A stretch of DNA of 64,000 nucleotides from a phage. The position numbers and the translations under genes are program-made. Location: the NCBI GenBank assembly GCA_033664045.1, contig GCA_033664045.1_3674.1. One strand, written 5' to 3'. Position 1 is the first letter of the stretch. Each line of letters starts with the position of its first letter. This document shows positions 1 to 64,000 of the stretch, one piece after another. Under the pieces are notes generated by a model. The model was given only the letters and a program-made list of their open reading frames with translations, was not told where the DNA came from and did no database searches.

Positions 1-376
1 AAAAAAATATTTTTTCAAATGTCCGTGGCAAGATGAAGGCTATAGCCCCGCCAAGCTCTAGCAATGATGCACAATGGTTAAAGAATTTGCAAGCTAAAGA
101 TGAATTCTTGCCAAATGGTGGGTTACCTATGAAGACATCTGCCTTGGGGTGCACCTCCAAGAAGTTTGCCTGAATGCACGGTGTTGGTCCTTCAAATTCA
201 GGATCTGGTACTAAATCGTACGACAGTATCTCTGAAAATAGTTTTGAAAAAGAACCTCTTCCAGCAGAAGGCTCAACGTATGCACAATTCCCATACTTAT
301 CTTTTACTTTACCAACAAGATATTCTGCATACTCAGGGTTTGTGTAATATTTGTCGTTGGACTCTTTCTTACTCAA
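1..376 (-). CDS. N6-adenine DNA methyltransferase, gamma-class-like (partial; runs off window start)
   Basis: Manual minus-strand translation reads ...YYTNPEYAEYLVGKV...AYVEPSAGRGSF (motif I)...IGNPPFGK (motif IV NPPF) with no stop before position 1. Putative TTG start at 374-376 after GGAGG; start uncertain. Confidence 0.55.
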   Translation of the reverse strand, partial: MSKKESNDKYYTNPEYAEYLVGKVKDKYGNCAYVEPSAGRGSFSKLFSEILSYDLVPDPEFEGPTPCIQANFLEVHPKADVFIGNPPFGKNSSLACKFFNHCASLLELGGAIAFILPRTFEKIFF

Positions 377-382
377 AGTGCC

Positions 383-413
383 TCCAAAAGGAAAAGGGAG
401 GCGCAAGCCTCCC
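383..413 (-). terminator. rho-independent terminator after exonuclease gene
   Basis: GGGAGGC-gcaa-GCCTCCC stem-loop (396-413) followed on the minus strand by UUUUCCUUUU. Confidence 0.5.
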
Positions 414-421
414 TATACTTG

Positions 422-1405
422 TTAGATTATCTGAATCAGGGTGTTTTTCATCTCTTCTCGGGTACGGATGTTGTTACGATCACGAACAACAGATCCACAA
501 CCTTCGCAGCGGTATGTTTTAAATGCACTCAGCTGAGTATATGCCAAAGCTTCTTCCTCGTGAAGGTGTTCTCCACCACAGCGTGGGCAACGAACCTTTG
601 GCTCCTCGTCCTGGTAGTACAATGACATGTTTGGGTGCTGCTTAGCAAACGGGCGAGCCAGCAAATACAGTCCTTCCAGAGACAGGATATCACCAACATT
701 ATACTCCCGCATCTGCTTAAATGCCTCAAGATCACCATGGACACACTTGATCCACATTTCAAACGTGTGATCAATCAGTTTCTGTCGGGCCAGTTGGAAG
801 TATTTGCATGCATACTCCAAAGTGTTTGCATTCAAACGGAATGCCTTTTTGATCATTTTAAGGGTGTCAACATCTTTGTAGGGGCTTGTTGGAGGCAACC
901 CGTGAAATGCAAATCGTTGGTTGGCCCACCCGCAGTCAAAACCTGAATTGTGGGCTACTGCGACATCACATTTATCCAGATAATACCACAAATCCTGAAT
1001 CAATTCTAGATCATTGTGAATATCTTCATCCCACATTTTGTAATCTGGAAGAGCGCAGTCAACCACACTGGGGCTGTCTAGCCACTTACCTGCGAAAGTT
1101 AGCATATAGGGCATAACTTCAATACCACAGGTTTGAATGTTGGTCTTATAGTGCCCAAAGAACCAGCCGTTTGTTGGGGATGTCTCTGTATCATACACCC
1201 AAACTTTAGCACCTTTGTGCTCTTCAAGGAAGCGCTCCGTTGCTTCTCCTACAATCTCTGACATATTCTCTTGTGCACGTTTAAGCTGTAGTCGGATCCA
1301 GCTCTCACGTGACTCACGGCCTAAAAATTCACGAGCAATTTGTCTATTAGTGTATCCCTGTTGCTTTAGTGTTAAAATTTGCTCAAGAGTTAACTTTGTC
1401 ATCAT
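422..1405 (-). CDS. DnaQ-like (DEDD) 3'-5' exonuclease with N-terminal HTH and C-terminal Zn-ribbon
   Basis: Exo motifs VWVYDTETS, AHNSGFDCGW, YNVGDILSLEGLY; N-terminal LKQQGYTNRQIAREF HTH-like; C-terminal CPRCGG...CEGCG. Confidence 0.65.
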   Translation of the reverse strand: MMTKLTLEQILTLKQQGYTNRQIAREFLGRESRESWIRLQLKRAQENMSEIVGEATERFLEEHKGAKVWVYDTETSPTNGWFFGHYKTNIQTCGIEVMPYMLTFAGKWLDSPSVVDCALPDYKMWDEDIHNDLELIQDLWYYLDKCDVAVAHNSGFDCGWANQRFAFHGLPPTSPYKDVDTLKMIKKAFRLNANTLEYACKYFQLARQKLIDHTFEMWIKCVHGDLEAFKQMREYNVGDILSLEGLYLLARPFAKQHPNMSLYYQDEEPKVRCPRCGGEHLHEEEALAYTQLSAFKTYRCEGCGSVVRDRNNIRTREEMKNTLIQII

Positions 1406-1417
1406 CGTTAAGATTCC

Positions 1418-1639
1418 TTAGTAAAACTGAAGAATGTCTTTTAAAGCGAAGTCACGATATTCGCCCTTGTCTACATCGAAGGCACGCATCAACCACTGCT
1501 CTTCTTTATGATACTCTGTAGAGCCAAACCATAAATTAGGCTCAGTAACGCAGCGATCTGCAACAACACCTTTCCAGTTACGGTATTTCATCCTGATCAG
1601 GACTGAGTCGCAAGGATTGAATACCTTTTTCATCCCCAT
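1418..1639 (-). CDS. hypothetical protein (73 aa)
   Basis: ORF in co-directional early operon; no recognisable motif; 5' end overlaps next gene. Confidence 0.3.
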   Translation of the reverse strand: MGMKKVFNPCDSVLIRMKYRNWKGVVADRCVTEPNLWFGSTEYHKEEQWLMRAFDVDKGEYRDFALKDILQFY

Positions 1640-2183
1640 AGAAATCTCTCTCCTCAGTTTTCTTTATAAACTCCTGCATGTAGAACTCAATAGCCTCATG
1701 CTTGGTGCACTCTGGATTAATGACAAGACTGAGATCTGATTCTGCTCGTGCAATGATCGTAGCTTTAGAGCATCTCCTCAAGAACTTTGTCATATCATCT
1801 CTGTAGTTTTTGTGGAGCGGGAAGTCGCTGTAGTCTTTCTCCAGATAGTCAGCCATCCGGCGCAACGCCTCTGATAAACTGCAATCTGTATACTCGTTAC
1901 AGTATTTCATCCAGTATTTAAGCACATACCCCTCAAAGGTATTAGTGCATTGGGACAAAACACCCCTGCAACGACCAGTCAGATGATCATGATCCAAACA
2001 AGGCTTACGAAGTGGCTCGCACAAGATCGGATCAAGACCATCCTGCTCATCTGACAATTCTTTTCGAAAGTTGGCTATGTCCTTAGAATCTTTTAACCAC
2101 CCGTTATTAACGGGGGCTTTGACAGCTTTCTTTCTTATTTTACGCTTTGCGATAATCCCTCCAGATGCGCCCTGCCTATCCAA
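1578..2183 (-). CDS. recombination endonuclease VII-like (T4 gp49 family) junction resolvase
   Basis: LCEP...CLDHDHLTGRCRGVLSQCTN matches the endo VII zinc/HxDH core (T4: NHLDHDHELNGPKAGKVRGLLCNLCN). Confidence 0.7.
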   Translation of the reverse strand: MDRQGASGGIIAKRKIRKKAVKAPVNNGWLKDSKDIANFRKELSDEQDGLDPILCEPLRKPCLDHDHLTGRCRGVLSQCTNTFEGYVLKYWMKYCNEYTDCSLSEALRRMADYLEKDYSDFPLHKNYRDDMTKFLRRCSKATIIARAESDLSLVINPECTKHEAIEFYMQEFIKKTEERDFYGDEKGIQSLRLSPDQDEIP

Positions 2184-2764
2184 TAAGCATCTGCGAGATC
2201 GGCCTTACCTTGTACCAAATTGATACCATCTAGGAACCCAGGTTCAGATACTTCGCAGGCCTTAACCATCAACTTTTTATCCATTGTAACAGGTTTCTTC
2301 ACAGTATGCTCTTTACCTGTCTTTTTGTCAAGCTTTTTCTTCTCCTCAAAAGCAAGTTCTTCAGGAAGATGACTACGAGCAAACTTTTTGGCAGTTGTTG
2401 GTGTCACTGTGTGAACCTTAAACAGGCCGTCATTTTCACAATCAGCTAAAGCATCCCAAAGCATAACTTCGAGACCATAAAACAACCCAGCCAGTTCACG
2501 TGTGGCATCCCCGCGTGATCCAAAGGAAAGTCCTTCCATAACCACGGTGTCAACGCCGTGCGTGTGGATATAATATCTGACCTGTTTGCAGATCCAGTCA
2601 ATACGCTCAGCAGCTGTTGCAAAAGAAACCGTCCCTGGTTTCTTCTCTTTTGCAGATGAGCTTTGAGTTCGTAACACAACCTTATGAACAGGCTTTCCAT
2701 CGTCCCATACAACGCAAGCTGTGTGTGTCAACGACTGGTCTATGGATAATAGACGCTCTCTCAT
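2135..2764 (-). CDS. RuvC-like (RNase H fold) Holliday junction resolvase, putative
   Basis: Acidic motif order LSIDQS ... VVMEGLSFG ... ADLADAYWIGRA resembles RuvC-family catalytic residues; weaker call. Confidence 0.45.
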   Translation of the reverse strand: MRERLLSIDQSLTHTACVVWDDGKPVHKVVLRTQSSSAKEKKPGTVSFATAAERIDWICKQVRYYIHTHGVDTVVMEGLSFGSRGDATRELAGLFYGLEVMLWDALADCENDGLFKVHTVTPTTAKKFARSHLPEELAFEEKKKLDKKTGKEHTVKKPVTMDKKLMVKACEVSEPGFLDGINLVQGKADLADAYWIGRAHLEGLSQSVK

Positions 2765-3096
2765 GCTTCCTCATCCTCCGCTCCTTCATCAGGAGCATAA
2801 GCCTTATCTTTGAACAAGACGAGAGAGCAAAGCTTAACATCGGTTTCCACACTGGTGAACATGCATAACCGCTCTCCCTCAATCAGCTCACAATCCTCTT
2901 TTAAAACAGCAGACCATACACGGTCATCTGCGTAATCATCCGTGTACAGGATGTATGAAATGGTGTCATCTTCATACAACCGCCACATACCTGTGGCAAC
3001 AACGAATGTGTTTTTTGTTTTAAGTGTCCCTGTTGTATGATCATCCTCAAAAACAGCTTCCATAATTGCGTTATCTACAGCATTTTTAGTCATCAA
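2761..3096 (-). CDS. hypothetical protein (111 aa, acidic)
   Basis: ORF in operon context only. Confidence 0.35.
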   Translation of the reverse strand: MMTKNAVDNAIMEAVFEDDHTTGTLKTKNTFVVATGMWRLYEDDTISYILYTDDYADDRVWSAVLKEDCELIEGERLCMFTSVETDVKLCSLVLFKDKAYAPDEGAEDEEA

Positions 3097-4232
3097 ATTG
3101 CTCCAACATTTCTAAGAACGTTAACAAGTTTTGTTTGATCATTGAATGTTCGCTTCATATACAAACAGTCAAAAATTATACTCATCCATTGACCTACGGA
3201 AATTCTACGATCAATACCATTGAAGTCAGTATACTTAACAACACCTTTCGGGAACCACTTCTTGTACTGATCAATAATAGCCACCCACATCTCCTTTGGA
3301 GTGCTGCACTGAGACAGTAGGTAGAATGCTGAGGCATCCCCGAACTTACCCTTACCAATAAGTCCTTGATACGGCTTGATATTGTCAGCAGAGTCACCAC
3401 ACAGCATTTGGTATCCGAAGAACAGCATTCCGTAACCACCAACCTCTCCATTAGGCTTCATGAAGATGTTCCCCATACCGTTATCAATCAGCATAGGGGT
3501 TTCCCTTACAAAATCTCCCTTATCGTTTCGCATGGGATCGAACACAAGCCCCGGTAGTGTTCTTTGGTCCTTATCAATAGAGATAATAAACTTGTTGAAC
3601 TTACCTGTTTTTTGGTAGTGGTTCCAACCTTCAAATTGCTGGATAGCTAACCAGTCGTCAGCCTCGATACCGTTGATCACTTGAGCATTATACTGCTTTT
3701 GGAGATACTGTCTTGCATCTCCAAGCAGCAGTGGTCGAAGAGTATTGTTACGGTTGGCTTTGTATCTTTCCGGCATTGGAAGATCTAGTCTGAAGTTACC
3801 TGTGCCTCCCAACACCCCGATACATCGCTCTTCCGGAATACCAAGATAGTTAAGAACTGCATTAGCTTTACACTTAATTGTGTGTAAGCAGTTCTCTACA
3901 GGATCAGGGGTTTGGATATCCAAGACATCGAAATCTTCGCGTGTCCACGGAATAAACTCCTTTCCAGCCTTTTTACATGCGGCTTCACGGTTGGTATTCT
4001 CAGCTTTTAACCAACCCCCAACGGTGTTCTTCTGCCGCCCCCAGAACTCTGTTCGTGTTTTAAACACCTTCTTTCGCCCGGAGGCTTTGTGTGTTACCTC
4101 AATTGTCCTTTTTTCACAACTTGCCGCAGCTTGATATGCAACCTGGTCGAAGTCATAATAAACTATAGCGTCAGGTTCGAGAAGATCAGCAAGACAATCT
4201 ACAGATTCAATAAGTGGATATTCTCTACTCAA
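3093..4232 (-). CDS. 5'-3' exonuclease / flap endonuclease (FEN, T4 RNase H-like)
   Basis: GIEADDWLA acidic cluster, ISIDKDQ, and H3TH-like LCGDSADNIKPYQGL (compare GDxSDNIPGV of Pol I 5' exo). Confidence 0.7.
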   Translation of the reverse strand: MSREYPLIESVDCLADLLEPDAIVYYDFDQVAYQAAASCEKRTIEVTHKASGRKKVFKTRTEFWGRQKNTVGGWLKAENTNREAACKKAGKEFIPWTREDFDVLDIQTPDPVENCLHTIKCKANAVLNYLGIPEERCIGVLGGTGNFRLDLPMPERYKANRNNTLRPLLLGDARQYLQKQYNAQVINGIEADDWLAIQQFEGWNHYQKTGKFNKFIISIDKDQRTLPGLVFDPMRNDKGDFVRETPMLIDNGMGNIFMKPNGEVGGYGMLFFGYQMLCGDSADNIKPYQGLIGKGKFGDASAFYLLSQCSTPKEMWVAIIDQYKKWFPKGVVKYTDFNGIDRRISVGQWMSIIFDCLYMKRTFNDQTKLVNVLRNVGAI

Positions 4233-4533
4233 AGCCCCTCCTGTTAGTTATTCTGCAAGATGGTTGGATGCTGTAATGAAATGCATCATCACTCTCTGCA
4301 ATAAGTGACTCAACATCCCAATACTTTTCAAAAAGGAACGGATTAGACCCCCAGTGGTGGGTTATTTTCATCAAGGAGTCTGGTATCATATAACCACAGA
4401 TCTTAATTACATCACCCGGTTGAATTGTGTTTTCATGAAGGTTTTTTGCCTTCTTCAGAATCATACCTTTGTGATTCTCATTTGCATACAACTGGACGAT
4501 ATCTTTATCTTCAACAATGAAAATTTTAAGCAT
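4225..4533 (-). CDS. hypothetical protein (102 aa)
   Basis: ORF in operon context only. Confidence 0.35.
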   Translation of the reverse strand: MLKIFIVEDKDIVQLYANENHKGMILKKAKNLHENTIQPGDVIKICGYMIPDSLMKITHHWGSNPFLFEKYWDVESLIAESDDAFHYSIQPSCRITNRRGFE

Positions 4534-4592
4534 ACCTAGTTCTCCTAGTTAATAAATAGTTAACTGATAATATCAGATCAGAGACTCATTTG

Positions 4593-4886
4593 TCAAGACT
4601 TTTTAGTCTTTCTTGGAGAGCTTTTTGTTGATCTTTTTCTTTTGTGGTAAATTCCAAGTGCAGCATTTTCTTGGGCACACGTTTTAACGGTTTTTAGATC
4701 AGATCTTTCAGCTTTAGGTAGATTAAGCTCCCACCAACCCAACCAGTAAAGCTCTGATTCCGACAGCTGCTCAGATTCAGCCTTCCGATACAAGGCTTGC
4801 ATACCTCTGATGATATCGTCCAGAGGTGTATCGAATACAAAAGCTGTCTTATCGAATTTCTCTTTTACAGGTCTCTTAGCCATCAA
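4593..4886 (-). CDS. hypothetical protein (97 aa, basic C-terminus)
   Basis: ORF in operon context; lysine-rich tail. Confidence 0.35.
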   Translation of the reverse strand: MMAKRPVKEKFDKTAFVFDTPLDDIIRGMQALYRKAESEQLSESELYWLGWWELNLPKAERSDLKTVKTCAQENAALGIYHKRKRSTKSSPRKTKKS

Positions 4887-5391
4887 GGTAACCCTCTATC
4901 CACGAAAAGTCAGTCTTCCATTCTGGAACTTTACTAAGCTCACGCCACTCTGCAAAGCAGTCTCGGTAATACGCCTCTGCCATACCTTTGGTGATCTTAT
5001 TCACCTTAGCCAACTGATTAACTGCCTGAGCATACTTTCCACGGATATTTGCTAACCCAGGATGCACCGATGTGTGACAGTCTGGGCACAACGCTATCAG
5101 TCCGACAAGCCGGATCACCCCCTCCTCGAAAGTGTAAAGTTCATGACACTCCACTGGGTGTTTGCTGCCTTTACCGCCGCACACCTCACAGGTGTAGTTG
5201 GCTTCTCTATAGCACTTCTTGCGGATCTTATCCCACTCACTCTTCTTCACAGCGTTTCGTAGGTTATTATACCAAGCTGTTTCTGGGATCAGTTGCACAA
5301 TAAGCCTGCGTTCAGACTTCATTAAACGTCCGTCTTCCACGTGTTCTCCCTCATTCAAAGAAATGGGTGCGAGGGCAGGAACCTGCCTCAC
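4876..5391 (-). CDS. HNH-like zinc-binding nuclease-fold protein, putative
   Basis: CEVCGG...ECHELY...LCPDCH cysteine/histidine arrangement. Confidence 0.4.
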   Translation of the reverse strand: MRQVPALAPISLNEGEHVEDGRLMKSERRLIVQLIPETAWYNNLRNAVKKSEWDKIRKKCYREANYTCEVCGGKGSKHPVECHELYTFEEGVIRLVGLIALCPDCHTSVHPGLANIRGKYAQAVNQLAKVNKITKGMAEAYYRDCFAEWRELSKVPEWKTDFSWIEGYLDG

Positions 5392-5557
5392 CTTGTTTCA
5401 CAAGCTCGTAGAGCTCACCTTGGCTTGTCTCATAAAGGCAAATACGTTTACCATTGTCCCGATATACATCGACAAGATACGCTGTTTCACCTGCAAACAC
5501 GACACCACAGGCCAGACATGCCGCCATGAACAAAATTGCCAACAGAAAATCTTTCAT
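5351..5557 (-). CDS. small secreted/periplasmic protein (68 aa)
   Basis: N-terminal signal-peptide-like LLAILFMAACLACGVVFAGE; lies immediately downstream of endolysin. Confidence 0.4.
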   Translation of the reverse strand: MKDFLLAILFMAACLACGVVFAGETAYLVDVYRDNGKRICLYETSQGELYELVKQGEAGSCPRTHFFE

Positions 5558-5620
5558 GGTTAAACCCCCTCAAACATTTTATGAGGTGACAATACCACTT
5601 CCGTGTGGTTATGTCAATGA

Positions 5621-6091
5621 TCAATCCAGGACAACACCGCCTGCCTTTTTAAACACCTCGATCAACTTCTCAATCTTCTGTTCATGCTGACCATATCCAG
5701 CACCAGGTAACGAAGCCCAACGGGAACGGCATTTGTGGATAGCTTCGTGGATACGCCCTTCGTCAATGTCGGAGAGAGCCTTGCACTCACGGATCAGTTG
5801 CAACGCAATCTTGTCCTGACTGGCAGGGCCAAAATCTGGTAATCCTAGCTGTTTCATATAGTGTTTAGCAAACTTCTCCAAAATCTGGTAACGCCCAGCA
5901 GCGGAGGAGGTAAGTTTGGCATTTAGCTTAACGTAAACACCGGGATGCTTGCTGTAATCGCTGAACAGCTTGCCACCGACTATGACATCGTATCCCCGAT
6001 CCTTGGTAGGTTGTCTACCATTATCTGTACCTTCTGAATATGCGATCATATCCAAGAAAGCTTTTCGTTGAACGTTTTTATCAAGTTTCAT
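5621..6091 (-). CDS. endolysin, lambda R-type lytic transglycosylase
   Basis: Near-colinear similarity to lambda R as recalled: QRKAFLDMIAYSEGTDNGRQ...GYDVIVGG...AGRYQ...WASLPGAGYGQ; RBS GGAGAG 8 nt upstream. Confidence 0.9.
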   Translation of the reverse strand: MKLDKNVQRKAFLDMIAYSEGTDNGRQPTKDRGYDVIVGGKLFSDYSKHPGVYVKLNAKLTSSAAGRYQILEKFAKHYMKQLGLPDFGPASQDKIALQLIRECKALSDIDEGRIHEAIHKCRSRWASLPGAGYGQHEQKIEKLIEVFKKAGGVVLD

Positions 6092-6159
6092 TTTTCATAC
6101 TCTCCAGTTTACTCATAACTAGCCCGATCAACAACACTGCATAGTGTGGTTATGTAGGT

Positions 6160-6188
6160 GCCAATTGAAAAACCATCATTCAATTGGC
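6160..6188. promoter_or_regulatory. perfect 10-bp inverted repeat between ligase and endolysin genes
   Basis: GCCAATTGAA-n9-TTCAATTGGC; no following U-tract, so operator or RNA stem-loop is more likely than a terminator. Confidence 0.35.
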
Positions 6189-6215
6189 TACCGTTACCTA
6201 CTAAACCATCCTACA

Positions 6216-7499
6216 TCATTCCAGAACCTCCCAAGTGTCTGGGTTAACATTTCGGACGCAGATACCGACAGGGAATTGGTAGTTGTTGTCTTCTGTCCTT
6301 GCTTGGTATTTGAAGGTGACAAACTTGCCGATCATTTCCTGCATCCTGTCATAGCTACGCTCCTCGTGCGTGCCTTTCATCTTCATTTTAACAACAACAC
6401 CTTCCTTGTCAACACAGATAAGAACACCTTCATCATTCTTATCTTTCTCAACGTCAATAACTTTCACCTCTGCGTCGTTGAACTTTTTCCATTTCAATGC
6501 TTCAGATGTTCGCTGACCATACTCATACTTACCACAGAAGTTACGCATAATGGTACCTTCATATCCTTCGGACATGAATATACCAACAGATTCTTCGCAA
6601 TGATCAACTGTGTACGCAAGCTCTGCGTCAACAACCTTGATATGGTCAAGCATCAGGGTGGTAACGGTATCCTCTGCATCCATAAGATCTTTGCAGCGTC
6701 CAGACTCTGTTTCTGGATCCCACCACACCTTGTCGCTAGGAATATCAAAAATGTGATACTCCAGATCGTAGCTACAGTACCCACCGTAACGCAAATCATC
6801 ACGAACAGGCTCAACATCGACAGGAATATCTACCTTGTTGAAGTTTTTGTACGTTGATAAGCCTGCCTTAATTGCGGCATGACGGCGTTTTTTATCTGCC
6901 TCATAGTCTTTATCGATCTCGGCCTGAATCTCTTCCTGTGTGCGCCACCGTTTAGCAAGAGACACTATTTTCTGCAAAGGAAGACCATGAATGTATAGTT
7001 CCCCATCAAGTTGTTTAATCCCAGTGGTAGAATGGAAAGAACGAAGTTGCTCTAAAAGCTTTCCTTGAATAGGGTAGGACTTATTGCCACGGGAAATAAA
7101 TTTAGGCTCACCATTTTGGAAAACAACAAGCAGACGAAGGCCATCTAACTTACGCAAGATCCAGCAAGGTAATTTAAGTGCCTTGCCACGCTTCAGATAG
7201 TCATGCACCAGCATGGGTAAAAGGTCAACACCCTGCTCGCAATCTTCCATGTTTTCAACATACCCCAGACGGACTTGTTTTTCCCACTTACTGATCGCTT
7301 CCAGCTCGGCCTGTTGCTCAGCTGTAGTCTCGTTGGCACGACCTACGTTCTTAGGTGTGCATACCGTCTCTTTGTACTGCAATTTACCGTCAAGCTTGCC
7401 AAACTCTACGATAACCTTTTCGCCATCTGTAAATACTTTCCATTGCTGGTAACTTCCATCTTTATTCAGTGCGTACAGTGTTGTTTTGATCTGATGCAT
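6216..7499 (-). CDS. ATP-dependent DNA ligase
   Basis: Adenylation motif I ILRKLDGLRLL (KxDGxR) plus EGTIMR and KWKKF motifs; length suits NTase plus OB domain. Confidence 0.85.
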   Translation of the reverse strand: MHQIKTTLYALNKDGSYQQWKVFTDGEKVIVEFGKLDGKLQYKETVCTPKNVGRANETTAEQQAELEAISKWEKQVRLGYVENMEDCEQGVDLLPMLVHDYLKRGKALKLPCWILRKLDGLRLLVVFQNGEPKFISRGNKSYPIQGKLLEQLRSFHSTTGIKQLDGELYIHGLPLQKIVSLAKRWRTQEEIQAEIDKDYEADKKRRHAAIKAGLSTYKNFNKVDIPVDVEPVRDDLRYGGYCSYDLEYHIFDIPSDKVWWDPETESGRCKDLMDAEDTVTTLMLDHIKVVDAELAYTVDHCEESVGIFMSEGYEGTIMRNFCGKYEYGQRTSEALKWKKFNDAEVKVIDVEKDKNDEGVLICVDKEGVVVKMKMKGTHEERSYDRMQEMIGKFVTFKYQARTEDNNYQFPVGICVRNVNPDTWEVLE

Positions 7500-7768
7500 T
7501 ACTCGGCCTCTTCCTTAAAAATGTTAAACATCTCTTCTTTACTCATTACCAACCAGTCTCCCATAAAGTCAACTAGCCAGTCCCCCTGGTACAAGACAAG
7601 GTTACCAAACGGCTCGACAAGCTCACACATGCGACGAATATCTCTGGTCCGAACAGATGACGATGTAAACACACCTGTATCAATCCACCGTTGCAGATCA
7701 GATACTGATGAAGAGCTTCCGTCAAACTGGTGTGCTTCTACAGGTTTAGCAAGATTAAATAACGGCAT
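7499..7768 (-). CDS. hypothetical protein (89 aa)
   Basis: ORF in operon context only. Confidence 0.35.
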   Translation of the reverse strand: MPLFNLAKPVEAHQFDGSSSSVSDLQRWIDTGVFTSSSVRTRDIRRMCELVEPFGNLVLYQGDWLVDFMGDWLVMSKEEMFNIFKEEAE

Positions 7769-8084
7769 TGCAGTCCTCCTTATCTAATAGGTCTTTTATC
7801 GGGTAAACAAGCAGGTGTGGATCGTAATAATTTATAGTTTTATTCTGCCACACTATGAACTTAATTACAACTAAATTTACCACATCTTTATCTCCATGCA
7901 GTCCAACACACAGATTTGTCCATATTTTGTGGTTGAATACTTTGCTGTCGATGTAGATCTTAGTGTCAAACTTCTCCTCTATACTGCCTATGAGTTTAAC
8001 CAACTCTTTCATCTGATCCCCAAACACAGCATCGTTTTCAAGATCTCTGGAGTGCTTGTACATAACTATCTGCCTCACTTGCAT
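7755..8084 (-). CDS. hypothetical protein (109 aa)
   Basis: ORF in operon context only. Confidence 0.35.
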   Translation of the reverse strand: MQVRQIVMYKHSRDLENDAVFGDQMKELVKLIGSIEEKFDTKIYIDSKVFNHKIWTNLCVGLHGDKDVVNLVVIKFIVWQNKTINYYDPHLLVYPIKDLLDKEDCNAVI

Positions 8085-8126
8085 ACTTTCCGCAACAAGT
8101 AAAGCCGGGTAATCCCGGCTATGTTG

Positions 8127-8840
8127 TTAAATATACTCTGTTACATCCTTGAAGCTCGAAGGCTTCATGATCTTACCTTTACTGTCAAGGAATATGATAA
8201 CTTTATTACCGTTGTAGAATTCTTCCTTGGCAACAAAACCTTCATATCGACCATCAAAGCGTCGTTCAAGATCTTTAATCTCCAACTCTATGAGTTGTTC
8301 AGCAGGCATATCTGCACTGGCACCGTGTGAATACCGTAGATGGTTTACCCGTGCAAACTTGCTGTCATTCGATTTGAGAACCTTACGCATCATCCCGCAC
8401 ACATCGCCGCGAAGCTGGAACAGCAAAGCTGTTGACAACTCCGCTAAGCGGTAAGCTGACGCTCTTTGCTTGGATGTGTTTTTCGCAGCGATCAGTGTAT
8501 CATAGAACTCACCGATCTTGAACTTAAGACCTCGTGGATTATCAAACAGGTTTGACCACTTTTCGTGATTGTCATTAACAAGATAAGCTGCATAACTTGT
8601 GACAACGTGAAGATCGCAGGCCTCTTTTAGCAGGTGATCTCCACCATCACCTTTCTCCAGCTCTTCCAAAACCTCATTAAACTCTTCCTCAATGAAGCTA
8701 AGCTGTAATTCGAATGGTGTGTATGATTTTTTCACTTTAGCTGCCACACGGTTCCAGTTTTCCACCCAATTGGCAGACCAAAGGTAGTTTTCAGGCTGAG
8801 ACAGTTTTTCTAGGTTGTCGATCAGTTTAGTATTCAGCAT
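8127..8840 (-). CDS. MazG-like nucleoside triphosphate pyrophosphohydrolase, putative
   Basis: EEEFNEVLEELEKGD...LKEACDLHVV resembles the MazG ExxE...ExxD metal-binding pattern. Confidence 0.4.
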   Translation of the reverse strand: MLNTKLIDNLEKLSQPENYLWSANWVENWNRVAAKVKKSYTPFELQLSFIEEEFNEVLEELEKGDGGDHLLKEACDLHVVTSYAAYLVNDNHEKWSNLFDNPRGLKFKIGEFYDTLIAAKNTSKQRASAYRLAELSTALLFQLRGDVCGMMRKVLKSNDSKFARVNHLRYSHGASADMPAEQLIELEIKDLERRFDGRYEGFVAKEEFYNGNKVIIFLDSKGKIMKPSSFKDVTEYI

Positions 8841-8853
8841 TAAAGGTCTCCTT

Positions 8854-9615
8854 TTAAAGTTCCATAAAGTTTTCTACAGTTTCAATAAATGCTTTATCAG
8901 AGAAAGCGTCAACAGCACCGTTAAACCATACAGGGATCCCGCGATCCTCATATTGATAAAGGTCGCTACGTGAAATGCCACTTCCATCTGCACTCTGCGA
9001 ATCATACTTGTTTACAATCAGCAGTTTTGTGCCTTTACAAGTAGCAGGAAACAATTCCCAGTTAAAATTAATAACTGTGTTAGAACAACCTACCAGGATC
9101 ACCATATCATTGCTGGTAAGAGAAGTCAACAGGTCATACATGTCTGTATACTTAGGAGCAACCTCACCGAAGAACACCACATTGGGCTTAACCCAAGTAT
9201 ACTTGCCTGTATCTACCTCCGTGTATCCGATATTTTTAATTACATCATTACCTTCAGCATCTTCGTAGGTGATTTCAGGCAAATACCCGTGGACATGTAA
9301 AATATCTTCATGTTTTACACCAGCACGCTCCAGCAAATCATCTACATTGGTGGTAAGGTTGATCACACGACCAGACCAGCGGGAATACCACTCAGCGATC
9401 CGAAGATGTGCAATGTTAGGATCAACACTGCCCAGAGCTACACGACGTGCATTGTAAAAGTCATGCACCTTATAGTAGTTCTTGGCAAAGGTGTGGATGT
9501 TGCACACCTCATCGATGCTGAAATTCTCCCACATTGCAGTGCTACCAGATCGGAAAGTGGGAATACCAGATTCAGCGCTCAAACCAGCACCGGAGATAAT
9601 AATCAGTCGTCGCAT
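8854..9615 (-). CDS. sirtuin (Sir2)-like NAD-dependent deacylase/ADP-ribosyltransferase
   Basis: GAGLSAESGIPTFRS, LTTNVDDLLERAG, HVHG, VVFFGE; the usual CxxC Zn-ribbon cysteines appear absent. Confidence 0.75.
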   Translation of the reverse strand: MRRLIIISGAGLSAESGIPTFRSGSTAMWENFSIDEVCNIHTFAKNYYKVHDFYNARRVALGSVDPNIAHLRIAEWYSRWSGRVINLTTNVDDLLERAGVKHEDILHVHGYLPEITYEDAEGNDVIKNIGYTEVDTGKYTWVKPNVVFFGEVAPKYTDMYDLLTSLTSNDMVILVGCSNTVINFNWELFPATCKGTKLLIVNKYDSQSADGSGISRSDLYQYEDRGIPVWFNGAVDAFSDKAFIETVENFMEL

Positions 9616-9623
9616 AAGTGTCC

Positions 9624-9974
9624 TCAGTAGATGTTTTGTTTAATCTCTATTCCAAACTTTTTAAACGAGTCAGCTGCAAGCATGAATTTACGAGCCGCTG
9701 ATGGATTAGAAGTATGCACGAAAATCTTCACGTTGTCAACTACAGGAGGCTTACCAAATACAAATTTTTCCTCCAACATAGATAGGCAATCGTACCCTTC
9801 GAATACCTCTCCAAGGTCGTTGTCCATATGCCACTCAGAAACGCGTCTGTAGAGCTTTTTATTATCGTTAATAAAATCCATAAACTCGGAGGAATTCTTT
9901 AGCCAAATAGCGTCTTGGAGCCCATAATTTGACGGATCTCTCAAGTCATCAAGCCACACAATCAACTTCTTCAT
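9624..9974 (-). CDS. small receiver-like (Rossmannoid) domain protein, function unknown
   Basis: Conserved-position pattern LIVWLDDLRD ... HMDNDLGE ... IFVHTSNP ... K is reminiscent of a CheY-like fold. Confidence 0.3.
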   Translation of the reverse strand: MKKLIVWLDDLRDPSNYGLQDAIWLKNSSEFMDFINDNKKLYRRVSEWHMDNDLGEVFEGYDCLSMLEEKFVFGKPPVVDNVKIFVHTSNPSAARKFMLAADSFKKFGIEIKQNIY

Positions 9975-10906
9975 TGCATATAGTCCCAGTTGTGGAAATA
10001 GTAATCAAGTATCTCACGGCGTTCCTGCTCCAGGAGACAGTTCCACACGTCTTCTGTGTAATTGCTACGAATGAAGTTTACCATGCCGTAAAACTCTTCG
10101 TCAACACGTTTAAATATATCATCACCCCAAATCTTCCAAGCTTTACTCCTCATTACGGCCTTCCGTGCCAGATAGTATGGAGACTTGATCTTCAGCTGCA
10201 GATCATAAGGGTAGTAAGGCTTACGAATCATATACCCTTCACCTCTTGTTTCTGCAGCTAATTCTTTTGCATAGCTGAACGGAATTTCACGCACAGTGTG
10301 AGGACGTTTTGCACCAAGGTATTTGGCAATCCCATCTAAAGCTGCTTCTGGTAGCATTATTCCAGAATCATTATATCTGCAACCTATCAAATATGCTCCA
10401 TGATCTTCCTGAACAATATGCGGATCTGAAGGGTGACAAATTTCAAACATGAATGTCATGTTTTCATTGCCCATAACCTTCTTGATAAGATCTAAATTAC
10501 CACATTGCTCCCGGATGGTTTCCTTTGCAAGGTTACAATATGGAGAATCAAGAGATCCGGTTGTTGAGAACAATAGTTCCCCTTTATGAGATGATACCAC
10601 ACCGAGGAATCCGTTCTTTTTCTCTACCGCCGTCACAAGCTTATTGTCAGGCAGGTTGGTGGAATTTTCTCCCAAGTTAAACACTTTTGTGAAGGGCCAT
10701 GCCACAACATTTCCTTCATTACCGACAACAATGCCTCGGCACTCCAGCAAACGAGGGGACAAATGCCATAAATTGTTGTAAAATACTTTTCTGGCATATT
10801 TATAGATCTTTAACCCGAGATCTGGGTGATATCTGCTGGTTACAAGACCTTTGTCAACTAGGTCGTCTGCATTAAAATACTTCATCATACGTTCCTCATT
10901 TGTCAT
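9971..10906 (-). CDS. ATP-dependent RNA ligase-like nucleotidyltransferase (Rnl2-like)
   Basis: Motif I VEKKNGF (KxNG), motif IV EGYMIRKP (T4 Rnl2 EGYVLKP), motif V LQLKIKSP; a separate DNA ligase exists at 6216-7499. Confidence 0.6.
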   Translation of the reverse strand: MTNEERMMKYFNADDLVDKGLVTSRYHPDLGLKIYKYARKVFYNNLWHLSPRLLECRGIVVGNEGNVVAWPFTKVFNLGENSTNLPDNKLVTAVEKKNGFLGVVSSHKGELLFSTTGSLDSPYCNLAKETIREQCGNLDLIKKVMGNENMTFMFEICHPSDPHIVQEDHGAYLIGCRYNDSGIMLPEAALDGIAKYLGAKRPHTVREIPFSYAKELAAETRGEGYMIRKPYYPYDLQLKIKSPYYLARKAVMRSKAWKIWGDDIFKRVDEEFYGMVNFIRSNYTEDVWNCLLEQERREILDYYFHNWDYMQ

Positions 10907-10949
10907 TTTGTCAGCCTATCCTGCCACACAAATAACCTAGTGTCAACAC

Positions 10950-10978
10950 TTGAAATTAACAAAACAGTTAGGTATACT
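10950..10978 (+). promoter_or_regulatory. sigma70-like promoter for kinase/phosphoesterase operon
   Basis: TTGAAA-17 nt-TATACT, about 28 nt upstream of the GGAGG RBS and ATG at 11007. Confidence 0.5.
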
Positions 10979-11006
10979 ATCATTGAAATTAAAACGGAGG
11001 ATTGCT

Positions 11007-11414
11007 ATGTCTAAAATGCTATATATCGTGCGTGGTCTACCAGGGTCTGGCAAATCAACACTGGCAAATGCGCTATCTTTAGAAGGCCTGTATCCCCATT
11101 TTGAGAACGACATGTTCTGGTACGACGATGACGGCAATTACAACTGGGATGCAAGTAAAGTAACACTTGCAGCAAAATGGTGCAAAGATAACGTAGAAGA
11201 TATGATGCGTATGGGATACGACCGTATCGTGGTAAGTAATACGTTTACAAAAGAAAAATATGTGCAAGAATATATTGACATGGCAATCAGCTATGGGTAT
11301 AGTTATACCGTAATCGTGGTTGAAAACCGCCACGGTAATAAAAGCATTCATGCTTCAGACGAGGTTGTGGATCGTATGGAACGCCAACTTAAAAACTGCA
11401 TCAAACTTAAATGA
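11007..11414 (+). CDS. P-loop polynucleotide 5'-kinase-like protein
   Basis: Walker A LYIVRGLPGSGKST at N-terminus, like T4 Pnk kinase domain (GCPGSGKST); start set at ATG 11007 after GGAGG. Confidence 0.55.
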   Translation: MSKMLYIVRGLPGSGKSTLANALSLEGLYPHFENDMFWYDDDGNYNWDASKVTLAAKWCKDNVEDMMRMGYDRIVVSNTFTKEKYVQEYIDMAISYGYSYTVIVVENRHGNKSIHASDEVVDRMERQLKNCIKLK

Positions 11415-11421
11415 GGAATGT

Positions 11422-11976
11422 ATGAAATACTTTGTAACAAGCGACACACACTTTCTCCACCAGCGGGTCATGGAGTTTGAGTCATGTCAAAAACACAGAT
11501 CTCAGTATGATCACAATCTTGACAGTATGAATGCTGGAATCATCGCCGAGTGGAACTCTGTTGTGTCACCTGCAGACACTGTGTTCCACTTGGGAGATAT
11601 TGCATGCACTAATGATAAGAATATCAACAAATTGCTCCCAGATATTCTAAATATGTTGAACGGACATATTATTCTTGTTCGTGGCAACCATGACACAAGG
11701 ACGACTGTCAGAATTATGAAAGAGTTCTATCATGAGGTTGTAGATTATTACGAGCTTCGCCACAACAAGAATTTGATCTGTATGAGCCATTACCAGTTTG
11801 CAAAGTGGAACAGAAAGCCTCACGGATCAGTCCAACTGTTCGGTCATGCTCACGGAACCACACAACAGTTGTTTGGCAGGCAGTTTGATGTCGGTTGGGA
11901 TGTATGGGGGAGACTCTTACCATTAGAAGAGGCATACCGTATTGCAATGAGTTTTGATATTGACAGCAGGGAGTAA
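11422..11976 (+). CDS. calcineurin-like metallophosphoesterase (candidate end-healing phosphatase)
   Basis: Motifs SDTHF, HLGDIA, VRGNHD, FGHAHG; start set at ATG 11422 after GAGGAA. Confidence 0.6.
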   Translation: MKYFVTSDTHFLHQRVMEFESCQKHRSQYDHNLDSMNAGIIAEWNSVVSPADTVFHLGDIACTNDKNINKLLPDILNMLNGHIILVRGNHDTRTTVRIMKEFYHEVVDYYELRHNKNLICMSHYQFAKWNRKPHGSVQLFGHAHGTTQQLFGRQFDVGWDVWGRLLPLEEAYRIAMSFDIDSRE

Positions 11977-12023
11977 TCCCTGCTATTTTAAAGAAAATTG
12001 CCACACAAGGAGAATCAGGAGAT

Positions 12024-12374
12024 ATGAAAGATGGGGATAAGCTGCTATATCTTAAAGTCCCCCTTGAAATACTATCTATGTCAAAAGTTTTGAATGACAC
12101 AACTGGGGAGGTTGTTGTTCTTGACTTGTATGACAAGATCGTATACTGCTACCTGCACAACTGGTATAAGCTTGGAGGAAATTCACGCTTTACTCCAAGC
12201 ACAAGGAAAATTGCAGCAGATGTTGGGATAAAGAAAACAAAAGCAGCAGCGTGCGTTAAAACTTTAGAATGTGCAGGAGTGGTTGAAATATCCACACAAG
12301 GGAGAGGTAAAAGATGCACATTTTCCAAAGTTTTGCCACCAGAAGAAGTTATTCGAATGTCAACAACTGGTTAG
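12024..12374 (+). CDS. putative winged-helix/HTH DNA-binding protein
   Basis: STRKIAADVGIKKTKAAACVKTLECAGVVE HTH-like segment; lies directly upstream of the palindromic repeat array. Confidence 0.35.
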   Translation: MKDGDKLLYLKVPLEILSMSKVLNDTTGEVVVLDLYDKIVYCYLHNWYKLGGNSRFTPSTRKIAADVGIKKTKAAACVKTLECAGVVEISTQGRGKRCTFSKVLPPEEVIRMSTTG

Positions 12375-12446
12375 ACCAGTAAAAACTTAAATATCTGTAC
12401 TATAAGGATTCGTATGTTTTATGTTCACTATGAAACAGAGGTTAGT

Positions 12447-12536
12447 AACTGTCCGTGATACGGACACTACTGTCCGTCACGCGGACACATCTGCCCGTAA
12501 TACGGACACTAACTGTCCGTGATACGGACACATAAA
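12447..12536. repeat. four phased copies of 15-bp palindrome GTCCGT-N3-ACGGAC
   Basis: Copies at 12451-12465, 12472-12486, 12493-12507 (GCCCGT variant), 12515-12529; spacing 21-22 bp. Confidence 0.85.
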
Positions 12537-12539
12537 GAA

Positions 12540-12645
12540 TATAACTAAAATAACTAAATAATAAAAAATAAAAGATCTAGTACTTATGGTACTAAGTACA
12601 TGTACTTAACTTATGTAGAATATACTAGATCCTAAGTACCATGTT
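12540..12645. repeat. AT-rich tract with nested inverted repeats
   Basis: GTACTTA-tggtac-TAAGTAC and AGATCTAGTA...TACTAGATC around 12574-12640, preceded by an A/T-rich run. Confidence 0.7.
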
Positions 12646-12664
12646 TTAAATTTATTACTTACTA

Positions 12665-12900
12665 TGGGTAGTGTCGGCCCTTCATTGGCACTCGCCTACG
12701 AGGGGCGAGATGCCGGGCCTCCCTAGTGCACACAATAACAGAGGTGCATACATGCAGGTCTGTTAACATGTGTGGGGAGCGAAGCGGTAGCGCAGGCCAA
12801 AGGCCGAGCACTAATGTGGGCCACCGACGAAAGCTTGTCAGCGCCGTAAGGAGTCGGTTGAGAGCCTCTCGCGCGAGTTTGGATAAAGTTTATGTGTGGA
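12665..12900 (+). other. GC-rich segment, candidate structured RNA or origin-associated element
   Basis: Local GC visibly higher than flanks; nested stems GGCCC...[GGCA-CTCGCC-tacgagg-GGCGAG-a-TGCC]...GGGCC, GGCC-aaa-GGCC, CTCGCGCGAG; the overlapping ORF 12726-12941 lacks an RBS. Confidence 0.25.
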
Positions 12901-13035
12901 AACTGATAATGAGGCCCCTAAATCGCTCCACAGTTATATAAACCATACCAAGTAATGCAATCGCACCAGTTTGATAGAAAAGCTCGTTACAAAGCGATAC
13001 AGTGAGTTTTTCTATAACTTGAAGAGGAGGCAGCT

Positions 13036-13614
13036 ATGAGTTCACGCAAAGATGACCGTGAAAAGATTGCAAAACGTTATCAGAATGAAGAACAGATGGA
13101 GAAAACTTTCAAGTGGAAGCCTGGTTTCCAGCGTAATCATTCTGACGCTCGTGATCGTAAGCATCCAGACAAGTGGCTAACCCCGCCAAATGATGACATG
13201 AAGGTTGGTGATGAGAAGGAGTTGTCACCGGGGAAAGATGGCAACTACATTCGCACTAAGGAAGCTAGTCCAAAGGATGACAGCTATCTTGTAGATAAGG
13301 TTCTTGCTAGTATTGATGTAGATGTTGATACTGTACGAAACACTTTCCTTGGTTGGTATCGCACAGGGTTTTTCGACATCAAGGCTATTCGTCGTGTTTG
13401 TGATATTAAAAAGTCTGCCTACGATGATGACTCTTTACATCGAACCCTAAGACAATATTCAGAGAGATACGGTCATCCAGTTATCACTCTTGACGATATT
13501 AACGAAGTTATGTATCATGTAGAGGTTGTTGCAGGTAGGTTCGGTGATGCATATCTCGGTATTCTTTCTGCAAAGGATGAGGTAATGTTAAATAAAATTT
13601 ACTATGAACGCTGA
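13036..13614 (+). CDS. hypothetical protein (192 aa, charged N-terminus)
   Basis: ORF with RBS GAGGAGG upstream. Confidence 0.5.
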   Translation: MSSRKDDREKIAKRYQNEEQMEKTFKWKPGFQRNHSDARDRKHPDKWLTPPNDDMKVGDEKELSPGKDGNYIRTKEASPKDDSYLVDKVLASIDVDVDTVRNTFLGWYRTGFFDIKAIRRVCDIKKSAYDDDSLHRTLRQYSERYGHPVITLDDINEVMYHVEVVAGRFGDAYLGILSAKDEVMLNKIYYER

Positions 13615-13813
13615 GGAGCGCTTGATGAACAACCCGGTAGCAAAGAACTGTAATAAGTTCAACAAGTCTGCAATTCACACTGACAGGAAAAAGAGCTGGT
13701 CTCCTGACATTGACGAGGAGCTTGAGAGTTACTTTGAAGACCTGGTCACTAATGCAGATGAGGTTGCGATTAAAGAATACGCAGACAGGAAGGATAAGGC
13801 CGGAATCTGTTGA
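13604..13813 (+). CDS. hypothetical protein (69 aa)
   Basis: Overlapping ORF downstream of 13036 gene. Confidence 0.35.
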   Translation: MNAEERLMNNPVAKNCNKFNKSAIHTDRKKSWSPDIDEELESYFEDLVTNADEVAIKEYADRKDKAGIC

Positions 13814-13838
13814 CAAAAATAGTGTTACCTGATAAGAT
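13810..13838 (+). promoter_or_regulatory. sigma70-like promoter
   Basis: TTGACA-17 nt-TAAGAT. Confidence 0.5.
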
Positions 13839-13889
13839 CTGCAATATGATGTGATGCAATTTTAACTTACGAGGTCTACAGGTAATGCT

Positions 13890-14132
13890 ATGTTTAAGGT
13901 TAAGCTCGTTTTTCGTTCCATGAATGAGGATTATTTAGAAGATGAAGGTGAATTTCGTGCACTGGATGATGCAATAGATTTTGCCAACGACTTAGCTTGT
14001 ATGAATACGGGTTATGGGTTATGTTGTTGGGATGGGGGTGTTCAGATCGGTGATAGCAAGATCTTCTACTTCTACCCTGAGCCCGATAACAAACAAATTA
14101 AGTATGTTTTATTTATTTGTGCTTTACAATGA
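13890..14132 (+). CDS. hypothetical protein (80 aa)
   Basis: ORF downstream of promoter. Confidence 0.45.
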   Translation: MFKVKLVFRSMNEDYLEDEGEFRALDDAIDFANDLACMNTGYGLCCWDGGVQIGDSKIFYFYPEPDNKQIKYVLFICALQ

Positions 14133-14421
14133 GGTTGTTTTCGTGTATCATGATGAATATCCAATTTAAAGATGAATTTGATGGCTTTATCTCCGGATGC
14201 TTTGAAACAGGGTTCGGAGAAGACTGAGTTCCCCTTAGAGGGCTTGATAGTGCACCACACTTAAAATGGTAGGGGCAGCCAGCACATGACGATGTGACCC
14301 CAGCCAACCTGTAACAAGGTCGAGCCGAAGCGCGGGTAATAGGTCTCTGGTAACCCACTTGTTGGGTCTTGCTGGTTCAGGACGCTGGACAAGTCGCAGG
14401 GAATACCACCCTGCGGCGAAC

Positions 14422-14450
14422 TTGACAATCAGTATTTGCTATGATAAAAT
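14422..14450 (+). promoter_or_regulatory. consensus sigma70 promoter
   Basis: TTGACA-17 nt-TAAAAT. Confidence 0.6.
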
Positions 14451-14478
14451 CCACCTATCACGTGATAATGGAGGAAAC

Positions 14479-14817
14479 ATGGCGGATACAACTAAAAAGC
14501 GTCGCCGTAGAGGCAGACCTCTGAAAGAGGAGTCCAACGCCATTCAGCTAGAGAAGAACATCCTTGATATGAAGGAATCTTTTATAGCGATGGTTCCAGA
14601 AGCTCACAAAGTTTTAAGAGAGCTGATGTTGGACCCGAAAACCAAACAAAATATTCGTCAAAGCATTGCAGAGTATGTTCTTGATAAGGCAGACCGAATG
14701 CAGGAAGAATATGATGAGATGTTTGGTGAAGAGGAAGAGGTGGTAGTGGAAGAGGCTGAAAAACCAGCACCTTTTATGCCATTTACCACAGAAATACAGC
14801 CTGTTAGCAATAGTTAA
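14479..14817 (+). CDS. hypothetical basic/acidic protein with RGRP (AT-hook-like) motif
   Basis: Start at ATG 14479 after GGAGG; KKRRRRGRPLKEE near N-terminus, acidic C-terminal half. Confidence 0.5.
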   Translation: MADTTKKRRRRGRPLKEESNAIQLEKNILDMKESFIAMVPEAHKVLRELMLDPKTKQNIRQSIAEYVLDKADRMQEEYDEMFGEEEEVVVEEAEKPAPFMPFTTEIQPVSNS

Positions 14818-14826
14818 AATATTTTC

Positions 14827-14855
14827 TTGACAAACTTTGCTTAACAGTGTAATAT
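14827..14855 (+). promoter_or_regulatory. sigma70-like promoter preceding tRNA cluster
   Basis: TTGACA-17 nt-TAATAT about 60 nt upstream of the first tRNA. Confidence 0.55.
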
Positions 14856-14913
14856 TGTAAACATGGTCTCCCACCTTTTCTGGCGGCTAAGGTGTAAAAG
14901 AAAGCCACCCAGT

Positions 14914-14988
14914 GCCCTGTTAGCTTAGTGGATAAAGCAGCGGCCTTCTAAGCCGTTGACACTGGTTCGAGTCCAGTACGGGGTGCCA
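14914..14988 (+). tRNA. tRNA-Arg (anticodon TCT)
   Basis: Hand-folded cloverleaf: acceptor GCCCTGT/ACGGGGT with G-U pairs, anticodon loop CTTCTAA, T-loop TTCGAGT, encoded CCA. Ends approximate. Confidence 0.75.
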
Positions 14989-14992
14989 AATT

Positions 14993-15079
14993 GGGGAGTT
15001 ATCCCGTAGAGGTAGCGGTGTAGACTGTAAATCTATTGTCATTGCGACTCGGGTGGTTCGACTCCACCACTCCCCACCA
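14993..15079 (+). tRNA. tRNA-Tyr (anticodon GTA), class II with long variable arm
   Basis: Acceptor GGGGAGT/ACTCCCC, anticodon loop CTGTAAA, T-arm GGTTCGACTCC, encoded CCA; architecture parallels E. coli tRNA-Tyr. Confidence 0.8.
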
Positions 15080-15193
15080 AATTTATATTTTTAAATGTAT
15101 AAATCATACAGATAATGGCATTGATATTTATCGTCGTTTATACTAGTCACTAACTGCTCGAAAATCAGTGTCATTATCAGTATTGTTTATAAA

Positions 15194-15284
15194 AGAGGGT
15201 AGGGAGCAATGGTGCTCAAGCGGTCTTGAAAACCGTCCCGTTGAGGATGACTCGATGATGGTTCGATTCCATTACCCTCTGCCA
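15194..15284 (+). tRNA. tRNA-Ser (anticodon TGA), class II
   Basis: Acceptor AGAGGGT/ACCCTCT, anticodon stem-loop CGGTCTTGAAAACCG, long extra arm, T-arm GGTTCGATTCC, CCA. Confidence 0.75.
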
Positions 15285-15372
15285 TATTGTTGACCTTGTA
15301 ATTAAGCGAAAGCCGGAAGCAGAACCGGATTATCAAATGTTACAGTCGTCATCGCCGACTAGCAACATGGTC

Positions 15373-15481
15373 AACATACTGAGCTAGGTAAGCCCTTTGG
15401 CAAGGGCGAGGATTTTTAATCCTGAAAATAGACGAGGTAGTCGTTGAATACATAGGTGGTTCGATTCCACCGCCTAGCACC
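15373..15481 (+). tRNA. aberrant tRNA-like gene (about 107 nt), possible pseudo-tRNA
   Basis: Perfect acceptor GCTAGGT/GCCTAGC and T-arm GGTGGTTCGATTCCACC, but anticodon region AGGAT-TTTTA-ATCCT and a roughly 30-nt extra arm; CC but no encoded CCA. Confidence 0.35.
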
Positions 15482-15486
15482 TTTTT

Positions 15487-15562
15487 GCTGATGTAGCACA
15501 ATTGGTAATGCAATTGATTTGTAATCAATAGGTTGCAGGTTCAAGTCCTGCCATCAGCACCA
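15487..15562 (+). tRNA. tRNA-Thr (anticodon TGT)
   Basis: Acceptor GCTGATG/CATCAGC, anticodon stem-loop ATTGA-TTTGTAA-TCAAT, T-arm GCAGGTTCAAGTCCTGC, CCA. Confidence 0.8.
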
Positions 15563-15563
15563 A

Positions 15564-15638
15564 GGCCCTGTAGCTGGAAGGTTCAAGCAAGCGACTCATA
15601 ATCGCCAGACGGTGGTTCAATTCCACCCAGGGCCACCA
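15564..15638 (+). tRNA. tRNA-Met-type (anticodon CAT; elongator Met or Ile2 not resolved)
   Basis: Acceptor GGCCCTG/CAGGGCC fully paired, anticodon loop CTCATAA, T-arm GGTGGTTCAATTCCACC, CCA. Confidence 0.7.
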
Positions 15639-15649
15639 AATAATAAATA

Positions 15650-15726
15650 CTCCGCGTAGCTCAGCTTGGTAGAGCGCCTGATTTGGGATCAGGAGGTCGA
15701 GTGTTCGAATCACTCCGTGGAGACCA
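15650..15726 (+). tRNA. tRNA-Pro (anticodon TGG)
   Basis: Acceptor CTCCGCG/CGTGGAG, canonical D-arm GCTCAGCTTGGTAGAGC, anticodon stem-loop CCTGA-TTTGGGA-TCAGG, T-loop TTCGAAT, CCA. Confidence 0.85.
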
Positions 15727-15772
15727 CTTTCAGTTATACTTTAAACATATACAAACAAAAGGAACCTTTAAA

Positions 15773-16042
15773 ATGTATACACTTAAAATTGTAGAGCGTG
15801 TAAATCCAACCCATACCGTAGATTTTCGTGACGATTTCAATCCTCTGGCTGTAAATCTTCGAGAGTCATATCATGAACTCAGCTGCGATGCAGTGGTGGT
15901 CTTTTTTGAAGACAACTCTGAAGGGGCAGTAGCTTGTGTTGTTGATAGTGAGCAGAAGTTTTATATTTACAGAGATGTAGATGCATACTTGATGAATGAA
16001 AATGCAGTTACTGTTAGAATCATCCACCGAGTGCCTCGATAA
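15773..16042 (+). CDS. hypothetical protein (89 aa)
   Basis: Start moved to ATG 15773 because the listed ORF 15683 overlaps tRNA-Pro. Confidence 0.4.
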   Translation: MYTLKIVERVNPTHTVDFRDDFNPLAVNLRESYHELSCDAVVVFFEDNSEGAVACVVDSEQKFYIYRDVDAYLMNENAVTVRIIHRVPR

Positions 16043-16098
16043 GTATTAGTCTCCTTTTAGTTAGTTTCGATCTATTTAGGTTACTCAATTTTAACCCG

Positions 16099-16129
16099 CC
16101 CCGTTAGCTACATAGCTGCGGGGTTTTTT
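16099..16129 (+). terminator. rho-independent terminator
   Basis: CCCCG-TT-AGCTA...TAGCT-G-CGGGG hairpin followed by TTTTTT. Confidence 0.7.
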
Positions 16130-16147
16130 CGTTTCTGGAGCCTTAAA

Positions 16148-16546
16148 ATGATTTCAGTTTTAACATGGCTGAGTAGGTATAAAGGGATCATAAAAGGTTT
16201 AGTTTTTGCAGCTGCGATAGGTACAGCTTATCTTGGGGCCGTGTATTGGTTTAACTCCAAGCTTAATGATGCCTACCAGGAGGGTGTGTCAGCAACAGAG
16301 TTAAAGTGGGAACGGATCCTTGATCAGCAACAAAAGCAGGCCGACAAAATTAAAATGGGCCACGCAGAGGAGGTTAAAAACCTTGAAAAATCCCTTTCTG
16401 ACCTGCAGGATAAATTAAATATGGCTGAGAAGGCAGGTAAAGAAAAGCAGATTATTTACCTCCAATCACCTGAGGGTAAGAAGTCAACACTCCCTGATCA
16501 GCTTATAGATATTTATAATGAGAGTATTAATCAGGAGGGTCGATGA
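16148..16546 (+). CDS. i-spanin (Rz-like), putative
   Basis: N-terminal TM helix GLVFAAAIGTAYLGAVYWF followed by charged coiled-coil-like periplasmic region; 3' end overlaps next ORF in ATGA. Confidence 0.55.
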   Translation: MISVLTWLSRYKGIIKGLVFAAAIGTAYLGAVYWFNSKLNDAYQEGVSATELKWERILDQQQKQADKIKMGHAEEVKNLEKSLSDLQDKLNMAEKAGKEKQIIYLQSPEGKKSTLPDQLIDIYNESINQEGR

Positions 16547-16830
16547 GAGTTGCTGCACTGTTTATTGTGTGCTTGTTATTGTGTGGGTGTGCAACCAGCG
16601 TTGAGAGAGAATACAAGATTGACCCTCCAGATGTAGGAAGGTTGATTGTTAAACCCCCGGAAGGTGCCATGAAACCACCTGCTAAAGCTATGCCTTTGAA
16701 GAAAGGTGCGCCAGATGCAGTGAATTCTGGCATTATGAGGGATAATAATCTGTCTTGTAGCAATGATAGAGCTAAATTGATCATTTTGCAAGACTACATT
16801 AGAACACTGTTTCCAAAGGAGAGAGGTTAA
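16543..16830 (+). CDS. o-spanin (Rz1-like lipoprotein), putative
   Basis: Signal peptide with Cys-containing lipobox-like LLLCGCATS, proline-rich mature part (KPPEGAMKPPAKAMP); 4-bp overlap with i-spanin. Confidence 0.55.
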   Translation: MRVAALFIVCLLLCGCATSVEREYKIDPPDVGRLIVKPPEGAMKPPAKAMPLKKGAPDAVNSGIMRDNNLSCSNDRAKLIILQDYIRTLFPKERG

Positions 16831-17255
16831 TGTCTAAGATTTACGGACCGTGTTCTGAAAAGCAGAAGATGATCCTAGAAAACGATGCAGATATTTTGGT
16901 AATCGGCGGTGCCGCAGGGTCTGGCAAGTCGTTCCTCTTGCAGTTGATGCCACTTAAAATTATTGATGACCCCCACAGCTCTGTGGTTATGTTCCGAAGA
17001 ACAACCCCGCAGTTGGAAGGTGAGGGTGGACTATGGCCTAAAGCAGTAGCTATTTATAGTGATCTGCCTGAAAACATTAAGCCAAAGTTCAGAGAGAAGG
17101 ATCATAAGTTCATTTTTCCACGGTTTGATCCGAACACTGGTAAGTGGGATAGAAGCAAAAAGGGAGCTGTTGTAAAATACTGCCACATGGAGTATGTACA
17201 AGATAAGCTTAACCATCAGGGGCTTGAGTACACCATGGTTTGCTTCGATGAGGGT
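16830..17255 (+). CDS. terminase large subunit, exon 1 (ATPase N-terminus)
   Basis: Walker A LVIGGAAGSGKSF and Walker B MVCFDEG; frame stops at TAA 17256-17258, exactly where the intron begins. Confidence 0.8.
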
Positions 17256-17574
17256 TAATTTGTAGCTCTCGTAAAACCTCCCTAATTGCGGGGAAATCTT
17301 TATTATTGACACCACCAACCTGTTATGGTAACATAATAGAGGCTTCGAAGAGAGATCGAAGGTATGGTAACAGTGTGTTAATTTAGATAATCCGCAGCGA
17401 AGCATCCGATAGGATGAACGTTCAACGACTAGTCGAGAGACGTAGAATCAAGCGATTCGAAACGGGAGGGTAAGCGGTTGTTGTCGCTTATAAGATATAG
17501 TCTGGTCTGCATGGAGACATGCAGCTGCCTGAAAATGGCGGGGCAAGACTAGCGACCTTGCCTGAACATAAACG
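17256..17574 (+). mobile_element. group I self-splicing intron (no ORF)
   Basis: Core elements P AATTGCGGGGAAA (17284-17296), Q AATCCGCAGC (17389-17398), R GTTCAACGACTAGTC (17420-17434), S AAGATATAGTCT (17492-17503); P1 exon GAGGGU (17250-17255) pairs with GCUCUC (17265-17270) including U.G at splice site; ends with G17574. Confidence 0.75.
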
Positions 17575-17891
17575 ACACAATTCGAATGGGAGCAGATAGA
17601 CTATCTGATGTCTCGTCTGCGATCTCAGTCAAAGTATCCATCAAGAATGGTTATCAGCTGTAACCCCGATTCAGAACACATGCTTGCCAAACTGGTTAGA
17701 TGGTGGTTGGACGATGAAGGGTATCCAGATCCGGAGAAATGCGGTAAGAAAAGATATTTTATCCGACGCGACGGTGAATTTATTTGGGGAGACTCTAAGG
17801 AAGAGTTGATAGAGAAATACACCACGGTTAACGGGCTGGGTGTAGAGATCAAGCCAAGACCGTTGTCATTCTCGTTCATAGGCGCAACCAT
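17575..17891 (+). CDS. terminase large subunit, exon 2
   Basis: In-frame continuation TQFEWEQIDYLMSRL...MVISCNPD...SFSFIGATI; 3' boundary uncertain by 1-4 nt. Confidence 0.65.
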
Positions 17892-18888
17892 TAAATAATA
17901 GTGGCTTCGTGCAGAAATGCACGTCGAATAACTTCGTTAATTGCTGGAAAATCCGATTGCTAAACGGACAATCAGCAGCTATAATTACCCTTCCGAACCT
18001 GTAGTAGGGAGATGTTTGAAATGAAAAATTTAGGCTTTTTAGGCTACAATCATTATTGTGCTACATACGATGGCAGAATTTACAGTCTGTATTCTAATAA
18101 ATTCCTCCATCCTAATGTGCAGAAAAAGACTGGCTATGCTATGGTAACTTTGTGCGAGGACGGTAAAAAGTTCCAAGTGCTCGTTCACAGAGTGATTGCT
18201 ATGACTTTTGTTGATAATGATAATCCCAGCGTGAAAACTCAAGTAAATCACCTTGATGGCAATAAGTTGAATAACGCCGCATGGAACCTTGAGTGGACAA
18301 CACCTGAGGAAAACACACATCATGCTCATGAAATGGGACTTAAAAAGGACTATGTCAATAAATACAGGTCCCTAGATGATGCCACTGCTCTTGAAATATG
18401 TAGACTGTTAGAGCAAGGTGCAAGGGTAAAAGACATTTGTGAAATGTTTGGTGTCAATCAACCACTTGTAAGTGGTATAAAGAATGGCTCAGTATACCCA
18501 GATATTTCTAAAGAGTTTAACTTTAGAAAAGTGCCAACCTCTAATAGGATAAGTGAGCACAAGATAATAGGTATCTGCGAGGATCTTAGTGATAGGGTTT
18601 TGTGTGTAAATAAAATAGCTAAGAAGTGGGGCGTAAGTTTTAGTGTTGTTAAAGGAATAAAAGACCGTAAGACTTACACCTATATTTCAAACAATTACGA
18701 TTGGTAATGTAGTTCAACGACTATCCCGAGAGGGAGTAGGGCGCAAGCTTATGGCGCTCGAAAAGCGAAGCACCCTGAGATGGGTGGTGATATAGTCTAC
18801 TCTGCATGGTAACATGCAGCGGCACGTAATGGTGCGGAGGGTGGTGTTGCGACCACCTTTGAATATAAGGATTCGATAATCCTGTCTG
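17892..18888 (+). mobile_element. group I intron carrying an HNH homing endonuclease gene
   Basis: P-like AATTGCTGGAAAA (17939-17951), R GTTCAACGACTATCC (18712-18726), S GATATAGTCT (18789-18798); 3' region near-identical to intron 1 (ATATAGTCT..TCTGCATGG..ACATGCAGC); P1 CCAUU/AGUGG with U.G. Confidence 0.7.
18012..18707 (+). CDS. HNH homing endonuclease (intron-encoded)
   Basis: HNH core QVLVHRVIAMTF...VNHLDGNKLNNAAWNLEWTTPEENTHHA with C-terminal HTH-like repeats; sits between the intron Q and R elements. Confidence 0.8.
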   Translation: MFEMKNLGFLGYNHYCATYDGRIYSLYSNKFLHPNVQKKTGYAMVTLCEDGKKFQVLVHRVIAMTFVDNDNPSVKTQVNHLDGNKLNNAAWNLEWTTPEENTHHAHEMGLKKDYVNKYRSLDDATALEICRLLEQGARVKDICEMFGVNQPLVSGIKNGSVYPDISKEFNFRKVPTSNRISEHKIIGICEDLSDRVLCVNKIAKKWGVSFSVVKGIKDRKTYTYISNNYDW

Positions 18889-19675
18889 TTTGAGAGACAA
18901 CCCAGAATACCTTGCTTTCCTCGAAGGTCTACCAGAGCTGGAAAAAGCTCAGCTTCTCCATGGTAACTGGTTTGCAAAGCCTGAGGGTGCAAACTATTTT
19001 CAAAGATCTTTCCTTCGTGATGCCGATAGAGTACCCCTTGGATCAGTATCTTGCAGGGCATGGGATAAGGCAGGAACCGAGAGAACTTCCGGTAATAAAT
19101 TTCCTGACTTTACCGCCAGTGTTAAGGTAAGTAAAGATAGCGACGGATTTTATTACCTGTCAGGAGATTATTGTCCTGAAAACGTAGATGACGGGAGGTA
19201 TTCCACAGGTCTGGAAGGCAAGTTCTGTAAAAAGGCTGGTGAACGAGATGTGATCATCAGGAAACAGGCGCAGTTTGATGGTGATGATTGTATAATCGTA
19301 TTCTCTGTGGACCCCGGTCAGGCAGGTAAGAGTGAGTTCTTAACCTCATCCAGATCCTTGCTCGCAGAAGGGTTCAGGGTTGAAGAAGACCCAATGCCTT
19401 CCAACAAGTCTAAACTGACAAGGTTCTCACCTTTTGCCAATCTTGCCCAACAAGGGATGGTGAGGATTGTAAAATCCAGTTTCCATCCTGATACTCTGGA
19501 AGCATTTCTGACCGAACTTGAAAAATTCAACGGGGAAAGATCAACATTTAACAGAAAAGACGACTGGGCTGACTGTGTAGCTTCTGCAATTAATTTCCTG
19601 GAGAAAGAGGAGGTAGCACTTCCTTGTGTGATTCCATCAATCTCATCACCTTCTATGTTCAAGCGTTTTATCTAA
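18889..19675 (+). CDS. terminase large subunit, exon 3 (nuclease domain)
   Basis: (L)RDNPEYLAFLEGLPELEKAQLLHGNW then acidic nuclease motifs RAWDKAG, VDPGQAGKSEF, DDWADC; frame open only from 18869. Confidence 0.75.
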
Positions 19676-19725
19676 GTGTTGCCAATCTTAATTAGATGTG
19701 GTAGAATAGATTAATCGGAGATACT

Positions 19726-19752
19726 AGCCCTCTAACACGAGGGCTATTTTGT
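19726..19752 (+). terminator. terminator-like hairpin after terminase
   Basis: AGCCCTC-taacac-GAGGGCT followed by ATTTTGTT. Confidence 0.5.
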
Positions 19753-19777
19753 TATACTGTTTTGAGGGGTAAAGCTT

Positions 19778-21334
19778 GTGTCCAAAAAGAACCGCAGGAA
19801 ACACAACGCCACAGCCAAAACTGTGAATAAATCTGGGAACGCAGGCGCACCAACTCATAATGTTCGTATGAGTGAGATCGGTTCTGGCGCACTTTCCCAA
19901 ATTATGGCAGAATCGCAATCTATGATGGTTGAGGAATTGCGTTGGCCTCAGCTGATTGCCACAGTGGAGACTATGAAATGTGATTCCACAGTTGCTACTG
20001 CCTTAGATACAAAATATGTTTTCATCACGAAAGCATTCAATGATTTTAAGATCCTTTATAATGTTAAAAGTGAAGACTCTAAGAAAGCTGCCGAGCTTAT
20101 AGAGTATTCTTTGCGTAATTTGGCAAACCAACAAACTCTTCGGGATATTGCAAGAAGCGCAGCTACCTTTAACGAGTATGGTTTTTCACTGTTTGAGAAA
20201 GTATACCGCAGAGAAAAAGAAGGTAAATATGCCGGGATGCTCCTTATCGATAAAATTGCATTCCGACCTCAGGCCAGCCTGTCCAGATCAGAGCCGTTTG
20301 TTTTTGATAAGAATAGCAGAACACTGACAGGTATTTATCAGTCACCTAATGCATTTCTAAACACTCAGAATGCACGCTGGGCTGGACCTCTTGCTGTAAT
20401 GCCTTCAAAAGGCTTTAATGAGCCTGAAATTTTCATCCCTGCTAAAAAGCTTATGCTCATGACCCTGTCAGGAACAGAATCTAACCCTGCAGGTGTGTCA
20501 CCTATGATAGGTTGCTACAGATCTTTCCGTGAGAAAGTTCTGATTGAAAACCTTGAGGTTGTTGGCTGTTCCAAAGACCTTGGTGGCGTGCTTGAGCTGA
20601 AAATTCCTTCCAATATTTTGAACAAGGCCAGCATTGACCCGAATTCAATGGAAGGGAGAATGGTTGCAGACCTTATGCTTGACGCAGCAAACGCCCATAG
20701 TGGTGAGCAAAGTTTCTTTATACTTCCGTCTGATAGAGATAAGTCTGGTAAAGAGCTTTACTCCATGACCCTGAAGGGGGTTGACGGTATGGGTAAGCAG
20801 TATTCCACTAAAGATTTGATTGATGCCCGTAAGAAGGCGATTCTTGACCGTTTCGGTGCTGGCTTTATTAACCTCGGTAACGATAACGTTGGATCCTTCT
20901 CTCTGTCTGAGTCAAAACAGTCTATCCATGGTCATTTTGTTCAGCGTGATATAGATATTATCACTGAGGCCTTCAATAAAGATCTTATTCCACAGCTTCT
21001 GGCATTGAATGGTATCATCCTTGAAGATGATGATATGCCTAAACTGAAACCTGGTCTGATTGAAGAAGTGGACATGGAGAGCTTCTCCAAGTTTGTCCAG
21101 AGGATCGGTGCTGTAGGTTACTTGCCAAAAACTCCTGCAGTAATTAATAAGATTCTTGAAGTAGGCGGGTTTGATGAAAGATTTGACGAGGACATGGATC
21201 AGGAAGAGCTGATGAAGCTCTTGGGCCAAGACATCAGTAGGGCTGGTGATGGAATGGCTGCAGGATCTACTGGCAACGGCACTTCTAAGATATCATCAAC
21301 CAGAGATAATTCCATATCCAACATGGAAAATTAA
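19778..21334 (+). CDS. portal protein, putative
   Basis: 518-aa ORF (GTG start, RBS GAGGGG) immediately after terminase; size and position typical of portal. Confidence 0.6.
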   Translation: MSKKNRRKHNATAKTVNKSGNAGAPTHNVRMSEIGSGALSQIMAESQSMMVEELRWPQLIATVETMKCDSTVATALDTKYVFITKAFNDFKILYNVKSEDSKKAAELIEYSLRNLANQQTLRDIARSAATFNEYGFSLFEKVYRREKEGKYAGMLLIDKIAFRPQASLSRSEPFVFDKNSRTLTGIYQSPNAFLNTQNARWAGPLAVMPSKGFNEPEIFIPAKKLMLMTLSGTESNPAGVSPMIGCYRSFREKVLIENLEVVGCSKDLGGVLELKIPSNILNKASIDPNSMEGRMVADLMLDAANAHSGEQSFFILPSDRDKSGKELYSMTLKGVDGMGKQYSTKDLIDARKKAILDRFGAGFINLGNDNVGSFSLSESKQSIHGHFVQRDIDIITEAFNKDLIPQLLALNGIILEDDDMPKLKPGLIEEVDMESFSKFVQRIGAVGYLPKTPAVINKILEVGGFDERFDEDMDQEELMKLLGQDISRAGDGMAAGSTGNGTSKISSTRDNSISNMEN

Positions 21335-21354
21335 AAATTATCAACACAGGGGGG

Positions 21355-21822
21355 TTGCAAAACCTCCTTTGGCGTGATAAAATAATCCACATGGGGAATA
21401 AGATGCCACAGGAAGAAATGATTTCCTACGAAATCATCTACGAACCTGACACTAAAGATGCTCACGGTGAGTGGATGAGTAAAGACACCATCAAAAAGGC
21501 TAAAGATAACTGGGACGCAGCATACGCCGCAGGCCTAGTTTCTGAAAACCTTTTTCACTTGACCTCTACAGATGCTTTCACTATTGAAAAGACGTGGATT
21601 CAAGAAGAGTTTGATGTTGTAGTAATTGGCACTGAGCAGGTCATCAAGGCTGGCTCTTGGGTTGCTAAAGTTAAATACAATAATCCTGAATTATGGGAAG
21701 CTAAGAAGGCTGGCATTGTTGGTGGCCTAAGCATTCAGGCAACAGGTAATGTTGATGAAGAAACTGGTGAAATTACCAACGTAAACTTCGGGATCAGTGT
21801 TGTAGAAGAGGGCAATGAATAA
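21355..21822 (+). CDS. head morphogenesis protein (possible prohead protease or minor head protein)
   Basis: Position between portal and scaffold; likely true start at ATG 21403; no catalytic motif confirmed. Confidence 0.35.
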   Translation: MQNLLWRDKIIHMGNKMPQEEMISYEIIYEPDTKDAHGEWMSKDTIKKAKDNWDAAYAAGLVSENLFHLTSTDAFTIEKTWIQEEFDVVVIGTEQVIKAGSWVAKVKYNNPELWEAKKAGIVGGLSIQATGNVDEETGEITNVNFGISVVEEGNE

Positions 21823-22799
21823 TGTCTGAAAAAACGATTACTATTAAAGAGAAGGGGATTGCCCTGTGCCATAAGGCGCAAGGCTATAGCGCTAACAACA
21901 GACCTGTATCTCTTTTGATGAAGAGTGATCTTAAGCCTGAGCAGTTAACAGACGATATTGTTAAGGCACTTCGCCAAGTTACTGTGGAGCTTAGTTTTGA
22001 AGAATACCTGCGTCGTTTCTTCGATATGTGGTATGATGATGCTAAAGCACTTGCACACATGCTTGGTTTTGAGATTGAAGAGGAGGCTTGGGCTAAAGAG
22101 CATCCTGATTGGGAATGGGCGCAAGCTGACGCAGAGTCTTGTATTGCATGGCTGGAAGAGCGTTGTGATAACGTGACCATTCATAAAGCTGCAAAAGAAG
22201 GTAAGCAGCTTAGTGTGGTAGATCAGTACAGCCTGTTAAAAACACAACAGATTTTTGAACAAGTAACCGCTGATCTCTTCGATAAAGAAGGGAACCTGAT
22301 CAAGGCGGTACAGGAACCTGCTGAGGTGGATAAAACTACCGAGGTGGATGATATTGCAAAATCCGCAAATACCGAGGAGAATCCGGTGGACGTAACCAAA
22401 ACTAAAGAGTATCTGGATCTGCTGAAGCAAGTAGAAGAGCTGAAAGCAACCCAGAGTAAAGCTGAAGAAATTATCAAGGCCCAGGTTGAAGTTGAAAAAG
22501 CTAAAATGCTGACTAAGGCTCAAGCTTTAAGCTTTGTTGGTGAAGAAGATCACGCAACCCTGGTTGACTTCATGCTGGAAAAAGCTAACGAACCTATCGT
22601 AGCTATGCTGGAGAAAGCTCAAGCAAAAATTGAAGAGCTGGAAGCAGAGGTGCATAAAACTAAAGAAGAGTTTGCCACCACTGAACATGGTAATGATGGC
22701 GAACCTGTTGTGGATGATATTGCAAAATCCGCAGAAGAAATTCTTGCTGAAAACGTTGCAAAAGCACTTGCTCGTGCACGTGCAGAATCTAACAAATAA
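21822..22799 (+). CDS. scaffolding protein, putative
   Basis: Acidic, alanine/glutamate-rich, coiled-coil-like; internal duplicated VDDIAKSA segment; lies before head genes. Confidence 0.55.
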   Translation: MSEKTITIKEKGIALCHKAQGYSANNRPVSLLMKSDLKPEQLTDDIVKALRQVTVELSFEEYLRRFFDMWYDDAKALAHMLGFEIEEEAWAKEHPDWEWAQADAESCIAWLEERCDNVTIHKAAKEGKQLSVVDQYSLLKTQQIFEQVTADLFDKEGNLIKAVQEPAEVDKTTEVDDIAKSANTEENPVDVTKTKEYLDLLKQVEELKATQSKAEEIIKAQVEVEKAKMLTKAQALSFVGEEDHATLVDFMLEKANEPIVAMLEKAQAKIEELEAEVHKTKEEFATTEHGNDGEPVVDDIAKSAEEILAENVAKALARARAESNK

Positions 22800-22819
22800 G
22801 ACATTAACGGGGGAAATAA

Positions 22820-23209
22820 ATGATTACCGCTCAATATTCTGATATCGTGCTCGGCAAAGTCGATTCTAGCGATGCTGGCTACAATTTTAAAGAGATGGAA
22901 ATTACACTGACAGAGCACCATCATGCTGGTACTGTTGTAACAAAAACTGGCACTATCGCTAACGATGATGGCTCAGACGTTTATGGTGTTCTTGTAGACC
23001 GAGCTCTGGTAAAAGATGCAGGAAAAGTTCATCTTGCTGAGCCTCTGCAAACAGGTCAGAAATATAAACTGGTTGTTGCAGTTCACGGTGTTACCTTTGC
23101 AAAAGATAAGCTGCTAGGGTCTAACGGTGAAGCAGCTAAGCAGGCTGTTCTTGAAAAGCTGGAAGCTCTGGGCAACAAAGTTCACGTCCAGACTCTTGGT
23201 GAAGAGTAA
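22820..23209 (+). CDS. head decoration protein (lambda gpD-like), putative
   Basis: About 130 aa, immediately upstream of major capsid gene, as in lambda D-E. Confidence 0.5.
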   Translation: MITAQYSDIVLGKVDSSDAGYNFKEMEITLTEHHHAGTVVTKTGTIANDDGSDVYGVLVDRALVKDAGKVHLAEPLQTGQKYKLVVAVHGVTFAKDKLLGSNGEAAKQAVLEKLEALGNKVHVQTLGEE

Positions 23210-23256
23210 GTCCTAAATTGTTCGGGAAATATTTAAGTTTTACTTTGGAGAAATAA

Positions 23257-24267
23257 ATGATTACTCGTAAAGATGAATTTGGCATTGTTGATTTAGGTGC
23301 TACTCTGGACCTTGTTCCGCGTCAATTCCGCCTGATTACTGGTATGGATCTGTTCGAAACCCGTCTCGGCACCTCAACAATTGCTCAGATTGAGCGTGTT
23401 GATGAAGTTGTAACCGACATTCCGGCACGCCGTCGTGGTGGTGAGCGTAACTACGTTGGTAGTGAACGTGCTCAGGTTAAAAACCTGAACATCCCGTTCT
23501 TCCCTCTGGACAAAGGCATCACCGCAGCAGATGTTCAGAACTTCCGTCGTTACTTCACCCCTGATGCTCCGAAAACTGTTCAGGATGTAGTAACCCGCGT
23601 TGTTCGCCGTATCCGTGTTTCTCATGAAGCACTGCGTGAGAAGGCGCTGTTCCAGGCTATTCTGGGTAAATCCTATGCACCTGGCGACACAACCTGTCAG
23701 TATGACTACTACACTCTGTGGGGTGTTTCTCAGAAGTCTGTTGAGATTGACCCTGCAAAAGCAGATCAGGATCCGATGGAGGTTCTGGAAGAAGCTCGTC
23801 TGCACATCGCGCTGCAAGCTGGCGATAACGCAGCTGGCTATCGTATTGTAGCCCTGTGCTCACCAGAGTTCTTCAGTGCTATTACCCATCATCCTCTGGT
23901 AGAACTGGCATACACCTATTACGGCTCTGCTCAGGAACCTCTGCGTCGCCGTCTGGGTGCTGGCGGTCAAGACAGCGTATACCGTGTGTTTGAGCATAAA
24001 GGTATCACCTTTATCGAAGATATCTCTGGCAATATTCCTAAGAAAGAGGCTCGCATCCTGCCGATGGGTATTGATCAGATGTTCCAGCTGCACTTTGCTC
24101 CGGCAGACGATGTTAACGAAGCAAACACTCCAGCACAGGAACTGTACATGTGGTACAAACACTCTGCATACCTGCGTGAAGAGAAGATTGAATCTGAAAC
24201 TTCTATGCTGGCAGTTAACACCCGCCCAGAGCTGGTTGTTAAAGTAACTCTGAAAAACGGTGGCTAA
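23257..24267 (+). CDS. major capsid protein (lambda gpE-like family)
   Basis: 336 aa (lambda E 341 aa); codon choice looks strongly biased toward high-expression codons; strong terminator follows. Confidence 0.7.
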   Translation: MITRKDEFGIVDLGATLDLVPRQFRLITGMDLFETRLGTSTIAQIERVDEVVTDIPARRRGGERNYVGSERAQVKNLNIPFFPLDKGITAADVQNFRRYFTPDAPKTVQDVVTRVVRRIRVSHEALREKALFQAILGKSYAPGDTTCQYDYYTLWGVSQKSVEIDPAKADQDPMEVLEEARLHIALQAGDNAAGYRIVALCSPEFFSAITHHPLVELAYTYYGSAQEPLRRRLGAGGQDSVYRVFEHKGITFIEDISGNIPKKEARILPMGIDQMFQLHFAPADDVNEANTPAQELYMWYKHSAYLREEKIESETSMLAVNTRPELVVKVTLKNGG

Positions 24268-24291
24268 TCACTAAGGTGATTCATCCCATAT

Positions 24292-24320
24292 GGGGAGGGG
24301 GTTCTCCCCTCCCCTTTTTT
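24292..24320 (+). terminator. strong rho-independent terminator after capsid gene
   Basis: GGGGAGGGG-gttct-CCCCTCCCC followed by TTTTTT. Confidence 0.85.
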
Positions 24321-24348
24321 ATTTATTAGGGTTTAACAGGAGTGTCCC

Positions 24349-25176
24349 GTGAAGAGAGCCGTATATCCAGTTGAGTATGATCCTCTATTAAGAGTTTTCA
24401 ACAATCAGTTAAGTTTTTATCAATTTTTAGCACAATATAACCCAGAAATCAATGTTGGTTTATCAGCCCTGCTGCCACCAACAGAATTCGTTATCGGCAG
24501 TGTTCACTATCCGTGCAGAACGATTGTAGACTTCTTCGAGAAGATTGCAAAACATACAGGCCTGCCAATTGATACTGGTATTTCAACTATCCGTATGGGT
24601 GTTATTCTTCTGTTCTTCACAGAGAACCTTGATGAAAGCACTTTAACACTGCAAAGCGGGGATGTCAATATCACACTCACTCCGTCAGTGTTTAAAGAGG
24701 TAGATGCTGCTTTCCAAGTTTCCGTGGCAGAGGGCCATTTATGGGACCCTGTAGGGATGCCTAAAAAAGTGACCATAAACGATGAGCAATGCAACATTGT
24801 TTATGAAGAAGATACCCAAACTTTCACCATTGAGTGGCCTAAGAAACGTTCTCAGGTTGTAAATCTTGGACTGGTCTCTACGATAGCTCCACCGCCTGAA
24901 CCAGAGCCAGAGCCGCCTGTAGGTCCTACTGAACCTGGTGGTGACGGTGAAGTTACTGTAGCAGATCCTCAAGATGTGACTGTATCCTCTTCCTCATTTG
25001 TAGCCATTGAGAATAAGGATGAAATCCTTAAACAGGCTGCAGCTCTTAACAACGAAGATGACAAAAGTGGTTCAAAAGATGCACTCCAAACCTTCGCTAA
25101 AGAGTACGGTGTTACCTTAAGTAAGGCAAAAACTTTCCAAAATATGATGAAAGATTTTGAGGATGCACTGGCATAA
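24349..25176 (+). CDS. hypothetical structural protein with PEPEPEP linker
   Basis: GTG-start ORF; proline/glutamate linker APPPEPEPEPPVGPTEPGG. Confidence 0.5.
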   Translation: MKRAVYPVEYDPLLRVFNNQLSFYQFLAQYNPEINVGLSALLPPTEFVIGSVHYPCRTIVDFFEKIAKHTGLPIDTGISTIRMGVILLFFTENLDESTLTLQSGDVNITLTPSVFKEVDAAFQVSVAEGHLWDPVGMPKKVTINDEQCNIVYEEDTQTFTIEWPKKRSQVVNLGLVSTIAPPPEPEPEPPVGPTEPGGDGEVTVADPQDVTVSSSSFVAIENKDEILKQAAALNNEDDKSGSKDALQTFAKEYGVTLSKAKTFQNMMKDFEDALA

Positions 25177-25235
25177 TTTTGTTAAGGCCCCTTCCAAATC
25201 AGGAATGGGGCTTTATTTTTACGAGGTATTTTCAA

Positions 25236-25856
25236 ATGGCATGGTATGAAGATGAAGAGATTATCCCGTCACCGCCTAACCATGATGGTGTAGTCGATAC
25301 CCCAGAAGAACCACCAAAAGAAGATCCTGTGCCTCCGGAACCTGATCCAGACCAACCTCTTATTGATATTATGAGGTTATTGCTTGGCAATGTTGATGAG
25401 GAAACACTCCCTGATAAGGTAATTAAAACATTCCTTGACATGGAGAAGCTGAAACTAAATTATCCGGCAGATCCTGATAAGCTGCCCCTGCTTAAGTACA
25501 ATGTGCTTGTGCAGCTTGTGCGGTGGCTGATGATGCAGGAAGTGTCCAGTGGTAATGCAAGTATAACTTCCCGTCTGGAAAAAATAGGTGATGAGACCAT
25601 AGAGATTCGTGGTGGATCTTCCTACGCCCAATGGAAGGATTTCCTTGATTGGCTGCTGGCACACCCAGACTATGTAGATTCTGAGCTAGATGCTTACAGC
25701 AGAATGATTATCATTGGTGGTGTTCGTGTAGACGAAGGAATTCGGGTTAAATTTAATGAAAACAGCAACGGACCGTTCGATGTCCAAGGGATTACACCTA
25801 TCAGTGGTCTAAATAACCAACCTCCTCGCCACCCAAGACGCAAACGCAGTTTTTAA
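25236..25856 (+). CDS. hypothetical virion protein (head-tail joining region)
   Basis: Start set at ATG 25236 within listed ORF 25179; proline-rich N-terminus. Confidence 0.45.
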   Translation: MAWYEDEEIIPSPPNHDGVVDTPEEPPKEDPVPPEPDPDQPLIDIMRLLLGNVDEETLPDKVIKTFLDMEKLKLNYPADPDKLPLLKYNVLVQLVRWLMMQEVSSGNASITSRLEKIGDETIEIRGGSSYAQWKDFLDWLLAHPDYVDSELDAYSRMIIIGGVRVDEGIRVKFNENSNGPFDVQGITPISGLNNQPPRHPRRKRSF

Positions 25857-25862
25857 AAATTG

Positions 25863-25891
25863 TTGCTTTTGATGTATCTTTGTGGTAAAAT
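25863..25891 (+). promoter_or_regulatory. sigma70-like promoter with extended -10
   Basis: TTGCTT-17 nt-TAAAAT with TGG just upstream of -10 (TGGTAAAATAC). Confidence 0.5.
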
Positions 25892-25909
25892 ACATTAGTG
25901 AGGGATATA

Positions 25910-26368
25910 ATGCTAAAGGTTAAATGTCAAACAAGGTTCAACCTAAAGCGTTTAGATCGCTTCTACAAAGAACTTGTGAGACTTGAAAGTAAAACAATAA
26001 CCTACGGCTTTTATGACGAACCTCACCCGTCAGGCTTAAATATGGCAACATTGGCAGCCATTCACAACTTCGGTTGGAACGGGCTGCCTGTTCGCAATTT
26101 CATGGAGACAGCCTTTGCATTTCACAGCACTCAACTGCAGACCTTGACAGAAAAATTGTTGAGAGCTATGGCCAGGGGATCAAGTGCAGAGGCTATTCTT
26201 AAGCAGATGGGGGACACAGGGGCCAAAGCTATCCAGTTTGTTATTGAGGCTGGACAGTTTAGTAATCCTACTGTTAGTGAGCAGTGGGCACAAGAAAAGG
26301 GCTTCAACGAGGCTATGCGGCATTACGATGTGCTGCTTGAATCTGCAACCTTTAAAATCGGACAGTAA
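25910..26368 (+). CDS. hypothetical virion assembly protein
   Basis: ATG 25910 after GAGGG and promoter; head-tail connector neighbourhood. Confidence 0.5.
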   Translation: MLKVKCQTRFNLKRLDRFYKELVRLESKTITYGFYDEPHPSGLNMATLAAIHNFGWNGLPVRNFMETAFAFHSTQLQTLTEKLLRAMARGSSAEAILKQMGDTGAKAIQFVIEAGQFSNPTVSEQWAQEKGFNEAMRHYDVLLESATFKIGQ

Positions 26369-26384
26369 AAAATAAGGGGGTTGA

Positions 26385-26810
26385 GTGGCAGCAGGTTATA
26401 AGCTGATAGGAAAGAACAGACTAATACCTCGTAAAACATTCAAAGGTCGCCATAGAGTGTATAACAAAACAGTTGGTGGCCCTTTTGCCAACGAGGGGTT
26501 AGAACTTGAGTATGAAGAGTTTGATGTCTTAGAGTGTGTTGTGCAGCCGTTGACAGGAAGGGCAGCTAAAGATTACTCCTCTCAAATAAACCCTGAAGGT
26601 GACAGACAGTACGAGGCTTTTACAGTTTACTCCTCAACCAAGTTGTATAGTCCTGACGAAGGAACATATGCAATGGCTGACCAAATTCAGCTGCCTGACA
26701 TCCGTGGTGACTTGAAATGGTTTACCGTTTTAAAATGCGATGCATATGTTACCTCTGGTGGTGGGAGATATAGATTTTTTGTGGTAGAAGAGCCTGAAGG
26801 AGAGAACTGA
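26385..26810 (+). CDS. hypothetical head-tail connector/completion protein
   Basis: GTG start after AAGGGGG; gene order. Confidence 0.45.
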   Translation: MAAGYKLIGKNRLIPRKTFKGRHRVYNKTVGGPFANEGLELEYEEFDVLECVVQPLTGRAAKDYSSQINPEGDRQYEAFTVYSSTKLYSPDEGTYAMADQIQLPDIRGDLKWFTVLKCDAYVTSGGGRYRFFVVEEPEGEN

Positions 26811-27361
26811 TGGAAGCTTTCGAAAAAGTTTTTTCTGATCTTGAAACAACCATTGCTAAGCTCGTCAAGGTTGCCACAGGAAGAACTGTAGTTCTGGCAG
26901 AAAGCTCTACCATACCGAAGCCGGAAGGTGAGTTTGTACTTTTACAAACCTTGGCGATCAATCCCACCACTTGGGAAGATAATGAGTTTCAAGATGCGGA
27001 GGGTAATGCTTACGTAACACACAGTTACACTGTTACTTATCTGTTAACAGCTTATCGTGGCAGGGCATATGCTGCACTTAGCAGAGTATTGCAAGCAATA
27101 AACCTTCCAATGTTTTATGACAAGTATTTCCCTCTGGGATCGTGCTTTGCCTACTCTAACAATTCAACAATTTCACCTCAAAGAGTGCCGTTGAATAAGC
27201 AGACGTATGAAAATAGAGCCACTGTGATGCTGACATTTAACGTAAGGTTTGTTGAAACAGACATTGGGGCTTTTGAGGATCTTGAGGGAATTAAGGCTGA
27301 AATAACCACACACTTCCCTTCACCCAATTCTGGTAAAGCGGTTACAGACAGTGGTCAGTAA
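26810..27361 (+). CDS. hypothetical tail completion protein
   Basis: ORF with overlapping stop/start; gene order. Confidence 0.45.
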   Translation: MEAFEKVFSDLETTIAKLVKVATGRTVVLAESSTIPKPEGEFVLLQTLAINPTTWEDNEFQDAEGNAYVTHSYTVTYLLTAYRGRAYAALSRVLQAINLPMFYDKYFPLGSCFAYSNNSTISPQRVPLNKQTYENRATVMLTFNVRFVETDIGAFEDLEGIKAEITTHFPSPNSGKAVTDSGQ

Positions 27362-27433
27362 TCGTTATAATTGTGTAGTGTAATGATTACACTGCGTGTT
27401 TGATATCCGTGCACAGATATTAAGAGGAAACAA

Positions 27434-28810
27434 ATGCCATATTTAGATAAAGTGGTAGATGTTACAGTTAACCTCGGAACCCAGCCTATTGACACTGTAG
27501 GTTTCGAAACTCCCCTGTTCATCGCTATCCACAACAACTTTACTGAGCGAGCTCGCGTGTATGCAGAGCTGGATCAGATGGTGGAAGATGGTTTCGCACA
27601 AGGCTCTGCAGCGTATGAGTTTGCAGCAAAAGCTTTTGGTGGTGTATTCCCTCCACAATACGTTATGATCGGCAGACAGGCCAAAGAAAAGACAACTGTA
27701 GATTTTAAAGGTATTGCTGCCGCAGCTGATACCGATGTCGTAATGACTATTGCAAAAGGTGGCTACAATACTTCTCTGATAGTGCCTATCTCTGGTGGAA
27801 CAGGTGCAACTCAGATTGCAGAGTCGATGAAGACTAAAATTGAAGCAGATGATAGCTTGAACGATATCACTGTAGAGGCTTCTGAAGGTGTTCTCACCAT
27901 CACTGGTGACTGTACTGTTGGTTACCATACTGGTAACTATACAATCAAAAATATCGCCAATGCTGAAAAACCTTCTACAGTAGTTGATAAGATCAATGCT
28001 GAGCGTGACAATTGGTACTTCCTGTGCCATGAAGACCACACCGACATTGAAGCATGTGCTAAGTGGGCTCAGGCTAACTACAAGCTGCATGTCTACTCTA
28101 CTGCAGAAGATGTGACGGGTAAAGATAATAACATCGCCACCAAACTGATGGCTGCACAATATGACAGTGTCGGCATGTACGATCCTCGTGCAGATAAGGA
28201 CTTCCCGGAGGGTGGTATCATAGGTGCTATGGCATCCAACGATCCGTCTTACGGCGACAGCTTGCACTTAAAACAGATGCCAGGTGTGATTGCACCATCT
28301 CTGACTTTAACTCAGCGTATGGCTATTTGGGAAAACCACGTTAACTTCTATAGAATGATTAACGGTGTTGGCGCTTTCTGGGAAGGTAAGTGTGCTTCAG
28401 GTCAGTATGCAGACGCTATTCGTTTTGCACACTGGATCAAGTTCAGATCTGAAGAGTCCATGTTTGGGTACATGCATCGCCGCTCCAATATGGGTTTAAG
28501 CATGAAGATGTCTGATGATGATCTTCCGGTTATTAAGTCTGTTCTGATGAACAACCCGATCAACACTGGCATTAAGAATGGTGCGATCCTGACAGGTTTT
28601 GACGAAGACAATAATGTATTCTACGACCCGATCATCACAGTTCCTAAACGTGCAGAAATCCCAACTAATCAGTTGGCTGCTCGTGTTCTGGAAGGTGTGA
28701 AAGTAGAACTGGTGTATAATAACGCCCTGCACTTCGTTCGTATCCGGATCAACGTCCTTCTGGACAAAGTTGGTTCTAAATCCACCAATGCTGTTGCAAT
28801 GACTGAATAA
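27434..28810 (+). CDS. tail sheath protein, putative (alternative: large major tail protein)
   Basis: 458-aa abundant-looking protein followed by a 157-aa ORF, then chaperone pair and tape measure (sheath-tube-chaperone-TMP order). Confidence 0.45.
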   Translation: MPYLDKVVDVTVNLGTQPIDTVGFETPLFIAIHNNFTERARVYAELDQMVEDGFAQGSAAYEFAAKAFGGVFPPQYVMIGRQAKEKTTVDFKGIAAAADTDVVMTIAKGGYNTSLIVPISGGTGATQIAESMKTKIEADDSLNDITVEASEGVLTITGDCTVGYHTGNYTIKNIANAEKPSTVVDKINAERDNWYFLCHEDHTDIEACAKWAQANYKLHVYSTAEDVTGKDNNIATKLMAAQYDSVGMYDPRADKDFPEGGIIGAMASNDPSYGDSLHLKQMPGVIAPSLTLTQRMAIWENHVNFYRMINGVGAFWEGKCASGQYADAIRFAHWIKFRSEESMFGYMHRRSNMGLSMKMSDDDLPVIKSVLMNNPINTGIKNGAILTGFDEDNNVFYDPIITVPKRAEIPTNQLAARVLEGVKVELVYNNALHFVRIRINVLLDKVGSKSTNAVAMTE

Positions 28811-28820
28811 GGAAGCCTAG

Positions 28821-29294
28821 ATGGAAACTCAAATTTTAACTCCTTATGCGTATGACCCTAAAAAGGTCAAACTGTATCTGATGCAGCAGCGTGTCACTGG
28901 CTTCGCTGCTGACACCAAGATCGTTGTTTCAAGAAACGAAGACAACATCTACCCTCACGTTGGTGTGGATGGCGAAATGTCTGCGGCCCTGTCTCGTAAC
29001 CAATCTGGTGTTATGACTGTATCTTTGCAGAACACTTCTGTATGGAACGCTTACCTTTCTGACTGGCAGAAACAGGCATCGATTACTGGCCTGGTATTCT
29101 TCCCGGTTCTGCTGGAAGGTAGCCAGGGCCCTGGTATTTCCACAATCGGTTGGATCCAGAAACAGCCTGATCTGACTTACGGAACCGAAGTAGGTCAACT
29201 GGACTGGGATATCGGTATTCTGGATGCATGGCTCAACCGTGATAACATCACTGGTGCTCTTACTGGCCTCGCAGGTCTTGCAGGTATTATCTAA
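28821..29294 (+). CDS. tail tube protein, putative
   Basis: 157-aa ORF between putative sheath and chaperones. Confidence 0.45.
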   Translation: METQILTPYAYDPKKVKLYLMQQRVTGFAADTKIVVSRNEDNIYPHVGVDGEMSAALSRNQSGVMTVSLQNTSVWNAYLSDWQKQASITGLVFFPVLLEGSQGPGISTIGWIQKQPDLTYGTEVGQLDWDIGILDAWLNRDNITGALTGLAGLAGII

Positions 29295-29384
29295 GGGCAC
29301 ACTTTATCATAAGCCTCACCTTCGGGTGGGGCTTTTTGCTTTTATGGTTTTGGCACATACTCTTGAATTGCTTGAAAGGTTAAA

Positions 29385-29413
29385 TTGACAATGCACTATA
29401 ATCATGGTAAAAT
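29385..29413 (+). promoter_or_regulatory. consensus sigma70 promoter with extended -10
   Basis: TTGACA-17 nt-TAAAAT (TGGTAAAATAC). Confidence 0.55.
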
Positions 29414-29456
29414 ACACAAATATGGTGCACAACATGACTAATAAGGATGCTATAAA

Positions 29457-29930
29457 ATGGCTATAAACTTTAGACCTACAACAGAGATTGATTTAGCAGG
29501 GCACAACTTTGTGATCACCCATTGGGGACCGATGAAAGCAATGAAAAACATGCCTAAAATCGGTAAGATTGTGGCTGTCCCGCTAGGTGCTATCGGTGGA
29601 TCTATTATCTCAGGCGGTCAGAATATGGCAGAGGTCCTTCCTACTGCTCTGGCTTACCTGTTCCAAGAACTTGATGATAACTCTATTGAAGAGCTATTTA
29701 AAATCTTGTTCGAAGATATTACCGTAGATGGTGTGGATAAGCTTAACCCGGATGTTGTGTTTGCGGGGCATCTGCTGGAGATGATTAAGCTGGCAGGTAA
29801 GGTTCTGGAGGTTAACTACGGCTGTTTTTTCACACAAGACGGTTTAGGAAGCCTTCTGGAGATGTTACAGCAGATGGGTATGATTCAGCAGGTGAACAAC
29901 CTGGATCAGACTCCGGAAGAGCAGGAATAA
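29457..29930 (+). CDS. tail assembly chaperone (G-like, zero-frame product)
   Basis: Position immediately upstream of tape measure; contains slippery heptamer near its 3' end. Confidence 0.65.
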   Translation: MAINFRPTTEIDLAGHNFVITHWGPMKAMKNMPKIGKIVAVPLGAIGGSIISGGQNMAEVLPTALAYLFQELDDNSIEELFKILFEDITVDGVDKLNPDVVFAGHLLEMIKLAGKVLEVNYGCFFTQDGLGSLLEMLQQMGMIQQVNNLDQTPEEQE

Positions 29931-30190
29931 GCAAGGTTGTTGTGAGGGCCAGTGAGTGGGCAGCCAAGAACAGTTCACTCAACTGGTTCGACTTTCTTTG
30001 GTGCAGGGTGCTCAAGAATTTCAAAGGGGAAAATTTTGAATCGCTAAATCTTGCAGATATGGCGTATTTCCTGAAGCTCTGTGAGTATCTTGATATCGAA
30101 GAATTCCTAGATACCGTCCAAAACAGGGAAATGGAGCGGGAGCAGAAGGCTGCCGCAGCTGCTGCGAAAGCTAAGCGCAGGAGAGGATAA
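29825..30190 (+). CDS. tail assembly chaperone -1 frameshift extension (GT-like fusion with 29457-29831)
   Basis: Zero-frame C TGT TTT TTC gives heptamer U UUU UUC at 29825-29831; the -1 frame is open from there to the stop at 30190. Confidence 0.6.
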   Translation, partial: FFHTRRFRKPSGDVTADGYDSAGEQPGSDSGRAGISKVVVRASEWAAKNSSLNWFDFLWCRVLKNFKGENFESLNLADMAYFLKLCEYLDIEEFLDTVQNREMEREQKAAAAAAKAKRRRG

Positions 30191-30244
30191 TCTAAGGGCC
30201 GGATTCCTTTTCTGGGATCTGGCCCTTTTTATTATGAGGAAACC

Positions 30245-32584
30245 ATGGCTACAAACAAAATAGTTGCCACAACAGTCAACAAGATTGGCTTTGAGATAGA
30301 GAACTCCTCCTACAAAAAAGCTGTAGAGAAAATTCGCAGTATTGGGAGGGAGTTCAGGAAACTGGGCGAGGATTTTAACTCAGCCAACCCCATGAGTAGA
30401 TGGCAGGCGGTAGCTGTTAAAACCCAGCAGACAATGCAGCGGGTTGCCAGACAGCAATCTCAGGCAAATGCTAAGCTGCACAGGGAGAGTGTAGCACAGG
30501 CCAAGAAAGAGGCTGCAGTAAGGGCTGCAATAGAACGTAGGGAGAATGCGAGACGTAAACAAGCTGTAGGTAATCTTACCGCTAAAAATCCAGAAATGGC
30601 TAGGATGCGTAAGTTCTACCAGCAGCAAGCTAAAGAGGCCAAAAAGGCTGCCAAATCTGCACCAGTGTCTTACGGTGGTTATAAGGCACCTAAGGCAAGA
30701 GTTCTGGCTAATGCCAAATCTTTCAAATATATCCCCGGTAACCCTAATATGGGTGGTGTGGCTTCCGACCCTAACCTTGTGAAAGCTCAGACAGCTGCTA
30801 TGAATCGTTATCATAGACAGCTAAGAAGAGACAGTAAAGCTGGTATGGATAATAAGCTTATGTCTGATCGTGAGGCAAGGAGAACCCACCTCTACAACTC
30901 TGCGATAAGACTTTCTGCCAAGTATGGAGCCGGATTCCGTGGAAGCTTGCCAGGATACTCAGAGTTAGAGTCCAGATTTGCTCGCGGGGAGATGAAAAAG
31001 TCAACCTTTAACGCCCACCTGTCAGCTCTGCAGTCCGGATTTAAAAGCGCCACCAGCCAAACGCTTACACTGGGTGATGCCATGAGAGACTTACGTAGAT
31101 CTGTTATTAATGCAACAGCTGCGTATACGGCTTTCTCTGGATTTACTGCTGTGAACAGATCTGGTCACATGATGGAGGGGGCAAGTGCTGCTCTTACTGC
31201 TGTTACTGGAGATCCAAACAAAGCCAACAGTGAGGTTGCGTTTGTCCAGCAAGAGGCTATGCGTCTTGGTTTTGATCTCAAATCTGGTCTTCAAGGTTAC
31301 GCCCAGATGGCGGTAAACGCCAAAAACCAGATGACAAATCAAGAGGTGCACGAGCTATTCTCTGCATACTCACAGTATGCTGCTGCTTACGGTGCCGATG
31401 AGGTAAAATACCAGCGTGGTATCATGGCAATCCAGCAAATGCTTGGTAAAGGACAGGTAATGTCCGAAGAACTGAAGCAACAACTTGCTGAAGCATTGCC
31501 TGGTGCATATGAACCTTTTATCAAGGCCACCAAAGAGGCTTTTGGTCTTTCTGAACTATCCATGGATCAGTTCATGGACATGATGAAGAAAGGTGAGGTT
31601 AAGACAGCCAAGATCATGAAGTATGTGGCTAAGTACATGAACGAGGCATCTGCAGCTGGTTATGAAAGAATGCAGAAGTCTAACGTACTGGCAGAAAACA
31701 GACTGAAAACCTTCATCGAACTGTCTCGTCAGAAACTATTCACCCGTTGGGCTGATGAACTAACAGAGTTCTATTATACACTGATTCGCACTGGTGAGAC
31801 TTTGCAATTTGTGTGGGATGCCTCTGGTGATTTTGTTAGCGGTTTTGTGAGAGGTCTCAACTGGGTAGTTGGTGAACTAAACAATACCATAGTCAAGATC
31901 CGCATGTTTTTCCTTGAATGGGGGATTAAATGGGGATTCATAACAGCTAAGACGAAGGAATATTCTGAAGAGCTTAATGACACCTTTAGCTATGCTAAAT
32001 GGGCAGGGTTTGCTGCTGCCATCATGCTGGTAGTGAACGCCCTGACAAAAGGTTTTGTCATGGCATCTATGCTTGTAAAAACCTTCAAATTCCTTAGTTC
32101 TATAAGAGGTGCAGCTGGAGCAGCAGGTGCAGGTGCAGCTACCACAGAAGGATCTGGTGGTGGTGCGGCAGGAAAAGGGGGAGGTGGCCTCAAGACACCT
32201 GGTGGTAAAGTTGGCCTGCTTGGTAAGCTTGGTATTATCGGTACAATATTAAGCGCCGGGGAGTTATTTAATGACCGTTTCAACCCACTGAGTGAGAGAA
32301 ATCAGCAACTGGATACTATCAGTGATATGATTCGCAAAGATATCATATCTGGAGGTAACGGGTTTGTTGATCCTTTGGACACCTTACCGGGAGGGACTCT
32401 TCCGTTGCCAGGTGGCCCTGGTTTTGCTTCTCAATTAAGAACTATGGAAATGCTCCCTTTAGAGATTAGTGATGGTAAAATCACGATTTCAATAGATGAG
32501 GGTGAGTTTAGCAAAATACTTGATGCAAAACTTGAGTGGGAGAACAACAAGGATATTAACTTTATGTCAACAGATCTTTGGTAA
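30245..32584 (+). CDS. tail tape measure protein
   Basis: 779 aa, long alpha-helical basic N-terminus, central IMAIQQMLGKGQVMSEELKQQLAEALPGAYEPF motif, glycine-rich and hydrophobic C-terminal segments. Confidence 0.85.
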   Translation: MATNKIVATTVNKIGFEIENSSYKKAVEKIRSIGREFRKLGEDFNSANPMSRWQAVAVKTQQTMQRVARQQSQANAKLHRESVAQAKKEAAVRAAIERRENARRKQAVGNLTAKNPEMARMRKFYQQQAKEAKKAAKSAPVSYGGYKAPKARVLANAKSFKYIPGNPNMGGVASDPNLVKAQTAAMNRYHRQLRRDSKAGMDNKLMSDREARRTHLYNSAIRLSAKYGAGFRGSLPGYSELESRFARGEMKKSTFNAHLSALQSGFKSATSQTLTLGDAMRDLRRSVINATAAYTAFSGFTAVNRSGHMMEGASAALTAVTGDPNKANSEVAFVQQEAMRLGFDLKSGLQGYAQMAVNAKNQMTNQEVHELFSAYSQYAAAYGADEVKYQRGIMAIQQMLGKGQVMSEELKQQLAEALPGAYEPFIKATKEAFGLSELSMDQFMDMMKKGEVKTAKIMKYVAKYMNEASAAGYERMQKSNVLAENRLKTFIELSRQKLFTRWADELTEFYYTLIRTGETLQFVWDASGDFVSGFVRGLNWVVGELNNTIVKIRMFFLEWGIKWGFITAKTKEYSEELNDTFSYAKWAGFAAAIMLVVNALTKGFVMASMLVKTFKFLSSIRGAAGAAGAGAATTEGSGGGAAGKGGGGLKTPGGKVGLLGKLGIIGTILSAGELFNDRFNPLSERNQQLDTISDMIRKDIISGGNGFVDPLDTLPGGTLPLPGGPGFASQLRTMEMLPLEISDGKITISIDEGEFSKILDAKLEWENNKDINFMSTDLW

Positions 32585-32597
32585 TAAGCAGCACACA

Positions 32598-32620
32598 GGG
32601 GGCTCCGGCCCCCTTTATTT
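32598..32620 (+). terminator. rho-independent terminator after tape measure gene
   Basis: GGGGGC-tccg-GCCCCC followed by TTTATTTT. Confidence 0.7.
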
Positions 32621-32628
32621 TATCGGTG

Positions 32629-32657
32629 TTGTAAAAACGGCTATTTTATGATACAAT
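32629..32657 (+). promoter_or_regulatory. sigma70-like promoter
   Basis: TTGTAA-17 nt-TACAAT. Confidence 0.45.
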
Positions 32658-32690
32658 ATTTAGATGGTATCGGAGTGTCCTGGAGAGGTT

Positions 32691-33575
32691 ATGCCAAGCA
32701 ATATAGTTGATGAAAAAGACCTGTACAAGCCTCAAGAGGTTAAATCTCCAAAGGCTGAAAAGGCAGAGCAGCAAACTGAAAGCGATGTAAAGTACACTAT
32801 GTTTGTCAGTGGTCTTAACTATGGTGGTCGCAATACGGAGATGAAGGGTAAAAACTTTACTAACGATCTTGCCATCATCTTCGATCAGATTGAGAATTAC
32901 TCTTTCAAACATTCTGTTGATAAGACTGATTTTGCGGTGGAAGATAAATCTACCCTGTCAGACCACGCTGTAATTAAAGATGGTGTATTTTCTTTTACTG
33001 GTAGGGTAAATACATCACCACATATAATCTATGAGCAAAACTACATTGACAGGAATACTGACTCTAAAAACCCTGCAGCATCTATGCGACCGGGCGCTGC
33101 ACTGGAGGCTTTGACTGAGATTATCAATAAACGACAGTTGGTTTCTTTGGTTACCGAAGAGAGACTTCTTGAGAACTACATTATAACCAGCCTTTCTGCC
33201 AGCAAGTCTGTTGGTGAAGGTGCTGCAATGGTTTTTGATGTAGAACTTACAGAGTTCCGCACATTCTACTTGAACAAGGTAGTTAATGCAACTGTATACA
33301 GCAATCCTAAGAAAGTAGGCAAGACCCAACAAAAAGGTGCTGTCAACGACTGTAAGAATGGTAGTAACGTAGGTAACAAGAGGGACACAGGAGCATTCGC
33401 AGACACAGCATCCACAAATGCTGCAGAGGAGTGGCAGCCATACAAATCTATGATGTGGACAGATGAAAACGGTGTTACCCAATCGGCTGCGGATTGGTAT
33501 TATCAGGAATATGGAAGACCTTCTACCATAGTCCCATCTGAGCAGGGGAACTACAACAAAGTTAACGGGAAATAA
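32691..33575 (+). CDS. tail/baseplate protein, hypothetical
   Basis: ATG 32691 after GGAGAGG (listed ORF starts 32664); downstream of TMP. Confidence 0.45.
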   Translation: MPSNIVDEKDLYKPQEVKSPKAEKAEQQTESDVKYTMFVSGLNYGGRNTEMKGKNFTNDLAIIFDQIENYSFKHSVDKTDFAVEDKSTLSDHAVIKDGVFSFTGRVNTSPHIIYEQNYIDRNTDSKNPAASMRPGAALEALTEIINKRQLVSLVTEERLLENYIITSLSASKSVGEGAAMVFDVELTEFRTFYLNKVVNATVYSNPKKVGKTQQKGAVNDCKNGSNVGNKRDTGAFADTASTNAAEEWQPYKSMMWTDENGVTQSAADWYYQEYGRPSTIVPSEQGNYNKVNGK

Positions 33576-33587
33576 GGGGAGCGTATA

Positions 33588-33968
33588 ATGGAGCTTAAAG
33601 ATTGGTGCATAATCACCTTTGTGTGGGACATTGACGGCTTTCCTGATCAAACCATGCGTGTTGTTTTAGACAATGAAACGTATGAAATGCGTATGCAATG
33701 GAATGAGAGGGATGAGTCCTGGTGGTTATCTCTTGGTCCAGTAGGTGACAGCCCTTTAGTAACCAGAAAAGTAACAGCTTGTCAAGATATTTTAGACGGA
33801 CTGCATTACAGAGATGATTTACCGAAAGGTAGACTGATGGCGCTGTCGTTTAAAGACGATCAATATTGGGGCAGGGTTGGAAGATATAACCTTGGGGCGA
33901 GATCTGAGCTACAACTTGTATACGGCACCCCAGTTGATCTTTACAAGGAACAGCAAGGGTTAGAATAA
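33588..33968 (+). CDS. hypothetical tail/baseplate protein (126 aa)
   Basis: Tightly packed after previous gene. Confidence 0.45.
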   Translation: MELKDWCIITFVWDIDGFPDQTMRVVLDNETYEMRMQWNERDESWWLSLGPVGDSPLVTRKVTACQDILDGLHYRDDLPKGRLMALSFKDDQYWGRVGRYNLGARSELQLVYGTPVDLYKEQQGLE

Positions 33969-34972
33969 TGGCAGAGTACAGACGTAGAACATGGCGATTA
34001 TTGTTTGGTCGTCCTGTAGAACATGGCGGTAAATCAAAAACCAATATCCCAAAATCTGTTGAAAAGAAAGGGGAGAGTGATTCCGGAGTTTATGAAGTTA
34101 GCTCAGACACTGGTGCTGCCAATATAGAGTTTGACATACAAAAGGACAATACCAAAGAGCCAAACAAAGGTTATGTGACAGTTTACAACCTGTCTGACGA
34201 TACAGTTAACTATTTGGATATGCATCAGGCTGATGCCCTTGCAGTTATGTTTGAAGCTGGCTATGATAATGAGAACCAGTTGATATTCTCTGGAACTGTA
34301 GAGTTTGTTGAAGACAGGTGGGAAGGTCCGACCAGAAAAACTAAGTTCATCTTTGGGGATGGCACTGAGAACATCATTAAGTGCCAAAGCACAAGATCTT
34401 ATCAGAAAGGCACACCTCTGAACTCTGTGCTTAATGACCTACTGAAGGATATGAACTTGCCAAAAGGTAGGGTTGTTGGTTTTGGAAACCAGACTTTGCA
34501 ATACTCTATGGCTTTCTCTGGAAACACTGCAGAGAACCTCCGCAGGTTTGCAAGGCTGACCAACTCAACATTTAGCGTTCAGGATGGGGCTTTGTATTGG
34601 ACCAAGGTTGGAAAAAGGTTCAAAGACTCTGTGTTTGAAATAAGTGCAGAGTCTGGGATGCACGGATCTCCTACCCCTAAAAACCCAGAACCTGCTAAAA
34701 AACGAAAAGCTAAAGCTGCTGCCAAAGGTGGTTCGACATCTAAAAAGAAAAAGAAAAACCCGAGAGAGGATGTTGGCCTTACTGTAACCACATGCCTTAA
34801 CGGAGCTATCCTCCCAGAGTCCACCATTTATCTTAAAAGCAAGCAATATACAGGCTTCTATAAAGTGATCACGGTGCATCATAAGGGCACCATAGAAGGT
34901 GGTGATTACACTACAGAGCTTGGCCTTGGAGAAACAGTGGGTGGAGTTGTTGACAAAACTGAGGAGGTATAA
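33968..34972 (+). CDS. baseplate hub-like protein, putative
   Basis: 334 aa with lysine-rich internal linker; position before spike-like protein. Confidence 0.35.
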   Translation: MAEYRRRTWRLLFGRPVEHGGKSKTNIPKSVEKKGESDSGVYEVSSDTGAANIEFDIQKDNTKEPNKGYVTVYNLSDDTVNYLDMHQADALAVMFEAGYDNENQLIFSGTVEFVEDRWEGPTRKTKFIFGDGTENIIKCQSTRSYQKGTPLNSVLNDLLKDMNLPKGRVVGFGNQTLQYSMAFSGNTAENLRRFARLTNSTFSVQDGALYWTKVGKRFKDSVFEISAESGMHGSPTPKNPEPAKKRKAKAAAKGGSTSKKKKKNPREDVGLTVTTCLNGAILPESTIYLKSKQYTGFYKVITVHHKGTIEGGDYTTELGLGETVGGVVDKTEEV

Positions 34973-35649
34973 TGGCAATAAATAGGAAAGATGCTGCTGT
35001 AAGATCCTTCATAGAAAAAATAATGAGGGACTACCACACCAGTATCAGGGCCAGAGTTGTCAGTGTAGACTACAGTATCCCTTCTGCAGCCGTGCAGCCA
35101 ATAGCTGAAACCACGTTTGATGACGGGGATGTAGAGAGATACCCTCTTATCTATGACGTTCCAATTCAGGTGATGTCTGCAAACAGCGGAAAGGCAAGGT
35201 TAACACTCCCTATTAAGGCTGGAGATGTTGTAGGATTGCAGTTTTCAGAGAGAAATGAAAACAATAACGACGATCAACAAACTCACGGTCTGTTTCCGGG
35301 GTGGGCAATAACCTCTGTTCATTCAGACTCAAACGCTTTACAGATCGATCCTGATAACGTAGAGTTATGGAATGATAGGGTTTATTTTAAACTGACACCT
35401 TCTGGAGATTTTGAGCTTCAAACACCTGGTGGGACACTACGGTGCGACAGCAGCGGGGAGTTTTCTTTCACTAACGGGGCTGCCAATTTGCGAGCTGCTG
35501 TGGATGGAAATATCAGAATGAATGGTGCCACAATAGACCCATCTGGTAGAATTATAACTGCTGCTGGCGTGGATTTGGATTCATTCTATGCAGAATATAA
35601 AGGTCATACCCACTCTTGTCCTGATGGCGAGACAAGTGGACCGCACTAA
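34972..35649 (+). CDS. baseplate spike protein (gpV/gp5 N-terminal OB-fold-like), putative
   Basis: N-terminus ...HTSIRARVVSVDYS...ARLTLPIKAGDVVGLQF pattern typical of spike OB domain. Confidence 0.45.
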   Translation: MAINRKDAAVRSFIEKIMRDYHTSIRARVVSVDYSIPSAAVQPIAETTFDDGDVERYPLIYDVPIQVMSANSGKARLTLPIKAGDVVGLQFSERNENNNDDQQTHGLFPGWAITSVHSDSNALQIDPDNVELWNDRVYFKLTPSGDFELQTPGGTLRCDSSGEFSFTNGAANLRAAVDGNIRMNGATIDPSGRIITAAGVDLDSFYAEYKGHTHSCPDGETSGPH

Positions 35650-35661
35650 TAGAGGGCTTTC

Positions 35662-36378
35662 ATGGCTACGCTTTATAGTGATATATTGATGGACCCACAG
35701 ACAGGCGATTTGGCGATAGACAAAGGTCTTGAGTTGATAGATTCAAACCAGGTAAGTCTGCGCCAGCGCTTGTGGATGAGGTTTAATACGTGGAAGGGGA
35801 GCTGGTACTTTGACGAGCTGTTTGGCTTCCCTTATATGGACTTTCTCAGCAAGAAGGTCATGAAGACTGTTCTTGATAACAAGATCATGGAAGTAGCAAG
35901 ACAAGAGCCGGATGTGCTAAACATCATAAACTTCCAGTCTACCATGGATCGAAGATCGAGAACATACCAAGCGTTCTTTGAGGTTGTTACCAAAGAGAAC
36001 GAGATTGTAAGGCTGGCTTTCGTAGGTCTTGATCAGTTCACATACCCACAGCCTGATTCTGGGACAACCTCTCTCTGTGATGATGAGGGTTGGATTAAGT
36101 GGGCTAATAAACTGTACTATCTGATCAACTTCAGATTACCTAGAACCGGAGATGCCACATGGTGGAACCAGTATGCTGGTCCTGAGATGGAAAACCCGAT
36201 CCCTGTAGGTTCTCTGTTGACTCAGGATAAAGATCTGCTGATGACCGAGGCAGAACAAACCATTAACCGCAATACCTGGACGCTTGCTCCAGATGAGCGC
36301 GAATACTCTGGTGTTATTGCTACCTCTAATGATGAGGCTATTGCCAACCAGTCTGGTCGTGCTATTGATGTTAACTAA
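35662..36378 (+). CDS. baseplate protein, putative
   Basis: N-terminal MDPQTGDLAIDKGLELIDSNQVSLRQRLWMRF resembles small baseplate-family signatures. Confidence 0.35.
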   Translation: MATLYSDILMDPQTGDLAIDKGLELIDSNQVSLRQRLWMRFNTWKGSWYFDELFGFPYMDFLSKKVMKTVLDNKIMEVARQEPDVLNIINFQSTMDRRSRTYQAFFEVVTKENEIVRLAFVGLDQFTYPQPDSGTTSLCDDEGWIKWANKLYYLINFRLPRTGDATWWNQYAGPEMENPIPVGSLLTQDKDLLMTEAEQTINRNTWTLAPDEREYSGVIATSNDEAIANQSGRAIDVN

Positions 36379-36387
36379 GGAGAAATC

Positions 36388-37056
36388 ATGGCTGTAGCTT
36401 ATCCTACAATACCAATTCCAGATCTTGAAGATGCAGAAACAGTCCTGAGTGATGACTTCTTGGTTGTCAACCAGACTGATGGGACAAGAAAGGCTAAGAT
36501 TGACGATGTTGTCAACGATCTTAGCATTACTAAGATAGTCTATTTCACAGAGGGTGGTTATCTTAAGAGCAAGAAGGACTTTGCTTATGACCCAGAAACT
36601 AAGCGCTACTACACGTGGAACGGGGATTATCCTAAAATAATCCTCCCAGACTCCACTGTAGAGGGTGCTGGAGGTGTGTCTGCAAATGCCTGGTCTGTTT
36701 TTGGTGAGCTTGCTGCAACTTCTTCTGGTAGAATAGTTGATTACGGATCTATCGGTGGTCAGCTTGATATGGATCTTGAAGTTGCGGATACCTTTAAGGT
36801 TCGACTAACTTCAAATACCACAATCTCTTTTGAAAATCAAACAGAAGGTCTTGAAGGGGTGGCGAGAACTATAACCGTATGCATTACTCAGACCTCTGGC
36901 GGCAACAAAGTCTATTGGCCTGGTAATGTTAAATGGTCCTACGGAAGAGATCCTATCCTAACATTTACAGCTGGTGCAACAGACATTTTCAAGTTGGAAA
37001 CCTACGACAACGGGTTAACTTGGTACGGAGCACTGATTATCGCAGGAGCTATCTAA
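36388..37056 (+). CDS. tail fibre/spike anchor-domain protein
   Basis: About 100 N-terminal residues align with the N-terminus of the 39691 fibre (DD.LVV.Q.D.TR.KI.DVV ... EGG.L...DFAY ... W.G..P). Confidence 0.5.
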   Translation: MAVAYPTIPIPDLEDAETVLSDDFLVVNQTDGTRKAKIDDVVNDLSITKIVYFTEGGYLKSKKDFAYDPETKRYYTWNGDYPKIILPDSTVEGAGGVSANAWSVFGELAATSSGRIVDYGSIGGQLDMDLEVADTFKVRLTSNTTISFENQTEGLEGVARTITVCITQTSGGNKVYWPGNVKWSYGRDPILTFTAGATDIFKLETYDNGLTWYGALIIAGAI

Positions 37057-37057
37057 G

Positions 37058-39655
37058 ATGCGTATTCAACACAACATTGATAACGTATTTCAGATGATTG
37101 AGGGGCACAGGAAGTGCCTCGATAACAACACAGGTATTACCAATACCCCTACACAAAATAAGCTAGTAAACCCTGATGGTCTTATAGCTGCAGGGTGGGC
37201 AGGTAATAAGATAAATAATGATTGGGCAATGCATGAGTCCCAAGCTGTGTTGATTCTGGGATACATTGAAGCATACAGGGCATCGAAAAGCGATTTCTAT
37301 CTGGATAGGGCAAAAGATGCTTGGGAAGCTTACAATAGTCATCTTCTGGGTGCATATGCAGTAGAAAGTAAAATGCAAAGATTGTCCCACTACCCACTAT
37401 CCACAGATGGGGTTCCATCACATGGTGGGTTTAAAGATGTAGTGGTGTCTTTTACCAACGGTAGAGGAAAAATCCCAGCTGGATCTCCGACATGGGGTGA
37501 ATACCTAGACAAGGCATTCCAAGCGTATAACGGTGTGCTAGGAAGAAACACTGTAGACTCTGATGTTTACGGCGGCACAGATGCTAACCCAAATTGGACA
37601 ACATCTGGATTAAGTTGGTGGGTTGAGTGGTATATAGCATGGGATGGTAACCGCTATTGGGCCAACGGTAGCATAGCAGACAGTGGTCATACGTCGGCAG
37701 AGTTCGGCACAATCCAACTGCAGGATAAGGGTGTTACAGGCAGCCATAAGGTAACCTACTGTGTGAGATTGCCACAAGAGCAGGGTGGTTCAGTGATACC
37801 TGCTGGATCCCCTGTAATTGTAAATCCTATAAATGTGGTTGCAGACAATCAAGCCCCAGAGTTGGGCGGGGAAGAAATGTGGTGTGACGCTTGTTATCAA
37901 CTCTACACCTTAACAGGTGAGGAAAAGTATTACACAGCGTTTAAGCAGTCTTACAACAAGCTGCTTAATTTCAGCGATATAAATGCCTACGACAAACTGT
38001 TTAGAAAGACCACGTTAATTAAGGCACCGTTCACAGATGGTACTTGTCTCGTCGCAGGAACAGTTCCTGTCATGAGCAGGGACAGTGACGGGTATATCAA
38101 TTTTAGAATGAACGCACGTCAGCCTTGCGAAATAATTCAAAAAGGGACTACATACAAGATAGGCAGAGATGCTGAAATTGTTATGAATTTCGGAGGAGAA
38201 GGGGTTCTGTTCCAGCCACACTTCATCCTTAATGATGGTAACAATAACAAAAAACAGTATAGGATAGGGGTCCCTTTTGGAGGGTCAGAGGTAACAGAGA
38301 CAGTTGCCAAGGTTACTGATTTCGTAGAGGTGGTTGGTAAAGACGGTAATCCGTATCTCTTGCCAAAAGAGGAAAACATTGCCGTAAGCGGTGGCGCTAG
38401 TGTTAGTATGCAGTATGATACCGACATTTATAACCACTCCGACAACTTCACCCGTTGCAACATAGCAAGAGGCAAGGTAACTTTCAATTTTGGAAGAGAG
38501 ATTTCTTTAAACTCAGTAACTTATCGCTCAGATGATGAGATGGTAAGGGCCAAATTCCTTGACAAAGACCGTTGGTTATGGTATGCTGATCTATATGCCA
38601 CTAACGGACAATGGGTAACAGAAACTCTTACCCTAGGTGATTTTAAACTAGACCCAACACAACCTCATCACACAGAAGATGAGATTAAACCTTTCTTTGC
38701 TAATCCTAAAGGAATTACCTCTGTAGATTTCAGTCTGAGCGACAGGCAGATAGGCAATGGCTTGTTCGATCTGTATTGCGTCAACACGCTGCCGCAATTT
38801 TATGTTGCAGATAGGGATGCTTATCTGATCTGGTTTAGTGTATGGATGGCAAGTAAGACAGAATCAACAGCCAAAGTTGGTGATTGCTATGTCAGAAACT
38901 ACAAGCAAGGTGCATACAGGTACACACCGGGTGTATTCCCTGCCGGAAAGGTGATAGATAAGGAAAACTATCTCTTAGAGGAAAAGCCAAATTGGCCCTA
39001 CCCTGGCATGCAATACCCAGCAGTCTACTGCATGGGTGCAGAAAACATAGATCGCCATAGGTTGTCAAATACAATAGGCTTTCTGTATGATGCTCAAGTC
39101 TGGTATAATAATACATTTAAGACAGAGGGTCCAGTTGCCTCACGTTATGTATGGCAGAGAGGTAATGAGGGGTTGACTGGTTGGTGGGAGATGGTAGATA
39201 ACTCTAAACTCCAATCAAGAGCCTTTGTTGCTGCGTGCCGCACACTGTACGAGCTTAAGAAACATAAAGAACCTGTTGACGAAAGACTGTTCCTGTTCTG
39301 CCAGAAATGGGCATGGTTCCTCAACAGATTCCAGTCATCTCATTCAGGAAATCTGCCTACAGACTTTAACACCTCTGGGGGATATTCTTATCAAGACAGA
39401 GGGGACAGGATGTGGGTGGTAGGTGAATGGCTTGCAGGTTGCTGCTGGCTAGGTCTGTGCGGGTATTCAGAGACAATACCTCAAATAGATATTGTTGTAG
39501 AAGCCTGCGTGAAGCTACTGCAAAAGCACCACTTCATCAATGGGGATAATGTTTTAAACGGCTGCTGGGCAGTTTCTGATCCGGTGGGCTATCACTCTGG
39601 CGAAATCCTTCGCGGTCTGGGCCTTTATGCTCAATACCGTGGATTGTACCTTTAA
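37058..39655 (+). CDS. large tail-associated protein, possible polysaccharide depolymerase
   Basis: 865 aa; segment WAMHESQAVLILGYIEAYRASKSDFYLDRAKDAWEAY is reminiscent of alpha/alpha-barrel glycoside hydrolases; enzymatic call is weak. Confidence 0.3.
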   Translation: MRIQHNIDNVFQMIEGHRKCLDNNTGITNTPTQNKLVNPDGLIAAGWAGNKINNDWAMHESQAVLILGYIEAYRASKSDFYLDRAKDAWEAYNSHLLGAYAVESKMQRLSHYPLSTDGVPSHGGFKDVVVSFTNGRGKIPAGSPTWGEYLDKAFQAYNGVLGRNTVDSDVYGGTDANPNWTTSGLSWWVEWYIAWDGNRYWANGSIADSGHTSAEFGTIQLQDKGVTGSHKVTYCVRLPQEQGGSVIPAGSPVIVNPINVVADNQAPELGGEEMWCDACYQLYTLTGEEKYYTAFKQSYNKLLNFSDINAYDKLFRKTTLIKAPFTDGTCLVAGTVPVMSRDSDGYINFRMNARQPCEIIQKGTTYKIGRDAEIVMNFGGEGVLFQPHFILNDGNNNKKQYRIGVPFGGSEVTETVAKVTDFVEVVGKDGNPYLLPKEENIAVSGGASVSMQYDTDIYNHSDNFTRCNIARGKVTFNFGREISLNSVTYRSDDEMVRAKFLDKDRWLWYADLYATNGQWVTETLTLGDFKLDPTQPHHTEDEIKPFFANPKGITSVDFSLSDRQIGNGLFDLYCVNTLPQFYVADRDAYLIWFSVWMASKTESTAKVGDCYVRNYKQGAYRYTPGVFPAGKVIDKENYLLEEKPNWPYPGMQYPAVYCMGAENIDRHRLSNTIGFLYDAQVWYNNTFKTEGPVASRYVWQRGNEGLTGWWEMVDNSKLQSRAFVAACRTLYELKKHKEPVDERLFLFCQKWAWFLNRFQSSHSGNLPTDFNTSGGYSYQDRGDRMWVVGEWLAGCCWLGLCGYSETIPQIDIVVEACVKLLQKHHFINGDNVLNGCWAVSDPVGYHSGEILRGLGLYAQYRGLYL

Positions 39656-39659
39656 CATA

Positions 39660-39679
39660 GGGGGCTGTTTGCCCCCTTT
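39660..39679 (+). terminator. terminator-like hairpin
   Basis: GGGGGC-tgttt-GCCCCC followed by TTTC (short U-tract). Confidence 0.45.
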
Positions 39680-39690
39680 CAGGAGAAAGA

Positions 39691-42600
39691 ATGGCTGATA
39701 TTAAAGTTGTCAGAATTGAATCTCTTCCTGCCACTACCGCAGTGACAGAGGATGATTACCTGGTTGTTCAACAACCAGACCTGACCCGTCGTGTAAAAAT
39801 TGGCGATGTTGTCCATGTGGATGGGACTGTTTCTCATGTAATCTCCTTTAAGGAAGGTGGTAAGTTAAACGGCCCAATGGATTTTGCCTACTTCGAAGAG
39901 GAAGACCTCTACCTGCGTTGGAAAGGCGAATTTCCACACACTGTTCCTGCACTGTCTTCACCATACTCCGATGGCGGGATTACTGACGCTGCATGGATGG
40001 TATATACAGATCCGTCCTTAAGGGAGGAGCTGGAATCTACCATTGGCGCATCTATGATCATGACAGCCGAAGGGCAGTCTGTCCAGGATGTGATGGATGT
40101 TACTGTTCAGACAGCTAACGATGCTAAAGCGCTTGCACAGCGTGTAGATTTTGGTACAGTGCACACTGTAGGTGATGTTATCCACCTCGATAACTTTGTT
40201 GGCCCTGCAGTTATTGAAGAGGGAAGAACCACCAACTATCCTTCTGTAGCAGCTGGTGAAAAATTTCTGAACGGTGTGGTATCTCGTCGTGATACTACAA
40301 CTGTTGATGGTATTTTCCGTGGCGCTACCTCCGGAGCAATGTATACCATCGCAGTAACCAACGGTGTAGCGACAACAAAAAGAATAGCACTTCGTGATGA
40401 ATTTAAACGCCTGGAGGCAAACAACCCAACAAGAACAGTTATCCGTGCTGGAGATGATTTAAACACGGCAGGGTACTTGCAGCTTGATGCAACAGGTCGT
40501 TGGGGTATGTGGAACCAACAAACAGCTTCTTGGCAACCTCTTGCTATAGAGCAAGGCGGTACAGGGGCCAGAGATGCCGCTGGAGTCCGTATCAATATCG
40601 GGGCTTTCTATAAGCAACGTGCAGCCCTTGAGCCAAATTTCAATATCAATAATTTGACTGGTAATCAGGATGGTGTATACTACCAGCCGATGACTGCTTA
40701 TGCAACTGAGGCAAATGGTTACCCTGCAGGTTCTGGTGCTGGTCACTTGATTGTTTGGCAGAACAATGCTAACGGCGGTACAGGTTGTCGTCAGGAATAC
40801 TATCCATTCTCTAACGTAGATGTTTGGTATTTGAGAACCTATCAGGCCAACACAAATCAGTGGACTGCATGGCAGCCGATGGTCAGACCTCGTAACGATG
40901 ATACCTTCAGATCTCATATTGGCCTTGGTAAAAACAACTCGCCAGCCTTCGGGCACCTTTACCTAGCTCAATACTCGGGAGATGTTAAATCGGCCTCAGG
41001 TATTCTCCATGGAGATAAATATAATACTGACGGTGTCCTTGAGCATGGATATAGGATCTATTCTGAGGTAAGAAACGACAATAAGGCTTGGTTGACAATC
41101 CACCTGCACAAAGGCGCAAAAGGATCTGAAACTCATAGATATTTAGGCTTCCGTGAGGATGGGGTCTTAGATTGTCCTAAATATATGCAGGTTGGTGATC
41201 TGAACGGTCAGCTGGCAAACTGGGGACTTGGAGAATGGATCCGCAGTTCAGGAGCAGAAAGAGGTTTCTGGGGATCTAAGAAAGCCGCCAAGATGGTTGT
41301 CTGGGATGGTGGGATGGACGAATCCGGTAACGGCACTCTGGAATGGGGTGTTTATAACAACCGGAAGGCCAAGTGGGAACCTTTACCTCAAGCCGCAGGT
41401 GGTACTGGGGCTACAACTTTAGCAGATGCTCAGAATCTGTTCAAAGTCCCTATAGCAGCAGGTGTGAAAGACTTCTTAACACTGCCAAGAACCGCAGGGA
41501 TGGAAGATGGGAAATACTACCCAATCATCGTTAGAACAGATCCGTATTACGCCCCTTCGACAGGTACAGATATTACCATAGTTACCAGATCGTCATCTGG
41601 AAATGACCCTATGAACTGTGCGACCTTACAGTGTCACTATAGAACTGGTGGTTGGACAGACAGAGGAGACTCTTTCTACGGGGTAGTAAATTTCTACCAG
41701 AATGAAAAAGCACTTCTTGGGATGGTTGCTCCAACAAGGGGTAAACAAGAATATGTTGCTTTCTATGTGGAGGCTCGTGCCTTCCCTGTCAGCATATACG
41801 CAAGTAGAAATGTTATCGAAGTGTTTACCAGAGAGCAAGATTACCAGGTTGGCTCTGTAACAGACAATCAGGATGGGGTTAAGTTCGTTGCACCTCTTCA
41901 GTCAGCAGATTTGAATCTTGCTGTTCTAGGAGATAACAACACCAATACCAGACCTATTGTTGACTTCAAAGGTACTTCAGGGTTCTACACTGGCGGCGGC
42001 ACACAGTGGCACTATATAGGCACTGCTGAACGCTATGCTGTGATGAGCAAAATGAATATGCCAAAAGTCGAGCTATGGGCAGACGGTCTTGACTATTTGT
42101 GCTACGGCAGTCCTAGAAAGGCGTTATTCTCTAATGCAGGATTCCAGTGTGCATCAGATGGGACAGAGGATCTGACTAACGGTACGTTTACCTCTAAATG
42201 CGGTAATGGTGCTGGTCTCAAAGGTCAGGCAGAGTTCAGATCTACTCCGGAAGCGGGTCAAGTTATTGTTCGCGATGTTGTAGGCACAGCTCATAGATTC
42301 TACAACTTCAACAAGGATGGTACTTTCTCAGCTCCTGGCGGTTTTGTATGTCATACTGGTGCAGACTGGAACAACCAGTTTGGGCCTAACAACCCTTCTA
42401 AAATAATGGCAGGCAATGTCAACGGACCTGAAGGATCGATGGTTGTTGGTGGGTTGTCTGTGGCGTTTTCTGGAAACTATGCCTTCCAAATGGCTGGTCG
42501 CCTTGATCAGTTATATACCAGATCTATCGAGGGTGGTAACCATAGGGCATGGAACAAGGTTATACAGCACAGAGGACAGGGTCTTGGGACAAACGACCTT

Positions 42601-43491
42601 AACGACTACAAAGGAGATAGGGAGGGTTTTTATCATCAGGAGGCCAATGCTCAAGCCGCACTTGATAAAAACTACCCATGCTCCCAGGCAGGTACTCTCG
42701 TTGTCTACAGAAACTATGCCAACGTTCCAGAGAGTTGCGTACAGGAATATACAACATATCTTGGAGAAAAATTCCTGCGTTATGGAACAACGATAGGTGG
42801 TGTTTTCACATGGGGCCATTGGCAGCAGCTTGGTGGTAAGGGTATCACTCTAAAAACTCAAGGATCCAATCTTGAACCGGAGTTCACAATACACACGGGT
42901 GGTGGGACGGATGTTACCAACACTTCCAACATGCCTTCTAATACAGGCAGGTTGTACTATTGGGGCAATGGCGCAGATAGGAAGAATGTGCTGGAGTTTC
43001 AGATAAGTGATAACTCAACAGTCGCCAGTTGGGTATTCCACTGTGGCGCTAAGACAGATGAGGCTAAATCAAGATATTTTGCTGTCAACGGTACGGTAGA
43101 ATGTACTACTGTTAGCCAAAGTTCCGATAGGGACCTGAAGGATAACATAGAGGTCATACCTAACGCTCTGGAAGCAATTAGAAAAATGAAAGGCTATACC
43201 TACACCTTGAAAGAGAATGGTATGCCTTATGCAGGCGTGATTGCTCAAGAGGTTATGGAAGCATTGCCAGAGGCAGTAGGATCTTTCGTGAAAAGGAAGG
43301 AAATAGAAGGTCCTACTCAAGACGGTATTCCTCTGATGACCGAGGAAAGGTTCTATAACGTTGACTACGCAGCTGTAACAGGCTTGCTTGTCCAGGTTTG
43401 CAGGGAACAGGACGATAAAATAACCGCCCTTGAGGAGCAGGTTAAAAAATTGACAGAGGTTGTTACTGGATTGCAAGAGAAACTGAAGTAA
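39691..43491 (+). CDS. tail fibre/spike with C-terminal intramolecular chaperone (peptidase S74-like) domain
   Basis: C-terminus SDRDLKDNIEVIPNALEAIRKMKGYTYTLKENGMPYAGVIAQEVMEALPEAV matches the endosialidase-type autoproteolytic chaperone signature; N-terminal anchor shared with 36388 protein. Confidence 0.75.
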   Translation: MADIKVVRIESLPATTAVTEDDYLVVQQPDLTRRVKIGDVVHVDGTVSHVISFKEGGKLNGPMDFAYFEEEDLYLRWKGEFPHTVPALSSPYSDGGITDAAWMVYTDPSLREELESTIGASMIMTAEGQSVQDVMDVTVQTANDAKALAQRVDFGTVHTVGDVIHLDNFVGPAVIEEGRTTNYPSVAAGEKFLNGVVSRRDTTTVDGIFRGATSGAMYTIAVTNGVATTKRIALRDEFKRLEANNPTRTVIRAGDDLNTAGYLQLDATGRWGMWNQQTASWQPLAIEQGGTGARDAAGVRINIGAFYKQRAALEPNFNINNLTGNQDGVYYQPMTAYATEANGYPAGSGAGHLIVWQNNANGGTGCRQEYYPFSNVDVWYLRTYQANTNQWTAWQPMVRPRNDDTFRSHIGLGKNNSPAFGHLYLAQYSGDVKSASGILHGDKYNTDGVLEHGYRIYSEVRNDNKAWLTIHLHKGAKGSETHRYLGFREDGVLDCPKYMQVGDLNGQLANWGLGEWIRSSGAERGFWGSKKAAKMVVWDGGMDESGNGTLEWGVYNNRKAKWEPLPQAAGGTGATTLADAQNLFKVPIAAGVKDFLTLPRTAGMEDGKYYPIIVRTDPYYAPSTGTDITIVTRSSSGNDPMNCATLQCHYRTGGWTDRGDSFYGVVNFYQNEKALLGMVAPTRGKQEYVAFYVEARAFPVSIYASRNVIEVFTREQDYQVGSVTDNQDGVKFVAPLQSADLNLAVLGDNNTNTRPIVDFKGTSGFYTGGGTQWHYIGTAERYAVMSKMNMPKVELWADGLDYLCYGSPRKALFSNAGFQCASDGTEDLTNGTFTSKCGNGAGLKGQAEFRSTPEAGQVIVRDVVGTAHRFYNFNKDGTFSAPGGFVCHTGADWNNQFGPNNPSKIMAGNVNGPEGSMVVGGLSVAFSGNYAFQMAGRLDQLYTRSIEGGNHRAWNKVIQHRGQGLGTNDLNDYKGDREGFYHQEANAQAALDKNYPCSQAGTLVVYRNYANVPESCVQEYTTYLGEKFLRYGTTIGGVFTWGHWQQLGGKGITLKTQGSNLEPEFTIHTGGGTDVTNTSNMPSNTGRLYYWGNGADRKNVLEFQISDNSTVASWVFHCGAKTDEAKSRYFAVNGTVECTTVSQSSDRDLKDNIEVIPNALEAIRKMKGYTYTLKENGMPYAGVIAQEVMEALPEAVGSFVKRKEIEGPTQDGIPLMTEERFYNVDYAAVTGLLVQVCREQDDKITALEEQVKKLTEVVTGLQEKLK

Positions 43492-43496
43492 CTGTT

Positions 43497-43525
43497 TTGC
43501 CCTCGCTTCGGCGGGGGCTTTTTGT
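43497..43525 (+). terminator. rho-independent terminator
   Basis: GCCCTCGC-ttcg-GCGGGGGC followed by TTTTTGTTT. Confidence 0.7.
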
Positions 43526-43530
43526 TTGTA

Positions 43531-43559
43531 TTGCGTATTAACTCAAAATCTGGTAAAAT
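43531..43559 (+). promoter_or_regulatory. sigma70-like promoter with extended -10
   Basis: TTGCGT-17 nt-TAAAAT (TGGTAAAATAA). Confidence 0.5.
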
Positions 43560-43590
43560 AACTATCATGATTGTTTAACCAGGAGGCACA

Positions 43591-44181
43591 ATGTTTTTAT
43601 GGGAAAGGCCTAGATACCTTCCAGATATTAGATTGGAGCTGCTGGCAGATATTGTTACGTTTAAAAGTCCGTTTACAGGTAAAACGCAAAAAGTAACCTA
43701 TGCCACACCTAACTGGAAAGGCACTTTGACGGTTTCCAATATCAGCGAGTCACAGTTGCTAGAGCTTAAGAGCTTTGTTGATCAGGTGTATAGAGATGGA
43801 AACATCTTTCTTATTAAAACTTACGGTCACTCAGTTACAGCTAATGAGCCAATCGCCCTTGGGCCTACTGGTAACGACGATTTTTTGAAGACGGTTGGGT
43901 GGGAGCCAAACAGAGACATAGCCAGAGCTGGGGATAAAATATCTGTCAATGATGAATTGAAAGTGGTAACAGCTCCAGTGCGTAGCGATGGTGTTGGGTC
44001 TGCTGTTATAAGCATATCTCCAAGACTTAGAAAACCTATTGCCGCAGGGGACACTATGAAGATAATAACTCAATCCCCGAAGGGTAGGTTTCATATCAGA
44101 GATATTTATAAAATTAAGCAAAAAGTTGATGCTATGCAAAAAGGTGATAATATAGTTATCAACTTCTTTGAGGATTTCTAA
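43591..44181 (+). CDS. minor tail/distal tail protein, hypothetical
   Basis: 196-aa ORF after promoter, precedes large fibre-like protein. Confidence 0.4.
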   Translation: MFLWERPRYLPDIRLELLADIVTFKSPFTGKTQKVTYATPNWKGTLTVSNISESQLLELKSFVDQVYRDGNIFLIKTYGHSVTANEPIALGPTGNDDFLKTVGWEPNRDIARAGDKISVNDELKVVTAPVRSDGVGSAVISISPRLRKPIAAGDTMKIITQSPKGRFHIRDIYKIKQKVDAMQKGDNIVINFFEDF

Positions 44182-44182
44182 G

Positions 44183-44734
44183 ATGATCAGAGCGCCATTA
44201 GATAATTTATTTCTTGAAAAGCTGGAGCTTGATGGTGTTGAGATCTTAATTGCTGCAAAGCTGGAGCTACCGACAGGAACTGTCAGGGTGTGCTCAGGCA
44301 CTGGTGTTGTAGTAATTGAGGGGCAACATTTTATAGGGATAGGTGGATCAGCAACATTAACTGCTGTGTCTGAGAAAGATGCCACCAACTTCGGATCTGT
44401 GGTAGCGACATTGAACGGGTTTGATCCTAAGTATGTGGGTGATCTACTGAAGACGGAGTATTCTGGGTGTCGTGCCACGTTGTACATTACCGCTATGGAG
44501 AATGGTCTACCTGTTACAACCAATGGCTTGTTTGACGGCCTTATAACAGATATGGCTATTCAGACGGGTGAGAATAGTGCTTTGTCCATATCCATCTCTT
44601 CCATCTTCAACAGTTGGTTAAGAGGTTTTCCTTATCGGTACACAGAGGAAAGCCATAGCTCAAGAAACGATAATGACAGATTTTTTAAATATGTGGATCA
44701 GGTGGCGAGTCGCCCGATCATTTGGGAGGTTTAA
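44183..44734 (+). CDS. minor tail protein, hypothetical
   Basis: Start set at ATG 44183 (listed ORF 44168). Confidence 0.4.
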   Translation: MIRAPLDNLFLEKLELDGVEILIAAKLELPTGTVRVCSGTGVVVIEGQHFIGIGGSATLTAVSEKDATNFGSVVATLNGFDPKYVGDLLKTEYSGCRATLYITAMENGLPVTTNGLFDGLITDMAIQTGENSALSISISSIFNSWLRGFPYRYTEESHSSRNDNDRFFKYVDQVASRPIIWEV

Positions 44735-45159
44735 TGAGCACACACCCTCGTTTAGTGGATTGGCAAGAAAGATTGTGGAAAGTATTTGACGAAGAGGCCA
44801 CCATACCTTTTGAATGGGGATTCCACGATTGTTGCACCTTTGCAGCTAAGTGTGTTGATGCCCAATACGGAACAGATTTTCTTTCTAACTTCGAAGGAAC
44901 GTATAAAACAGAGTTGGAAAGCAAAAGATGGTGCATGCTTCGTTTCAAAACTACACACCTGCCTACTATTTTTGATCTCTTTTTGACTCGACTGGATACT
45001 CCTAAACAGGTTCAGCGTGGCGATATTGTTATTTTCGAAGGTCTGAACGGCCTCACCGCTGGTGTGTTCTGGAACAACCAGATTTGGGCGAAAGGTAATA
45101 AAGGGATCTTTACGTTCGATATGAAAGATTCTATCGTTGTTGATGTCTGGAGGTATTAA
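44734..45159 (+). CDS. NlpC/P60-like (tail assembly K-like) protein, putative
   Basis: FEWGFHDCCTFAAKCVD cysteine motif; start at ATG 44734 after GGAGG. Confidence 0.35.
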   Translation: MSTHPRLVDWQERLWKVFDEEATIPFEWGFHDCCTFAAKCVDAQYGTDFLSNFEGTYKTELESKRWCMLRFKTTHLPTIFDLFLTRLDTPKQVQRGDIVIFEGLNGLTAGVFWNNQIWAKGNKGIFTFDMKDSIVVDVWRY

Positions 45160-48100
45160 TGCCAATTGCAATGATTGATAACATCGTTGCTTCTGCAAGA
45201 TCTTCAAGTTATGACTGGAACGCATCCAAGGCAGCTCTGGCTGACAGCCTGAACACTGTTACCACCAGAACTCTGGATAAGATTTTTGAGGGCAACAAAT
45301 CTTACAGAAGTCAGCAAGATAGACAAAAGCTTCTCAGATCTTCTGCTGCACCTTGCTCTGTAGTGTATGGGAAGACACGCACATCCGGATTGCTTGCGTT
45401 TTTGGAGCAGGATAGAGACAGAACTCTCCACTGTGCTATTGTTCTTGCCAATCACCCTCTGGAAGGTATAGAAGATATACTTATCGACGGTAACCCTATT
45501 TCCTCGTATGGGGATTTGGTATCGTGGGAGCTACATAACGACAGAAAAACATCTGATCCTTTCATGGGGACACACTGCCCATCGTGGTCACCAGACATGA
45601 TAGGTAGAGGGATCAGTTGGCTACGTGCCAGTTTCAAGTTTGACCCTAACAAGTTTCCTTTTGGGTTGCCAAACGTTACACTCGTCAAGGTTGGTAAAAA
45701 ATGCTATGATCCTCGCATCAGTAAAGAGGTGTATACCAATAACGCTGCCTTGGTGATCTTAGACTATTTAAGAACGTACCTTAAATGTCCTGACGAAACC
45801 ATCAACTGGGAGTCCTTCAAGGAGGCTGCCAACATATGCGACGAGGCGGTAAAAAACGCTGACGGAACCAGTGAGCGACGTTACACCATTAACGGTGAGT
45901 TTGACATGGATGAGGTCCCCGCAAGTATTATGGCAGAAATGCTGAAAGCTTGCGGTGCAGACCTTAGTTATGTTGCTGGTAAGTATGGTTTGCTGGTTGG
46001 TGCATACTATGGTCCGGCAACAATGACATTGAGTGAGGACTGTGTCTGTGGTGAGGTTAAGATCTATCCGGAAGCCTCGTTTGACAAAAGATCCAACACA
46101 ATAACTGGCAGATTCACTAGTCCGACCAAAGGGTATTCTGAAACAGATTTTCCATCAGTGTTTGTCCCAGAGTGGATAGAGAAGGATGGAGAAAGAAAGA
46201 TAATCGATATAGACTACCGCTTTGTTACCAGTCCTTATCAAGCTCAACGTGTTTCTGCAATCTTCCTAAGACGTGCCAGAGCTGGCAGGATTATTGAAGT
46301 CACCTGCAATATGCGAGGTTTTAAATTTAAACCTGGTCGTTACGTTACAATGGACCTCCCAAGTATTGGTATAGTGGGCCAAGAAATGAGGGTTCTTGAA
46401 TGGGAGTTCACCAAAAAGGGCGGTGTCAAGGTAAAACTTCGTCAAGATGCTAAAGAGTGGAATGATGCCACAGGGCAACTTCCGGATTCTGGCGATGTAG
46501 ATATTCCGATATCTCCATCTGGTGTAGCTCAACCGCAAAACTTCAGATATTCCGTTCTCCAAGCTGGAGAAGTAACTCACGGTGTTTTGGCTTGGGACAA
46601 CGTTGGGACTTACGCTCAAAATATTGTGCAGGTAAGAAAGAACGGAGAGATTGTTTGGACAGCACAGACAGTTGAGCAGTTTGTCCGTGTTGAAGGCTTG
46701 ACCAAAGGGTCATACACAGCAACCGTGGTTGCAACATCCTATAAAGGTGGTGTATCTCCAGAAGCGTACTGTGAGTTTAACATTCAGGCACCTGAAGCTC
46801 CGGTTTCTGTAGAGGTTAAGCAAGGATACTTTGCTATCACCTTGATTCCGCATAGTAGGGATTTAGCAAGTGTTAGCACCCAGTATGACTTTTGGACATC
46901 TGGTATGACAAGGTTGCCAGACACCAGTGATGCAACCGTTACTTCAAACGCCACCCGTATGGGTGTTGGTTCAACTTGGACATCTGAAGGACTGCAGAAC
47001 GATAAGGTTTATTATTGGTATATTCGAACCACAAACGCTTTTGGTAGCTCTCAGTTTGTAGAATGCGCTGCACGCTGCTACACCTCTATAGAGGATTTGA
47101 TGCCTCAGATAGATGCCGAATTCAAAAAGACAGAAACTTATAAAGAGTTGATGAGCACTTTGGATTCCTCTATTGAAGAGGTTGAAAATCGTGTCACAGA
47201 ACTTAACAGGTACATGGAGGGTAGGGTAGATGAAGCGTTCCAGCAGCTTGGTGACAGAATAGGTGCGGTAGTTACAGAAACAACTCAGAAGTTTGAAGAT
47301 GTCAATGGTAACATTACAGCGCTGGATAGGAAACTTGTTGCTGCACAGAACAAATTCACCAACGACCTGAACACTGAAAGTGGCAGACTGGCATCTCTAA
47401 TCGAGACAACCAATAAAGCAACCACTGATCTTCTGAACAAAAAGACAGAGGCTTTAGATGAGAAATTGGTTGCCGCCAAAGGTGAGCTGGTAGAGCAGAT
47501 AGAGGGAGTTGAGAGCGGGTATTTAGCCGGAGATAAAACTCTGGATGGTAAGATCAATACTCAGAGAACAGAACTTGACGCAAGTATCTTGAGCACTAAC
47601 CAATCCACTGTAGATCTTTTGAACAGGACATCTGAAACTCTGGATCAAAAGATTAGTCAGACAAACGCGACGGTATCTAAAAACTATACCACCCTTGACG
47701 GCAAGATAACTACCGCAAAAACTGACCTCAACACCTTGATTGCCAATACCAACAAGGCCACCACTGACTTGCTGAATCAGAAAACATCTGCACTGTCAGA
47801 GCAGATAACTTCTGCACGTGGGGAGATTTCTACCAATAAGCAAGCGATTGATGCTTTGGATGGAAAACTGACCTCCACAAAAACAGCGCTGGATGCTACA
47901 ATTTCCGATACCAACAAAGCCACTGTGGACCTTATCAACGGCACAGCGTCAGCTATTCGTCAAGAACTTGCTGTTGCTAAGCAGGAGATCATGGATGATG
48001 TTGGGGATGTGTCTGAGATCAGGGCTGCAGTAGCTACAACATCTAAGGCTGTGACCGACTTAGAGGGTAAAGTAAATGCTCAATGGGGCACAAAAATACA

Positions 48101-48998
48101 GGTAGACTCCGCAGGGAATAAATATGTTGCAGGTATTCAGTTGGGGATGGAAGGGTCTGGAGGCCAAGTTCAATCCTACTTCATGGTTAGTGCAAACAAT
48201 TTTGCGGTATACAACCCTGGCAATGGAACAGCAACCCTTGCTTTCGCAATCAAGAACAACCAAGCATTCTTGAAAGACGCTTTTATAGAGAATGGCACGA
48301 TCTCCTCTGCCAAGATCGCACAAGAAATCTCGTCAAACAACTACGATGGCAACGGGTACCATAAATACGGTTGGTATATTAACAAGAACGGGCACGCCCA
48401 ATTTATGGATGTGTGGGTGAAAGGCAACATCAACGCTAGTTCTGGTAACTTCACAGGGGCAGTTAACGCCACAAGTGGTACCTTCCGTGGGGATGTTTAT
48501 GCCAATAATGGTAGCTTTAGGGGCACCATAGATGCAACCGGAGGTACCTTCCGTGGTCGTGTGGAAGCTTCTGTTATCCGCGCTAACCAGTTCGAAGGTG
48601 CAATTGTTGCACACAGAACTTACGGGGATTGTGCTCCAGTATATAACTCCCAGCAAAGGGTTTGCCGTTGGAGGTGGAGATACGTAGATAACGTTTCAGG
48701 TCAGGGTAAGAACGTAACATTCTTCTTTAAACTGAATGGTACTCTTGCCAGCTCCCAACTGAATGCATGGATAGCTGGTCATCAGATCCTTGCTGGCAAG
48801 AAGTATTTTAACGACAACAACGGTATGTGTGCGGTAGGGATAACAGGTCTGGGTGAACAAACTATAGATATTGTTATCGAGATCTACACACCATGGTCAA
48901 CGTCTTCTGTAACAGGGGTCGCAATATCCTGTCCTACTGTTGTGGTAAGCCGTTCTAACTCAAGCTTCCAGGGACCTTGGAACGAGTCTCACGACTAA
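45159..48998 (+). CDS. large central fibre/host-specificity-like protein with coiled-coil repeat array and C-terminal beta-helix-like repeats
   Basis: 1279 aa; FN3-like segment; repeated T..NKATTDLLN.KT.AL motif across about 47.3-48.0 kb; C-terminal SGNFTGAVNATSGTFRGDVYANNGSFRGTIDATGGTFRG repeats. Confidence 0.55.
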   Translation: MPIAMIDNIVASARSSSYDWNASKAALADSLNTVTTRTLDKIFEGNKSYRSQQDRQKLLRSSAAPCSVVYGKTRTSGLLAFLEQDRDRTLHCAIVLANHPLEGIEDILIDGNPISSYGDLVSWELHNDRKTSDPFMGTHCPSWSPDMIGRGISWLRASFKFDPNKFPFGLPNVTLVKVGKKCYDPRISKEVYTNNAALVILDYLRTYLKCPDETINWESFKEAANICDEAVKNADGTSERRYTINGEFDMDEVPASIMAEMLKACGADLSYVAGKYGLLVGAYYGPATMTLSEDCVCGEVKIYPEASFDKRSNTITGRFTSPTKGYSETDFPSVFVPEWIEKDGERKIIDIDYRFVTSPYQAQRVSAIFLRRARAGRIIEVTCNMRGFKFKPGRYVTMDLPSIGIVGQEMRVLEWEFTKKGGVKVKLRQDAKEWNDATGQLPDSGDVDIPISPSGVAQPQNFRYSVLQAGEVTHGVLAWDNVGTYAQNIVQVRKNGEIVWTAQTVEQFVRVEGLTKGSYTATVVATSYKGGVSPEAYCEFNIQAPEAPVSVEVKQGYFAITLIPHSRDLASVSTQYDFWTSGMTRLPDTSDATVTSNATRMGVGSTWTSEGLQNDKVYYWYIRTTNAFGSSQFVECAARCYTSIEDLMPQIDAEFKKTETYKELMSTLDSSIEEVENRVTELNRYMEGRVDEAFQQLGDRIGAVVTETTQKFEDVNGNITALDRKLVAAQNKFTNDLNTESGRLASLIETTNKATTDLLNKKTEALDEKLVAAKGELVEQIEGVESGYLAGDKTLDGKINTQRTELDASILSTNQSTVDLLNRTSETLDQKISQTNATVSKNYTTLDGKITTAKTDLNTLIANTNKATTDLLNQKTSALSEQITSARGEISTNKQAIDALDGKLTSTKTALDATISDTNKATVDLINGTASAIRQELAVAKQEIMDDVGDVSEIRAAVATTSKAVTDLEGKVNAQWGTKIQVDSAGNKYVAGIQLGMEGSGGQVQSYFMVSANNFAVYNPGNGTATLAFAIKNNQAFLKDAFIENGTISSAKIAQEISSNNYDGNGYHKYGWYINKNGHAQFMDVWVKGNINASSGNFTGAVNATSGTFRGDVYANNGSFRGTIDATGGTFRGRVEASVIRANQFEGAIVAHRTYGDCAPVYNSQQRVCRWRWRYVDNVSGQGKNVTFFFKLNGTLASSQLNAWIAGHQILAGKKYFNDNNGMCAVGITGLGEQTIDIVIEIYTPWSTSSVTGVAISCPTVVVSRSNSSFQGPWNESHD

Positions 48999-49005
48999 CC
49001 TTTAA

Positions 49006-49032
49006 AGCCCCGCTTCGGCGGGGTTTATTTTT
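49006..49032 (+). terminator. rho-independent terminator
   Basis: GCCCCGC-ttcg-GCGGGG followed by TTTATTTTT. Confidence 0.75.
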
Positions 49033-49041
49033 ATGCTCAGA

Positions 49042-49070
49042 TTGACTATTGTTACAAAATTTGGTAAAAT
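49042..49070 (+). promoter_or_regulatory. sigma70-like promoter with extended -10
   Basis: TTGACT-17 nt-TAAAAT (TGGTAAAATAC). Confidence 0.55.
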
Positions 49071-49103
49071 ACCTTGTAGAGATTTTCATACCGGAGGAGT
49101 GAC

Positions 49104-50594
49104 GTGGCTAAGTATGGATTGACAGAGGCTGGTTTCGTTATACCAACCCTAAATGACCTAATCGTTGAAACTAAGCAAAGCCTGATCCGTGCTTTTGGCG
49201 AAAACTTCAACGTACAGAGTAACTCCGTTGCAGATAAGCTGACCACTATCTTCAACGAGCGAGAGTATCAACTTATTCTTATGGCAGCATCTGTATACGC
49301 ATCACAGACGCTGTATGGGGCAGAGGGTATTTACCTGGATGAGCTTCTTGGAAGACAGGGTATTTACCGAAGAGGCCGTTCTAAATCATCAGGTACCTGC
49401 CAGTTGACAATCAACACAACTGTGCCGTACAATATGATTTATGATTCCAAAACTTATACGCTGGACAGTGGCAACTTTGTTCTTAGCAACGATGTGCAAG
49501 TAGCAGGGAATCTTATTGCTCACAGAATAAATGCTCCAGACCTAAGGATTGGTAAATACAACTTTCAAATTACCAACCAGACAGATGGGAGTATCAAAAC
49601 AAAAAGTCTGGTTTTAACAGATAAGTCTCTGGACTCTTCTGATTTGCCAAGCTTTTACGGAGAGATTAAGCAATTCATTGTCGATAATACAACCCTGTTG
49701 AACGACGATTTGATTCAGATTGATATGTTGACAGGAACGTTGTGGATAGGGTACAATTCGAATCTTGATCAAGTTGGACTTAACAGTAGGGTAGATTTCA
49801 GAGTATCTCCGATTGTAGGGGAAAGAACTATCACACTGGATGTTATCGCTAACGAGGCTGGTGAGCTGTCAAGAGAGGCAGAAACCGTGACAACAATGTC
49901 ACCTACTCCCAGTGGATTTATCAAGCTTACCAACCGAGAAAGATTCAATGAGGGCAGGGATGTTGAGAAAGACTCAGAGTATCGCTTAAGAGCTTCCAGC
50001 ACAAAACAGTTAACATCTAAGGCTACTCGTCCTGCAATCCTTAGTGCTGTAAGCGAGGTGAAAGGTGTTGAGAAAGTGAGAGTGTTCTCCAACAACACCG
50101 ATAAAACTGATGCTAAAGGTATACCTCCTTACAAGTTCCAAGTGGTTGTGTTTGGTGGTGCAACGGAGGACATTTGCCAAGCACTTTACCAAACTATAGC
50201 CTGTACGAACAGGACTTATGGTAATATTTTCTACGATGTCACTACATCTGACGGTCAAACTGAAAGAATTTATTACTCCAAGGCAAATACCTACCGCCTA
50301 GATGTAAGAATTACCTATTCCGGAGCTGCTCTTTCCACAACCGAAAAAGATGCCATTGTAGAGGCTCTTTTGCAGGTTGTTAACGGACTGGATGTTGCAG
50401 ATACGTTGTACAATATCCAATTGGTCGGTGCTGCATCTGCTGCTGTGTCGATAGGCAGATTTAATAGACTGGTAATTCAAGTTAAACCCGTAGGAGCTTC
50501 TGATGAAGCTTATACTACAAACGATATTGTTGCGAACATGACCGAGGTGTTTGACCTCGACGAAAGTAATATAACTTTCCAACAAACTATTTAA
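49104..50594 (+). CDS. baseplate J-like protein
   Basis: N-terminal MAKYGLTEAGFVIPTLNDLI...AEGIYLDELLGRQGIYRRG and C-terminal YKFQVVVFGG pattern typical of baseplate J/gp6-like proteins; GTG start after GGAGGAG. Confidence 0.55.
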   Translation: MAKYGLTEAGFVIPTLNDLIVETKQSLIRAFGENFNVQSNSVADKLTTIFNEREYQLILMAASVYASQTLYGAEGIYLDELLGRQGIYRRGRSKSSGTCQLTINTTVPYNMIYDSKTYTLDSGNFVLSNDVQVAGNLIAHRINAPDLRIGKYNFQITNQTDGSIKTKSLVLTDKSLDSSDLPSFYGEIKQFIVDNTTLLNDDLIQIDMLTGTLWIGYNSNLDQVGLNSRVDFRVSPIVGERTITLDVIANEAGELSREAETVTTMSPTPSGFIKLTNRERFNEGRDVEKDSEYRLRASSTKQLTSKATRPAILSAVSEVKGVEKVRVFSNNTDKTDAKGIPPYKFQVVVFGGATEDICQALYQTIACTNRTYGNIFYDVTTSDGQTERIYYSKANTYRLDVRITYSGAALSTTEKDAIVEALLQVVNGLDVADTLYNIQLVGAASAAVSIGRFNRLVIQVKPVGASDEAYTTNDIVANMTEVFDLDESNITFQQTI

Positions 50595-50605
50595 GGCGGC
50601 GAGAT

Positions 50606-51292
50606 ATGGCAGAGATTAAGTCGGATGTTAACCACATCCACACTCTGCCAGATTTTGTTCAGGGAGGTCTTGACTACCTGCCTGGAGATTTTCTGGCTGA
50701 GAAGGTTAATTTAGTCACATTCTTAACCGTATACCTTAAAAGGTTGGAGGATGTTGATAAGATGCTGGTAGGTTTGGCTGAAGGAAGATTGCTTAACAAT
50801 GCCAGCGGAAGATACCTTGACGAAGTTGGTAATCAACTTGGTATTCTTAGGAATGGACTTTCAGATGCTGATTTTCGTGCCACACTAATTATTCAGCAGG
50901 CCGCAGCATCAAGGGGCGGGACTCGCGAAGATGTCATCTCCACCTTGCGACAATTGTTCGGAAGAGACAATTTCGATACGTGGAAAGGAGACAACTTCAG
51001 GTTTGACATAAATATTAGAAAAACTTGCTTTGACATATTGCAGTCTATCGATCAGATCTTAGATATGCTGCCATTGCCTTGTCATTTGCGTCTTACAGAA
51101 TCGCAAGGGCAAGCTTTTGGTTTTGAAGGGGACTCTACAGCTCTTGGCTTCGGATCAGTGTGGGAAGAAAACCAATTCGGAGTTGGTGGGCTGGCTACTT
51201 TGCTATATGTTCCTGACGTAAGACCTGATTGGGACACCACAACCATTTATTGTGAAAGTATTACAGTAAACGCAACTAGACAGGAGGGTTAA
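50606..51292 (+). CDS. baseplate/tail fibre-proximal protein (gpI-like?), hypothetical
   Basis: Gene order after J-like protein. Confidence 0.35.
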   Translation: MAEIKSDVNHIHTLPDFVQGGLDYLPGDFLAEKVNLVTFLTVYLKRLEDVDKMLVGLAEGRLLNNASGRYLDEVGNQLGILRNGLSDADFRATLIIQQAAASRGGTREDVISTLRQLFGRDNFDTWKGDNFRFDINIRKTCFDILQSIDQILDMLPLPCHLRLTESQGQAFGFEGDSTALGFGSVWEENQFGVGGLATLLYVPDVRPDWDTTTIYCESITVNATRQEG

Positions 51293-53364
51293 TGGCAACA
51301 GCTGTTTTTAAACCTTACCGTGATTACTCTACAATGGCTGCACAGTTTCATTACCGAACAGTTCAGGATACTGCCGTTCCTGGTAGGGATTATAATCATG
51401 TTGAGGGCGATGTAACTATCCCAATTGGGGCAACCAGTATTGAAATCCCAGTGGAAATTGTTGACAAATTACCCAACAGGTTACCAAGAAGCTTCTTTAT
51501 GGAGTTTTCATCAAAATCTCAAGGGGTGATGATTGGGACACAAAGGGCAAAATGCACAATAGTTTCAGATGAGAATCTTGACAGGATATCTTGGGATACT
51601 GTTGAGGAGAGAATGTTTCACCCAAGATATTGGGTTACAACCACCCAGCAGACTGAAAGTACCTGTATTGTTGCAGATGACAACTGTTGTATTAACCGTT
51701 TAGTGTCAAGAACATATGGAGGTATGGCTGGGTGCATTTGGGAAACAGTTGACAAGTATGACCATTTCGGTATTGGGTTTGATGATCACTATGAGATGAG
51801 AAACACCAAGCTTTGGTTCAGAATGTCAATAACCAATGCCAGCAACTTCTCCACTCCTGAAAAGATGATTATGACTGTAGACCTTGTTGATGGCACAATC
51901 ATCTATGTTCCTTTAGCTCAATATGCTGTCAGCATCTCAGAGGATAAGAATGTTGCAGAGATTCATATTGATTTCGAGGACTGCGTCGGGATGGATCAGA
52001 ACAACAACATGATGGGTGTTGATCCTCGACAGGTGAGAAGGATTTTAATACCGCTTATGCCTAAAGATTGGGTAAGTAATAGCACAGACCCGAGAACGGA
52101 AAATGTAGAGTGCGAGTTGCGCTTAGACCTGCTTCAGCCAGACACAGGTTGGAAAATGATGCAACTTAACAATATTCAGGTTAAAGAGCACGACGTTGGG
52201 ATCTGCACCGCATATGACGATATGTGGAACGTATCTCCTTTAAGGGTGTTGAACAATATCAAGCGTCTGGGCTATACCGGAACCATAAACCATTATGTTG
52301 GTATGAGTCATTATTATGACTACACATGGTCAGGAACCCAATGGTCTATAAACAGAACAGGGGCGCTAAACGCTGCAGCTTATAAATGGCATGATGATTT
52401 TATGTACAATGCCAAACGACATAACTTCGACGTTATGCAGTCTGTAAGTTTTGAGCTTTACAGCGATGCCTGTCCGTTGGAATGGACCCAAAGAGACTGG
52501 AACGATAACTACGCTAAAACAGGGTATACACCTTGTAGCTACCTCCTGTCTCCAACCATTGAAGAGGGTATGAATTTCCTTACGGCAGTATTTAAGAATT
52601 TTGCATCAGCCGCTATGAGAAACAACCTGCCAGTGATTATGCAGATTGGTGAACCGTGGTGGTGGTTCAATACCGATACTCGTAAGCCTTGTATTTATGA
52701 TTACCCTACAAAACAGGCGTTTTATGATGAGACAGGCGAGTATGCATTAGATATTGGGACTATTGACGATCCTAAAACTGGCGGTGTTTACGACAAGTAT
52801 GTAGCATTTTGTCGTGGTAAGCTTGGCGCTCGTATTGCGGCTATTTCAAAGGCAATAAAAGCACACGCTGCATCAGCTCAGATGACAGCTTTGCTGTTTT
52901 TCCCAACCATTATGGAAACCGAGCTTACGCAAAAGCTGAACCTTGCTGACCAATATAAAAAGGAAGCAGGTGCTCTTGATTTCTTCTGCACTGAGTGCTA
53001 CGATTGGGTGATGCAGGGAGGTATTGAAAAGGCAAAAGAGTCTGTAAACATACCTATCGTTAAGTTAGGTTGGCAACCGTCTGAAATACAATACCTTGCA
53101 GGGTTCGTTCCTAGTAAAGAGCTTGCTCCGGTATATGGCTACGACCCAACCAGGAATTACCAAGAATTTTTATGGAGATGTATCTGCGGGAACATGGCAA
53201 CCATAGAGTATAGATACCCTGAGGTAAAACAGTATGTGTGGGCATACCCGCAAGTAATGTCTGACAGCATCACTGTTACCGCTAGGGATTCTACCGTGCT
53301 TCATATGGGGCAGGTTGCTCTGAAAGGGTATGTAGAAGATGTTGTCCCGCCAGACTTCTCATAA
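51292..53364 (+). CDS. virion protein with N-terminal Calx-beta-like domain
   Basis: HYRTVQDTAVPGRDYNHVEGDVTIPIGATSIEIPVEIVDKLP resembles Calx-beta; large cysteine/tryptophan-rich C-terminal domain of unknown function. Confidence 0.4.
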   Translation: MATAVFKPYRDYSTMAAQFHYRTVQDTAVPGRDYNHVEGDVTIPIGATSIEIPVEIVDKLPNRLPRSFFMEFSSKSQGVMIGTQRAKCTIVSDENLDRISWDTVEERMFHPRYWVTTTQQTESTCIVADDNCCINRLVSRTYGGMAGCIWETVDKYDHFGIGFDDHYEMRNTKLWFRMSITNASNFSTPEKMIMTVDLVDGTIIYVPLAQYAVSISEDKNVAEIHIDFEDCVGMDQNNNMMGVDPRQVRRILIPLMPKDWVSNSTDPRTENVECELRLDLLQPDTGWKMMQLNNIQVKEHDVGICTAYDDMWNVSPLRVLNNIKRLGYTGTINHYVGMSHYYDYTWSGTQWSINRTGALNAAAYKWHDDFMYNAKRHNFDVMQSVSFELYSDACPLEWTQRDWNDNYAKTGYTPCSYLLSPTIEEGMNFLTAVFKNFASAAMRNNLPVIMQIGEPWWWFNTDTRKPCIYDYPTKQAFYDETGEYALDIGTIDDPKTGGVYDKYVAFCRGKLGARIAAISKAIKAHAASAQMTALLFFPTIMETELTQKLNLADQYKKEAGALDFFCTECYDWVMQGGIEKAKESVNIPIVKLGWQPSEIQYLAGFVPSKELAPVYGYDPTRNYQEFLWRCICGNMATIEYRYPEVKQYVWAYPQVMSDSITVTARDSTVLHMGQVALKGYVEDVVPPDFS

Positions 53365-53376
53365 TCAGGAGATAAA

Positions 53377-54417
53377 ATGTCAAAACCTAGTTTTCCATTA
53401 GAGATTTGGGCAGAGGAGGATCAGGTTCTGCCTAACACCCACAGACAGAACAGGCTACGCCCGATTGATGATTTGTGGAGAAAAGGTTGGGATCTTGGTC
53501 AAAAGCCATCCTGTGAAGAACTTAACTATATTTTCAATATGCTCGGGACTTGGGCAAAATACATTGCTGACGAGCAGATCCCCGCTCAAGAAGGCCGCTA
53601 TCTGGTACGTGATAATAACTTGAGTGATCTTTTGAACATCCCTGTTGCCCGTAGAAACCTTGGAATTATTACTAAGGAAGAGGCAGACGCCAGGTATGTA
53701 AAAGTTACAGGTGATACAATGACAGGCCCATTGGGTTTGCAACGTATCAACTTTAAAGCTGCCGAGACAGATAAGGCTTGGATAGAGACAACTATTGGCC
53801 CAGATAAGACAACTCTCGACTTTGGGTTAAGTGATAATATTGGGGCGTTTGATGATGGTGGCACCTCTACAGTAGATGCGTTCCGTTGGAGATTTCAGCC
53901 AACTCAGCCGGACATTAACCCAGAGTTCACTTTGATGTATCTGAACGCAATCACGGCTAATCGTGCGTTGTTGAAAGTGGTGGGCAATGTTGAAGTTGTT
54001 GATAACATGCGATGTAATAACCTCACCATTAGCAGCACAGCAACATTCACCAACTGCAATGTAGCTAGTCAGTTGACGGCTGGGTCAGTATATGTCAATG
54101 GCGGTGCAAGTTGTGACAGTATGGTTGTAAGAAGCCAGCATTGTGTTGTCGGTAACAGAAATGTGGTGCGCTCTGTGAATGGAGTGACGGCTAACGGCAA
54201 CGGAGATGTAACGATCACCATCCCGCAGACAGGTGTACAGGATATCAGAATCGGCGCAAGACTTGTTGATGGTGTTTCTGAATCTCCAGTTCGCAACGGC
54301 TACGTTGTCACAGGTTGGCATTTTGGTGATAAAAAAGAGATGCGTGGTTCAACCTACTGGGCAGGGCCTTTACAGAAACTTGTAAATGGTCAATGGATCA
54401 CTGTTAATTATGCGTAG
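53377..54417 (+). CDS. tail fibre protein (paralog A)
   Basis: ARRNLGI and GDTMTGPLGLQRI fibre-repeat motifs; C-terminus LQKLVNGQWITVNYA shared with 55432 paralog. Confidence 0.7.
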   Translation: MSKPSFPLEIWAEEDQVLPNTHRQNRLRPIDDLWRKGWDLGQKPSCEELNYIFNMLGTWAKYIADEQIPAQEGRYLVRDNNLSDLLNIPVARRNLGIITKEEADARYVKVTGDTMTGPLGLQRINFKAAETDKAWIETTIGPDKTTLDFGLSDNIGAFDDGGTSTVDAFRWRFQPTQPDINPEFTLMYLNAITANRALLKVVGNVEVVDNMRCNNLTISSTATFTNCNVASQLTAGSVYVNGGASCDSMVVRSQHCVVGNRNVVRSVNGVTANGNGDVTITIPQTGVQDIRIGARLVDGVSESPVRNGYVVTGWHFGDKKEMRGSTYWAGPLQKLVNGQWITVNYA

Positions 54418-54431
54418 ATCGGAGGACTAGT

Positions 54432-55016
54432 ATGAAAATACTTCAAGAGTTTAAGCTTTACCAACCGGGATCTGGCGAATACCACGCCAACAAGGAAACC
54501 AAGGAGCTGACCCCTCAAGAGGTTGAGGATTACACTGCATACACCGGGTATTTTTTACGTAATGATGATGGCGATTGGTATGTGCAGTCACGAACATTAC
54601 GACAAGAAAATCCGGGTTGTATCTTCCTCCTTGTTGACGAGAAGGGTATTCTTAAGACATCTACAGAAGAACCTGATGCCTTGTGGCCTGCTCCGGGTCT
54701 TCGTGTGGTTATCGCCAAAAAAGAAGAGGTACCAGAAAACATTATGCTCCACCACGACGCTTTGCGTTTAGTTGGTGATGAATTTGTCACAGACAATGAA
54801 TTCTTTGTTCAACAGGCAGAGGGTGTCATAGAGACAGAACTTGCTTGGGCTACTGCTAGAATTGGTGCCTATCAAGACATGATTGACCTTGAATACGATC
54901 TTACTGATGACCAAAAACGCAACATCAGAGATTTGAAAATGTACAGGGTAAAACTTCTTGAAATAGATACATCTAAAGCCCCTGACATTTTCTTCCCGGA
55001 ACGACCTACCCTCTAA
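54432..55016 (+). CDS. tail fibre assembly protein (Tfa-like chaperone)
   Basis: C-terminal YRVKLLEIDTSKAPDIFFPERP matches the Tfa signature; immediately follows a fibre gene. Confidence 0.65.
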   Translation: MKILQEFKLYQPGSGEYHANKETKELTPQEVEDYTAYTGYFLRNDDGDWYVQSRTLRQENPGCIFLLVDEKGILKTSTEEPDALWPAPGLRVVIAKKEEVPENIMLHHDALRLVGDEFVTDNEFFVQQAEGVIETELAWATARIGAYQDMIDLEYDLTDDQKRNIRDLKMYRVKLLEIDTSKAPDIFFPERPTL

Positions 55017-55027
55017 GAGGAGGTGTT

Positions 55028-55342
55028 GTGGAGTTGGATTTGGCGGCATTGTACGGTATCTGCATGGGTACCGTTGTCCCGATCTGTGTATGGGCTTTCA
55101 ACCAGTGGCACACCAAATGGAAAGGCATTTCCAAGAGGTTGGATGAACTGGAGAAAGACCTCATCTTAGTGAAAAACAGTATGGTTACAAAAGATAAACT
55201 TGATTCCGTTATCGAGACCCGGTTAAGCAAGCTAGAGGCCGATATTAACGACCTTAAGCAGGATGTCAGGACAGATGTCTCCGGTATCCGAGCTGATGTA
55301 CAAAAGATTTTGCACATGCTTGTAGAGCATAGTAAAAGGTAA
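55028..55342 (+). CDS. small membrane/coiled-coil protein (candidate holin or antiholin, or fibre chaperone)
   Basis: N-terminal TM segment LAALYGICMGTVVPICVWAF followed by coiled-coil-like charged region. Confidence 0.3.
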   Translation: MELDLAALYGICMGTVVPICVWAFNQWHTKWKGISKRLDELEKDLILVKNSMVTKDKLDSVIETRLSKLEADINDLKQDVRTDVSGIRADVQKILHMLVEHSKR

Positions 55343-55431
55343 ACAAAGGTCAGAACGGAAAGGACTCCGTTCTTGCATTTTGTTCTCTAAAGTGTTAAAA
55401 TAGTCCTAAGGAATTTTCTCAGGAGAACGCG

Positions 55432-56475
55432 ATGACTAAACCAGTTATCCCTCTTGATATTTGGGCCAATCAGGATGTTGTGCTTGAAAATACGGGAGAA
55501 TTGAATAAGTCCCAACCAAAAAAAGAAGAGAGATTGAAAGGTTGGGATATGACACAAAGAGTGGCATGTGAAGTTGTTAACTTTGAACTTCACATGCTTT
55601 CTGCGTGGTTAAAGCATTTAACAGAAGATGTTGTCCCAGGATGGGATAATAGATTCTTAAGGGTCACTAATAATCTGGCAGACGTTCCAGACAAAGCTGC
55701 TGCACGTCAAGTTCTCAATGTATACTCGCCTGAAGAAATGGATGACCTTTATGTTGACAAGGCTGGAGACACAATGATCCAGACTCAAACTTTAGGTCTT
55801 CAAAGAATCGAGTTTGCATCCGCGTCAACAGACAATGCGGCGATATACACCACCATAACTCCAGACAAGACGACAATGGATTTCTGGATTATGGACAACA
55901 TCGGTGGTGCTGACGGCACAGATCTTGATGATCCTTCTCACCAAATAGACGGGTTCCGTTGGAGATTTCAACCTTCTGGTGGGCAGCCTGTGTTTTCGGC
56001 TATGAAGCTCAATGCTATAACTGCCAACCGTGCAAGACTGGCTATCCAAGGGAATCTTGAATGCAACGATGCAAAAAGTTCCTCTGCAAATGCCAATTCG
56101 GTCACGATACCAAGAGCCGCTGTTAACGGACAACAATCCTGCGGAAGCGCTCAAATAGGTGGAAGAGTAGATTGTAACGATAAAACCGCCAGAGGTCAAT
56201 ATGCAACAGTTGGTGGAAGAAACGTGGTCCGCAGGGTAAATGGTAGTAGCGCAGACAGTAGTGGTAACCTTACTATTCCTATGCCTAGTAGGGGTGTTGA
56301 AGATGTAAGGATAGCAAACCGTTTCAGAACCACCTACAGAGAATCAAGAGTATACCCTGGGCATGTAATGTGCTCCGGCAATTACGCCTATAAACACCCG
56401 TATCAGGGCGACTATTGGACTGGAGCTATTCAAAAATTTGTAAACGGTCAATGGATCACCATATCTTATGCTTAA
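55432..56475 (+). CDS. tail fibre protein (paralog B)
   Basis: GDTMIQTQTLGLQRIEF motif and conserved C-terminus IQKFVNGQWITISYA; colinear with 53377 but diverged centrally. Confidence 0.7.
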   Translation: MTKPVIPLDIWANQDVVLENTGELNKSQPKKEERLKGWDMTQRVACEVVNFELHMLSAWLKHLTEDVVPGWDNRFLRVTNNLADVPDKAAARQVLNVYSPEEMDDLYVDKAGDTMIQTQTLGLQRIEFASASTDNAAIYTTITPDKTTMDFWIMDNIGGADGTDLDDPSHQIDGFRWRFQPSGGQPVFSAMKLNAITANRARLAIQGNLECNDAKSSSANANSVTIPRAAVNGQQSCGSAQIGGRVDCNDKTARGQYATVGGRNVVRRVNGSSADSSGNLTIPMPSRGVEDVRIANRFRTTYRESRVYPGHVMCSGNYAYKHPYQGDYWTGAIQKFVNGQWITISYA

Positions 56476-56484
56476 AGAGGGTAA

Positions 56485-56751
56485 ATGAAATTAACTCAGT
56501 TTTTATGGGGACTGGTTGCAGCATCTGATGACCCTACAAAAGTGTCCCAATCTAAGCTATGGTCAAACATAGGCATGGCAGTGATGACTGGGGTTTTTAT
56601 TCATATGGGGTACAATGATACGCTTCCTGAATGGTATGCGTGGATATACGCACCTTCAGTAGCCTGCCCCCAGCTTATTAGCAAATTCATCTCGCTCCGG
56701 TGGGGTTGCCAGCACCCTGACCACGTTAAAAACGAAGAGCAAAAAGCTTAA
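56485..56751 (+). CDS. small two-TM protein, candidate holin
   Basis: Two hydrophobic segments (LTQFLWGLVAAS; NIGMAVMTGVFIHMG) and charged C-terminus KNEEQKA. Confidence 0.3.
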   Translation: MKLTQFLWGLVAASDDPTKVSQSKLWSNIGMAVMTGVFIHMGYNDTLPEWYAWIYAPSVACPQLISKFISLRWGCQHPDHVKNEEQKA

Positions 56752-56760
56752 GGAGAAATC

Positions 56761-58506
56761 ATGGCGCAAGACATGACAAGCTTCGAGCAGGCGGTAGATC
56801 AAGTAATTGTTGATTCTGAACGTTTGCACTTGATTGTCAACGGTAACGCTGTGGATGAAGTTGTCGTAGAGGATGGGACCACCATCCCTACGGTACGAAA
56901 AGCCATGCTTGACACCCTTTATTTTAAAACGCCACCAATCCCTTGGGCGTATGGTGCATCCACAACAGTTTTTAACCAGTTGTATGAGTTTAAAGGGGAT
57001 ACAGGCCCTCAGTGGTGGTACGCCCCAGCAGCATCAAAATCTAACCCGGTTAGGATGCCAGCAGATCCTTCACAATCTCCGAACTGGAGATTATATACCG
57101 ATTCTGCAGTAATGGCAAAATACTACGCAAAACTTAACAGCCCAAGATTCGAAGGTGACCCGCGAGTACCTACACCTCCAATGGACGATAAGTCCGAGTC
57201 TATAGCAAACACAGAGTTTGTTGTGGACTATGTGGATAGCATATTTAAAGCCATGGAGGGGATGAAAGTTACTGTAGGGTCTTTGGTGGTAAAAGGTCTT
57301 ACAGAACTTGCTAACACCATAGTTGGTGGCACCCTTACCTTACACGGGCCTGTTAATGGAGCGGATTCTACTGCACGCTTCAGGAACCTAATCCTTACTG
57401 CAAATACTTCTACACTGACTTTTGCGTGGAGCGATCCTAAGCATGCAGACTGGAGAAGCACAGAGCTGCAACCTCATGAAGTAGCCACCCACAGAGTTAT
57501 AGCTGACACTATAACTTCTGGGAAACCAGTGGCTAATAACAACGATGTGCATTTTGATGGTCTAGGTAATAACTTTTTTGACTACGTGTACATTCGTGGT
57601 AATGCCATGAAGGCAGCAACCGAACCGACATTGCAGGTTGATGGGACCACCAGGGTTAAGAACCTTGAGGTGACAGGTACCGTTACAGGGATAACCTACT
57701 CTGTAGATGGCACCATGATCTACCCTAGCTATATTGAAAGCACGGGAGATGCACTGATCAATGGAGATTTAGAGGTTGGCGGATCTATAGTCATTCGTGG
57801 CACAGCATCCGTCCAGAACATATCTTTAAATACTCTGCGGGTGAATGAGCGTGCCACTTTTGAAGGAGAAGGGCTTACAGCCAACAAAGGTGCAATTACC
57901 GAGCTGACAACCACTACTCTAACTGCAACAACTGCAAACTCTGAAAACTGCAACGTTACCCGAAACTTGCAGGTAAATGGAGATGTTAGTTTAAACGCAG
58001 CAGGGACGGGCACCACCTACCTTCACAACCTTGAAATATCCGGCACAGTGACTGGGTGGCTGCCAGACTTCTCTAATGTCAACTTTGTTTGTAATGGCAT
58101 TAACTCCAGCGGTAAGATAACCACCTCTCAAGAAATTGAGGCGGGTAAAACCATTACTGCCCCTACTTTCCACGCAGGAAAGGTAGATTTTGATTTAGAG
58201 GAGGTTGACGCGTCCAGTGGGACATGGACACCTAACGGGCAGGCCAGTATGTATGTTGTCCACGCTAAAGGGGATTTTACAATAGGTCAGTGGCCTGGGA
58301 CATCAGCGGAAGATAAACCTTATCCATTCACTGCAGTTATCTATGTCATTCAGGATGCTGTAGGTCACAACGTGACTTTGCACGATAAGTATGCTATCCT
58401 GTCGGCAACACCTGTTATTAACAACAAGGCTAACAGTGTTACCTTGCTGCAATTAACGTATTGTGGTGTTGGTGATATCGTAGACGTAGTAATTGCACAA
58501 CGTTAA
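56761..58506 (+). CDS. tail fibre/spike protein
   Basis: 581 aa, threonine/glycine/asparagine-rich beta-type repeats typical of fibre shafts. Confidence 0.5.
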   Translation: MAQDMTSFEQAVDQVIVDSERLHLIVNGNAVDEVVVEDGTTIPTVRKAMLDTLYFKTPPIPWAYGASTTVFNQLYEFKGDTGPQWWYAPAASKSNPVRMPADPSQSPNWRLYTDSAVMAKYYAKLNSPRFEGDPRVPTPPMDDKSESIANTEFVVDYVDSIFKAMEGMKVTVGSLVVKGLTELANTIVGGTLTLHGPVNGADSTARFRNLILTANTSTLTFAWSDPKHADWRSTELQPHEVATHRVIADTITSGKPVANNNDVHFDGLGNNFFDYVYIRGNAMKAATEPTLQVDGTTRVKNLEVTGTVTGITYSVDGTMIYPSYIESTGDALINGDLEVGGSIVIRGTASVQNISLNTLRVNERATFEGEGLTANKGAITELTTTTLTATTANSENCNVTRNLQVNGDVSLNAAGTGTTYLHNLEISGTVTGWLPDFSNVNFVCNGINSSGKITTSQEIEAGKTITAPTFHAGKVDFDLEEVDASSGTWTPNGQASMYVVHAKGDFTIGQWPGTSAEDKPYPFTAVIYVIQDAVGHNVTLHDKYAILSATPVINNKANSVTLLQLTYCGVGDIVDVVIAQR

Positions 58507-58515
58507 TATATCTAA

Positions 58516-58540
58516 CCGCTCCTGACGGGGCGGTTTTCTT
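58516..58540 (+). terminator. rho-independent terminator
   Basis: CCGCTCC-tgac-GGGGCGG followed by TTTTCTT. Confidence 0.65.
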
Positions 58541-58554
58541 ATCTGGAGAACACA

Positions 58555-61500
58555 ATGCTTCCAATCCCTTTGCTAAAACTTGGTCGTCATTTCCTCGATA
58601 AGAGGGGTGGAATTAAGGAACTTGCTGTTCTGTCATACCCAATAGACAACAGTGATGGCACAAGCACTACAGTACCCTATGTAAATAGCTTAGCTATACT
58701 TTTTGATGATGGTCAACTTAATATCACGGGCTATAACAGGTTCGGAGAGTGCCGCACTGGGGATCTTGACACGATAAACTACCCCAACGAGGCTGCCTGG
58801 AACGTTGATCATGTGTGGAGAGCAGACCGCGCGTTTGTGATCCGAACTTTTGATAACCAGTTTTTCTACATCGGCTGCACTGCAGGGCTTATCGGGTCTG
58901 ATGCTGCAGGCGGTAATGATGTTTGTGTAAGAGAGTGGACACCTCTCCCTGAACAGATTGTTAAAGGGTTGCACCTTGACACACACCCAGAGCGCCTTGT
59001 TGAGGTGATGGGTGGTATTAACAACACTATTTGGGTTATTGCAGAGGCAGAAGGCACTGGCATACTGAATCTGTATGGATCTGGTAACAACACCTACGGA
59101 TCTTTGCATGTAGATAAAAACCAGCATGCAACTCCTGTAAAGATTGGTGAAACATCGGAAAATCCTGAAACAGGTCCTTGGAAAAACCCAAGCATCAACT
59201 GCGAGGTGCATGACAACTCTGTTATTTTCGGCGGTCCTAGAGGTTTCTGGATTGCTGGATACGACTTTCTGAGAAACAACAGTAGAAACGACCTTGTTTG
59301 GCCTCCTGTGCAGATTACTCGTAACGATTTGAGAGGCATTCCTGCAGATGAGGAGTGGAAAGGGTTTATGTGTGGTCCTAACGGGGCAATAATTGCCACA
59401 CAGAGGATGCACAAACCCAATGACCAGCAGCTTGTTAACGTATTCTACGGGCAAGACGTCTGGGGAGATGACACATGGCGTTCCTTAAATATCACCTACA
59501 CTCATGAGGTGATAATGGCTCGTGGATACGGCACAAGTGGCATTTTCTTCAATAATGGCACTAAGCAGTATCGTGGATTCTCTCGCAACTTGTGTAATGA
59601 TATTGGTGCACAATCTGCAAACAATAGCCCTAGGGCTAATTTTATTCACTATCAGGCTCTGGCTACGGCTAAATACGTCGAGCAACGTCTGCCAGTTAGC
59701 TGGACAGAGAGTGTTTATTTCCAAGGCATCCACAGAGAAGGTTTCTTAGGGACCTTTACTGTTGTTAATGGCAAACTTTGGTGGTCAGGCATCCCAAGGG
59801 GGAGTTTTGCAGGCTCTAACAACCTGTTTGGCGGCAGACTTAATAGTCAGGGGTTCACAGAGGTTCCTGAGAATTGGTATAAAAATGTCCCGGTAGACAG
59901 TTGGGGTGTTGATGATATTTTCGACGTTAACGGTGTTAGCAGCGTTAGCAATATTTACATTGGTGACACGGTCAAGATGAAATTGAAGCCTCAGCCAGAG
60001 GGAGCTACGTTCATTATTGACAAGATTGAACTGGTAAATGCTGCAGGTACGGTTGTTACAGATGCAAATTACCAATTCTCCACCAACTGGAACCACGGCG
60101 GGGCCAACGAGGTTGTTGTTACCCAGTATAACAGAAATGTTAACAGACGTGGCCTGTACTCTGTAAAAATAACCTATCATGACAAGCATGGCACAGGCAG
60201 AACCCATACGACAAGAACTTTGAACTGGAACACCATAGTTCCTGCGTATCCGTCCAACGGCAAGTGGCATACTGTCGGTAGAAACAAACAGTTCCATGTC
60301 AACGATACTGTATACTTCGGGCTTAACGCAGCTCAACCTGTTGTAGAAGGCGATACATCGTATATGGTACGACTCCATAGAATGGATGCCGGGTCTGTAA
60401 CCTACGATGTGACTCAAGAGATCTACGATCAGAGACGTACTACGTATGACAATGTTGTGAAAACACAAGCCTTGTGGGAGTTCAACCCTAACGGCAGAGG
60501 CGGTAAAATGTTGCAGGTCAACGAGCAAAACGGAACATCGTTGACTGTCCATGAGCATCCAGATCCTTGGCCTGATCCTGGAAAACCTAACTCTGGTGCT
60601 CGTACACTGAAAATTGTCAGCCATGATGCAGGATATTTCGGAATACGCTGGGAAGCTACAGTAAGATATGCCGACGGGACAACAAACAACATAGGGATTA
60701 CACTTGGCGGCACTAGTGAAGATAACTCACTGAAAATTGCCTACACCCCTAGAGGCATCTCTATTGACAATATGGATGTTGTTCGCAACGGTTACGGCGA
60801 TGTGAATGTCAAAGTTACTCTTGGCGAACATCTTGGTGGGGAAAGGATCATCATGTATGCCTTTGATCATGACCCTCGCACCAACGGAACCTATGCAGAC
60901 CAGGCGTGGAGTTACCTGATAAGCGCACCTGAGCCAAATACTAAAGAATTCTACTACGGTATGAAGCGAGATGTGTGCAAGAAAACAGGGACACATGACT
61001 GGATTGCGATCTGTGTTAAAGATGAACGCACCGCTTGGAACGAGCCTGTTAACAGATGGTTCATAGGTATTCCCACCCGAAGTGATAAATACGTTGAAGA
61101 ATATATTGTGTGCATGGGCGGCACCAACCTTAATATGTGTTGGAACGAGGATGCAAACAACAAATACTCTGATTATGACTATATGCGGGACTATTCTTGC
61201 AATCAGTGGTTTAACCAACCTGGATATGCTGATCGACAGGCAAGAGTGAATCCTGCAATCTTCACAGATACTCAGGTTTTCTTGACAAAACAGGCTAACG
61301 AGGTTCAGACCTTCAAGAACAAATATGACCCTAACAAGTGGTTTTATAACTGTTATGGCGCATTTTTCTGGGGCCCAGGGGAACTACCTGGTGGTGGGTC
61401 TTGCTTCGAGGCTGCAACTTACGCCAGTGACAGATTCATGGGGCAGGTCAAGAAGTACAAGATAATTCCAGGGCCTGAAACTTTGGGTAATGCTGTTGAT

Positions 61501-64000
61501 CCTTACATCATCATGACCGTACTAAGATCGAACATGGACGGAACATCCATATCTATGCAGGTTCCGATAACAAACGGCTACAAGCGTGTTGTGATGATCA
61601 TTAAGTGCGACTTAATAGGTAAGCAAGTTCTTGCAGAAAACGGAACCTCAACACATTTATTTGAGACTGCTCTGCACTATCAGTTTGCTGATTCACCTTT
61701 TGCAGGGGATAAGAGAATATCAGATACAGACACTGCGCGGTGCAAAAAATTTATGCTTGGCGGCGGATGGTGGTGGTATGAATTTGATTTAACAGACAAA
61801 TTCACCGACACATCTAAAGTGGTGACAGGACTTCGTCTAGACCTGGGTGAGAACATGCATAAAAGTGTTTGTGATGGCACCTACGGTGATCCTACGGTAT
61901 ACTTGAAGTATGTCTCTTTTGAGCACCCTGAAGATGTTGTTTATGGTCCAAAACTGAGGCTGTTTGGCAATTGGATTGCTAAAGACAGAGAAGGGATGGG
62001 TAGGAAGGTAAGAGGCTTCTTGGTCGATGCTGGCACAGAGGATATGCTGGTGAATGCGGTGTGGCCTGAATTACCGGGAACTCAGTGGGACAATTCTGCT
62101 AAGTCTATAAACTGGTTCAATATCCACAGAGCTATGTGGGCAACTAACTGCTATCTGTGGAAAGAGTTGAATGACGGCGCTTTCGGGTTTACTGGTGGCA
62201 GAAGAATGGCAATCATTTGCTGGACAACGCTGCAGAGATGTTATGACCATGACTATGAGATTGGAGGCAGGGCATGGAAAAATATAAGGGATAGAATCAT
62301 AACTAACTTTGCAGATCCTAACGGTGGCGGGGCGTATGGTTTCGACTGCAGCAGGCTTATCCATTTGAACGGATCTTCGGCCTATAAGAAAGAAGGCTAC
62401 TCTGGGTCCATGATTGAATGGGGCTTGGTAAAAGATTCTCGTGTGTTGATGGGTCAGCAACTTGCTGCTGCAATAGGACCGAACGCAGTACAATCTGTTA
62501 AACCAGCATGGTTCGATATCCCATTATGGTCCTCTGGAACACCAGGAACTGCTGCAATCAACCCTACCACTGGGGATCTGGAAATCTCCTGGGAGGACCT
62601 GAAGCAGGTCGGTGGCTGGGATAAGACAGGGTACCAGGTGCAATGGTGGAGATCTGACGGATCGTTAGCGGCTGATGAGTTTGTTAGGGACAATTTCTAC
62701 ACTATGTCCTCTGCAAAAGCACAGCAATTATTTGGTCAGGCAACTCCGTCAACGATCACCATGTCTATGTGCTGTAAAGACAACAGGACTGGAGCTTTGG
62801 GACCAAGGGTTGCTAAGGTTTTCTCAGGTATTAAATGGAATCTTCCTGTTCAAAGTGTTGCATGGAAGCAAATAGGTGATAACAAGCTGCTGGTTACCCC
62901 TGCTTGTCAGTTCAACGCAACTCTTAACGTTGATCCTGCTGTTGCGGCAAACTCAGCTAAAGCTTCTGACTTCTCTGTGTCTAACGCTGCTATGGCAGAT
63001 GTGAGGAAGATTGACACACTGAACGCCAGAATTACCTGTAAAAACACTTATGGTACATTCCAGATCATCAACAACTTCACAGATACTGATTCTAAGGTAG
63101 TGAGGACAGCAAGCCAGACTCTGAGTTTAGGAACTCTGGCATACTCTGCCCTAATCACTGAACAGTCCTCTACCCTTCAGGGTGGGGGTGTTGGTAAGTT
63201 GATCACAACCCCTGTGTGGAAGCCAAATGAGTGGGTTGTATTCGATTTGACTGTGGACTTCTCCAGTGATAATAACTGGACATGGGTAAGGAATTGCTTG
63301 TCACAGTTGATGGGCGGTCCAAGCTCCATTAGCGATAGTCACGACTCTACTGACCCGAGCGTGTTCCAGGTGGGTAAAACTCACCCAGAGACTGGAGAAA
63401 CGTTGCCTGACAGGAAGTATGCTTTGGTTTGCATCTCCAACGGCAAGGCAGATGTCACATTCTCAGGCACACACGCTTATAACGGTACATATAACTTCTC
63501 AAGGAAGTATAGTCTCAAAGCAGGTAACATTATAGACGAGGTTGGTGTGCTGTATAATCCGGGCAACGGCATAGGGATTGTGGGCGGTAAACTGCAGATG
63601 CAGGAACCTTCTATCACCCCTTCCAACGTATCCGGGATTAGAAAGACTTGGGAAAGTAGTAATACCAACATTGCAACAGTGGATGCCACCACAGGGCTGG
63701 TAACATTTAAAGCTACTGGGAATGTCACCATAAAGTTTGTAGTTACAGATGATGCAGGCCGCAAAACGTCTTCAACATCGTTTACTGTCAGGCAGATGGC
63801 ACCTCAGTGGTTTATTTGGGAAGGAAATCCTCTTGACGGGGCTTATCCTAGACCTGCAGGAACGTCCAATATGAGGGTCTTTACCGGTCCGGTCATGAAC
63901 AATCCGACCACAACCACCAACCCTACATTTTTTGGTGCTTACATACCTGAAATTATTGGCCTACCAAGGAACCAGATACAACTGCTTTTCGGAGCAGGTG
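58555..64000 (+). CDS. giant virion-surface protein (>1800 aa, partial) with Ig-like (Big_2-type) domain
   Basis: ATG 58555 after GGAGA; hand translation found no in-frame stop to the window end; near 63.6 kb reads ISGIRKTWESSNTNIATVDATTGLVTFKATGNVTIKFVVTDDAGRKTSSTSF, an Ig-like pattern. Confidence 0.6.
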   Translation, partial: MLPIPLLKLGRHFLDKRGGIKELAVLSYPIDNSDGTSTTVPYVNSLAILFDDGQLNITGYNRFGECRTGDLDTINYPNEAAWNVDHVWRADRAFVIRTFDNQFFYIGCTAGLIGSDAAGGNDVCVREWTPLPEQIVKGLHLDTHPERLVEVMGGINNTIWVIAEAEGTGILNLYGSGNNTYGSLHVDKNQHATPVKIGETSENPETGPWKNPSINCEVHDNSVIFGGPRGFWIAGYDFLRNNSRNDLVWPPVQITRNDLRGIPADEEWKGFMCGPNGAIIATQRMHKPNDQQLVNVFYGQDVWGDDTWRSLNITYTHEVIMARGYGTSGIFFNNGTKQYRGFSRNLCNDIGAQSANNSPRANFIHYQALATAKYVEQRLPVSWTESVYFQGIHREGFLGTFTVVNGKLWWSGIPRGSFAGSNNLFGGRLNSQGFTEVPENWYKNVPVDSWGVDDIFDVNGVSSVSNIYIGDTVKMKLKPQPEGATFIIDKIELVNAAGTVVTDANYQFSTNWNHGGANEVVVTQYNRNVNRRGLYSVKITYHDKHGTGRTHTTRTLNWNTIVPAYPSNGKWHTVGRNKQFHVNDTVYFGLNAAQPVVEGDTSYMVRLHRMDAGSVTYDVTQEIYDQRRTTYDNVVKTQALWEFNPNGRGGKMLQVNEQNGTSLTVHEHPDPWPDPGKPNSGARTLKIVSHDAGYFGIRWEATVRYADGTTNNIGITLGGTSEDNSLKIAYTPRGISIDNMDVVRNGYGDVNVKVTLGEHLGGERIIMYAFDHDPRTNGTYADQAWSYLISAPEPNTKEFYYGMKRDVCKKTGTHDWIAICVKDERTAWNEPVNRWFIGIPTRSDKYVEEYIVCMGGTNLNMCWNEDANNKYSDYDYMRDYSCNQWFNQPGYADRQARVNPAIFTDTQVFLTKQANEVQTFKNKYDPNKWFYNCYGAFFWGPGELPGGGSCFEAATYASDRFMGQVKKYKIIPGPETLGNAVDPYIIMTVLRSNMDGTSISMQVPITNGYKRVVMIIKCDLIGKQVLAENGTSTHLFETALHYQFADSPFAGDKRISDTDTARCKKFMLGGGWWWYEFDLTDKFTDTSKVVTGLRLDLGENMHKSVCDGTYGDPTVYLKYVSFEHPEDVVYGPKLRLFGNWIAKDREGMGRKVRGFLVDAGTEDMLVNAVWPELPGTQWDNSAKSINWFNIHRAMWATNCYLWKELNDGAFGFTGGRRMAIICWTTLQRCYDHDYEIGGRAWKNIRDRIITNFADPNGGGAYGFDCSRLIHLNGSSAYKKEGYSGSMIEWGLVKDSRVLMGQQLAAAIGPNAVQSVKPAWFDIPLWSSGTPGTAAINPTTGDLEISWEDLKQVGGWDKTGYQVQWWRSDGSLAADEFVRDNFYTMSSAKAQQLFGQATPSTITMSMCCKDNRTGALGPRVAKVFSGIKWNLPVQSVAWKQIGDNKLLVTPACQFNATLNVDPAVAANSAKASDFSVSNAAMADVRKIDTLNARITCKNTYGTFQIINNFTDTDSKVVRTASQTLSLGTLAYSALITEQSSTLQGGGVGKLITTPVWKPNEWVVFDLTVDFSSDNNWTWVRNCLSQLMGGPSSISDSHDSTDPSVFQVGKTHPETGETLPDRKYALVCISNGKADVTFSGTHAYNGTYNFSRKYSLKAGNIIDEVGVLYNPGNGIGIVGGKLQMQEPSITPSNVSGIRKTWESSNTNIATVDATTGLVTFKATGNVTIKFVVTDDAGRKTSSTSFTVRQMAPQWFIWEGNPLDGAYPRPAGTSNMRVFTGPVMNNPTTTTNPTFFGAYIPEIIGLPRNQIQLLFGAG

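Follow-up and report, generated by a model that had tools for sequence, protein, structure and literature searches.

Sirtuins are known as protein deacylases, as ADP-ribosyltransferases and, in bacterial immunity, as NADases. The locus considered here raises the question of what a sirtuin without a zinc site does in a phage that encodes it close to an RNA ligase. The gene lies in a 64,000-nucleotide stretch of DNA (the window) from a Vequintavirus, an rV5-like phage of E. coli, the window being 97% identical to rV5-like phages. A sequence-only reading had described a sirtuin-like protein with a canonical NAD pocket and apparently no zinc ribbon, which might deacylate host targets, consume or sense NAD, or interfere with NAD-based defense, and had called its position beside the RNA ligase suggestive.

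The sirtuin gene and its operon

The open reading frame starts with ATG, fills its interval exactly (Table 1) and is preceded, 5 nt upstream, by the Shine-Dalgarno sequence GAGGA, which shares bases with the stop codon of the gene before it. The product matches Pfam PF02146 (SIR2) over profile positions 1-178 of 180, with E 4.5e-28 and a bit score of 98.9 (cut-off 24), and phrog_2162 with E 1.5e-108; SIR2 was the sole domain returned by a Pfam scan of the protein. Its AF2 model has a pLDDT of 88.9 and carries, relative to CobB and SIRT5, an insertion of ~30 residues (about 203-232) that follows the last Rossmann Asn and is partly of low pLDDT. The protein is acidic, with a pI of 4.9 (family median 5.1). 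Purifying selection acts on the gene (dN/dS ~0.09 in two comparisons), and 44 positions are invariant in an alignment of 57 sequences whose members are 49-93% identical to the phage sirtuin. This is a real, well-conserved phage sirtuin gene, which in Vequintavirus already bears the annotation Sir2/CobB.

The ligase gene shares 4 nt with the cREC gene, 8 nt lie between the stop codon of cREC and the Sir2 ATG, and 13 nt separate Sir2 from the MazG-like gene, the counterpart of which in JES2013 is annotated 'nucleotide pyrophosphohydrolase'. Judged by this spacing, the four genes form one tight predicted operon, and the hairpin listed in Table 1 is a possible end of the transcription unit. In Proteus phage Mydo, it is a DNA ligase gene that directly adjoins Sir2.

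Table 1. Features of the sirtuin locus and its surroundings in the window
Feature	Position	Strand	Basis or remark
Sir2-family (sirtuin) gene, 253 aa, member of the zinc-less phage-sirtuin clade	8854..9615	-	ORF, Pfam, PHROG, AF2 model
Codon of catalytic His109	9289..9291	-	Aligned with the catalytic His of CobB and Sir2Tm; invariant in 57 and in 150 relatives
Small beta module replacing the sirtuin zinc ribbon, residues 110-146, no Cys	9178..9288	-	Translation, alignment, AF2 model
Rnl1-like (T4 RnlA family) RNA ligase, 311 aa, first gene of the operon	9971..10906	-	Pfam RNA_lig_T4_1 E 6.6e-15; phrog_562 E 2.6e-66
cREC (cyclic-phosphate-processing receiver-like) protein, 116 aa, immediately upstream of Sir2	9624..9974	-	Pfam PF20274 E 1.3e-14; phrog_1479
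MazG-like nucleotide pyrophosphohydrolase, 237 aa, downstream of Sir2	8127..8840	-	phrog_671 E 5.4e-22
G+C-rich hairpin just past the MazG-like gene	8103..8120	-	Terminator-like consensus match, pattern only
P-loop nucleotide/polynucleotide-kinase-like protein, 134 aa, divergent	11010..11414	+	Pfam AAA_33 E 4.3e-10; phrog_2071; phrog_505 'polynucleotide kinase' E 6.9e-10
Calcineurin-like metallophosphoesterase, 184 aa, divergent	11422..11976	+	Pfam Metallophos E 3.5e-7; phrog_547 E 9.2e-52
ATP-dependent DNA ligase, further downstream of Sir2	6216..7499	-	Pfam DNA_ligase_A_M and OB_2; phrog_114
Phage tRNA gene cluster, 7 genes	14914..15726	+	ARAGORN; lies some 4 kb from the repair cassette and serves as context only

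NAD pocket and catalytic residues

The segment GAGLSAESGIPTFR constitutes residues 9-22 of the sirtuin, and the motifs TTNVDDL, HG and VVFFGE occupy residues 88-94, 109-110 and 146-151, respectively. Invariant in 57 diverse family members are G9-A10-G11-x-S13, F21-R22, N90, D92, H109-G110, F149-E151, G176-x-S178 and N202, and these residues align with functional residues of E. coli CobB and Thermotoga Sir2Tm, among them the catalytic His and Asn at H109 and N90. By alignment, the NAD pocket and catalytic residues are intact, the signature expected of an active enzyme. The pocket had been called canonical, which holds for the quoted motifs, all present with H109, N90 and D92 intact, but not fully for TTNVDDL, where Thr89 replaces the near-universal Gln of TQN(I/V)D. 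This Thr is invariant in the close family; among distant relatives, position 89 is Gln in 74 of 87 zinc-bearing forms and Thr in 35 of 47 cysteine-less forms, a distribution in which the Gln-to-Thr change tracks zinc loss.

The Y-x-x-R motif of the class III sirtuins SIRT5 and CobB binds anionic groups. It is kept here as Y54-x-x-R57 within FYNARR, the same sequence as in CobB, and both residues are invariant in the family alignment. The positions lining the acyl-lysine tunnel of CobB are mostly kept as well (A76 corresponds to C38, Y92 to Y54, R95 to R57, I131 to V91, V187 to V146, F190 to F149 and V219 to V181), whereas the peptide-clamping V-Y-P of CobB is V-I-N. CobB and human SIRT5 are the closest sequence and fold matches (E 3e-21, about 27% identity), with E. 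coli CobB giving the top Foldseek matches to the model (TM 0.82-0.84), and they share with the phage protein GAGxS, FR, FYNARR, PN-AH, N-x-D, HG and FGE. Besides the V-I-N and Thr89 substitutions, the phage sirtuin differs from both in having no zinc cysteines. Assignment as a CobB orthologue was rejected, because all NCBIfam CobB models (NF040867/PRK00481) scored under their cut-offs (123.1 vs 243, 104 vs 320 and 93.5 vs 318).

A small domain without a zinc site

The Cys4 zinc ribbon (CxxC...CxxC) of classical sirtuins (classes I-IV and U) is indeed absent. Of just three cysteines in the phage protein (C38, C177 and C193), none lies between His109 and Pro144, a stretch that contains four in CobB and four in Sir2Tm, whose reference sequence was verified. 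Across 119 close family members, the same stretch holds no cysteine in 69, one in 48, two in 2 and four in none. The first-knuckle cysteines of zinc-bearing relatives align to Y117 and N123, and the counterpart of their second knuckle, CPxC, is replaced or deleted in the phage protein. In the module that takes the place of the ribbon, strands are predicted at 110-118, 124-128 and 142-146, and the block has a pLDDT of 93-97; since the module is still modeled with high confidence, only the metal site would have been lost. The phage protein offers a natural example of a sirtuin small domain that, on this model, appears to fold without zinc.

The zinc-less state, which the earlier reading had offered as a fresh observation, was already noted for phage sirtuins by Skliros et al. 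2016 (Front Microbiol 7:1807; PMC5107563), who also listed homologues in T5, SPC35 and GAP32. The Sir2/CobB proteins of Vibrio phages phiSt2, phiGrn1 and KVP40 described there are reported to have a small 'finger' domain without zinc ligands and to keep the catalytic His, as in the phage sirtuin, to which Vibrio phage proteins of this kind are 41-50% identical (tblastn). They differ in belonging to a schizoT4-like lineage with genomes of about 245 kb and in having I-N-P where the phage sirtuin has V-I-N.

Distribution and linkage to RNA-end-processing genes

Homologues of the sirtuin occur in 988 phage records, T5 included (orthologue AAX12033), mostly of 100-150 kb Escherichia, Salmonella and Klebsiella phages, and KptA homologues in 98, mostly 250-300 kb jumbo phages. 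Taken more widely, at E<=1e-3, the sirtuin clade comprises 5,503 representatives. Compared by organism and genome-size classes from summary counts, the two sets of records fit a largely complementary distribution at the level of phage classes.

The genomic setting has also been described. In section 3.7.3 of their article, Iyer, Burroughs, Anantharaman and Aravind 2022 (Viruses 14:1977; PMC9503650) treat a type 2 neighborhood, 'Escherichia phage V5 / Proteus phage Mydo', which covers this very gene in this phage group, with nothing materially different; its T4-like RNA ligase, cREC, nucleotide kinase, MazG-family pyrophosphatase and calcineurin-like phosphoesterase, and the lack of an adjacent Macro gene, are all matched here. 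That section proposes a KptA/Tpt1-like removal of RNA 2'-phosphate as a computational prediction only, and in its treatment of the neighborhood no mention was found of zinc-site loss or of the replacement of Gln by Thr. Both unusual features of the gene, zinc loss and RNA-repair neighborhood, are thus already published. Literature searches returned no experimental work on phage sirtuins, T5 Sir2, cREC or HAD_SAK; Sir2, NAD and RNA ligase all go unmentioned in the rV5 genome paper (PMC3606486), and a review of bacterial acetylation (PMC8556138) has nothing on zinc-less sirtuins. The NARP3 paper (PMC13464706) was set aside, its subject being the host Sir2-HerA and not a phage sirtuin.

The position beside the RNA ligase, singled out in the sequence-only reading, proved meaningful, in that RNA-end-processing genes are recurrently linked to the sirtuin in Vequintavirus, Mydovirus, T5-like phages and several more distant relatives. 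Mydo has the same partners in a different order. Among 62 IMG/VR sirtuin loci, 11-13 have Rnl1, kinase, metallophosphoesterase and MazG genes within 3 kb on the same strand, and 28 T5-like loci have the HAD_SAK2 'Swiss-army-knife RNA repair' phosphatase 28-442 bp after Sir2, although many of the linked loci come from only two or three phage lineages and the counts are therefore not independent. Distant zinc-less relatives occur in the contexts RlaP-SIR2-NADAR, SIR2-PTH2, SIR2 with a NadR-like gene and, in bacteria, SIR2-Metallophos. No acetyltransferase or acetyl-CoA synthetase gene was found beside any zinc-less relative examined; the one weak acetyltransferase neighbor belongs to a zinc-bearing relative. 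The contexts of zinc-bearing relatives (Ank-SIR2-DAGK, a lipoate-ligase neighborhood and Clp1-like kinase-SIR2-GNAT) are short contigs or cellular loci and uninformative; the lipoate-ligase neighborhood probably uses a different genetic code. Linkage of Sir2 to RNA-repair genes is not obligatory: around Sir2 in Phapecoctavirus-like phages (ESCO5 neighborhood) no RNA-repair or NAD genes could be recognized, and some 145-kb phages have a cREC-ligase-kinase cluster with no Sir2 in it.

A proposed role in RNA repair

The best reading of the locus, which we hold tentatively and at somewhat less than even confidence, is that the sirtuin provides the NAD-consuming step of phage tRNA/RNA repair. In the scheme that we infer, substrate and enzymatic steps alike, a catalytically active sirtuin that needs no zinc and belongs to a phage-borne clade descended from class III (CobB/SIRT5-like) sirtuins would be co-produced from one operon with the Rnl1-like ligase, the cREC phosphoesterase and the MazG-like pyrophosphatase. 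It would act as the NAD+-consuming step of RNA (tRNA) healing and sealing that counters host ribonucleases leaving 2',3'-cyclic phosphate ends. The kinase would place a phosphate on the 5'-OH, cREC or the metallophosphoesterase would open the cyclic phosphate, and the RNA ligase would seal the break, with the by-product of the pathway degraded by the neighboring phosphoesterases and pyrophosphatase.

The textbook sirtuin reaction begins with attack of the acyl oxygen on C1', after which the 2'-OH, activated by His, closes to a 1',2'-cyclic intermediate. The chemistry of Tpt1 may be seen as a parallel that lends support to the repair scheme: as set out in PMC11417386, a phosphate oxygen attacks the NAD C1'', and attack by O2'' then yields a 1'',2''-cyclic product. 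Further support comes from the prediction in section 3.7.3 of PMC9503650, which was made independently and for exactly the V5/Mydo neighborhood. The retained anion-binding pair Y54 and R57 and the complementary phage classes of sirtuin and KptA also count in favor of the scheme. KptA/Tpt1 uses NAD+, releases nicotinamide, yields a 1'',2''-cyclic ADP-ribose product and works with an RNA ligase, a kinase and a cyclic phosphodiesterase; in these respects it is the proposed functional analogue. It differs in having an unrelated ADP-ribosyltransferase fold, and the Pfam scan of the phage sirtuin detected no homology to PTS_2-RNA (KptA/Tpt1); the relation would be one of functional analogy only.

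Several observations count against RNA repair. An acidic pI of 4.9 is not expected of an RNA-binding enzyme, E. coli KptA being basic with a pI of 9.4; the conserved CobB acyl-lysine tunnel positions would fit a protein deacylase equally well; and Sir2 occurs without repair neighbors, as cREC-ligase-kinase clusters do without Sir2. Moreover, T4-type Pnkp/Rnl1 repair leaves no 2'-phosphate, so that a Tpt1-like step would be needed only if cREC is a cyclic phosphodiesterase that forms a 2'-phosphate. A more specific form of the proposal is possible but not probable: the sirtuin, having shed its zinc site, would work on RNA instead of protein as a 2'-phosphotransferase and stand in for Tpt1/KptA without being homologous to it, and with cREC, the Rnl1-like ligase and the kinase it would make up a phage version of the healing and sealing known from fungal and plant tRNA splicing.

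Alternative functions

Of the activities suggested earlier (host deacylation, NAD sensing or consumption, and anti-defense), none is specifically favored by the context. The main alternative, possible but not probable, is an ordinary NAD+-dependent deacylase of protein lysines, similar in type to CobB and SIRT5 and perhaps acting as a desuccinylase, that remodels host or phage proteins; acylated enzymes such as acetyl-CoA synthetase, or the lysine-dependent ligases of the neighboring genes, might for example be reactivated by it. The match to CobB and SIRT5 in sequence and fold, the retained Y-x-x-R motif and catalytic His, Asn and Asp, and most of the acyl tunnel all speak for it, and Skliros et al. 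2016 (PMC5107563) read the related Vibrio phage sirtuins in this way, as protein deacetylases activating Acs. However, NCBIfam CobB/deacylase models fall far under their cut-offs, V-I-N stands for V-Y-P and Thr for the otherwise universal Gln of TQNID, and it is RNA-end- and ADP-ribose-processing partners that recur, with no acetyltransferase or known CobB target among the partners. The retained acyl-binding pocket would also suit a deacylase of RNA-linked amines, such as N-acetyl-aminoacyl-tRNA from GNAT toxins or acetylated tRNA bases, which would repair tRNA at a place other than the 2'-phosphate. The tRNA/RNA-centered context, including the phage tRNA cluster and the PTH2 peptidyl-tRNA hydrolase adjoining one relative, is in keeping with such an enzyme, but the idea is an inference throughout, the literature searched offered no precedent, and the protein is acidic with no obvious RNA-binding surface; we regard it as improbable.

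Only marginally less improbable is an NAD+-directed counter-defense or metabolic factor, such as an NADase, a degrader or sponge of immune signals derived from NAD, or an enzyme that ADP-ribosylates a host defense protein. NADase and ADP-ribosyltransferase activities are both within the range of sirtuin folds, as reviewed in PMC9503650, and some relatives adjoin NAD-salvage (NadR-like) or NADAR genes. Against this, the phage itself needs NAD+ and would draw no obvious gain from its depletion; the Pfam scan and related-genome annotation gave no Macro partner among the neighbors, and tblastn of the window with queries from related loci found neither an NAD-salvage gene nor a match to NAMPT, PRPP synthetase, NADAR, RlaP or HAD_SAK2. 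The protein likewise shows no significant similarity to the PADLOC defense Sir2 models. The kinship with defense-type Sir2 NADases that had been implied was dropped (best match PDC-S65, 13 bits, E 0.011). To our knowledge, defense-associated Sir2 NADases also lack the classical zinc ribbon, and those of ThsA, DSR1/2, Sir2-HerA and SPARSA share the Sir2 Rossmann core and the use of NAD+. Unlike them, the phage sirtuin is small, stand-alone, single-domain and phage-encoded, is without sensor or effector partner domains, and has deacylase-type sirtuins as its closest relatives. Least probable is a decaying or non-catalytic remnant, destabilized by the loss of zinc: the ligands are gone and the canonical Gln is substituted, but the dN/dS, the invariant positions, the confidently modeled module and the occurrence of the gene in so many phage records all speak against decay.

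Implications

The window adds nothing to what is available from rV5-like and T5-like genomes, and the valuable question that it leaves is biochemical. If the 2'-phosphotransferase reading is true, the sirtuin superfamily would gain a new catalytic activity and the cREC domain a substrate. If the phage clade does act in RNA repair, the sirtuin fold would be extended to a new class of substrates, and such a role would explain how many coliphages cope with host defenses that cut tRNA.

Family membership and distribution of the phage Sir2 gene

The product of the Sir2 gene is, judging from its profile matches, clearly a Sir2-family protein, with strong hits to Pfam PF02146 (E 4.5e-28; 98.9 bits, gathering score 24; profile positions 1-178 of 180 covered) and to PHROG phrog_2162, 'Sir2 (NAD-dependent deacetylase)' (E 1.5e-108). 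The upstream gene's stop codon overlaps a GAGGA ribosome-binding site, which, on inspection of the sequence, sits 5 nt 5' of the Sir2 start codon.

The 3 kb around the gene share 95-97% DNA identity with rV5-like E. coli phages (Vequintavirus; 121 matching records), including JES2013, O157 typing phage 4, phiWec191 and slur16, in which the homologue is already labelled 'Sir2-like protein' or 'cobB'. At the protein level, tblastn recovered relatives in 988 phage records, spanning Vequintavirus, Mydovirus, Phapecoctavirus, Erwinia phage KEY and T5-like Demerecviridae, T5 itself included (gene 'cobb', AAX12033), with more distant members in Vibrio phages of the KVP40 type and in jumbo phages (GAP32, for example). 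A set of 18-25 unannotated 'Campylobacter phage' records (GenBank MG0656xx, host C. jejuni) is 96-97% identical in DNA to the window at 8000-11000 and encodes Sir2 proteins up to 99.6% identical to that of the window, which suggests mislabelled hosts or coliphage contamination.

The phage group is well sampled and the gene is already annotated in it; the literature also covers the zinc-less state and the linkage to RNA repair. Iyer et al. 2022 (PMC9503650) propose that the sirtuin is KptA-like, removing 2'-phosphates from RNA, and list a T5-like (SP15) HAD type of neighbourhood besides the V5/Mydo type; Skliros et al. (PMC5107563) list T5 and other homologues and propose protein deacetylation. 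Our literature search found no biochemical studies of any clade member or of cREC, the cyclic-phosphate-processing receiver-like protein.

Loss of the zinc ligands and architecture of the active site

The sequence-only reading had described canonical NAD motifs in a protein apparently lacking zinc-binding cysteines. All four quoted motifs are present (residues 9-22, 88-94, 109-110 and 146-151). The protein's three cysteines (C38, C177, C193) all lie outside the stretch from the catalytic His109 to Pro144, whereas E. coli CobB and Thermotoga Sir2Tm (reference sequence verified against PDB 1yc5) each carry four in this stretch. No member of a set of 119 full-length close homologues has four there: 69 lack cysteine in the segment altogether, 48 have one and two have two. 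The segment is normal in length (36 residues versus 39-42), and in an AlphaFold2 model (mean pLDDT 88.9, pTM 0.88) it folds as three strands (110-118, 124-128 and 142-146), with every 10-residue block from 101 to 150 at pLDDT 93-97; the small beta module is thus predicted to persist, with only the metal ligands lost.

A survey of 150 distant representatives, drawn from a 50%-identity clustered library, found the full CxxC...CPxC set in 87 and at most one cysteine in 47, with a central 'IGY' motif common to both groups. The first-knuckle cysteines of the zinc-bearing relatives align with Y117 and N123 of the window protein, and the second knuckle has been either replaced or deleted. In these alignments, zinc loss co-varies with a Gln-to-Thr change in TQNID: Gln is kept in 74 of the 87 zinc forms, Thr occupies the position in 35 of the 47 cysteine-less forms, and this Thr is invariant across the close family. 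The earlier observation is hence borne out, with a single correction, namely that TTNVDDL is not fully canonical, a near-universal Gln being Thr.

In sequence, the closest solved structures are E. coli CobB (1s5p, E 3e-21) and SIRT5; in fold, they are CobB (TM 0.82-0.84, ~27% identity), SIRT5 and Sir2-Af1. The window protein shares with CobB the FYNARR motif, which holds the Y-x-x-R signature (Y54 and R57 invariant); in SIRT5 and CobB this signature is where the succinyl- or malonyl-lysine carboxylate binds. Acyl-tunnel positions of CobB are mostly conservatively kept (A76 to C38, I131 to V91, V187 to V146, F190 to F149, V219 to V181), while the peptide-clamping Y220-P221 becomes I182-N183. 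Cys38 (codon 9502-9504), invariant in the close family and frequent in distant relatives (72/87 zinc-bearing, 39/47 cysteine-less), aligns with CobB Ala76, a position (SIRT5 Ala86) that lines the acyl pocket; it is a clade-specific pocket residue. With every NCBIfam CobB/deacylase model scoring far under its cut-off (123 versus 243; 104 versus 320), the protein is not a CobB orthologue.

Genomic context

Sir2 is the third gene of a tightly packed minus-strand operon, starting 8 nt past the cREC stop codon. The G+C-rich hairpin has a perfect 7-bp stem (AGCCGGG-ATTA-CCCGGCT), looks like a terminator on either strand, and may be where the ligase-cREC-Sir2-MazG unit ends; farther downstream lie two small ORFs and a DNA ligase gene.

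Features around the Sir2 gene in the window
Feature	Position	Strand or orientation	Basis and remarks
ATP-dependent DNA ligase	6216-7499		
G+C-rich hairpin	8103-8120	3' of MazG-like gene	pattern match only
MazG-like pyrophosphohydrolase	8127-8840	-	phrog_671; begins 13 nt past Sir2 stop
Sir2	8854-9615	-	ORF call; ATG start, 253 aa
cREC	9624-9974	-	PF20274, E 1.3e-14; 4-nt overlap with ligase gene
Rnl1-like RNA ligase	9971-10906	-	Pfam RNA_lig_T4_1, E 6.6e-15
P-loop kinase	11010-11414	divergent from operon	AAA_33 and phrog 'polynucleotide kinase' match
Calcineurin-like phosphoesterase	11422-11976	divergent from operon	Pfam/PHROG profile matches
Seven phage tRNA genes	14914-15726		4 kb from Sir2 cassette
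'tRNA-???', 99 nt	15383-15481	+	ARAGORN; four-base anticodon (atcc)

The 'tRNA-???', located between tRNA-Ser and tRNA-Thr, could be a tRNA resembling frameshift suppressors, one with an intron, or a false call. In JES2013, the region homologous to that downstream of the tRNA cluster (17539-19969) has its large terminase annotated as two pieces with an endonuclease VII gene between them, suggesting that this terminase is split or interrupted by an intron/intein.

Linkage to the partner genes is frequent, not obligatory. Proteus phage Mydo has the same partners in another order (phosphoesterase ... RNA ligase, cREC-sized gene, ATPase, small ORF, Sir2, DNA ligase ... MazG). T5 has no ligase near Sir2; next to the sirtuin comes a HAD_SAK2 'Swiss-army-knife RNA repair' phosphatase (PF18143, E 4e-20), and directly behind it stand two tandem paralogous DUF7415 proteins (phrog_2502; 6661-7479). 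Among 62 IMG/VR viral loci, many of them derived from few lineages, HAD_SAK2 lies 28-442 bp downstream of Sir2 on the same strand in 28; Rnl1, kinase, Metallophos and MazG lie <=3 kb away in another 11-13; about 16 have none of these nearby; and DUF7415, a candidate partner, accompanies the sirtuin in 31. No recognisable partners surround Sir2 in Phapecoctavirus ESCO5.

Two 145-kb phage contigs (L069, L071) carry a cREC/metallophosphoesterase/Rnl1/AAA_33 kinase cluster from which the sirtuin is absent, L069 adding DNA ligase and a MazG-like (PRA-PH) gene; a related third one (L068, 152 kb) has cREC, DNA ligase and MazG-like genes, with no sirtuin in the cluster and no RNA ligase or kinase within the stretch read. 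In all three, NAMPT-like (NAPRTase) and PRPP-synthetase genes lie back-to-back with the cluster, so RNA repair and NAD salvage are neighbours there; the window has no such salvage genes. Zinc-less distant relatives occur as RlaP-SIR2-NADAR in a T4-like phage, with a NadR-like enzyme, as SIR2-PTH2, and as SIR2-Metallophos on a bacterial chromosome. The enzymes that recur beside the sirtuin thus belong to RNA-end healing, tRNA metabolism or ADP-ribose/NAD processing. Neither acetyltransferases nor known CobB targets neighbour the zinc-less relatives examined, the sole weak acetyltransferase neighbour lying beside a zinc-bearing relative. On a short metagenomic contig (L080), a zinc-bearing relative (P0152) is flanked by a Clp1-like polynucleotide-kinase P-loop protein and a weak GNAT match, a further sirtuin-RNA-kinase adjacency outside the zinc-less clade.

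Possible functions

We tentatively favour, at somewhat below even chances, a role in a phage tRNA/RNA healing-and-sealing pathway, in which the sirtuin would carry out the NAD+-consuming step. The kinase would produce the 5'-phosphate, cREC and/or the metallophosphoesterase would open the 2',3'-cyclic phosphate, and the ligase would seal the break; cREC, the phosphoesterases and the MazG-like enzyme would clear the product of the NAD+-consuming step. This scheme hinges on the putative cREC activity, since T4-type repair leaves no 2'-phosphate. Moreover, with a pI of 4.9 (family median 5.1) the protein is acidic, unlike the basic KptA (pI 9.4), which counts against RNA repair, and its largely intact acyl-lysine tunnel fits a CobB-like protein deacylase equally well. 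Given these points, the RNA-repair role remains tentative, and protein deacylation is a real though somewhat unlikely alternative.

Small weight is given to three other readings. The first is a NADase or counter-defence role. Homology does not support the earlier link to NAD-depleting defence effectors, as no PADLOC defence Sir2 model matched significantly; the earlier interpretation is upheld only in part. The others are an RNA-linked deacylase and a decaying gene; dN/dS is 0.09 in each of two comparisons, with a 99%-identical and a 90%-identical homologue, pointing to strong purifying selection.

For RNA repair, the chemistry is plausible by analogy. In sirtuins, the acyl oxygen attacks C1' and the 2'-OH, activated by His, attacks next; class III members already possess an anion-binding Y-x-x-R pocket. 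The two steps of the RNA 2'-phosphotransferase Tpt1 mirror these: a phosphate oxygen attacks NAD C1'' and O2'' then attacks to give a 1'',2''-cyclic product (PMC11417386). KptA occurs in just 98 phage records, chiefly 250-300 kb jumbo phages, and the sirtuin clade chiefly in 100-150 kb enterobacterial phages, which, compared by organism and genome-size class, is consistent with a complementary distribution. The Sir2 gene encodes a genuine, biologically interesting enzyme, and its remaining value lies in the possibility, doubtful as we judge it, of RNA 2'-phosphotransferase activity in a sirtuin fold.

Follow-up and report, generated by a model that had tools for sequence, protein, structure and literature searches.

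A candidate replication origin of rV5-like phages: an exchangeable iteron cassette beside a structured GC-rich module

We analyzed a 64-kb stretch of DNA (the window) from a Vequintavirus, an rV5-like phage, and found a locus that appears to consist of two parts: an exchangeable cassette with a gene for a small winged-helix (wHTH) protein, four palindromic sites and an AT-rich tract, and a discrete GC-rich module downstream of it. We propose that the locus might be a lambda-ori-like origin of replication with an accessory folded element, a reading that we put forward tentatively, at a little short of an even chance. The features of the locus, in window positions, are as follows.

11960-11989, + strand: sigma-70-type promoter upstream of the wHTH gene, TTGACA-18-TATTTT with TG
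12024-12374, + strand: wHTH gene, encoding a 116-aa winged-helix DNA-binding protein, homologue of rV5 ORF79 and presumed binder of the palindromes
12399-12427, - strand: putative promoter-like site directly to the left of the repeats, TGAACA-17-TATAGT, antisense to the wHTH gene
12450-12530, no strand: array of four 17-bp palindromes, TGTCCGT-N3-ACGGACA (12450-12466, 12471-12487, 12492-12508, 12514-12530)
12533-12664, no strand: AT-rich tract, candidate unwinding element, with low GC and nested inverted repeats
12668-12885, + strand: GC-rich, non-coding, single-copy structured module of about 215 bp, directly downstream of the AT tract
12676-12719, + strand: hairpin with inner stem 12687-12696 / 12704-12714
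about 12720-12781, + strand: long hairpin of the GC module
12823-12858, + strand: three-way junction with arms GCU[UGYC]AGC (12833-12842) and CC[GNAA]GG (12844-12851)
12912-12925, + strand: motif GGCCCCTAAATCGC (GNCCCCTAAATGGC), common to the phages and all the plasmids in alignments
13036-13614, + strand: first downstream gene (192 aa, phrog_12226), listed for context only

The original prediction, made before our analysis, had described about 660 bp of non-coding DNA lying at a switch from minus-strand to plus-strand genes. The non-coding character was upheld: 661 bp (12375-13035) separate the wHTH gene from the 192-aa gene, and in the sole sizeable ORF (12726-12941) near-identical phages differ by a 1-nt indel that shifts the reading frame, so that we rejected a coding potential for the GC island. 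The placement at the strand switch was mistaken, since the switch lies at about 10906-10950, some 1.5 kb upstream of the non-coding region, and both flanking genes (12024-12374 and 13036-13614) are on the + strand. Neighboring genes encode a polynucleotide kinase and a phosphoesterase. The protein of the first downstream gene was found in Vequintavirus only, with 91-96% amino acid identity, below the conservation of the wHTH protein. The promoter at 11960-11989 is the counterpart of the annotated rV5 promoter ‘P76’ (65693-65722), which suggests that the wHTH gene is expressed early by the host RNA polymerase. In the alignment with Aya, the most divergent relative, the hexamers of the minus-strand site at 12399-12427 are kept or improved (TGGACA / TATAAT).

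Four copies of GTCCGT-N3-ACGGAC, 21-22 bp apart and following an HTH-like gene, had been predicted, and their coordinates and spacing bear this out. The sequence GTCCGTNNNACGGAC was located at 12451-12465, 12472-12486, 12493-12507 and 12515-12529 with 0, 1, 1 and 0 mismatches, respectively, and flanking T and A residues extend each unit to a 17-bp palindrome. The start-to-start spacing of 21, 21 and 22 bp gives the locus at least three repeated sites in helical phase, as in iteron-type theta origins. When up to two mismatches were allowed, GTCCGTNNNACGGAC had four matches in 64 kb, all in the array, against an expected 1.03 scattered ones. The genome-wide motif search that had been suggested with the original prediction likewise showed that the palindrome is not common: in the complete rV5 genome the cluster (65.15-65.23 kb) is unique, and elsewhere there are three isolated sites with two mismatches each. 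In alignments of the phages, the half-sites of the array are conserved whereas the 25 bp directly upstream vary freely.

The 116-aa protein, which is 98-100% identical in most of 119 Vequintavirus records, matched phrog_12838, ‘replication initiation protein’, with E = 2.5e-80. In Pfam it scored 27.1 bits to DUF6945 (cut-off 28) and 24.5 bits to HTH_36 (cut-off 25), and 8/9 and 7/9 of the family members, respectively, matched these two domains. The family profile matched the whole domain of PDB 4ro3, a protein of unknown function and its best solved-structure match, over residues 7-104 (E = 6.8e-14). Judged by these profiles, the protein is a DUF6945/HTH_36 winged helix of the 4ro3 kind. The next matches were MarR/SlyA/CodY regulators (E = 4e-6 to 1e-3), and in the best structural match of the MarR/SlyA kind, PDB 3nrv (E = 4e-6), the recognition helix and wing are similar. 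By sequence the protein does not fall into the RepA_N / DnaD-N-like initiator domains: RepA_N structures gave E of about 1.2 and were absent among the best 60 matches of the profile search, and Pfam RepA_N did not match. A distant relative, P0008, scored 24 bits to DnaD_N, under the cut-off of 27. The window protein had no significant match to O-like PHROGs and Mydo’s relative matched weakly; the PHROG matches of the relatives span just the N-terminal part of longer profiles (‘replication initiation protein’, ‘replication initiation O-like’, ‘DnaD-like helicase loader’). The protein is a wHTH only, with no effector domain, helicase-recruiting domain or tail, and the helicase- or replisome-recruiting domain associated with initiators of iteron origins is therefore missing from it. 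Its predicted structure model had a pLDDT of 48, too low to support a fold search. A word-based homologue search returned genus members only, an exhaustive HMMER search for distant homologues gave 10 matches, two of them spurious, and the gene neighborhoods examined for three relatives were not informative.

Comparison among relatives indicated which parts of the locus travel together. In phage L016, of a sister lineage, the corresponding position is taken by a wHTH protein of 27% identity (E = 5e-7), repeats of the sequence ATCTGATRCAAATATGTATC and another AT tract; the flanking phosphoesterase gene and the GC module are kept. Phage L160 lacks exactly one whole 21-bp repeat unit. The swap in L016 and the exact unit loss in L160 identify the wHTH gene, repeats and AT tract as an exchangeable cassette, and the compared sequences mark the GC module as separate from it. 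The co-exchange and the whole-unit loss also lend strong, if indirect, support to binding of the protein to the repeats, and we infer that the 116-aa protein probably binds the palindromes. Acidic tails ending in F or W were seen in the L016 variant, which ends in ...ESGEDF, and in distant relatives only. Acidic C-terminal tails are the means by which T7 gp2.5 and gp4, as well as E. coli SSB, bind replisome partners, and the L016 tail may be of this kind. PVP-SE1 and Mydo, from other genera of the Vequintavirinae, each combine a small wHTH gene and palindromes, both of their own kind, with an AT-rich tract at the divergent junction.

The AT-rich tract with nested inverted repeats that had been predicted was recovered (inverted repeats I2, I19 and I20). 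Within it are the 120 bp of lowest GC in the window (20%, at 12538), a tandem ATAACTAAA (12541-12549 and 12550-12558) and an imperfect palindrome of about 70 bp (12573-12642). No other segment of the locus is as conserved as this tract, whose mean pairwise identity is 96.8%. The oriC-type 13-mer GATCTTTTATTTT has its sole exact match in 64 kb at 12565-12577 on the minus strand; this match is not significant on its own. There were no DnaA boxes near the locus, and the motifs TGTGTGGG and CCTAAAT were not enriched. We also considered AGATCT as a mark of the origin and rejected it, because it is enriched across the whole window (39 occurrences versus 18 expected) and is not specific to the locus.

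The GC island (12665-12885) had been predicted to hold several stems. Its composition is indeed extreme, as it contains the highest-GC 120 bp of the window (60.8%, at 12687); folding energy gave the stems moderate support, with z values of -2.3 on the + strand and -3.8 on the - strand, and covariation supports two of them. All 14 distinct sequences (100%) can form the stem 12823-12828 / 12853-12858, in which three of the six pairs have changed on both sides and two G-U intermediates were seen on the + strand. The hairpin 12687-12714 has two compensatory pairs relative to plasmid NZ_CP020521. Consensus folding of the whole module with RNAalifold supported one 6-bp stem, and the other predicted helices had no covariation. 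The module does not belong to any RNA family described in Rfam 15: it had no match at gathering thresholds, matches below the thresholds in 12300-13100 were at chance level (E > 1), and the shared module in plasmids L151 and L149 had none, weak matches elsewhere in these plasmids staying under the gathering scores. Each genome has one copy. In viral contigs, GAAAGCTTGNCAGCGCCG gave one true rV5-like match, the rest being coding or chance matches; GTGTCGGCCCTTCA gave 116 matches, and among those retrieved none extends past the pattern, as was the case for all 16 matches in a scan of genome contigs. The metagenome scan brought in three further rV5-like phages, two contigs resembling plasmids and, once more, the L016 contig. 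As the wider searches gave nothing else, the module is apparently restricted to this phage genus and its plasmids. The conserved motif at 12912-12925, downstream of the module, contains the single occurrence of CCTAAATNGC in the window.

The plasmids that carry the core of the GC module are autonomously replicating E. coli plasmids of about 13 kb with their own capsid, tape-measure, tail and baseplate genes. Their order is seven phased palindromic iterons CGGTAAATATTTCCG with a spacing of 23 bp between neighbors, an AT tract containing GATC sites, and then GC hairpins that include the shared core; an iteron/AT cassette followed by the GC module was thus seen in three different contexts. A 303-aa protein encoded on the plasmids matches O-like initiator PHROGs weakly. 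The core is the sole non-coding DNA common to the window and the plasmids, and the tail and baseplate genes of the two have about 50% protein-level similarity. In plasmid CP134895 the three-way-junction hairpin is missing and only the flanking motifs are left. It is possible, though rather doubtful, that the GC module is a new folded cis-acting helper-recognition signal common to virulent rV5-like phages and the 13-kb plasmids. If so, the module would let the satellites capture the replisome or terminase of the helper, and it would supply the generic part of a bipartite origin, in which the initiator/iteron part can be exchanged freely.

An origin layout had been read into the iterons and AT-rich tract from the start. 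The comparison of relatives strengthened this for the protein gene, the phased repeats and the AT tract; the GC segment proved to be a module of its own, and the strand switch had been misplaced. In our proposed mechanism, the four sites, which lie two helical turns apart, would be filled by wHTH dimers that all face the same side of the DNA; the dimers would bend or wrap the DNA and destabilize the neighboring AT-rich tract. The T7-like replisome of the phage (gp4-type primase-helicase and Pol A) could then be loaded there, much as at ori-lambda, RepA_N origins and plasmid iteron origins. The + strand of the GC module would fold into hairpins with conserved loops and act in cis as an accessory element, perhaps as a replisome-loading or priming signal, and perhaps also as the sequence by which the 13-kb satellite-like plasmids tap the helper phage; we have low confidence in these roles.

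Three known systems were compared with the proposed origin. In ori-lambda, four phased inverted repeats, each bound by a dimer of the O winged helix, are followed by an AT-rich tract and GC-rich or palindromic sequence, and the initiator gene is exchanged together with its sites as a module between related phages. The locus resembles ori-lambda in its four phased inverted repeats, AT-rich tract, GC-rich part, adjoining initiator-like gene and joint exchange. However, its sites lie downstream of the gene and not inside it, its GC part is a structured module of about 215 bp compared to the short palindrome of lambda, and the 116-aa protein lacks the C-terminal domain of lambda O for a P/DnaB-type loader. 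Folded single-strand priming signals beside iterons and an AT-rich tract occur in RSF1010 (ssiA/ssiB) and in R1, where a G4-type signal lies downstream of oriR. These may be a model for the placement of the GC module, although the module is larger and without sequence similarity to them, and its folded strand is inferred from two G-U intermediates. RepA_N proteins (pSK41/pTZ2162 RepA and PLE RepA) resemble the window protein in that their N-terminal DNA-binding domain is a winged-helix dimer of about 120 aa, but the window protein has no significant sequence match to them, no Pfam RepA_N domain and no C-terminal domain. RepA_N initiators typically have semi-palindromic iterons, and one of them, PLE RepA, serves the satellite of phage ICP1, which relies on the replisome of its helper (PMC7145576); the polymerases of ICP1 and rV5 are related (PMC3606486).

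In rV5, the minimum of the cumulative GC skew is at about 66 kb, some 1 kb from the repeats, and coincides with divergent transcription. The authors of the rV5 genome had noted this coincidence and were unable to place the origin (PMC3606486). The origin could also lie in a second large ORF-free region of rV5 (104.0-106.6 kb, 2.6 kb); this region had no tandem repeats and just a 24-nt marginal match to the plasmids. In our literature search, no paper dealt with an origin of the rV5 type, with transcript mapping of the locus or with the plasmids as satellites.

We weighed the possibility, which we consider rather unlikely, that the locus is a transcription hub. Here a MarR/SlyA-like wHTH protein on four operators would control read-through from the early promoters to the long morphogenesis-side transcription unit, or the leftward promoter 12427-12399, and the GC module would be a structured leader or intercistronic RNA for the downstream genes (processing, antitermination or translation control). 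The protein shares its recognition helix and wing, and the palindromic nature of its sites, with MarR/SlyA repressors, its family had MarR/SlyA/CodY as the best solved-structure matches after 4ro3, and dimeric repressors suit palindromic sites; but the protein is shorter than these repressors and lacks their dimerization helices. No terminator was predicted between 11900 and 13200, so that transcripts from the 11960 promoter could cross the whole region, and in rV5 the 5’ end of the gene 27-81 transcription unit is close to the locus. The sites of PVP-SE1 and Mydo are in the divergent promoter region beside strong sigma-70 promoters. In the window, however, there is no + strand sigma-70-like promoter overlapping the repeats or between them and the gene at 13036, the next start codon is about 500 bp from the repeats, and four phased sites stand beside a 20%-GC tract, unlike MarR/SlyA operators. 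A + strand RNA fits the G-U intermediates and the conserved GNRA loop. Because cassette exchange leaves the GC module in place beside the downstream genes, the function of the module may be tied to these genes and not to an origin. The sigma-70-like promoters of the plasmids, however, are downstream of the module, which would therefore not be in their leader. A hub would leave the invariant 130-bp tract at 20% GC unexplained, and the plasmids need an origin, for which their equivalent iteron region is the obvious candidate.

It is improbable that the GC module, either by itself or together with the repeats, serves as the pac site of this headful phage, with a copy in the plasmids for packaging by the terminase of their helper. 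The packaging site is the cis element that satellites most often share with their helper (P4/P2 cos; SaPI and PICI pac or cos), and the module core is the only non-coding DNA that the window and plasmids have in common. The terminase gene, with a group I intron at 17246-17524, is about 4 kb downstream on the same strand, but no recognized small-terminase gene contains or adjoins the module, and the module’s position after an iteron/AT cassette in all three contexts is one that a pac site has no reason to take. Compensatory changes and invariant loops suggest a folded single strand and not recognition of a duplex, and CP134895 is without the three-way-junction hairpin. The rV5-like phages are circularly permuted and package by headful (PMC3606486, PMC13211470), but no pac position is reported. 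A centromere-like partition site bound by the wHTH protein, an alternative raised with the original prediction, recalls parC/ParR-type centromeres, in which a small DNA-binding protein binds phased repeats, but is very hard to credit in a virulent phage that has no plasmid stage and no ParA/ParM-type ATPase gene adjoining the locus, next to the kinase and phosphoesterase genes.

Vequintavirus phages have been isolated widely and go into cocktails for therapy and biocontrol, and their replication origin has never been located. On our preferred reading as an origin, the locus is a precise candidate in which the sites, the protein and the AT-rich tract are all specified, and in which the initiator-like protein and its sites swap as a unit while the folded GC module stays fixed. 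The presence of the module core in 13-kb plasmids with capsid and tail genes points to a satellite family of virulent coliphages, of which we found no description, and makes the core a candidate cis signal that links helper and satellite. In either case, the locus may be of use for phage engineering (minimal replicons and transducing particles) and for the study of phage-satellite conflict in E. coli.

The source of the window is an rV5-like myovirus of the genus Vequintavirus: nearly all of 119 phage records match 1.2 kb around the 661-bp non-coding locus (12375-13035) at 90-99% identity, and the gene order agrees with that of rV5. The corresponding position in rV5 is close to the 5' end of a long transcription unit, that of genes 27-81 (PMC3606486).

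Genes and signals around the non-coding region
Up to ~10906, minus strand: RNA ligase, hypothetical gene and Sir2
10950-11414, plus strand: polynucleotide kinase-like ATPase
Ending at 11976, plus strand: metallophosphoesterase
11960-11989: sigma-70-type promoter of the 116-aa gene (rV5 'P76')
12024-12374, plus strand: 116-aa HTH gene, then the 661-bp non-coding region
13036-13614, plus strand: 192-aa gene directly after the non-coding region, small genes next
14914-15726: tRNA cluster, 3' of the small genes; terminase gene with a group I intron beyond

The original prediction had placed the locus at a switch from minus- to plus-strand genes. Because the minus-strand genes end at ~10906 and the plus-strand genes start at 10950, the switch is at ~10.9 kb, about 1.5 kb to the left of the locus; the observation was confirmed in other respects.

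The Rnl1-type RNA ligase, P-loop polynucleotide-kinase-like ATPase and metallophosphoesterase (9971-11976) together resemble a T4-like tRNA-repair set and adjoin the phage's own tRNA cluster. At 15383-15481, ARAGORN predicts a tRNA-like gene of 99 nt whose anticodon has four bases (atcc); GenBank records give it as tRNA-OTHER or a 97-nt tRNA-Lys, and the tRNA could contain an intron or be unusual in another way. The group I intron at 17246-17524 in the terminase large-subunit gene region (Rfam RF00028, 84 bits) is already known from rV5 (PMC3606486). A second GC-rich (56-59%) non-coding patch at 14170-14420 lies just 5' of a strong sigma-70-like promoter (TTGACA...TATGAT, ~14423-14452), behind which is a 112-aa gene of phrog_3330 with a basic N-terminus (MADTTKKRRRRGRP...); we noticed no likeness of this patch to the first GC-rich module, and it had no significant match in the plasmid comparisons. 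Gene 13036 has AGCTCGTTACAAAGCGATACAG (12971-13003) just 5' of its ribosome-binding site; this sequence is kept in all rV5-like phages examined, has a counterpart TAGCTCGTTACAGAGCTATACAG (a perfect 6-bp hairpin) 5' of the first rightward gene of a phi92-like phage (L010, 1484-1506), and may act as an operator in translation or transcription. Eighteen MG0656xx records named 'Campylobacter phage' (A116, C12, C14 and others), all without annotation, are ~97% identical to rV5-like coliphages across the locus and are probably mislabelled or contaminant assemblies.

All four predicted copies of the palindrome, GTCCGTNNNACGGAC, phased at 21-22 bp, were found at 12451, 12472, 12493 and 12515 (0, 1, 1 and 0 mismatches, respectively), with start-to-start distances of 21, 21 and 22 bp. 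Each copy forms with its flanking bases a 17-bp palindrome, TGTCCGT-N3-ACGGACA. No other site with two or fewer mismatches occurs in the 64 kb, and a search across the complete rV5 genome found the cluster to be unique, with only three scattered sites of 2 mismatches each besides it. In a comparison of ten phages, the half-sites proved almost constant: differences are confined to the 3-bp centres and two half-site positions. The 25 bp directly 5' of the repeats vary freely. Exactly one 21-bp unit is missing from L160, a gut-metagenome phage. Such whole-unit loss is the behaviour of binding-site arrays and not of chance palindromes.

The 116-aa product is a winged helix with a predicted N-terminal beta-hairpin followed by helix-helix-helix-beta-beta, although this comes from a poor model (pLDDT 48). 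PHROGs places it in phrog_12838, 'replication initiation protein', and it scores marginally below the Pfam cut-offs for DUF6945 and HTH_36. Its family profile matched PDB 4ro3, a protein without assigned function (E = 6.8e-14), followed by MarR/SlyA/CodY regulators, and RepA_N structures reached E values of only ~1.2. A word-based search recovered five proteins, all 86-98% identical, and an exhaustive HMMER search of 1.8 billion representatives gave only ten matches at E <= 0.001, two of them spurious; judged by these searches, the family is narrow. The 'initiator' label therefore depends on distant profile similarity to longer phage initiators, in their N-terminal DNA-binding part, and not on demonstrated family membership.

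The A/T-rich tract with inverted repeats was also recovered, at 12533-12664. Within it are the 120 bp of lowest GC content in the window (20%), a ~70-bp imperfect palindrome, two ATAACTAAA units in tandem and, on the minus strand at 12565-12577, an oriC-type 13-mer GATCTTTTATTTT that is the sole exact match in the 64 kb and is not significant alone. The tract is the best-conserved segment of the locus, with a mean pairwise identity of 96.8% compared to 93.8% for the downstream gene, so its exact sequence, and not AT content alone, is under selection. AGATCT was rejected as a diagnostic mark, being enriched across the whole window.

A related arrangement was found in L016, a 137-kb metagenomic relative recovered again as L159, which retains the phosphoesterase gene on the left and the GC module (~85% identical to that of the window) and 192-aa gene on the right. 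Its middle part encodes a 143-aa protein that shares only 27% identity with the 116-aa protein (E = 5e-7), and has different repeats (ATCTGATRCAAATATGTATC, at least three copies, spacings of 21 and 33) and a different, purine-rich AT tract. The comparison indicates that the protein, repeats and AT tract are one cassette. The L016 protein ends in ...ESGEDF, the more distant relatives P0011 and P0012 have acidic tails with F last, and the tail of P0014 has W third from the end; the 116-aa protein is without an acidic tail of this F or W type. Acidic tails like these bind replisome partners in T7 gp2.5, T7 gp4 and E. coli SSB. Small wHTH genes of other Vequintavirinae genera adjoin their own palindromes and AT-rich tracts at the divergent early junction, with ATTCCC-N5-GGGAAT-type sites for PVP-SE1 gene 99, a GCTCAATTTGAGC palindrome for Mydo gp177 (annotated 'replication initiation protein') and an AT-rich core, AAAACAATAAAACATAAGATCT, common to both.

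The GC-rich module (12668-12885) borders directly on the lowest-GC stretch and includes the 120 bp with the highest GC content in the window (60.8% at 12687). It is discrete from the cassette, since its left edge (GTGTCGGCCC...) is the exact point where L016 homology resumes and homology to the E. coli plasmid NZ_CP020521 begins. A coding function was ruled out, as the only ORF is frame-shifted by a 1-nt indel between near-identical phages; no Rfam family matches the module, and its covariance model finds one copy per genome. Two stems are backed by covariation that is mostly a single phage/plasmid split with few independent events, and the remaining helices predicted by folding are without support. 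The stem at 12687-12714 changes from GGCACUCGCC/GGCGAG(A)UGCC in the window to GUCACUCUCC/GGAGAG(A)UGAC in NZ_CP020521, by two G-C to U-A exchanges. The 6-bp stem 12823-12828/12853-12858 is paired in 14/14 distinct sequences, with three pairs altered on both sides (A-U/G-C, C-G/U-A, A-U/C-G) and, in two sequences, a G-U intermediate that pairs on the plus strand only. The 24 nt within it have just two variable positions across all phages and plasmids and can fold as GCU[UGYC]AGC plus CC[GNAA]GG, which places both positions in loops, GUAA/GGAA preserving a GNRA loop.

The plasmid set (L149, L150, L151, L152, L153, L155, L158) comprised NZ_CP020521.1, CP148565.1, NZ_CP035869.1, CP134895.1, NZ_CP043822.1 and two metagenome contigs. 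All except CP134895 are circular 13.2-13.9-kb E. coli plasmids with the GC-module core (NZ_CP043822 is a trimer, assembled at 39.6 kb), and one also has the 5' hairpin of the module; the divergent CP134895 keeps the flanking motifs, with a different hairpin between them in place of the core. Among the plasmid products are a major capsid protein, a tape-measure protein and a baseplate protein, besides HTH proteins and a 303-aa protein weakly similar to O-like initiators. Identity to rV5-like structural proteins is ~50% for several of these products (related window genes 25985-26338, 30587-31540 and 32820-33377), the baseplate and neighbouring proteins showing 48-55% identity to the products of 32820-33377 and 25985-26338. 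Each plasmid has a 2.2-2.9-kb non-coding region with elements ordered as in the phage locus; in NZ_CP020521, an array of seven palindromic iterons, CGGTAAATATTTCCG, in which neighbours are 23 bp apart, is followed by an AT tract containing GATC sites, by GC hairpins with the shared core among them, by the motif CCCCTAAATGGC and then by sigma-70-like promoters and genes. We found no paper describing these plasmids; by their gene content, they resemble satellites of rV5-like phages or plasmids derived from such phages.

Three distinct initiator-like cassettes, those of the window, L016 and the plasmid types, are each followed by the same GC module, a pattern that speaks for joint action of a specific cassette (protein, sites and AT tract) and a generic folded element. 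The proposed replication origin fits best; it is plausible and better supported than before, though unproven and, in our estimate, slightly short of an even chance. The locus is better described as two modules than as one. The cumulative GC-skew minimum of rV5 is at ~66 kb, 1 kb from the repeats, but it coincides with divergent transcription, as noted by the rV5 authors, who failed to define an origin (PMC3606486).

The main rival is a regulatory hub, in which the repeats are operators and the GC module is a leader RNA. This would accommodate the profile matches to MarR-like regulators, the lack of predicted terminators, the sites in the promoter region in other genera and the plus-strand G-U pairs; however, no promoter overlaps the repeats, and the plasmid promoters are downstream of the GC module. 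A packaging signal in the GC module is also plausible from satellite logic and the headful packaging of rV5-like phages (PMC3606486, PMC13211470), but leaves the constant association with iteron cassettes and the variable hairpin unexplained. Outside the window, a 2.6-kb ORF-free region of rV5 (NC_011041.1 104013-106618; L154) lies where two transcription units converge, close to the maximum of the cumulative GC skew. Tandem repeats are absent from it, and one of its stretches, 24 nt long (TTCTTATAATAATTCTCAAATATC), marginally matches the non-coding region of every plasmid; the ORF-free region is an alternative place for an origin, terminus or pac site.

If the locus is an origin, protein dimers phased on one DNA face would melt the AT tract, and the GC module would then be a loading or priming signal for the T7-like replisome of the phage. 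Known analogies are ori-lambda and RepA_N origins (PMC7145576) for the locus and, for the GC module, the single-strand priming signals found next to origins of plasmids. The most novel part of the locus is the GC module, together with its occurrence in satellite-like plasmids.

Follow-up and report, generated by a model that had tools for sequence, protein, structure and literature searches.

A conserved multi-hairpin element beside a candidate iteron-type replication origin of rV5-like phages and in capsid-encoding plasmids

The locus and its GC-rich non-coding element

The DNA analyzed here (the window) is a 64,000-nt stretch of a phage contig (GCA_033664045.1_3674.1; assembly GCA_033664045.1) and belongs to an rV5-like phage (Vequintavirus), a member of a large group that is used in O157 typing and in therapy collections. 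On its + strand, positions 12024 to 12374 encode a 116-aa winged-helix protein that matches the PHROG family phrog_12838 (replication initiation protein) at 2.5e-80, with other initiator PHROGs scoring more weakly, and that resembles the Pfam domain HTH_36 at 24.5 bits, just below the cut-off of 25. The protein shows an identity of 99% or more in 102 of 119 phage records and carries the RefSeq name "replication initiation protein"; from the weak HTH_36 similarity and this annotation, we treat it as a putative replication initiator. Downstream of its gene, a repeat search recovered four direct repeats of 21 to 22 bp with internal dyad symmetry (iterons; TGTCCGTnnnnCGGACA; 12446 to 12531; spacing, 21/21/22), whose number changes among the phages in steps of one or more full repeats (JES2013 and V18 have lost 21 bp, and O157 typing phage 14 has gained 42 bp). 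The next stretch (12534 to 12664; GC content, 23 to 28%), a candidate DNA-unwinding region, is AT rich, carries GTACTTA/TAAGTAC inverted repeats and two GATC sites, and is the best-conserved intergenic part, with 12% of columns varying versus 31% in the spacer at 12375 to 12439. The locus has two of the features expected of an iteron origin, namely, at least three direct repeats beside an initiator gene and an AT-rich region adjoining the iterons. The cumulative GC-skew minimum of the window falls at 10 to 12 kb, a signal that is confounded because the skew switch there is also the switch in gene orientation; in the rV5 genome paper, skew analysis failed to locate the origin (PMC3606486).

The GC-rich element under study follows the AT-rich stretch. 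A preliminary description of this DNA had noted a sharp rise in GC content at 12665 to 12900, and this is what the composition in 100-nt windows gives (0.53 to 0.59 at 12650 to 12899 versus 0.23 to 0.28 at 12500 to 12649, on a background of 0.41 to 0.47 in 2-kb bins of the whole window). Comparison with relatives places the whole structured non-coding element at 12665 to 12925 of the + strand, so that it is about 250 bases long and reaches about 25 nt further to the right than first described. Variable columns make up 17% of the element (13% of the part at 12781 to 12900), compared with 33 to 39% at third codon positions and 28 to 31% in neighboring spacers. It occurs at one place per record in 119 full-length phage records, which rules out a dispersed repeat of the REP/MITE-like hairpin type. 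A host origin of the GC-rich DNA was rejected, there being no E. coli chromosomal match, as was kinship with a second GC-rich intergenic segment of the window (14190 to 14430), to which there is no similarity. The first gene past the element (13036 to 13614, + strand) encodes a 192-aa protein of unassigned function that has no Pfam match and is found only in Vequintavirus (120 records).

Distant copies of the element were found in one rV5-like phage that is divergent and in a family of circular E. coli plasmids of ~13 kb, whose products include capsid, baseplate, and tape-measure proteins. We consider these plasmids probable satellites of rV5-like phages and refer to them below as satellites; a search of the available literature found no description of such a family. 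A covariance model (R1) has one match in the window and one per satellite monomer. The final stretch common to phages and satellites is the block GGCCCCTAAAT (12912 to 12922, + strand), at which satellite homology stops, and the satellites have GCCCCCTAAATGG at the matching position past the conserved core described below.

Coding potential, known RNA families, and fold

The preliminary description had judged the segment more likely to be a structured element, of RNA or DNA, than a gene and had mentioned a single overlapping ORF (12726 to 12941). This 71-aa ORF exists, with no GGAGG-like site ahead of its GTG start, as had been said, but it is not the only one, as a 49-aa ORF on the − strand (12662 to 12811) also overlaps the element. 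The 71-aa form is unique to the window because a single extra G in the G-run at 12774 to 12777, found in none of the 19 other phage copies, joins two frames. A short arginine-rich product, of 71 aa in the window and 56 aa in most relatives, might nevertheless be considered, since all 20 phage copies and most satellites keep one frame open between about 12770 and about 12890 and short ORFs are annotated at the locus in some GenBank records. The substitution pattern in that frame argues strongly against it. Variable columns are distributed 14/21/16 over codon positions 1/2/3, and synonymous and non-synonymous single-site changes stand at 15:43, a synonymous fraction of 0.26 against a random expectation of 0.25; in the flanking genes, variable columns amount to 0.33 to 0.39 at position 3 versus 0.06 to 0.11 at positions 1 and 2. 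The 18 nt that would specify RKLASA are identical in phages and satellites with zero synonymous changes, and the amino-acid changes in the codons beside them follow from compensation in the stems. ORF start, length, and stop vary by lineage (71, 56, 89, and 65 aa), the satellite plasmid pMB4926_4 has an in-frame stop, the divergent phage has an early stop, and 1-nt indels occur in the window, V18, and phita32. As the product also matches no Pfam or PHROG family, we regard the chance that the element encodes a protein as close to nil; together with the compensatory changes described next, the substitution pattern upholds the original view that it is not a gene.

The statement that no known RNA family can be recognized likewise held when the suggested Rfam covariance search was made. 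At gathering thresholds, Rfam 15 gave nothing on the element in a search of the whole window, the best subthreshold match there being Bcj14 (14.5 bits versus 59 required); nothing was recovered at E ≤ 0.1 in two satellite plasmids or in the divergent phage, nor by Rfam in the second GC-rich region. ARAGORN and Rfam found no tRNA or tmRNA at 12665 to 12925, and the seven tRNAs of the window all lie at 14914 to 15726.

In single-sequence folding, the element is weakly better than its shuffles (z = −1.85 for the + and −3.71 for the − strand), so that the fold by itself is not beyond chance, and the RNAalifold z scores of −1.7 (+) and −2.6 (−) on the phage alignment (93% identity) are uninformative. 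The structure is instead established by comparison with relatives. The check for compensatory changes proposed at the outset revealed about 10 pairs in five helices that change on both sides, distant copies included, although the independent lineages behind this evidence are few, the four aligned satellite cores sharing one state of helix Pa (see below). One-sided changes pass through G-U pairs.

The nested helix drawn in the preliminary description, GGCCC/GGCA-CTCGCC/loop/GGCGAG-a-TGCC/GGGCC, is present at 12676 to 12719 (+ strand; hairpin 1). Its inner 10-bp stem is invariant in the 20 phage copies and its outer GGCCC/GGGCC helix is 99% paired; in plasmid NZ_CP020521.1, two pairs change from G-C to U-A on both sides, with 99% of cells paired, versus 34 to 48% with a slid partner. 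The RNAalifold consensus contains a possible long-range helix (P1), formed on the + strand by UAGUGUCGGCC (12669 to 12679) and GGCCGAGCACUA (12802 to 12813), which would take the place of the local GGCCC/GGGCC helix that closes hairpin 1. The terminal pair of P1 is U-A in 14 copies, U-G in 3, and C-G in 2, and the satellite counterpart, GUGGGUCC/GGCCCAC, makes a local hairpin that occupies the same position with respect to AAUGUGG; P1 is a tentative helix, because the divergent phage pairs only after a one-base register shift. Hairpin 2 (CACACA/UAACAGA/UGCA-loop-UGCA/UCUGUUA/UGUGUG; 12729 to 12774, + strand), taken from the minimum-energy fold, is the least constrained module. Its cells are 90% paired, with one pair changing from A-U to C-G in the divergent phage; its apical stem is broken in pangalan and phita32, and in typing phage 5 and Murica an 18-nt deletion leaves a shorter perfect hairpin, CACACAUG/CAUGUGUG.

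The core shared by phages and satellites (12813 to 12877, + strand) is scored by the covariance model at 89.9 bits (E = 4e-20). It comprises AAUGUGG, a closing helix GUGG/CYGC (12816 to 12819 with 12869 to 12872), helix Pa (12823 to 12828 with 12853 to 12858), an invariant 24-nt interior with a C-C[GNAA]G-G mini-hairpin (12844 to 12851) whose tetraloop alternates between GUAA and GGAA, and GAGYCUCYCGCGCG. Three of the six Pa pairs are changed on both sides and 100% of cells are paired, versus 33 to 54% in slid controls; in pMB4926_4, an unrelated 7-bp stem, UCCGGAU/AUCCGGA, stands at its place. A further RNAalifold hairpin, P3 (YCGCGCGAGUUU/loop/AAGUUU-AU-GUGUGG; 12869 to 12899, + strand), is phage specific and rich in G-U pairs; 98% of its cells are paired, one pair being U-G in 14 copies, C-G in 5, and U-A in 1, and it competes with GUGG/CYGC for the CGCG tract. 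In one satellite module, UCAC/GUGA is replaced by GUGC/GCAC and UUUAGCU/AGCUAAA by UUAAGCU/AGCUUAA, and two satellite modules have C(UUCG)G loops. Taken together, these observations describe a conserved, constrained, non-coding, multi-hairpin element.

Several other pairings and resemblances were considered and dropped. A long-range pairing of GGGGAGCGA with UCGCUCC (12774 to 12782 with 12923 to 12929) in the single-sequence fold is broken without compensation in several relatives, and an SRP-RNA-like reading of CCGGAAGGAGGCAGC was rejected because it conflicts with Pa, which covaries. To our eye, GAGUCUCCCGCGCG..GGAUAAA recalls the E. coli type I-E CRISPR repeat and the satellite Pa stem CUGCC/GGCAG the I-F repeat; we make no claim of kinship. 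The hairpin of the I-E repeat is not preserved, Pa has a different sequence in the phages, and the divergent phage does not conserve GGAUAAA.

The element in probable satellites and other replicons

All replicon types carry iterons, an AT-rich stretch, and the element in the same order and orientation; the initiators and iterons differ and the element is constant. The divergent phage has a different, 143-aa initiator, its own iterons (GATACATATTTGCATCAGAT), and a different A-rich tract. In the satellites, whose iterons are of at least four types, O-like, HTH_36 Rep proteins are encoded downstream of the element; NZ_CP020521.1 tolerates an insertion of 470 bp that separates the iterons of this plasmid from the element. 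When whole plasmids were compared with the window, the element was the sole non-coding sequence in common. Satellite copies contain a variable number of hairpin modules spaced by the repeated motif UGUGUGGG, and the core interior is invariant over its 24 nt between phages and most satellites. Searches for further relatives with the 116-aa and 192-aa flanking proteins as bait recovered Vequintavirus only, and a related-locus search of viral and genome contigs with the initiator and a satellite capsid protein recovered nothing. The exact iteron had no match in IMG/VR. The pattern GAAAGCTTGYCAGCGCCGNAAGGAG matched once in IMG/VR and not at all in genome contigs, and a looser version of it found 7 metagenome loci, one being a chance match in a GC-rich bacterial contig; AATGTGG-N45-75-TCTCCCGCGCG had 15 IMG/VR matches, all due to chance.

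That the element is the sole non-coding sequence common to phage and satellites might point to a duplex DNA site for a phage protein, the obvious candidate being a pac site with the repeated TGTGTGGG as terminase-binding repeats. Satellites usually copy the packaging signal of their helper, and TGTGTGGG occurs two to four times per satellite copy, variants counted. However, compensated intrastrand pairing and strand asymmetry are not expected of a duplex binding site, TGTGTGGG is not enriched in the window (6 matches versus 2.9 expected; 7 of 100 shuffles reach 6), and none of the 119 records starts or ends at the locus, whose position within GenBank records is arbitrary. We therefore think a packaging site very improbable.

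The strand asymmetry is clear in the satellites only, where the + strand folds better by 7 to 19 kcal/mol; in the phage copies, the two strands fold about equally well. In five of seven satellite copies, G-U pairs add 12 to 18 kcal/mol on the + strand, versus 5 to 11 on the − strand. The best reading of these data is that the element works as the folded + strand.

Proposed role in replication and comparison with known systems

The recurrent arrangement suggests a cis-acting module of an iteron-type replication origin, a function that is inferred from context and to which we give about an even chance. The layout would run from the initiator gene through the iterons and the AT-rich unwinding region to the element as a constant right-hand module. 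Origin activity of the iteron region, transcription of the element, and its part in replication are all matters that we infer. No sigma-70-like promoter was found on the + strand in the interval from the initiator gene to the element (12375 to 12665), where the rV5 paper also lists none (PMC3606486); neither were promoters found directly upstream of the element in the satellites, nor terminator-like sites on the + strand at 10800 to 15000. With no promoter before it and no terminator after it, any RNA from the element would be a piece of a longer transcript.

If the module acts as RNA, which we propose tentatively and hold to be somewhat doubtful, host RNA polymerase would transcribe rightwards from the initiator operon, whose gene lies directly upstream in the same orientation, through the iterons and the AT-rich region, and the G-rich transcript of the element would fold into P1, hairpin 1, hairpin 2, and the core hairpin Pa with its GNRA loop. 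The folded transcript might then help to open or prime the origin for the T7-like replisome of the phage, as an R-loop or primer RNA like ColE1 RNA II or the T7/T4 origin transcripts; the rV5 replisome combines a family-A polymerase with a helicase of the gp4 type (PMC3606486). By keeping the module beside their own initiators and iterons, satellites could gain access to the same downstream machinery. Counting against an RNA are the many triloops, including GCGAAGC (12779 to 12785) and four GAA loops in pMB4926_4. Triloops such as GCGAAGC are especially stable in DNA. The about equal folding of the two strands in the phage copies, the downstream position of the rep gene in the satellites, and the 470-bp insertion in NZ_CP020521.1 also speak against this mechanism.

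With the same place and role, the active form could instead be single-stranded DNA, the + strand hairpins serving after opening of the AT-rich region as an ssi signal, that is, a priming or helicase-loading site for the gp4-like primase-helicase of the phage or for host DnaG/PriA, comparable to RSF1010 ssiA/ssiB and G4-type sites. The constant orientation of compensated hairpins to the iterons in every replicon type, the lack of a framing promoter or terminator, the frequency of short GC-rich stems with triloops and GCGAAGC, and the T7 gp4 type of the rV5 helicase are all consistent with it, and a shared priming or loading site neatly explains why satellites with their own initiators retain exactly this module. 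Most members also have a pentamer, GTGTC, GGGTC, or TGGTC, at the 5′ edge of the element, which resembles T7-type primase sites and which we keep as a lead only, because the pMB4926_4 element is without a KKGTC pentamer. The + strand advantage of the satellites, however, comes mostly from G-U pairs, which counts against a DNA form because G-U adds little stability in DNA, and one would sooner expect GNRA/UUCG loops and long-range helices (P1; UGUGUGGG with CCCGCGCG) in an RNA. In RSF1010 (PMC8567376), priming takes place on two 40-nt inverted repeats within an iteron origin, a precedent for such a signal. We judge single-stranded DNA a rather unlikely active form and slightly favor an origin transcript (primer or R-loop RNA).

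A free-standing, trans-acting noncoding RNA that merely lies beside the origin and serves phage and satellites as a regulator, protein sponge, or anti-defense decoy would also have several domains, conserved loops, and compensatory changes. The 24-nt invariant core interior is what a recognition surface would lead one to expect, the variable satellite hairpin modules split by UGUGUGGG resemble a modular RNA, and the locus lies within the RNA-repair and tRNA region of the phage. Yet neither a promoter or terminator of its own nor a matching Rfam family was found for such an RNA, and the adjacency to iterons and an AT-rich region across at least five initiator/iteron specificities would be an unexplained coincidence; we deem it improbable.

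Going back to the origin module, the locus offers a concrete candidate for the hitherto unlocated origin of rV5-like phages, with an initiator, iterons, an AT-rich region, and a conserved folded module. Rfam does not contain the module, which would therefore make a new family, and a seed alignment and covariance model that can be used for it exist. Because 13-kb E. coli plasmids with genes for capsid, baseplate, and tape-measure proteins also carry it, a virulent myovirus probably has a family of satellites; the module is the single cis element that such satellites have in common with the phage, and through one hairpin, Pa, hijacking of helper replication or packaging becomes testable. More speculatively, and with little probability at present, the element may represent an undescribed class of origin-coupled structured RNA, a handle that fires the iteron origin of a virulent myovirus with a T7-type replisome and that undescribed plasmid-borne, capsid-encoding satellites copy to plug their own initiator/iteron cassettes into the helper replication machinery.

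In the order of its parts, the locus resembles RSF1010 oriV, in which initiator-binding direct repeats and an AT-rich region are followed by orientation-specific GC-rich hairpins. There, a replicon-specific primase acts on the hairpins (PMC8567376). In contrast to ssiA and ssiB, which are two 40-nt inverted repeats on opposite strands, the phage element occupies ~250 nt of a single strand and contains several helices, GNRA/UUCG loops, and possibly long-range pairing; its replicon is a 137-kb virulent myovirus, and a priming role is only proposed. The G4-type single-strand initiation site downstream of oriR in plasmid R1 is a comparable case. Origin transcripts that prime replication are known as ColE1 RNA II, at the T7 primary origin, as the R-loops of T4 oriF/oriG, and as the pAMbeta1 rep transcript. 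The likeness here would be a structured G-rich transcript across or beside an AT-rich origin region that serves a family-A polymerase, and, for pAMbeta1, a co-oriented rep gene directly upstream. Unlike the phage locus, the ColE1, T7, and T4 systems (though not pAMbeta1) are without iterons or an initiator protein; origin transcripts have a known dedicated promoter, whereas none was found at the phage element, where read-through from the initiator operon is possible, and no antisense regulator of the ColE1 type was identified. With the lambda ori (O protein, four iterons, and an AT-rich region), the locus shares a winged-helix HTH_36/O-like initiator, dyad-symmetric iterons of 19 to 22 bp, and the AT-rich stretch; the lambda ori, however, is located within the O gene and lacks a structured module comparable to the 250-nt one here, and the rV5-type initiator has just 116 aa, with no visible C-terminal helicase-loader-binding domain. 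Finally, the P2/P4 cos site is a cis-acting site common to a helper phage and its satellite, and here too a short non-coding sequence is the sole nucleotide-level likeness between a helper-type phage and small elements; unlike cos, the rV5-type element keeps compensated intrastrand pairing and lies beside the iterons of each replicon rather than at genome ends, and the satellites that carry it are plasmids with capsid and tail genes.

Composition, constraint, and coding potential

The folded segment at 12665 to 12925, marked in the preliminary description as far as 12900, shows the sharp rise in GC content claimed there: in 100-nt windows, values of 0.23 to 0.28 (12500 to 12649) give way to 0.53 to 0.59 (12650 to 12899) and then to ~0.40, the whole window lying at 0.41 to 0.47 (2-kb bins). 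The nested helix drawn by eye was recovered at 12676 to 12719 (hairpin 1). Compared with dinucleotide shuffles, the single-sequence fold gains modestly (z = −1.85 on the plus strand and −3.71 on the minus strand), and the case for structure must therefore rest on comparison with relatives. The surrounding intergenic region (12380 to 13040) matched 119 phage records at 89 to 97% identity, all of them rV5-like (genus Vequintavirus) with one copy per record. Eighteen of the 119 are named "Campylobacter phage" (host C. jejuni); their ~96% identity to E. coli rV5-like phages at this locus suggests mislabeled or contaminant genomes.

The element is constrained and single copy. Variable columns make up 17% of 12665 to 12900 and 13% of 12781 to 12900 (18 copies), compared with 31% of the spacer at 12375 to 12439, 28% of the tail at 12901 to 13035, and 33 to 39% of third codon positions. 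A covariance model of the core (R1) found exactly one match in the window (89.9 bits), one in each phage or satellite monomer (89 to 96 bits), and a weak match in the divergent plasmid copy pMB4926_4 (19.7 bits; E = 0.035). No Rfam family, tRNA, or tmRNA matched the element, in agreement with the earlier remark that no known RNA family was recognizable, and the E. coli chromosome has no counterpart. In the searches made here, its known range comprises only Vequintavirus phages and capsid-encoding E. coli plasmids.

The 71-aa ORF at 12726 to 12941 exists as described but is not the sole overlapping one, a second of 49 aa lying on the minus strand. It is peculiar to the window, where the run at 12774 to 12777 (GTGTGGGGAG) has one G more than in any of the 19 other phage copies and two frames are joined as a result. 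Further private substitutions occur at 12743, 12787, 12838, 12869, and 12907; together with the extra G, they mean that this phage is identical to none of the records examined. A small protein might be sought in the one frame that is open in phages (56 to 89 aa). Its variable columns at codon positions 1, 2, and 3 number 14, 21, and 16, and its synonymous and nonsynonymous single-site changes stand at 15:43, a fraction of 0.26 versus 0.25 for random changes; the two flanking genes are normal, with variable fractions of 0.33 to 0.39 at third positions versus 0.06 to 0.11 at positions 1 and 2. In the plasmid copy that diverges most, a stop interrupts the frame, which also ends early in a divergent phage and has no Pfam or PHROG match. 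The element is not a gene, and we give the small-protein reading almost no credence. The preliminary view of a structured element rather than a gene is upheld by this noncoding substitution pattern and by helices kept through two-sided pair changes in distant copies.

Gene neighborhood and putative replication-associated context

The order of genes begins with an RNA ligase on the minus strand. The plus-strand genes that follow encode a polynucleotide kinase, a phosphoesterase, and a helix-turn-helix protein of 116 aa; next come the 660-bp gap holding the element, a gene of 192 aa, a handful of small genes, and a tRNA cluster. The RNA-repair-type genes adjoining the putative origin (9971 to 12000 and upstream) encode a T4 Rnl1-type RNA ligase, an AAA_33 polynucleotide kinase, and a metallophosphoesterase, with a SIR2-domain protein and a cREC_REC-domain protein just past them. 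Within the tRNA cluster, ARAGORN reports a 99-nt tRNA-like gene (15383 to 15481) with an undetermined four-base anticodon (atcc), variously labeled tRNA-OTHER or tRNA-Lys in GenBank; a group I intron lies at 17246 to 17524 (full-length RF00028 match; 84.3 bits; E = 5 × 10−20). Another GC-rich intergenic segment (14185 to 14430; GC, 0.51 to 0.57; fold z-score, −1.76), 94 to 99% conserved in six relatives, has neither an Rfam match nor similarity to the element and is closely followed by a consensus TTGACA-17-TAAAAT promoter.

Directly upstream of the element are four iterons of 21 to 22 bp with internal dyad symmetry (12446 to 12531), varying in number by whole units among relatives, and then an AT-rich stretch (12534 to 12664), the best conserved portion of the gap. 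The upstream gene encodes a small winged-helix protein labeled a replication initiator by PHROGs and RefSeq, with weak Pfam evidence. The cumulative GC-skew minimum of the window, at 10 to 12 kb, coincides with the switch in gene orientation, a coincidence noted by the rV5 authors, who did not locate the origin (PMC3606486). Three short-read Logan contigs of related phages (L013, L019, and L020) end within or just past the iterons, probably through assembly collapse at repeats rather than at a physical DNA end.

A sensitive search recovered part of the element in a circular E. coli "plasmid" of 13,689 bp (NZ_CP020521.1). Further copies were found in CP148565.1, NZ_CP035869.1, NZ_CP178698.1, CP134895.1, the 39.6-kb trimer NZ_CP043822.1, and two metagenome contigs; the trimer excepted, these are circles of 13.2 to 13.9 kb. 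They encode a major capsid protein together with a baseplate protein, a tape-measure protein, and an adjacent tail-region protein, the last three being 40 to 55% identical to products of window 25997 to 33377. Their replication initiator is O-like (HTH_36), their own iterons lie within a 2.2- to 2.9-kb noncoding region, and they have no recognizable mobilization genes. Their gene content suggests plasmid-borne satellites of rV5-like phages, which are virulent myoviruses; we found no description of this family in the literature searched.

In the satellites, ~1.2 kb of ~95% conserved noncoding sequence with no annotated ORF (satellite locus L022, 5400 to 6500; matching parts of loci L021, L023, L024, and L025) precedes the iterons. 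A strong terminator and a promoter-like site of the TTGACA type lie immediately before this sequence, which could be a long noncoding transcript reading into the iterons and element. Directly after the AT-rich tract (L022, 6790 to 6830, and equivalents) comes CCCCCTAACCCCCC-AGGGGGAATGGGGAGGGATCAGAGAGTGGGG, in which a C-run/G-run hairpin precedes four plus-strand G-runs; it is possibly a G-quadruplex or R-loop initiation zone.

A third replicon type, a divergent metagenomic rV5-like phage (IMG/VR UViG_3300010279_000001), carries the element at ~85% identity. Here (locus L026, 1900 to 2770), a 143-aa initiator, iterons (GATACATATTTGCATCAGAT), and an A-rich tract, all unlike those of the window, form an unrelated cassette that has been swapped in, with the recombination junction at the 5′ edge of the element; the element and the downstream gene are kept. 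The order of iterons, AT-rich stretch, and element is thus seen again in this phage, whose iterons are unrelated, and in satellites, among which at least four iteron types occur; NZ_CP020521.1 has a second repeat set (TATCAACATATCAATnTGATATA, three times) ahead of its hairpin 1. Such a constant order with differing iterons indicates that initiator-and-iteron cassettes are exchanged while the element module is retained.

Helices maintained across distant copies

Both-sided pair changes, the compensatory signal looked for in relatives, occur in helix Pa, hairpins 1 and 2, and satellite modules. In Pa (12823 to 12828 with 12853 to 12858), three of the six pairs show two-sided changes (A-U/G-C/G-U, C-G/U-A, and A-U/C-G) in alignment A3 of the core (12813 to 12877), whose four satellite sequences share one Pa state, so that independent events are few. 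Pairing holds in all cells, versus 33 to 54% in controls with the 3′ partner shifted by 1 to 3 columns; pMB4926_4 has an unrelated 7-bp stem at this position. The 24 nt enclosed by the Pa strands are invariant save for one C/U site and a GUAA/GGAA alternation, which fits a GNRA tetraloop with a C-G closing pair. The core closing helix GUGG/CYGC shows one-sided changes only, with pairing kept; its alternative, GGAC/GUCU, has G-C, A-U, and G-U states but is mismatched (A-C or A-A) in three cells.

Hairpin 1 is unchanged among phages; in NZ_CP020521.1, two of its G-C pairs are replaced by U-A through changes on both sides. Hairpin 2 (12729 to 12774) is the loosest part: the divergent phage has C-G in place of one A-U pair, two phages have a disrupted apical stem, and two others have lost 18 nt yet retain a hairpin that is shorter but perfect. 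Between the satellite modules of pMB4926_4 and NZ_CP178698.1, three pairs are exchanged in one stem and one in another. RNAalifold proposed a candidate 11-bp long-range helix (12669 to 12679 with 12802 to 12813; terminal pair U-A, U-G, or C-G), which competes with the local GGCCC/GGGCC closure of the preliminary description.

Strand preference and possible modes of action

In satellites, the plus strand folds 7 to 19 kcal/mol better than the minus strand, and the gain from G-U pairs is 12 to 18 kcal/mol on the plus strand in five of seven copies (6 to 8 in the other two) versus 5 to 11 on the minus strand; in phage copies, the two strands fold about equally. A duplex-DNA site, such as pac, would not be expected to show the satellite bias, and we consider it quite improbable. 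An RNA form is suggested by the GNRA variation, by the presence of two C(UUCG)G loops, and by changes passing through G-U pairs. The element also has many triloops, including GCGAAGC at 12779 to 12785; such triloop hairpins are stable as DNA and would suit a DNA form.

A sequence scan revealed no sigma-70-like promoter directly upstream of the element and no terminator downstream, and the rV5 paper predicted no promoter at this place (PMC3606486). Any RNA of the element would hence lie within a longer transcript reading through from the initiator operon, which has the same orientation. A trans-acting RNA, located here by chance, would have to have kept this place beside differing iteron sets; we regard it as unlikely, though less so than a duplex-DNA site. 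The best-supported reading, which we hold with about even confidence, is a cis-acting, plus-strand-specific folded module of an iteron-type origin, the functional steps of which are suggested by position, conservation, and analogy.

For such an origin module, we slightly favor a transcript as the active form, which might serve as a primer, an R-loop, or an origin-activating RNA for a T7-like replisome; that of rV5 is of this kind, with a family-A polymerase and a gp4-type helicase (PMC3606486). By a slightly less favored analogy, the same module may instead act as a single-stranded-DNA priming or loading signal, for which the ssi signals of RSF1010 (PMC8567376) would provide the model.
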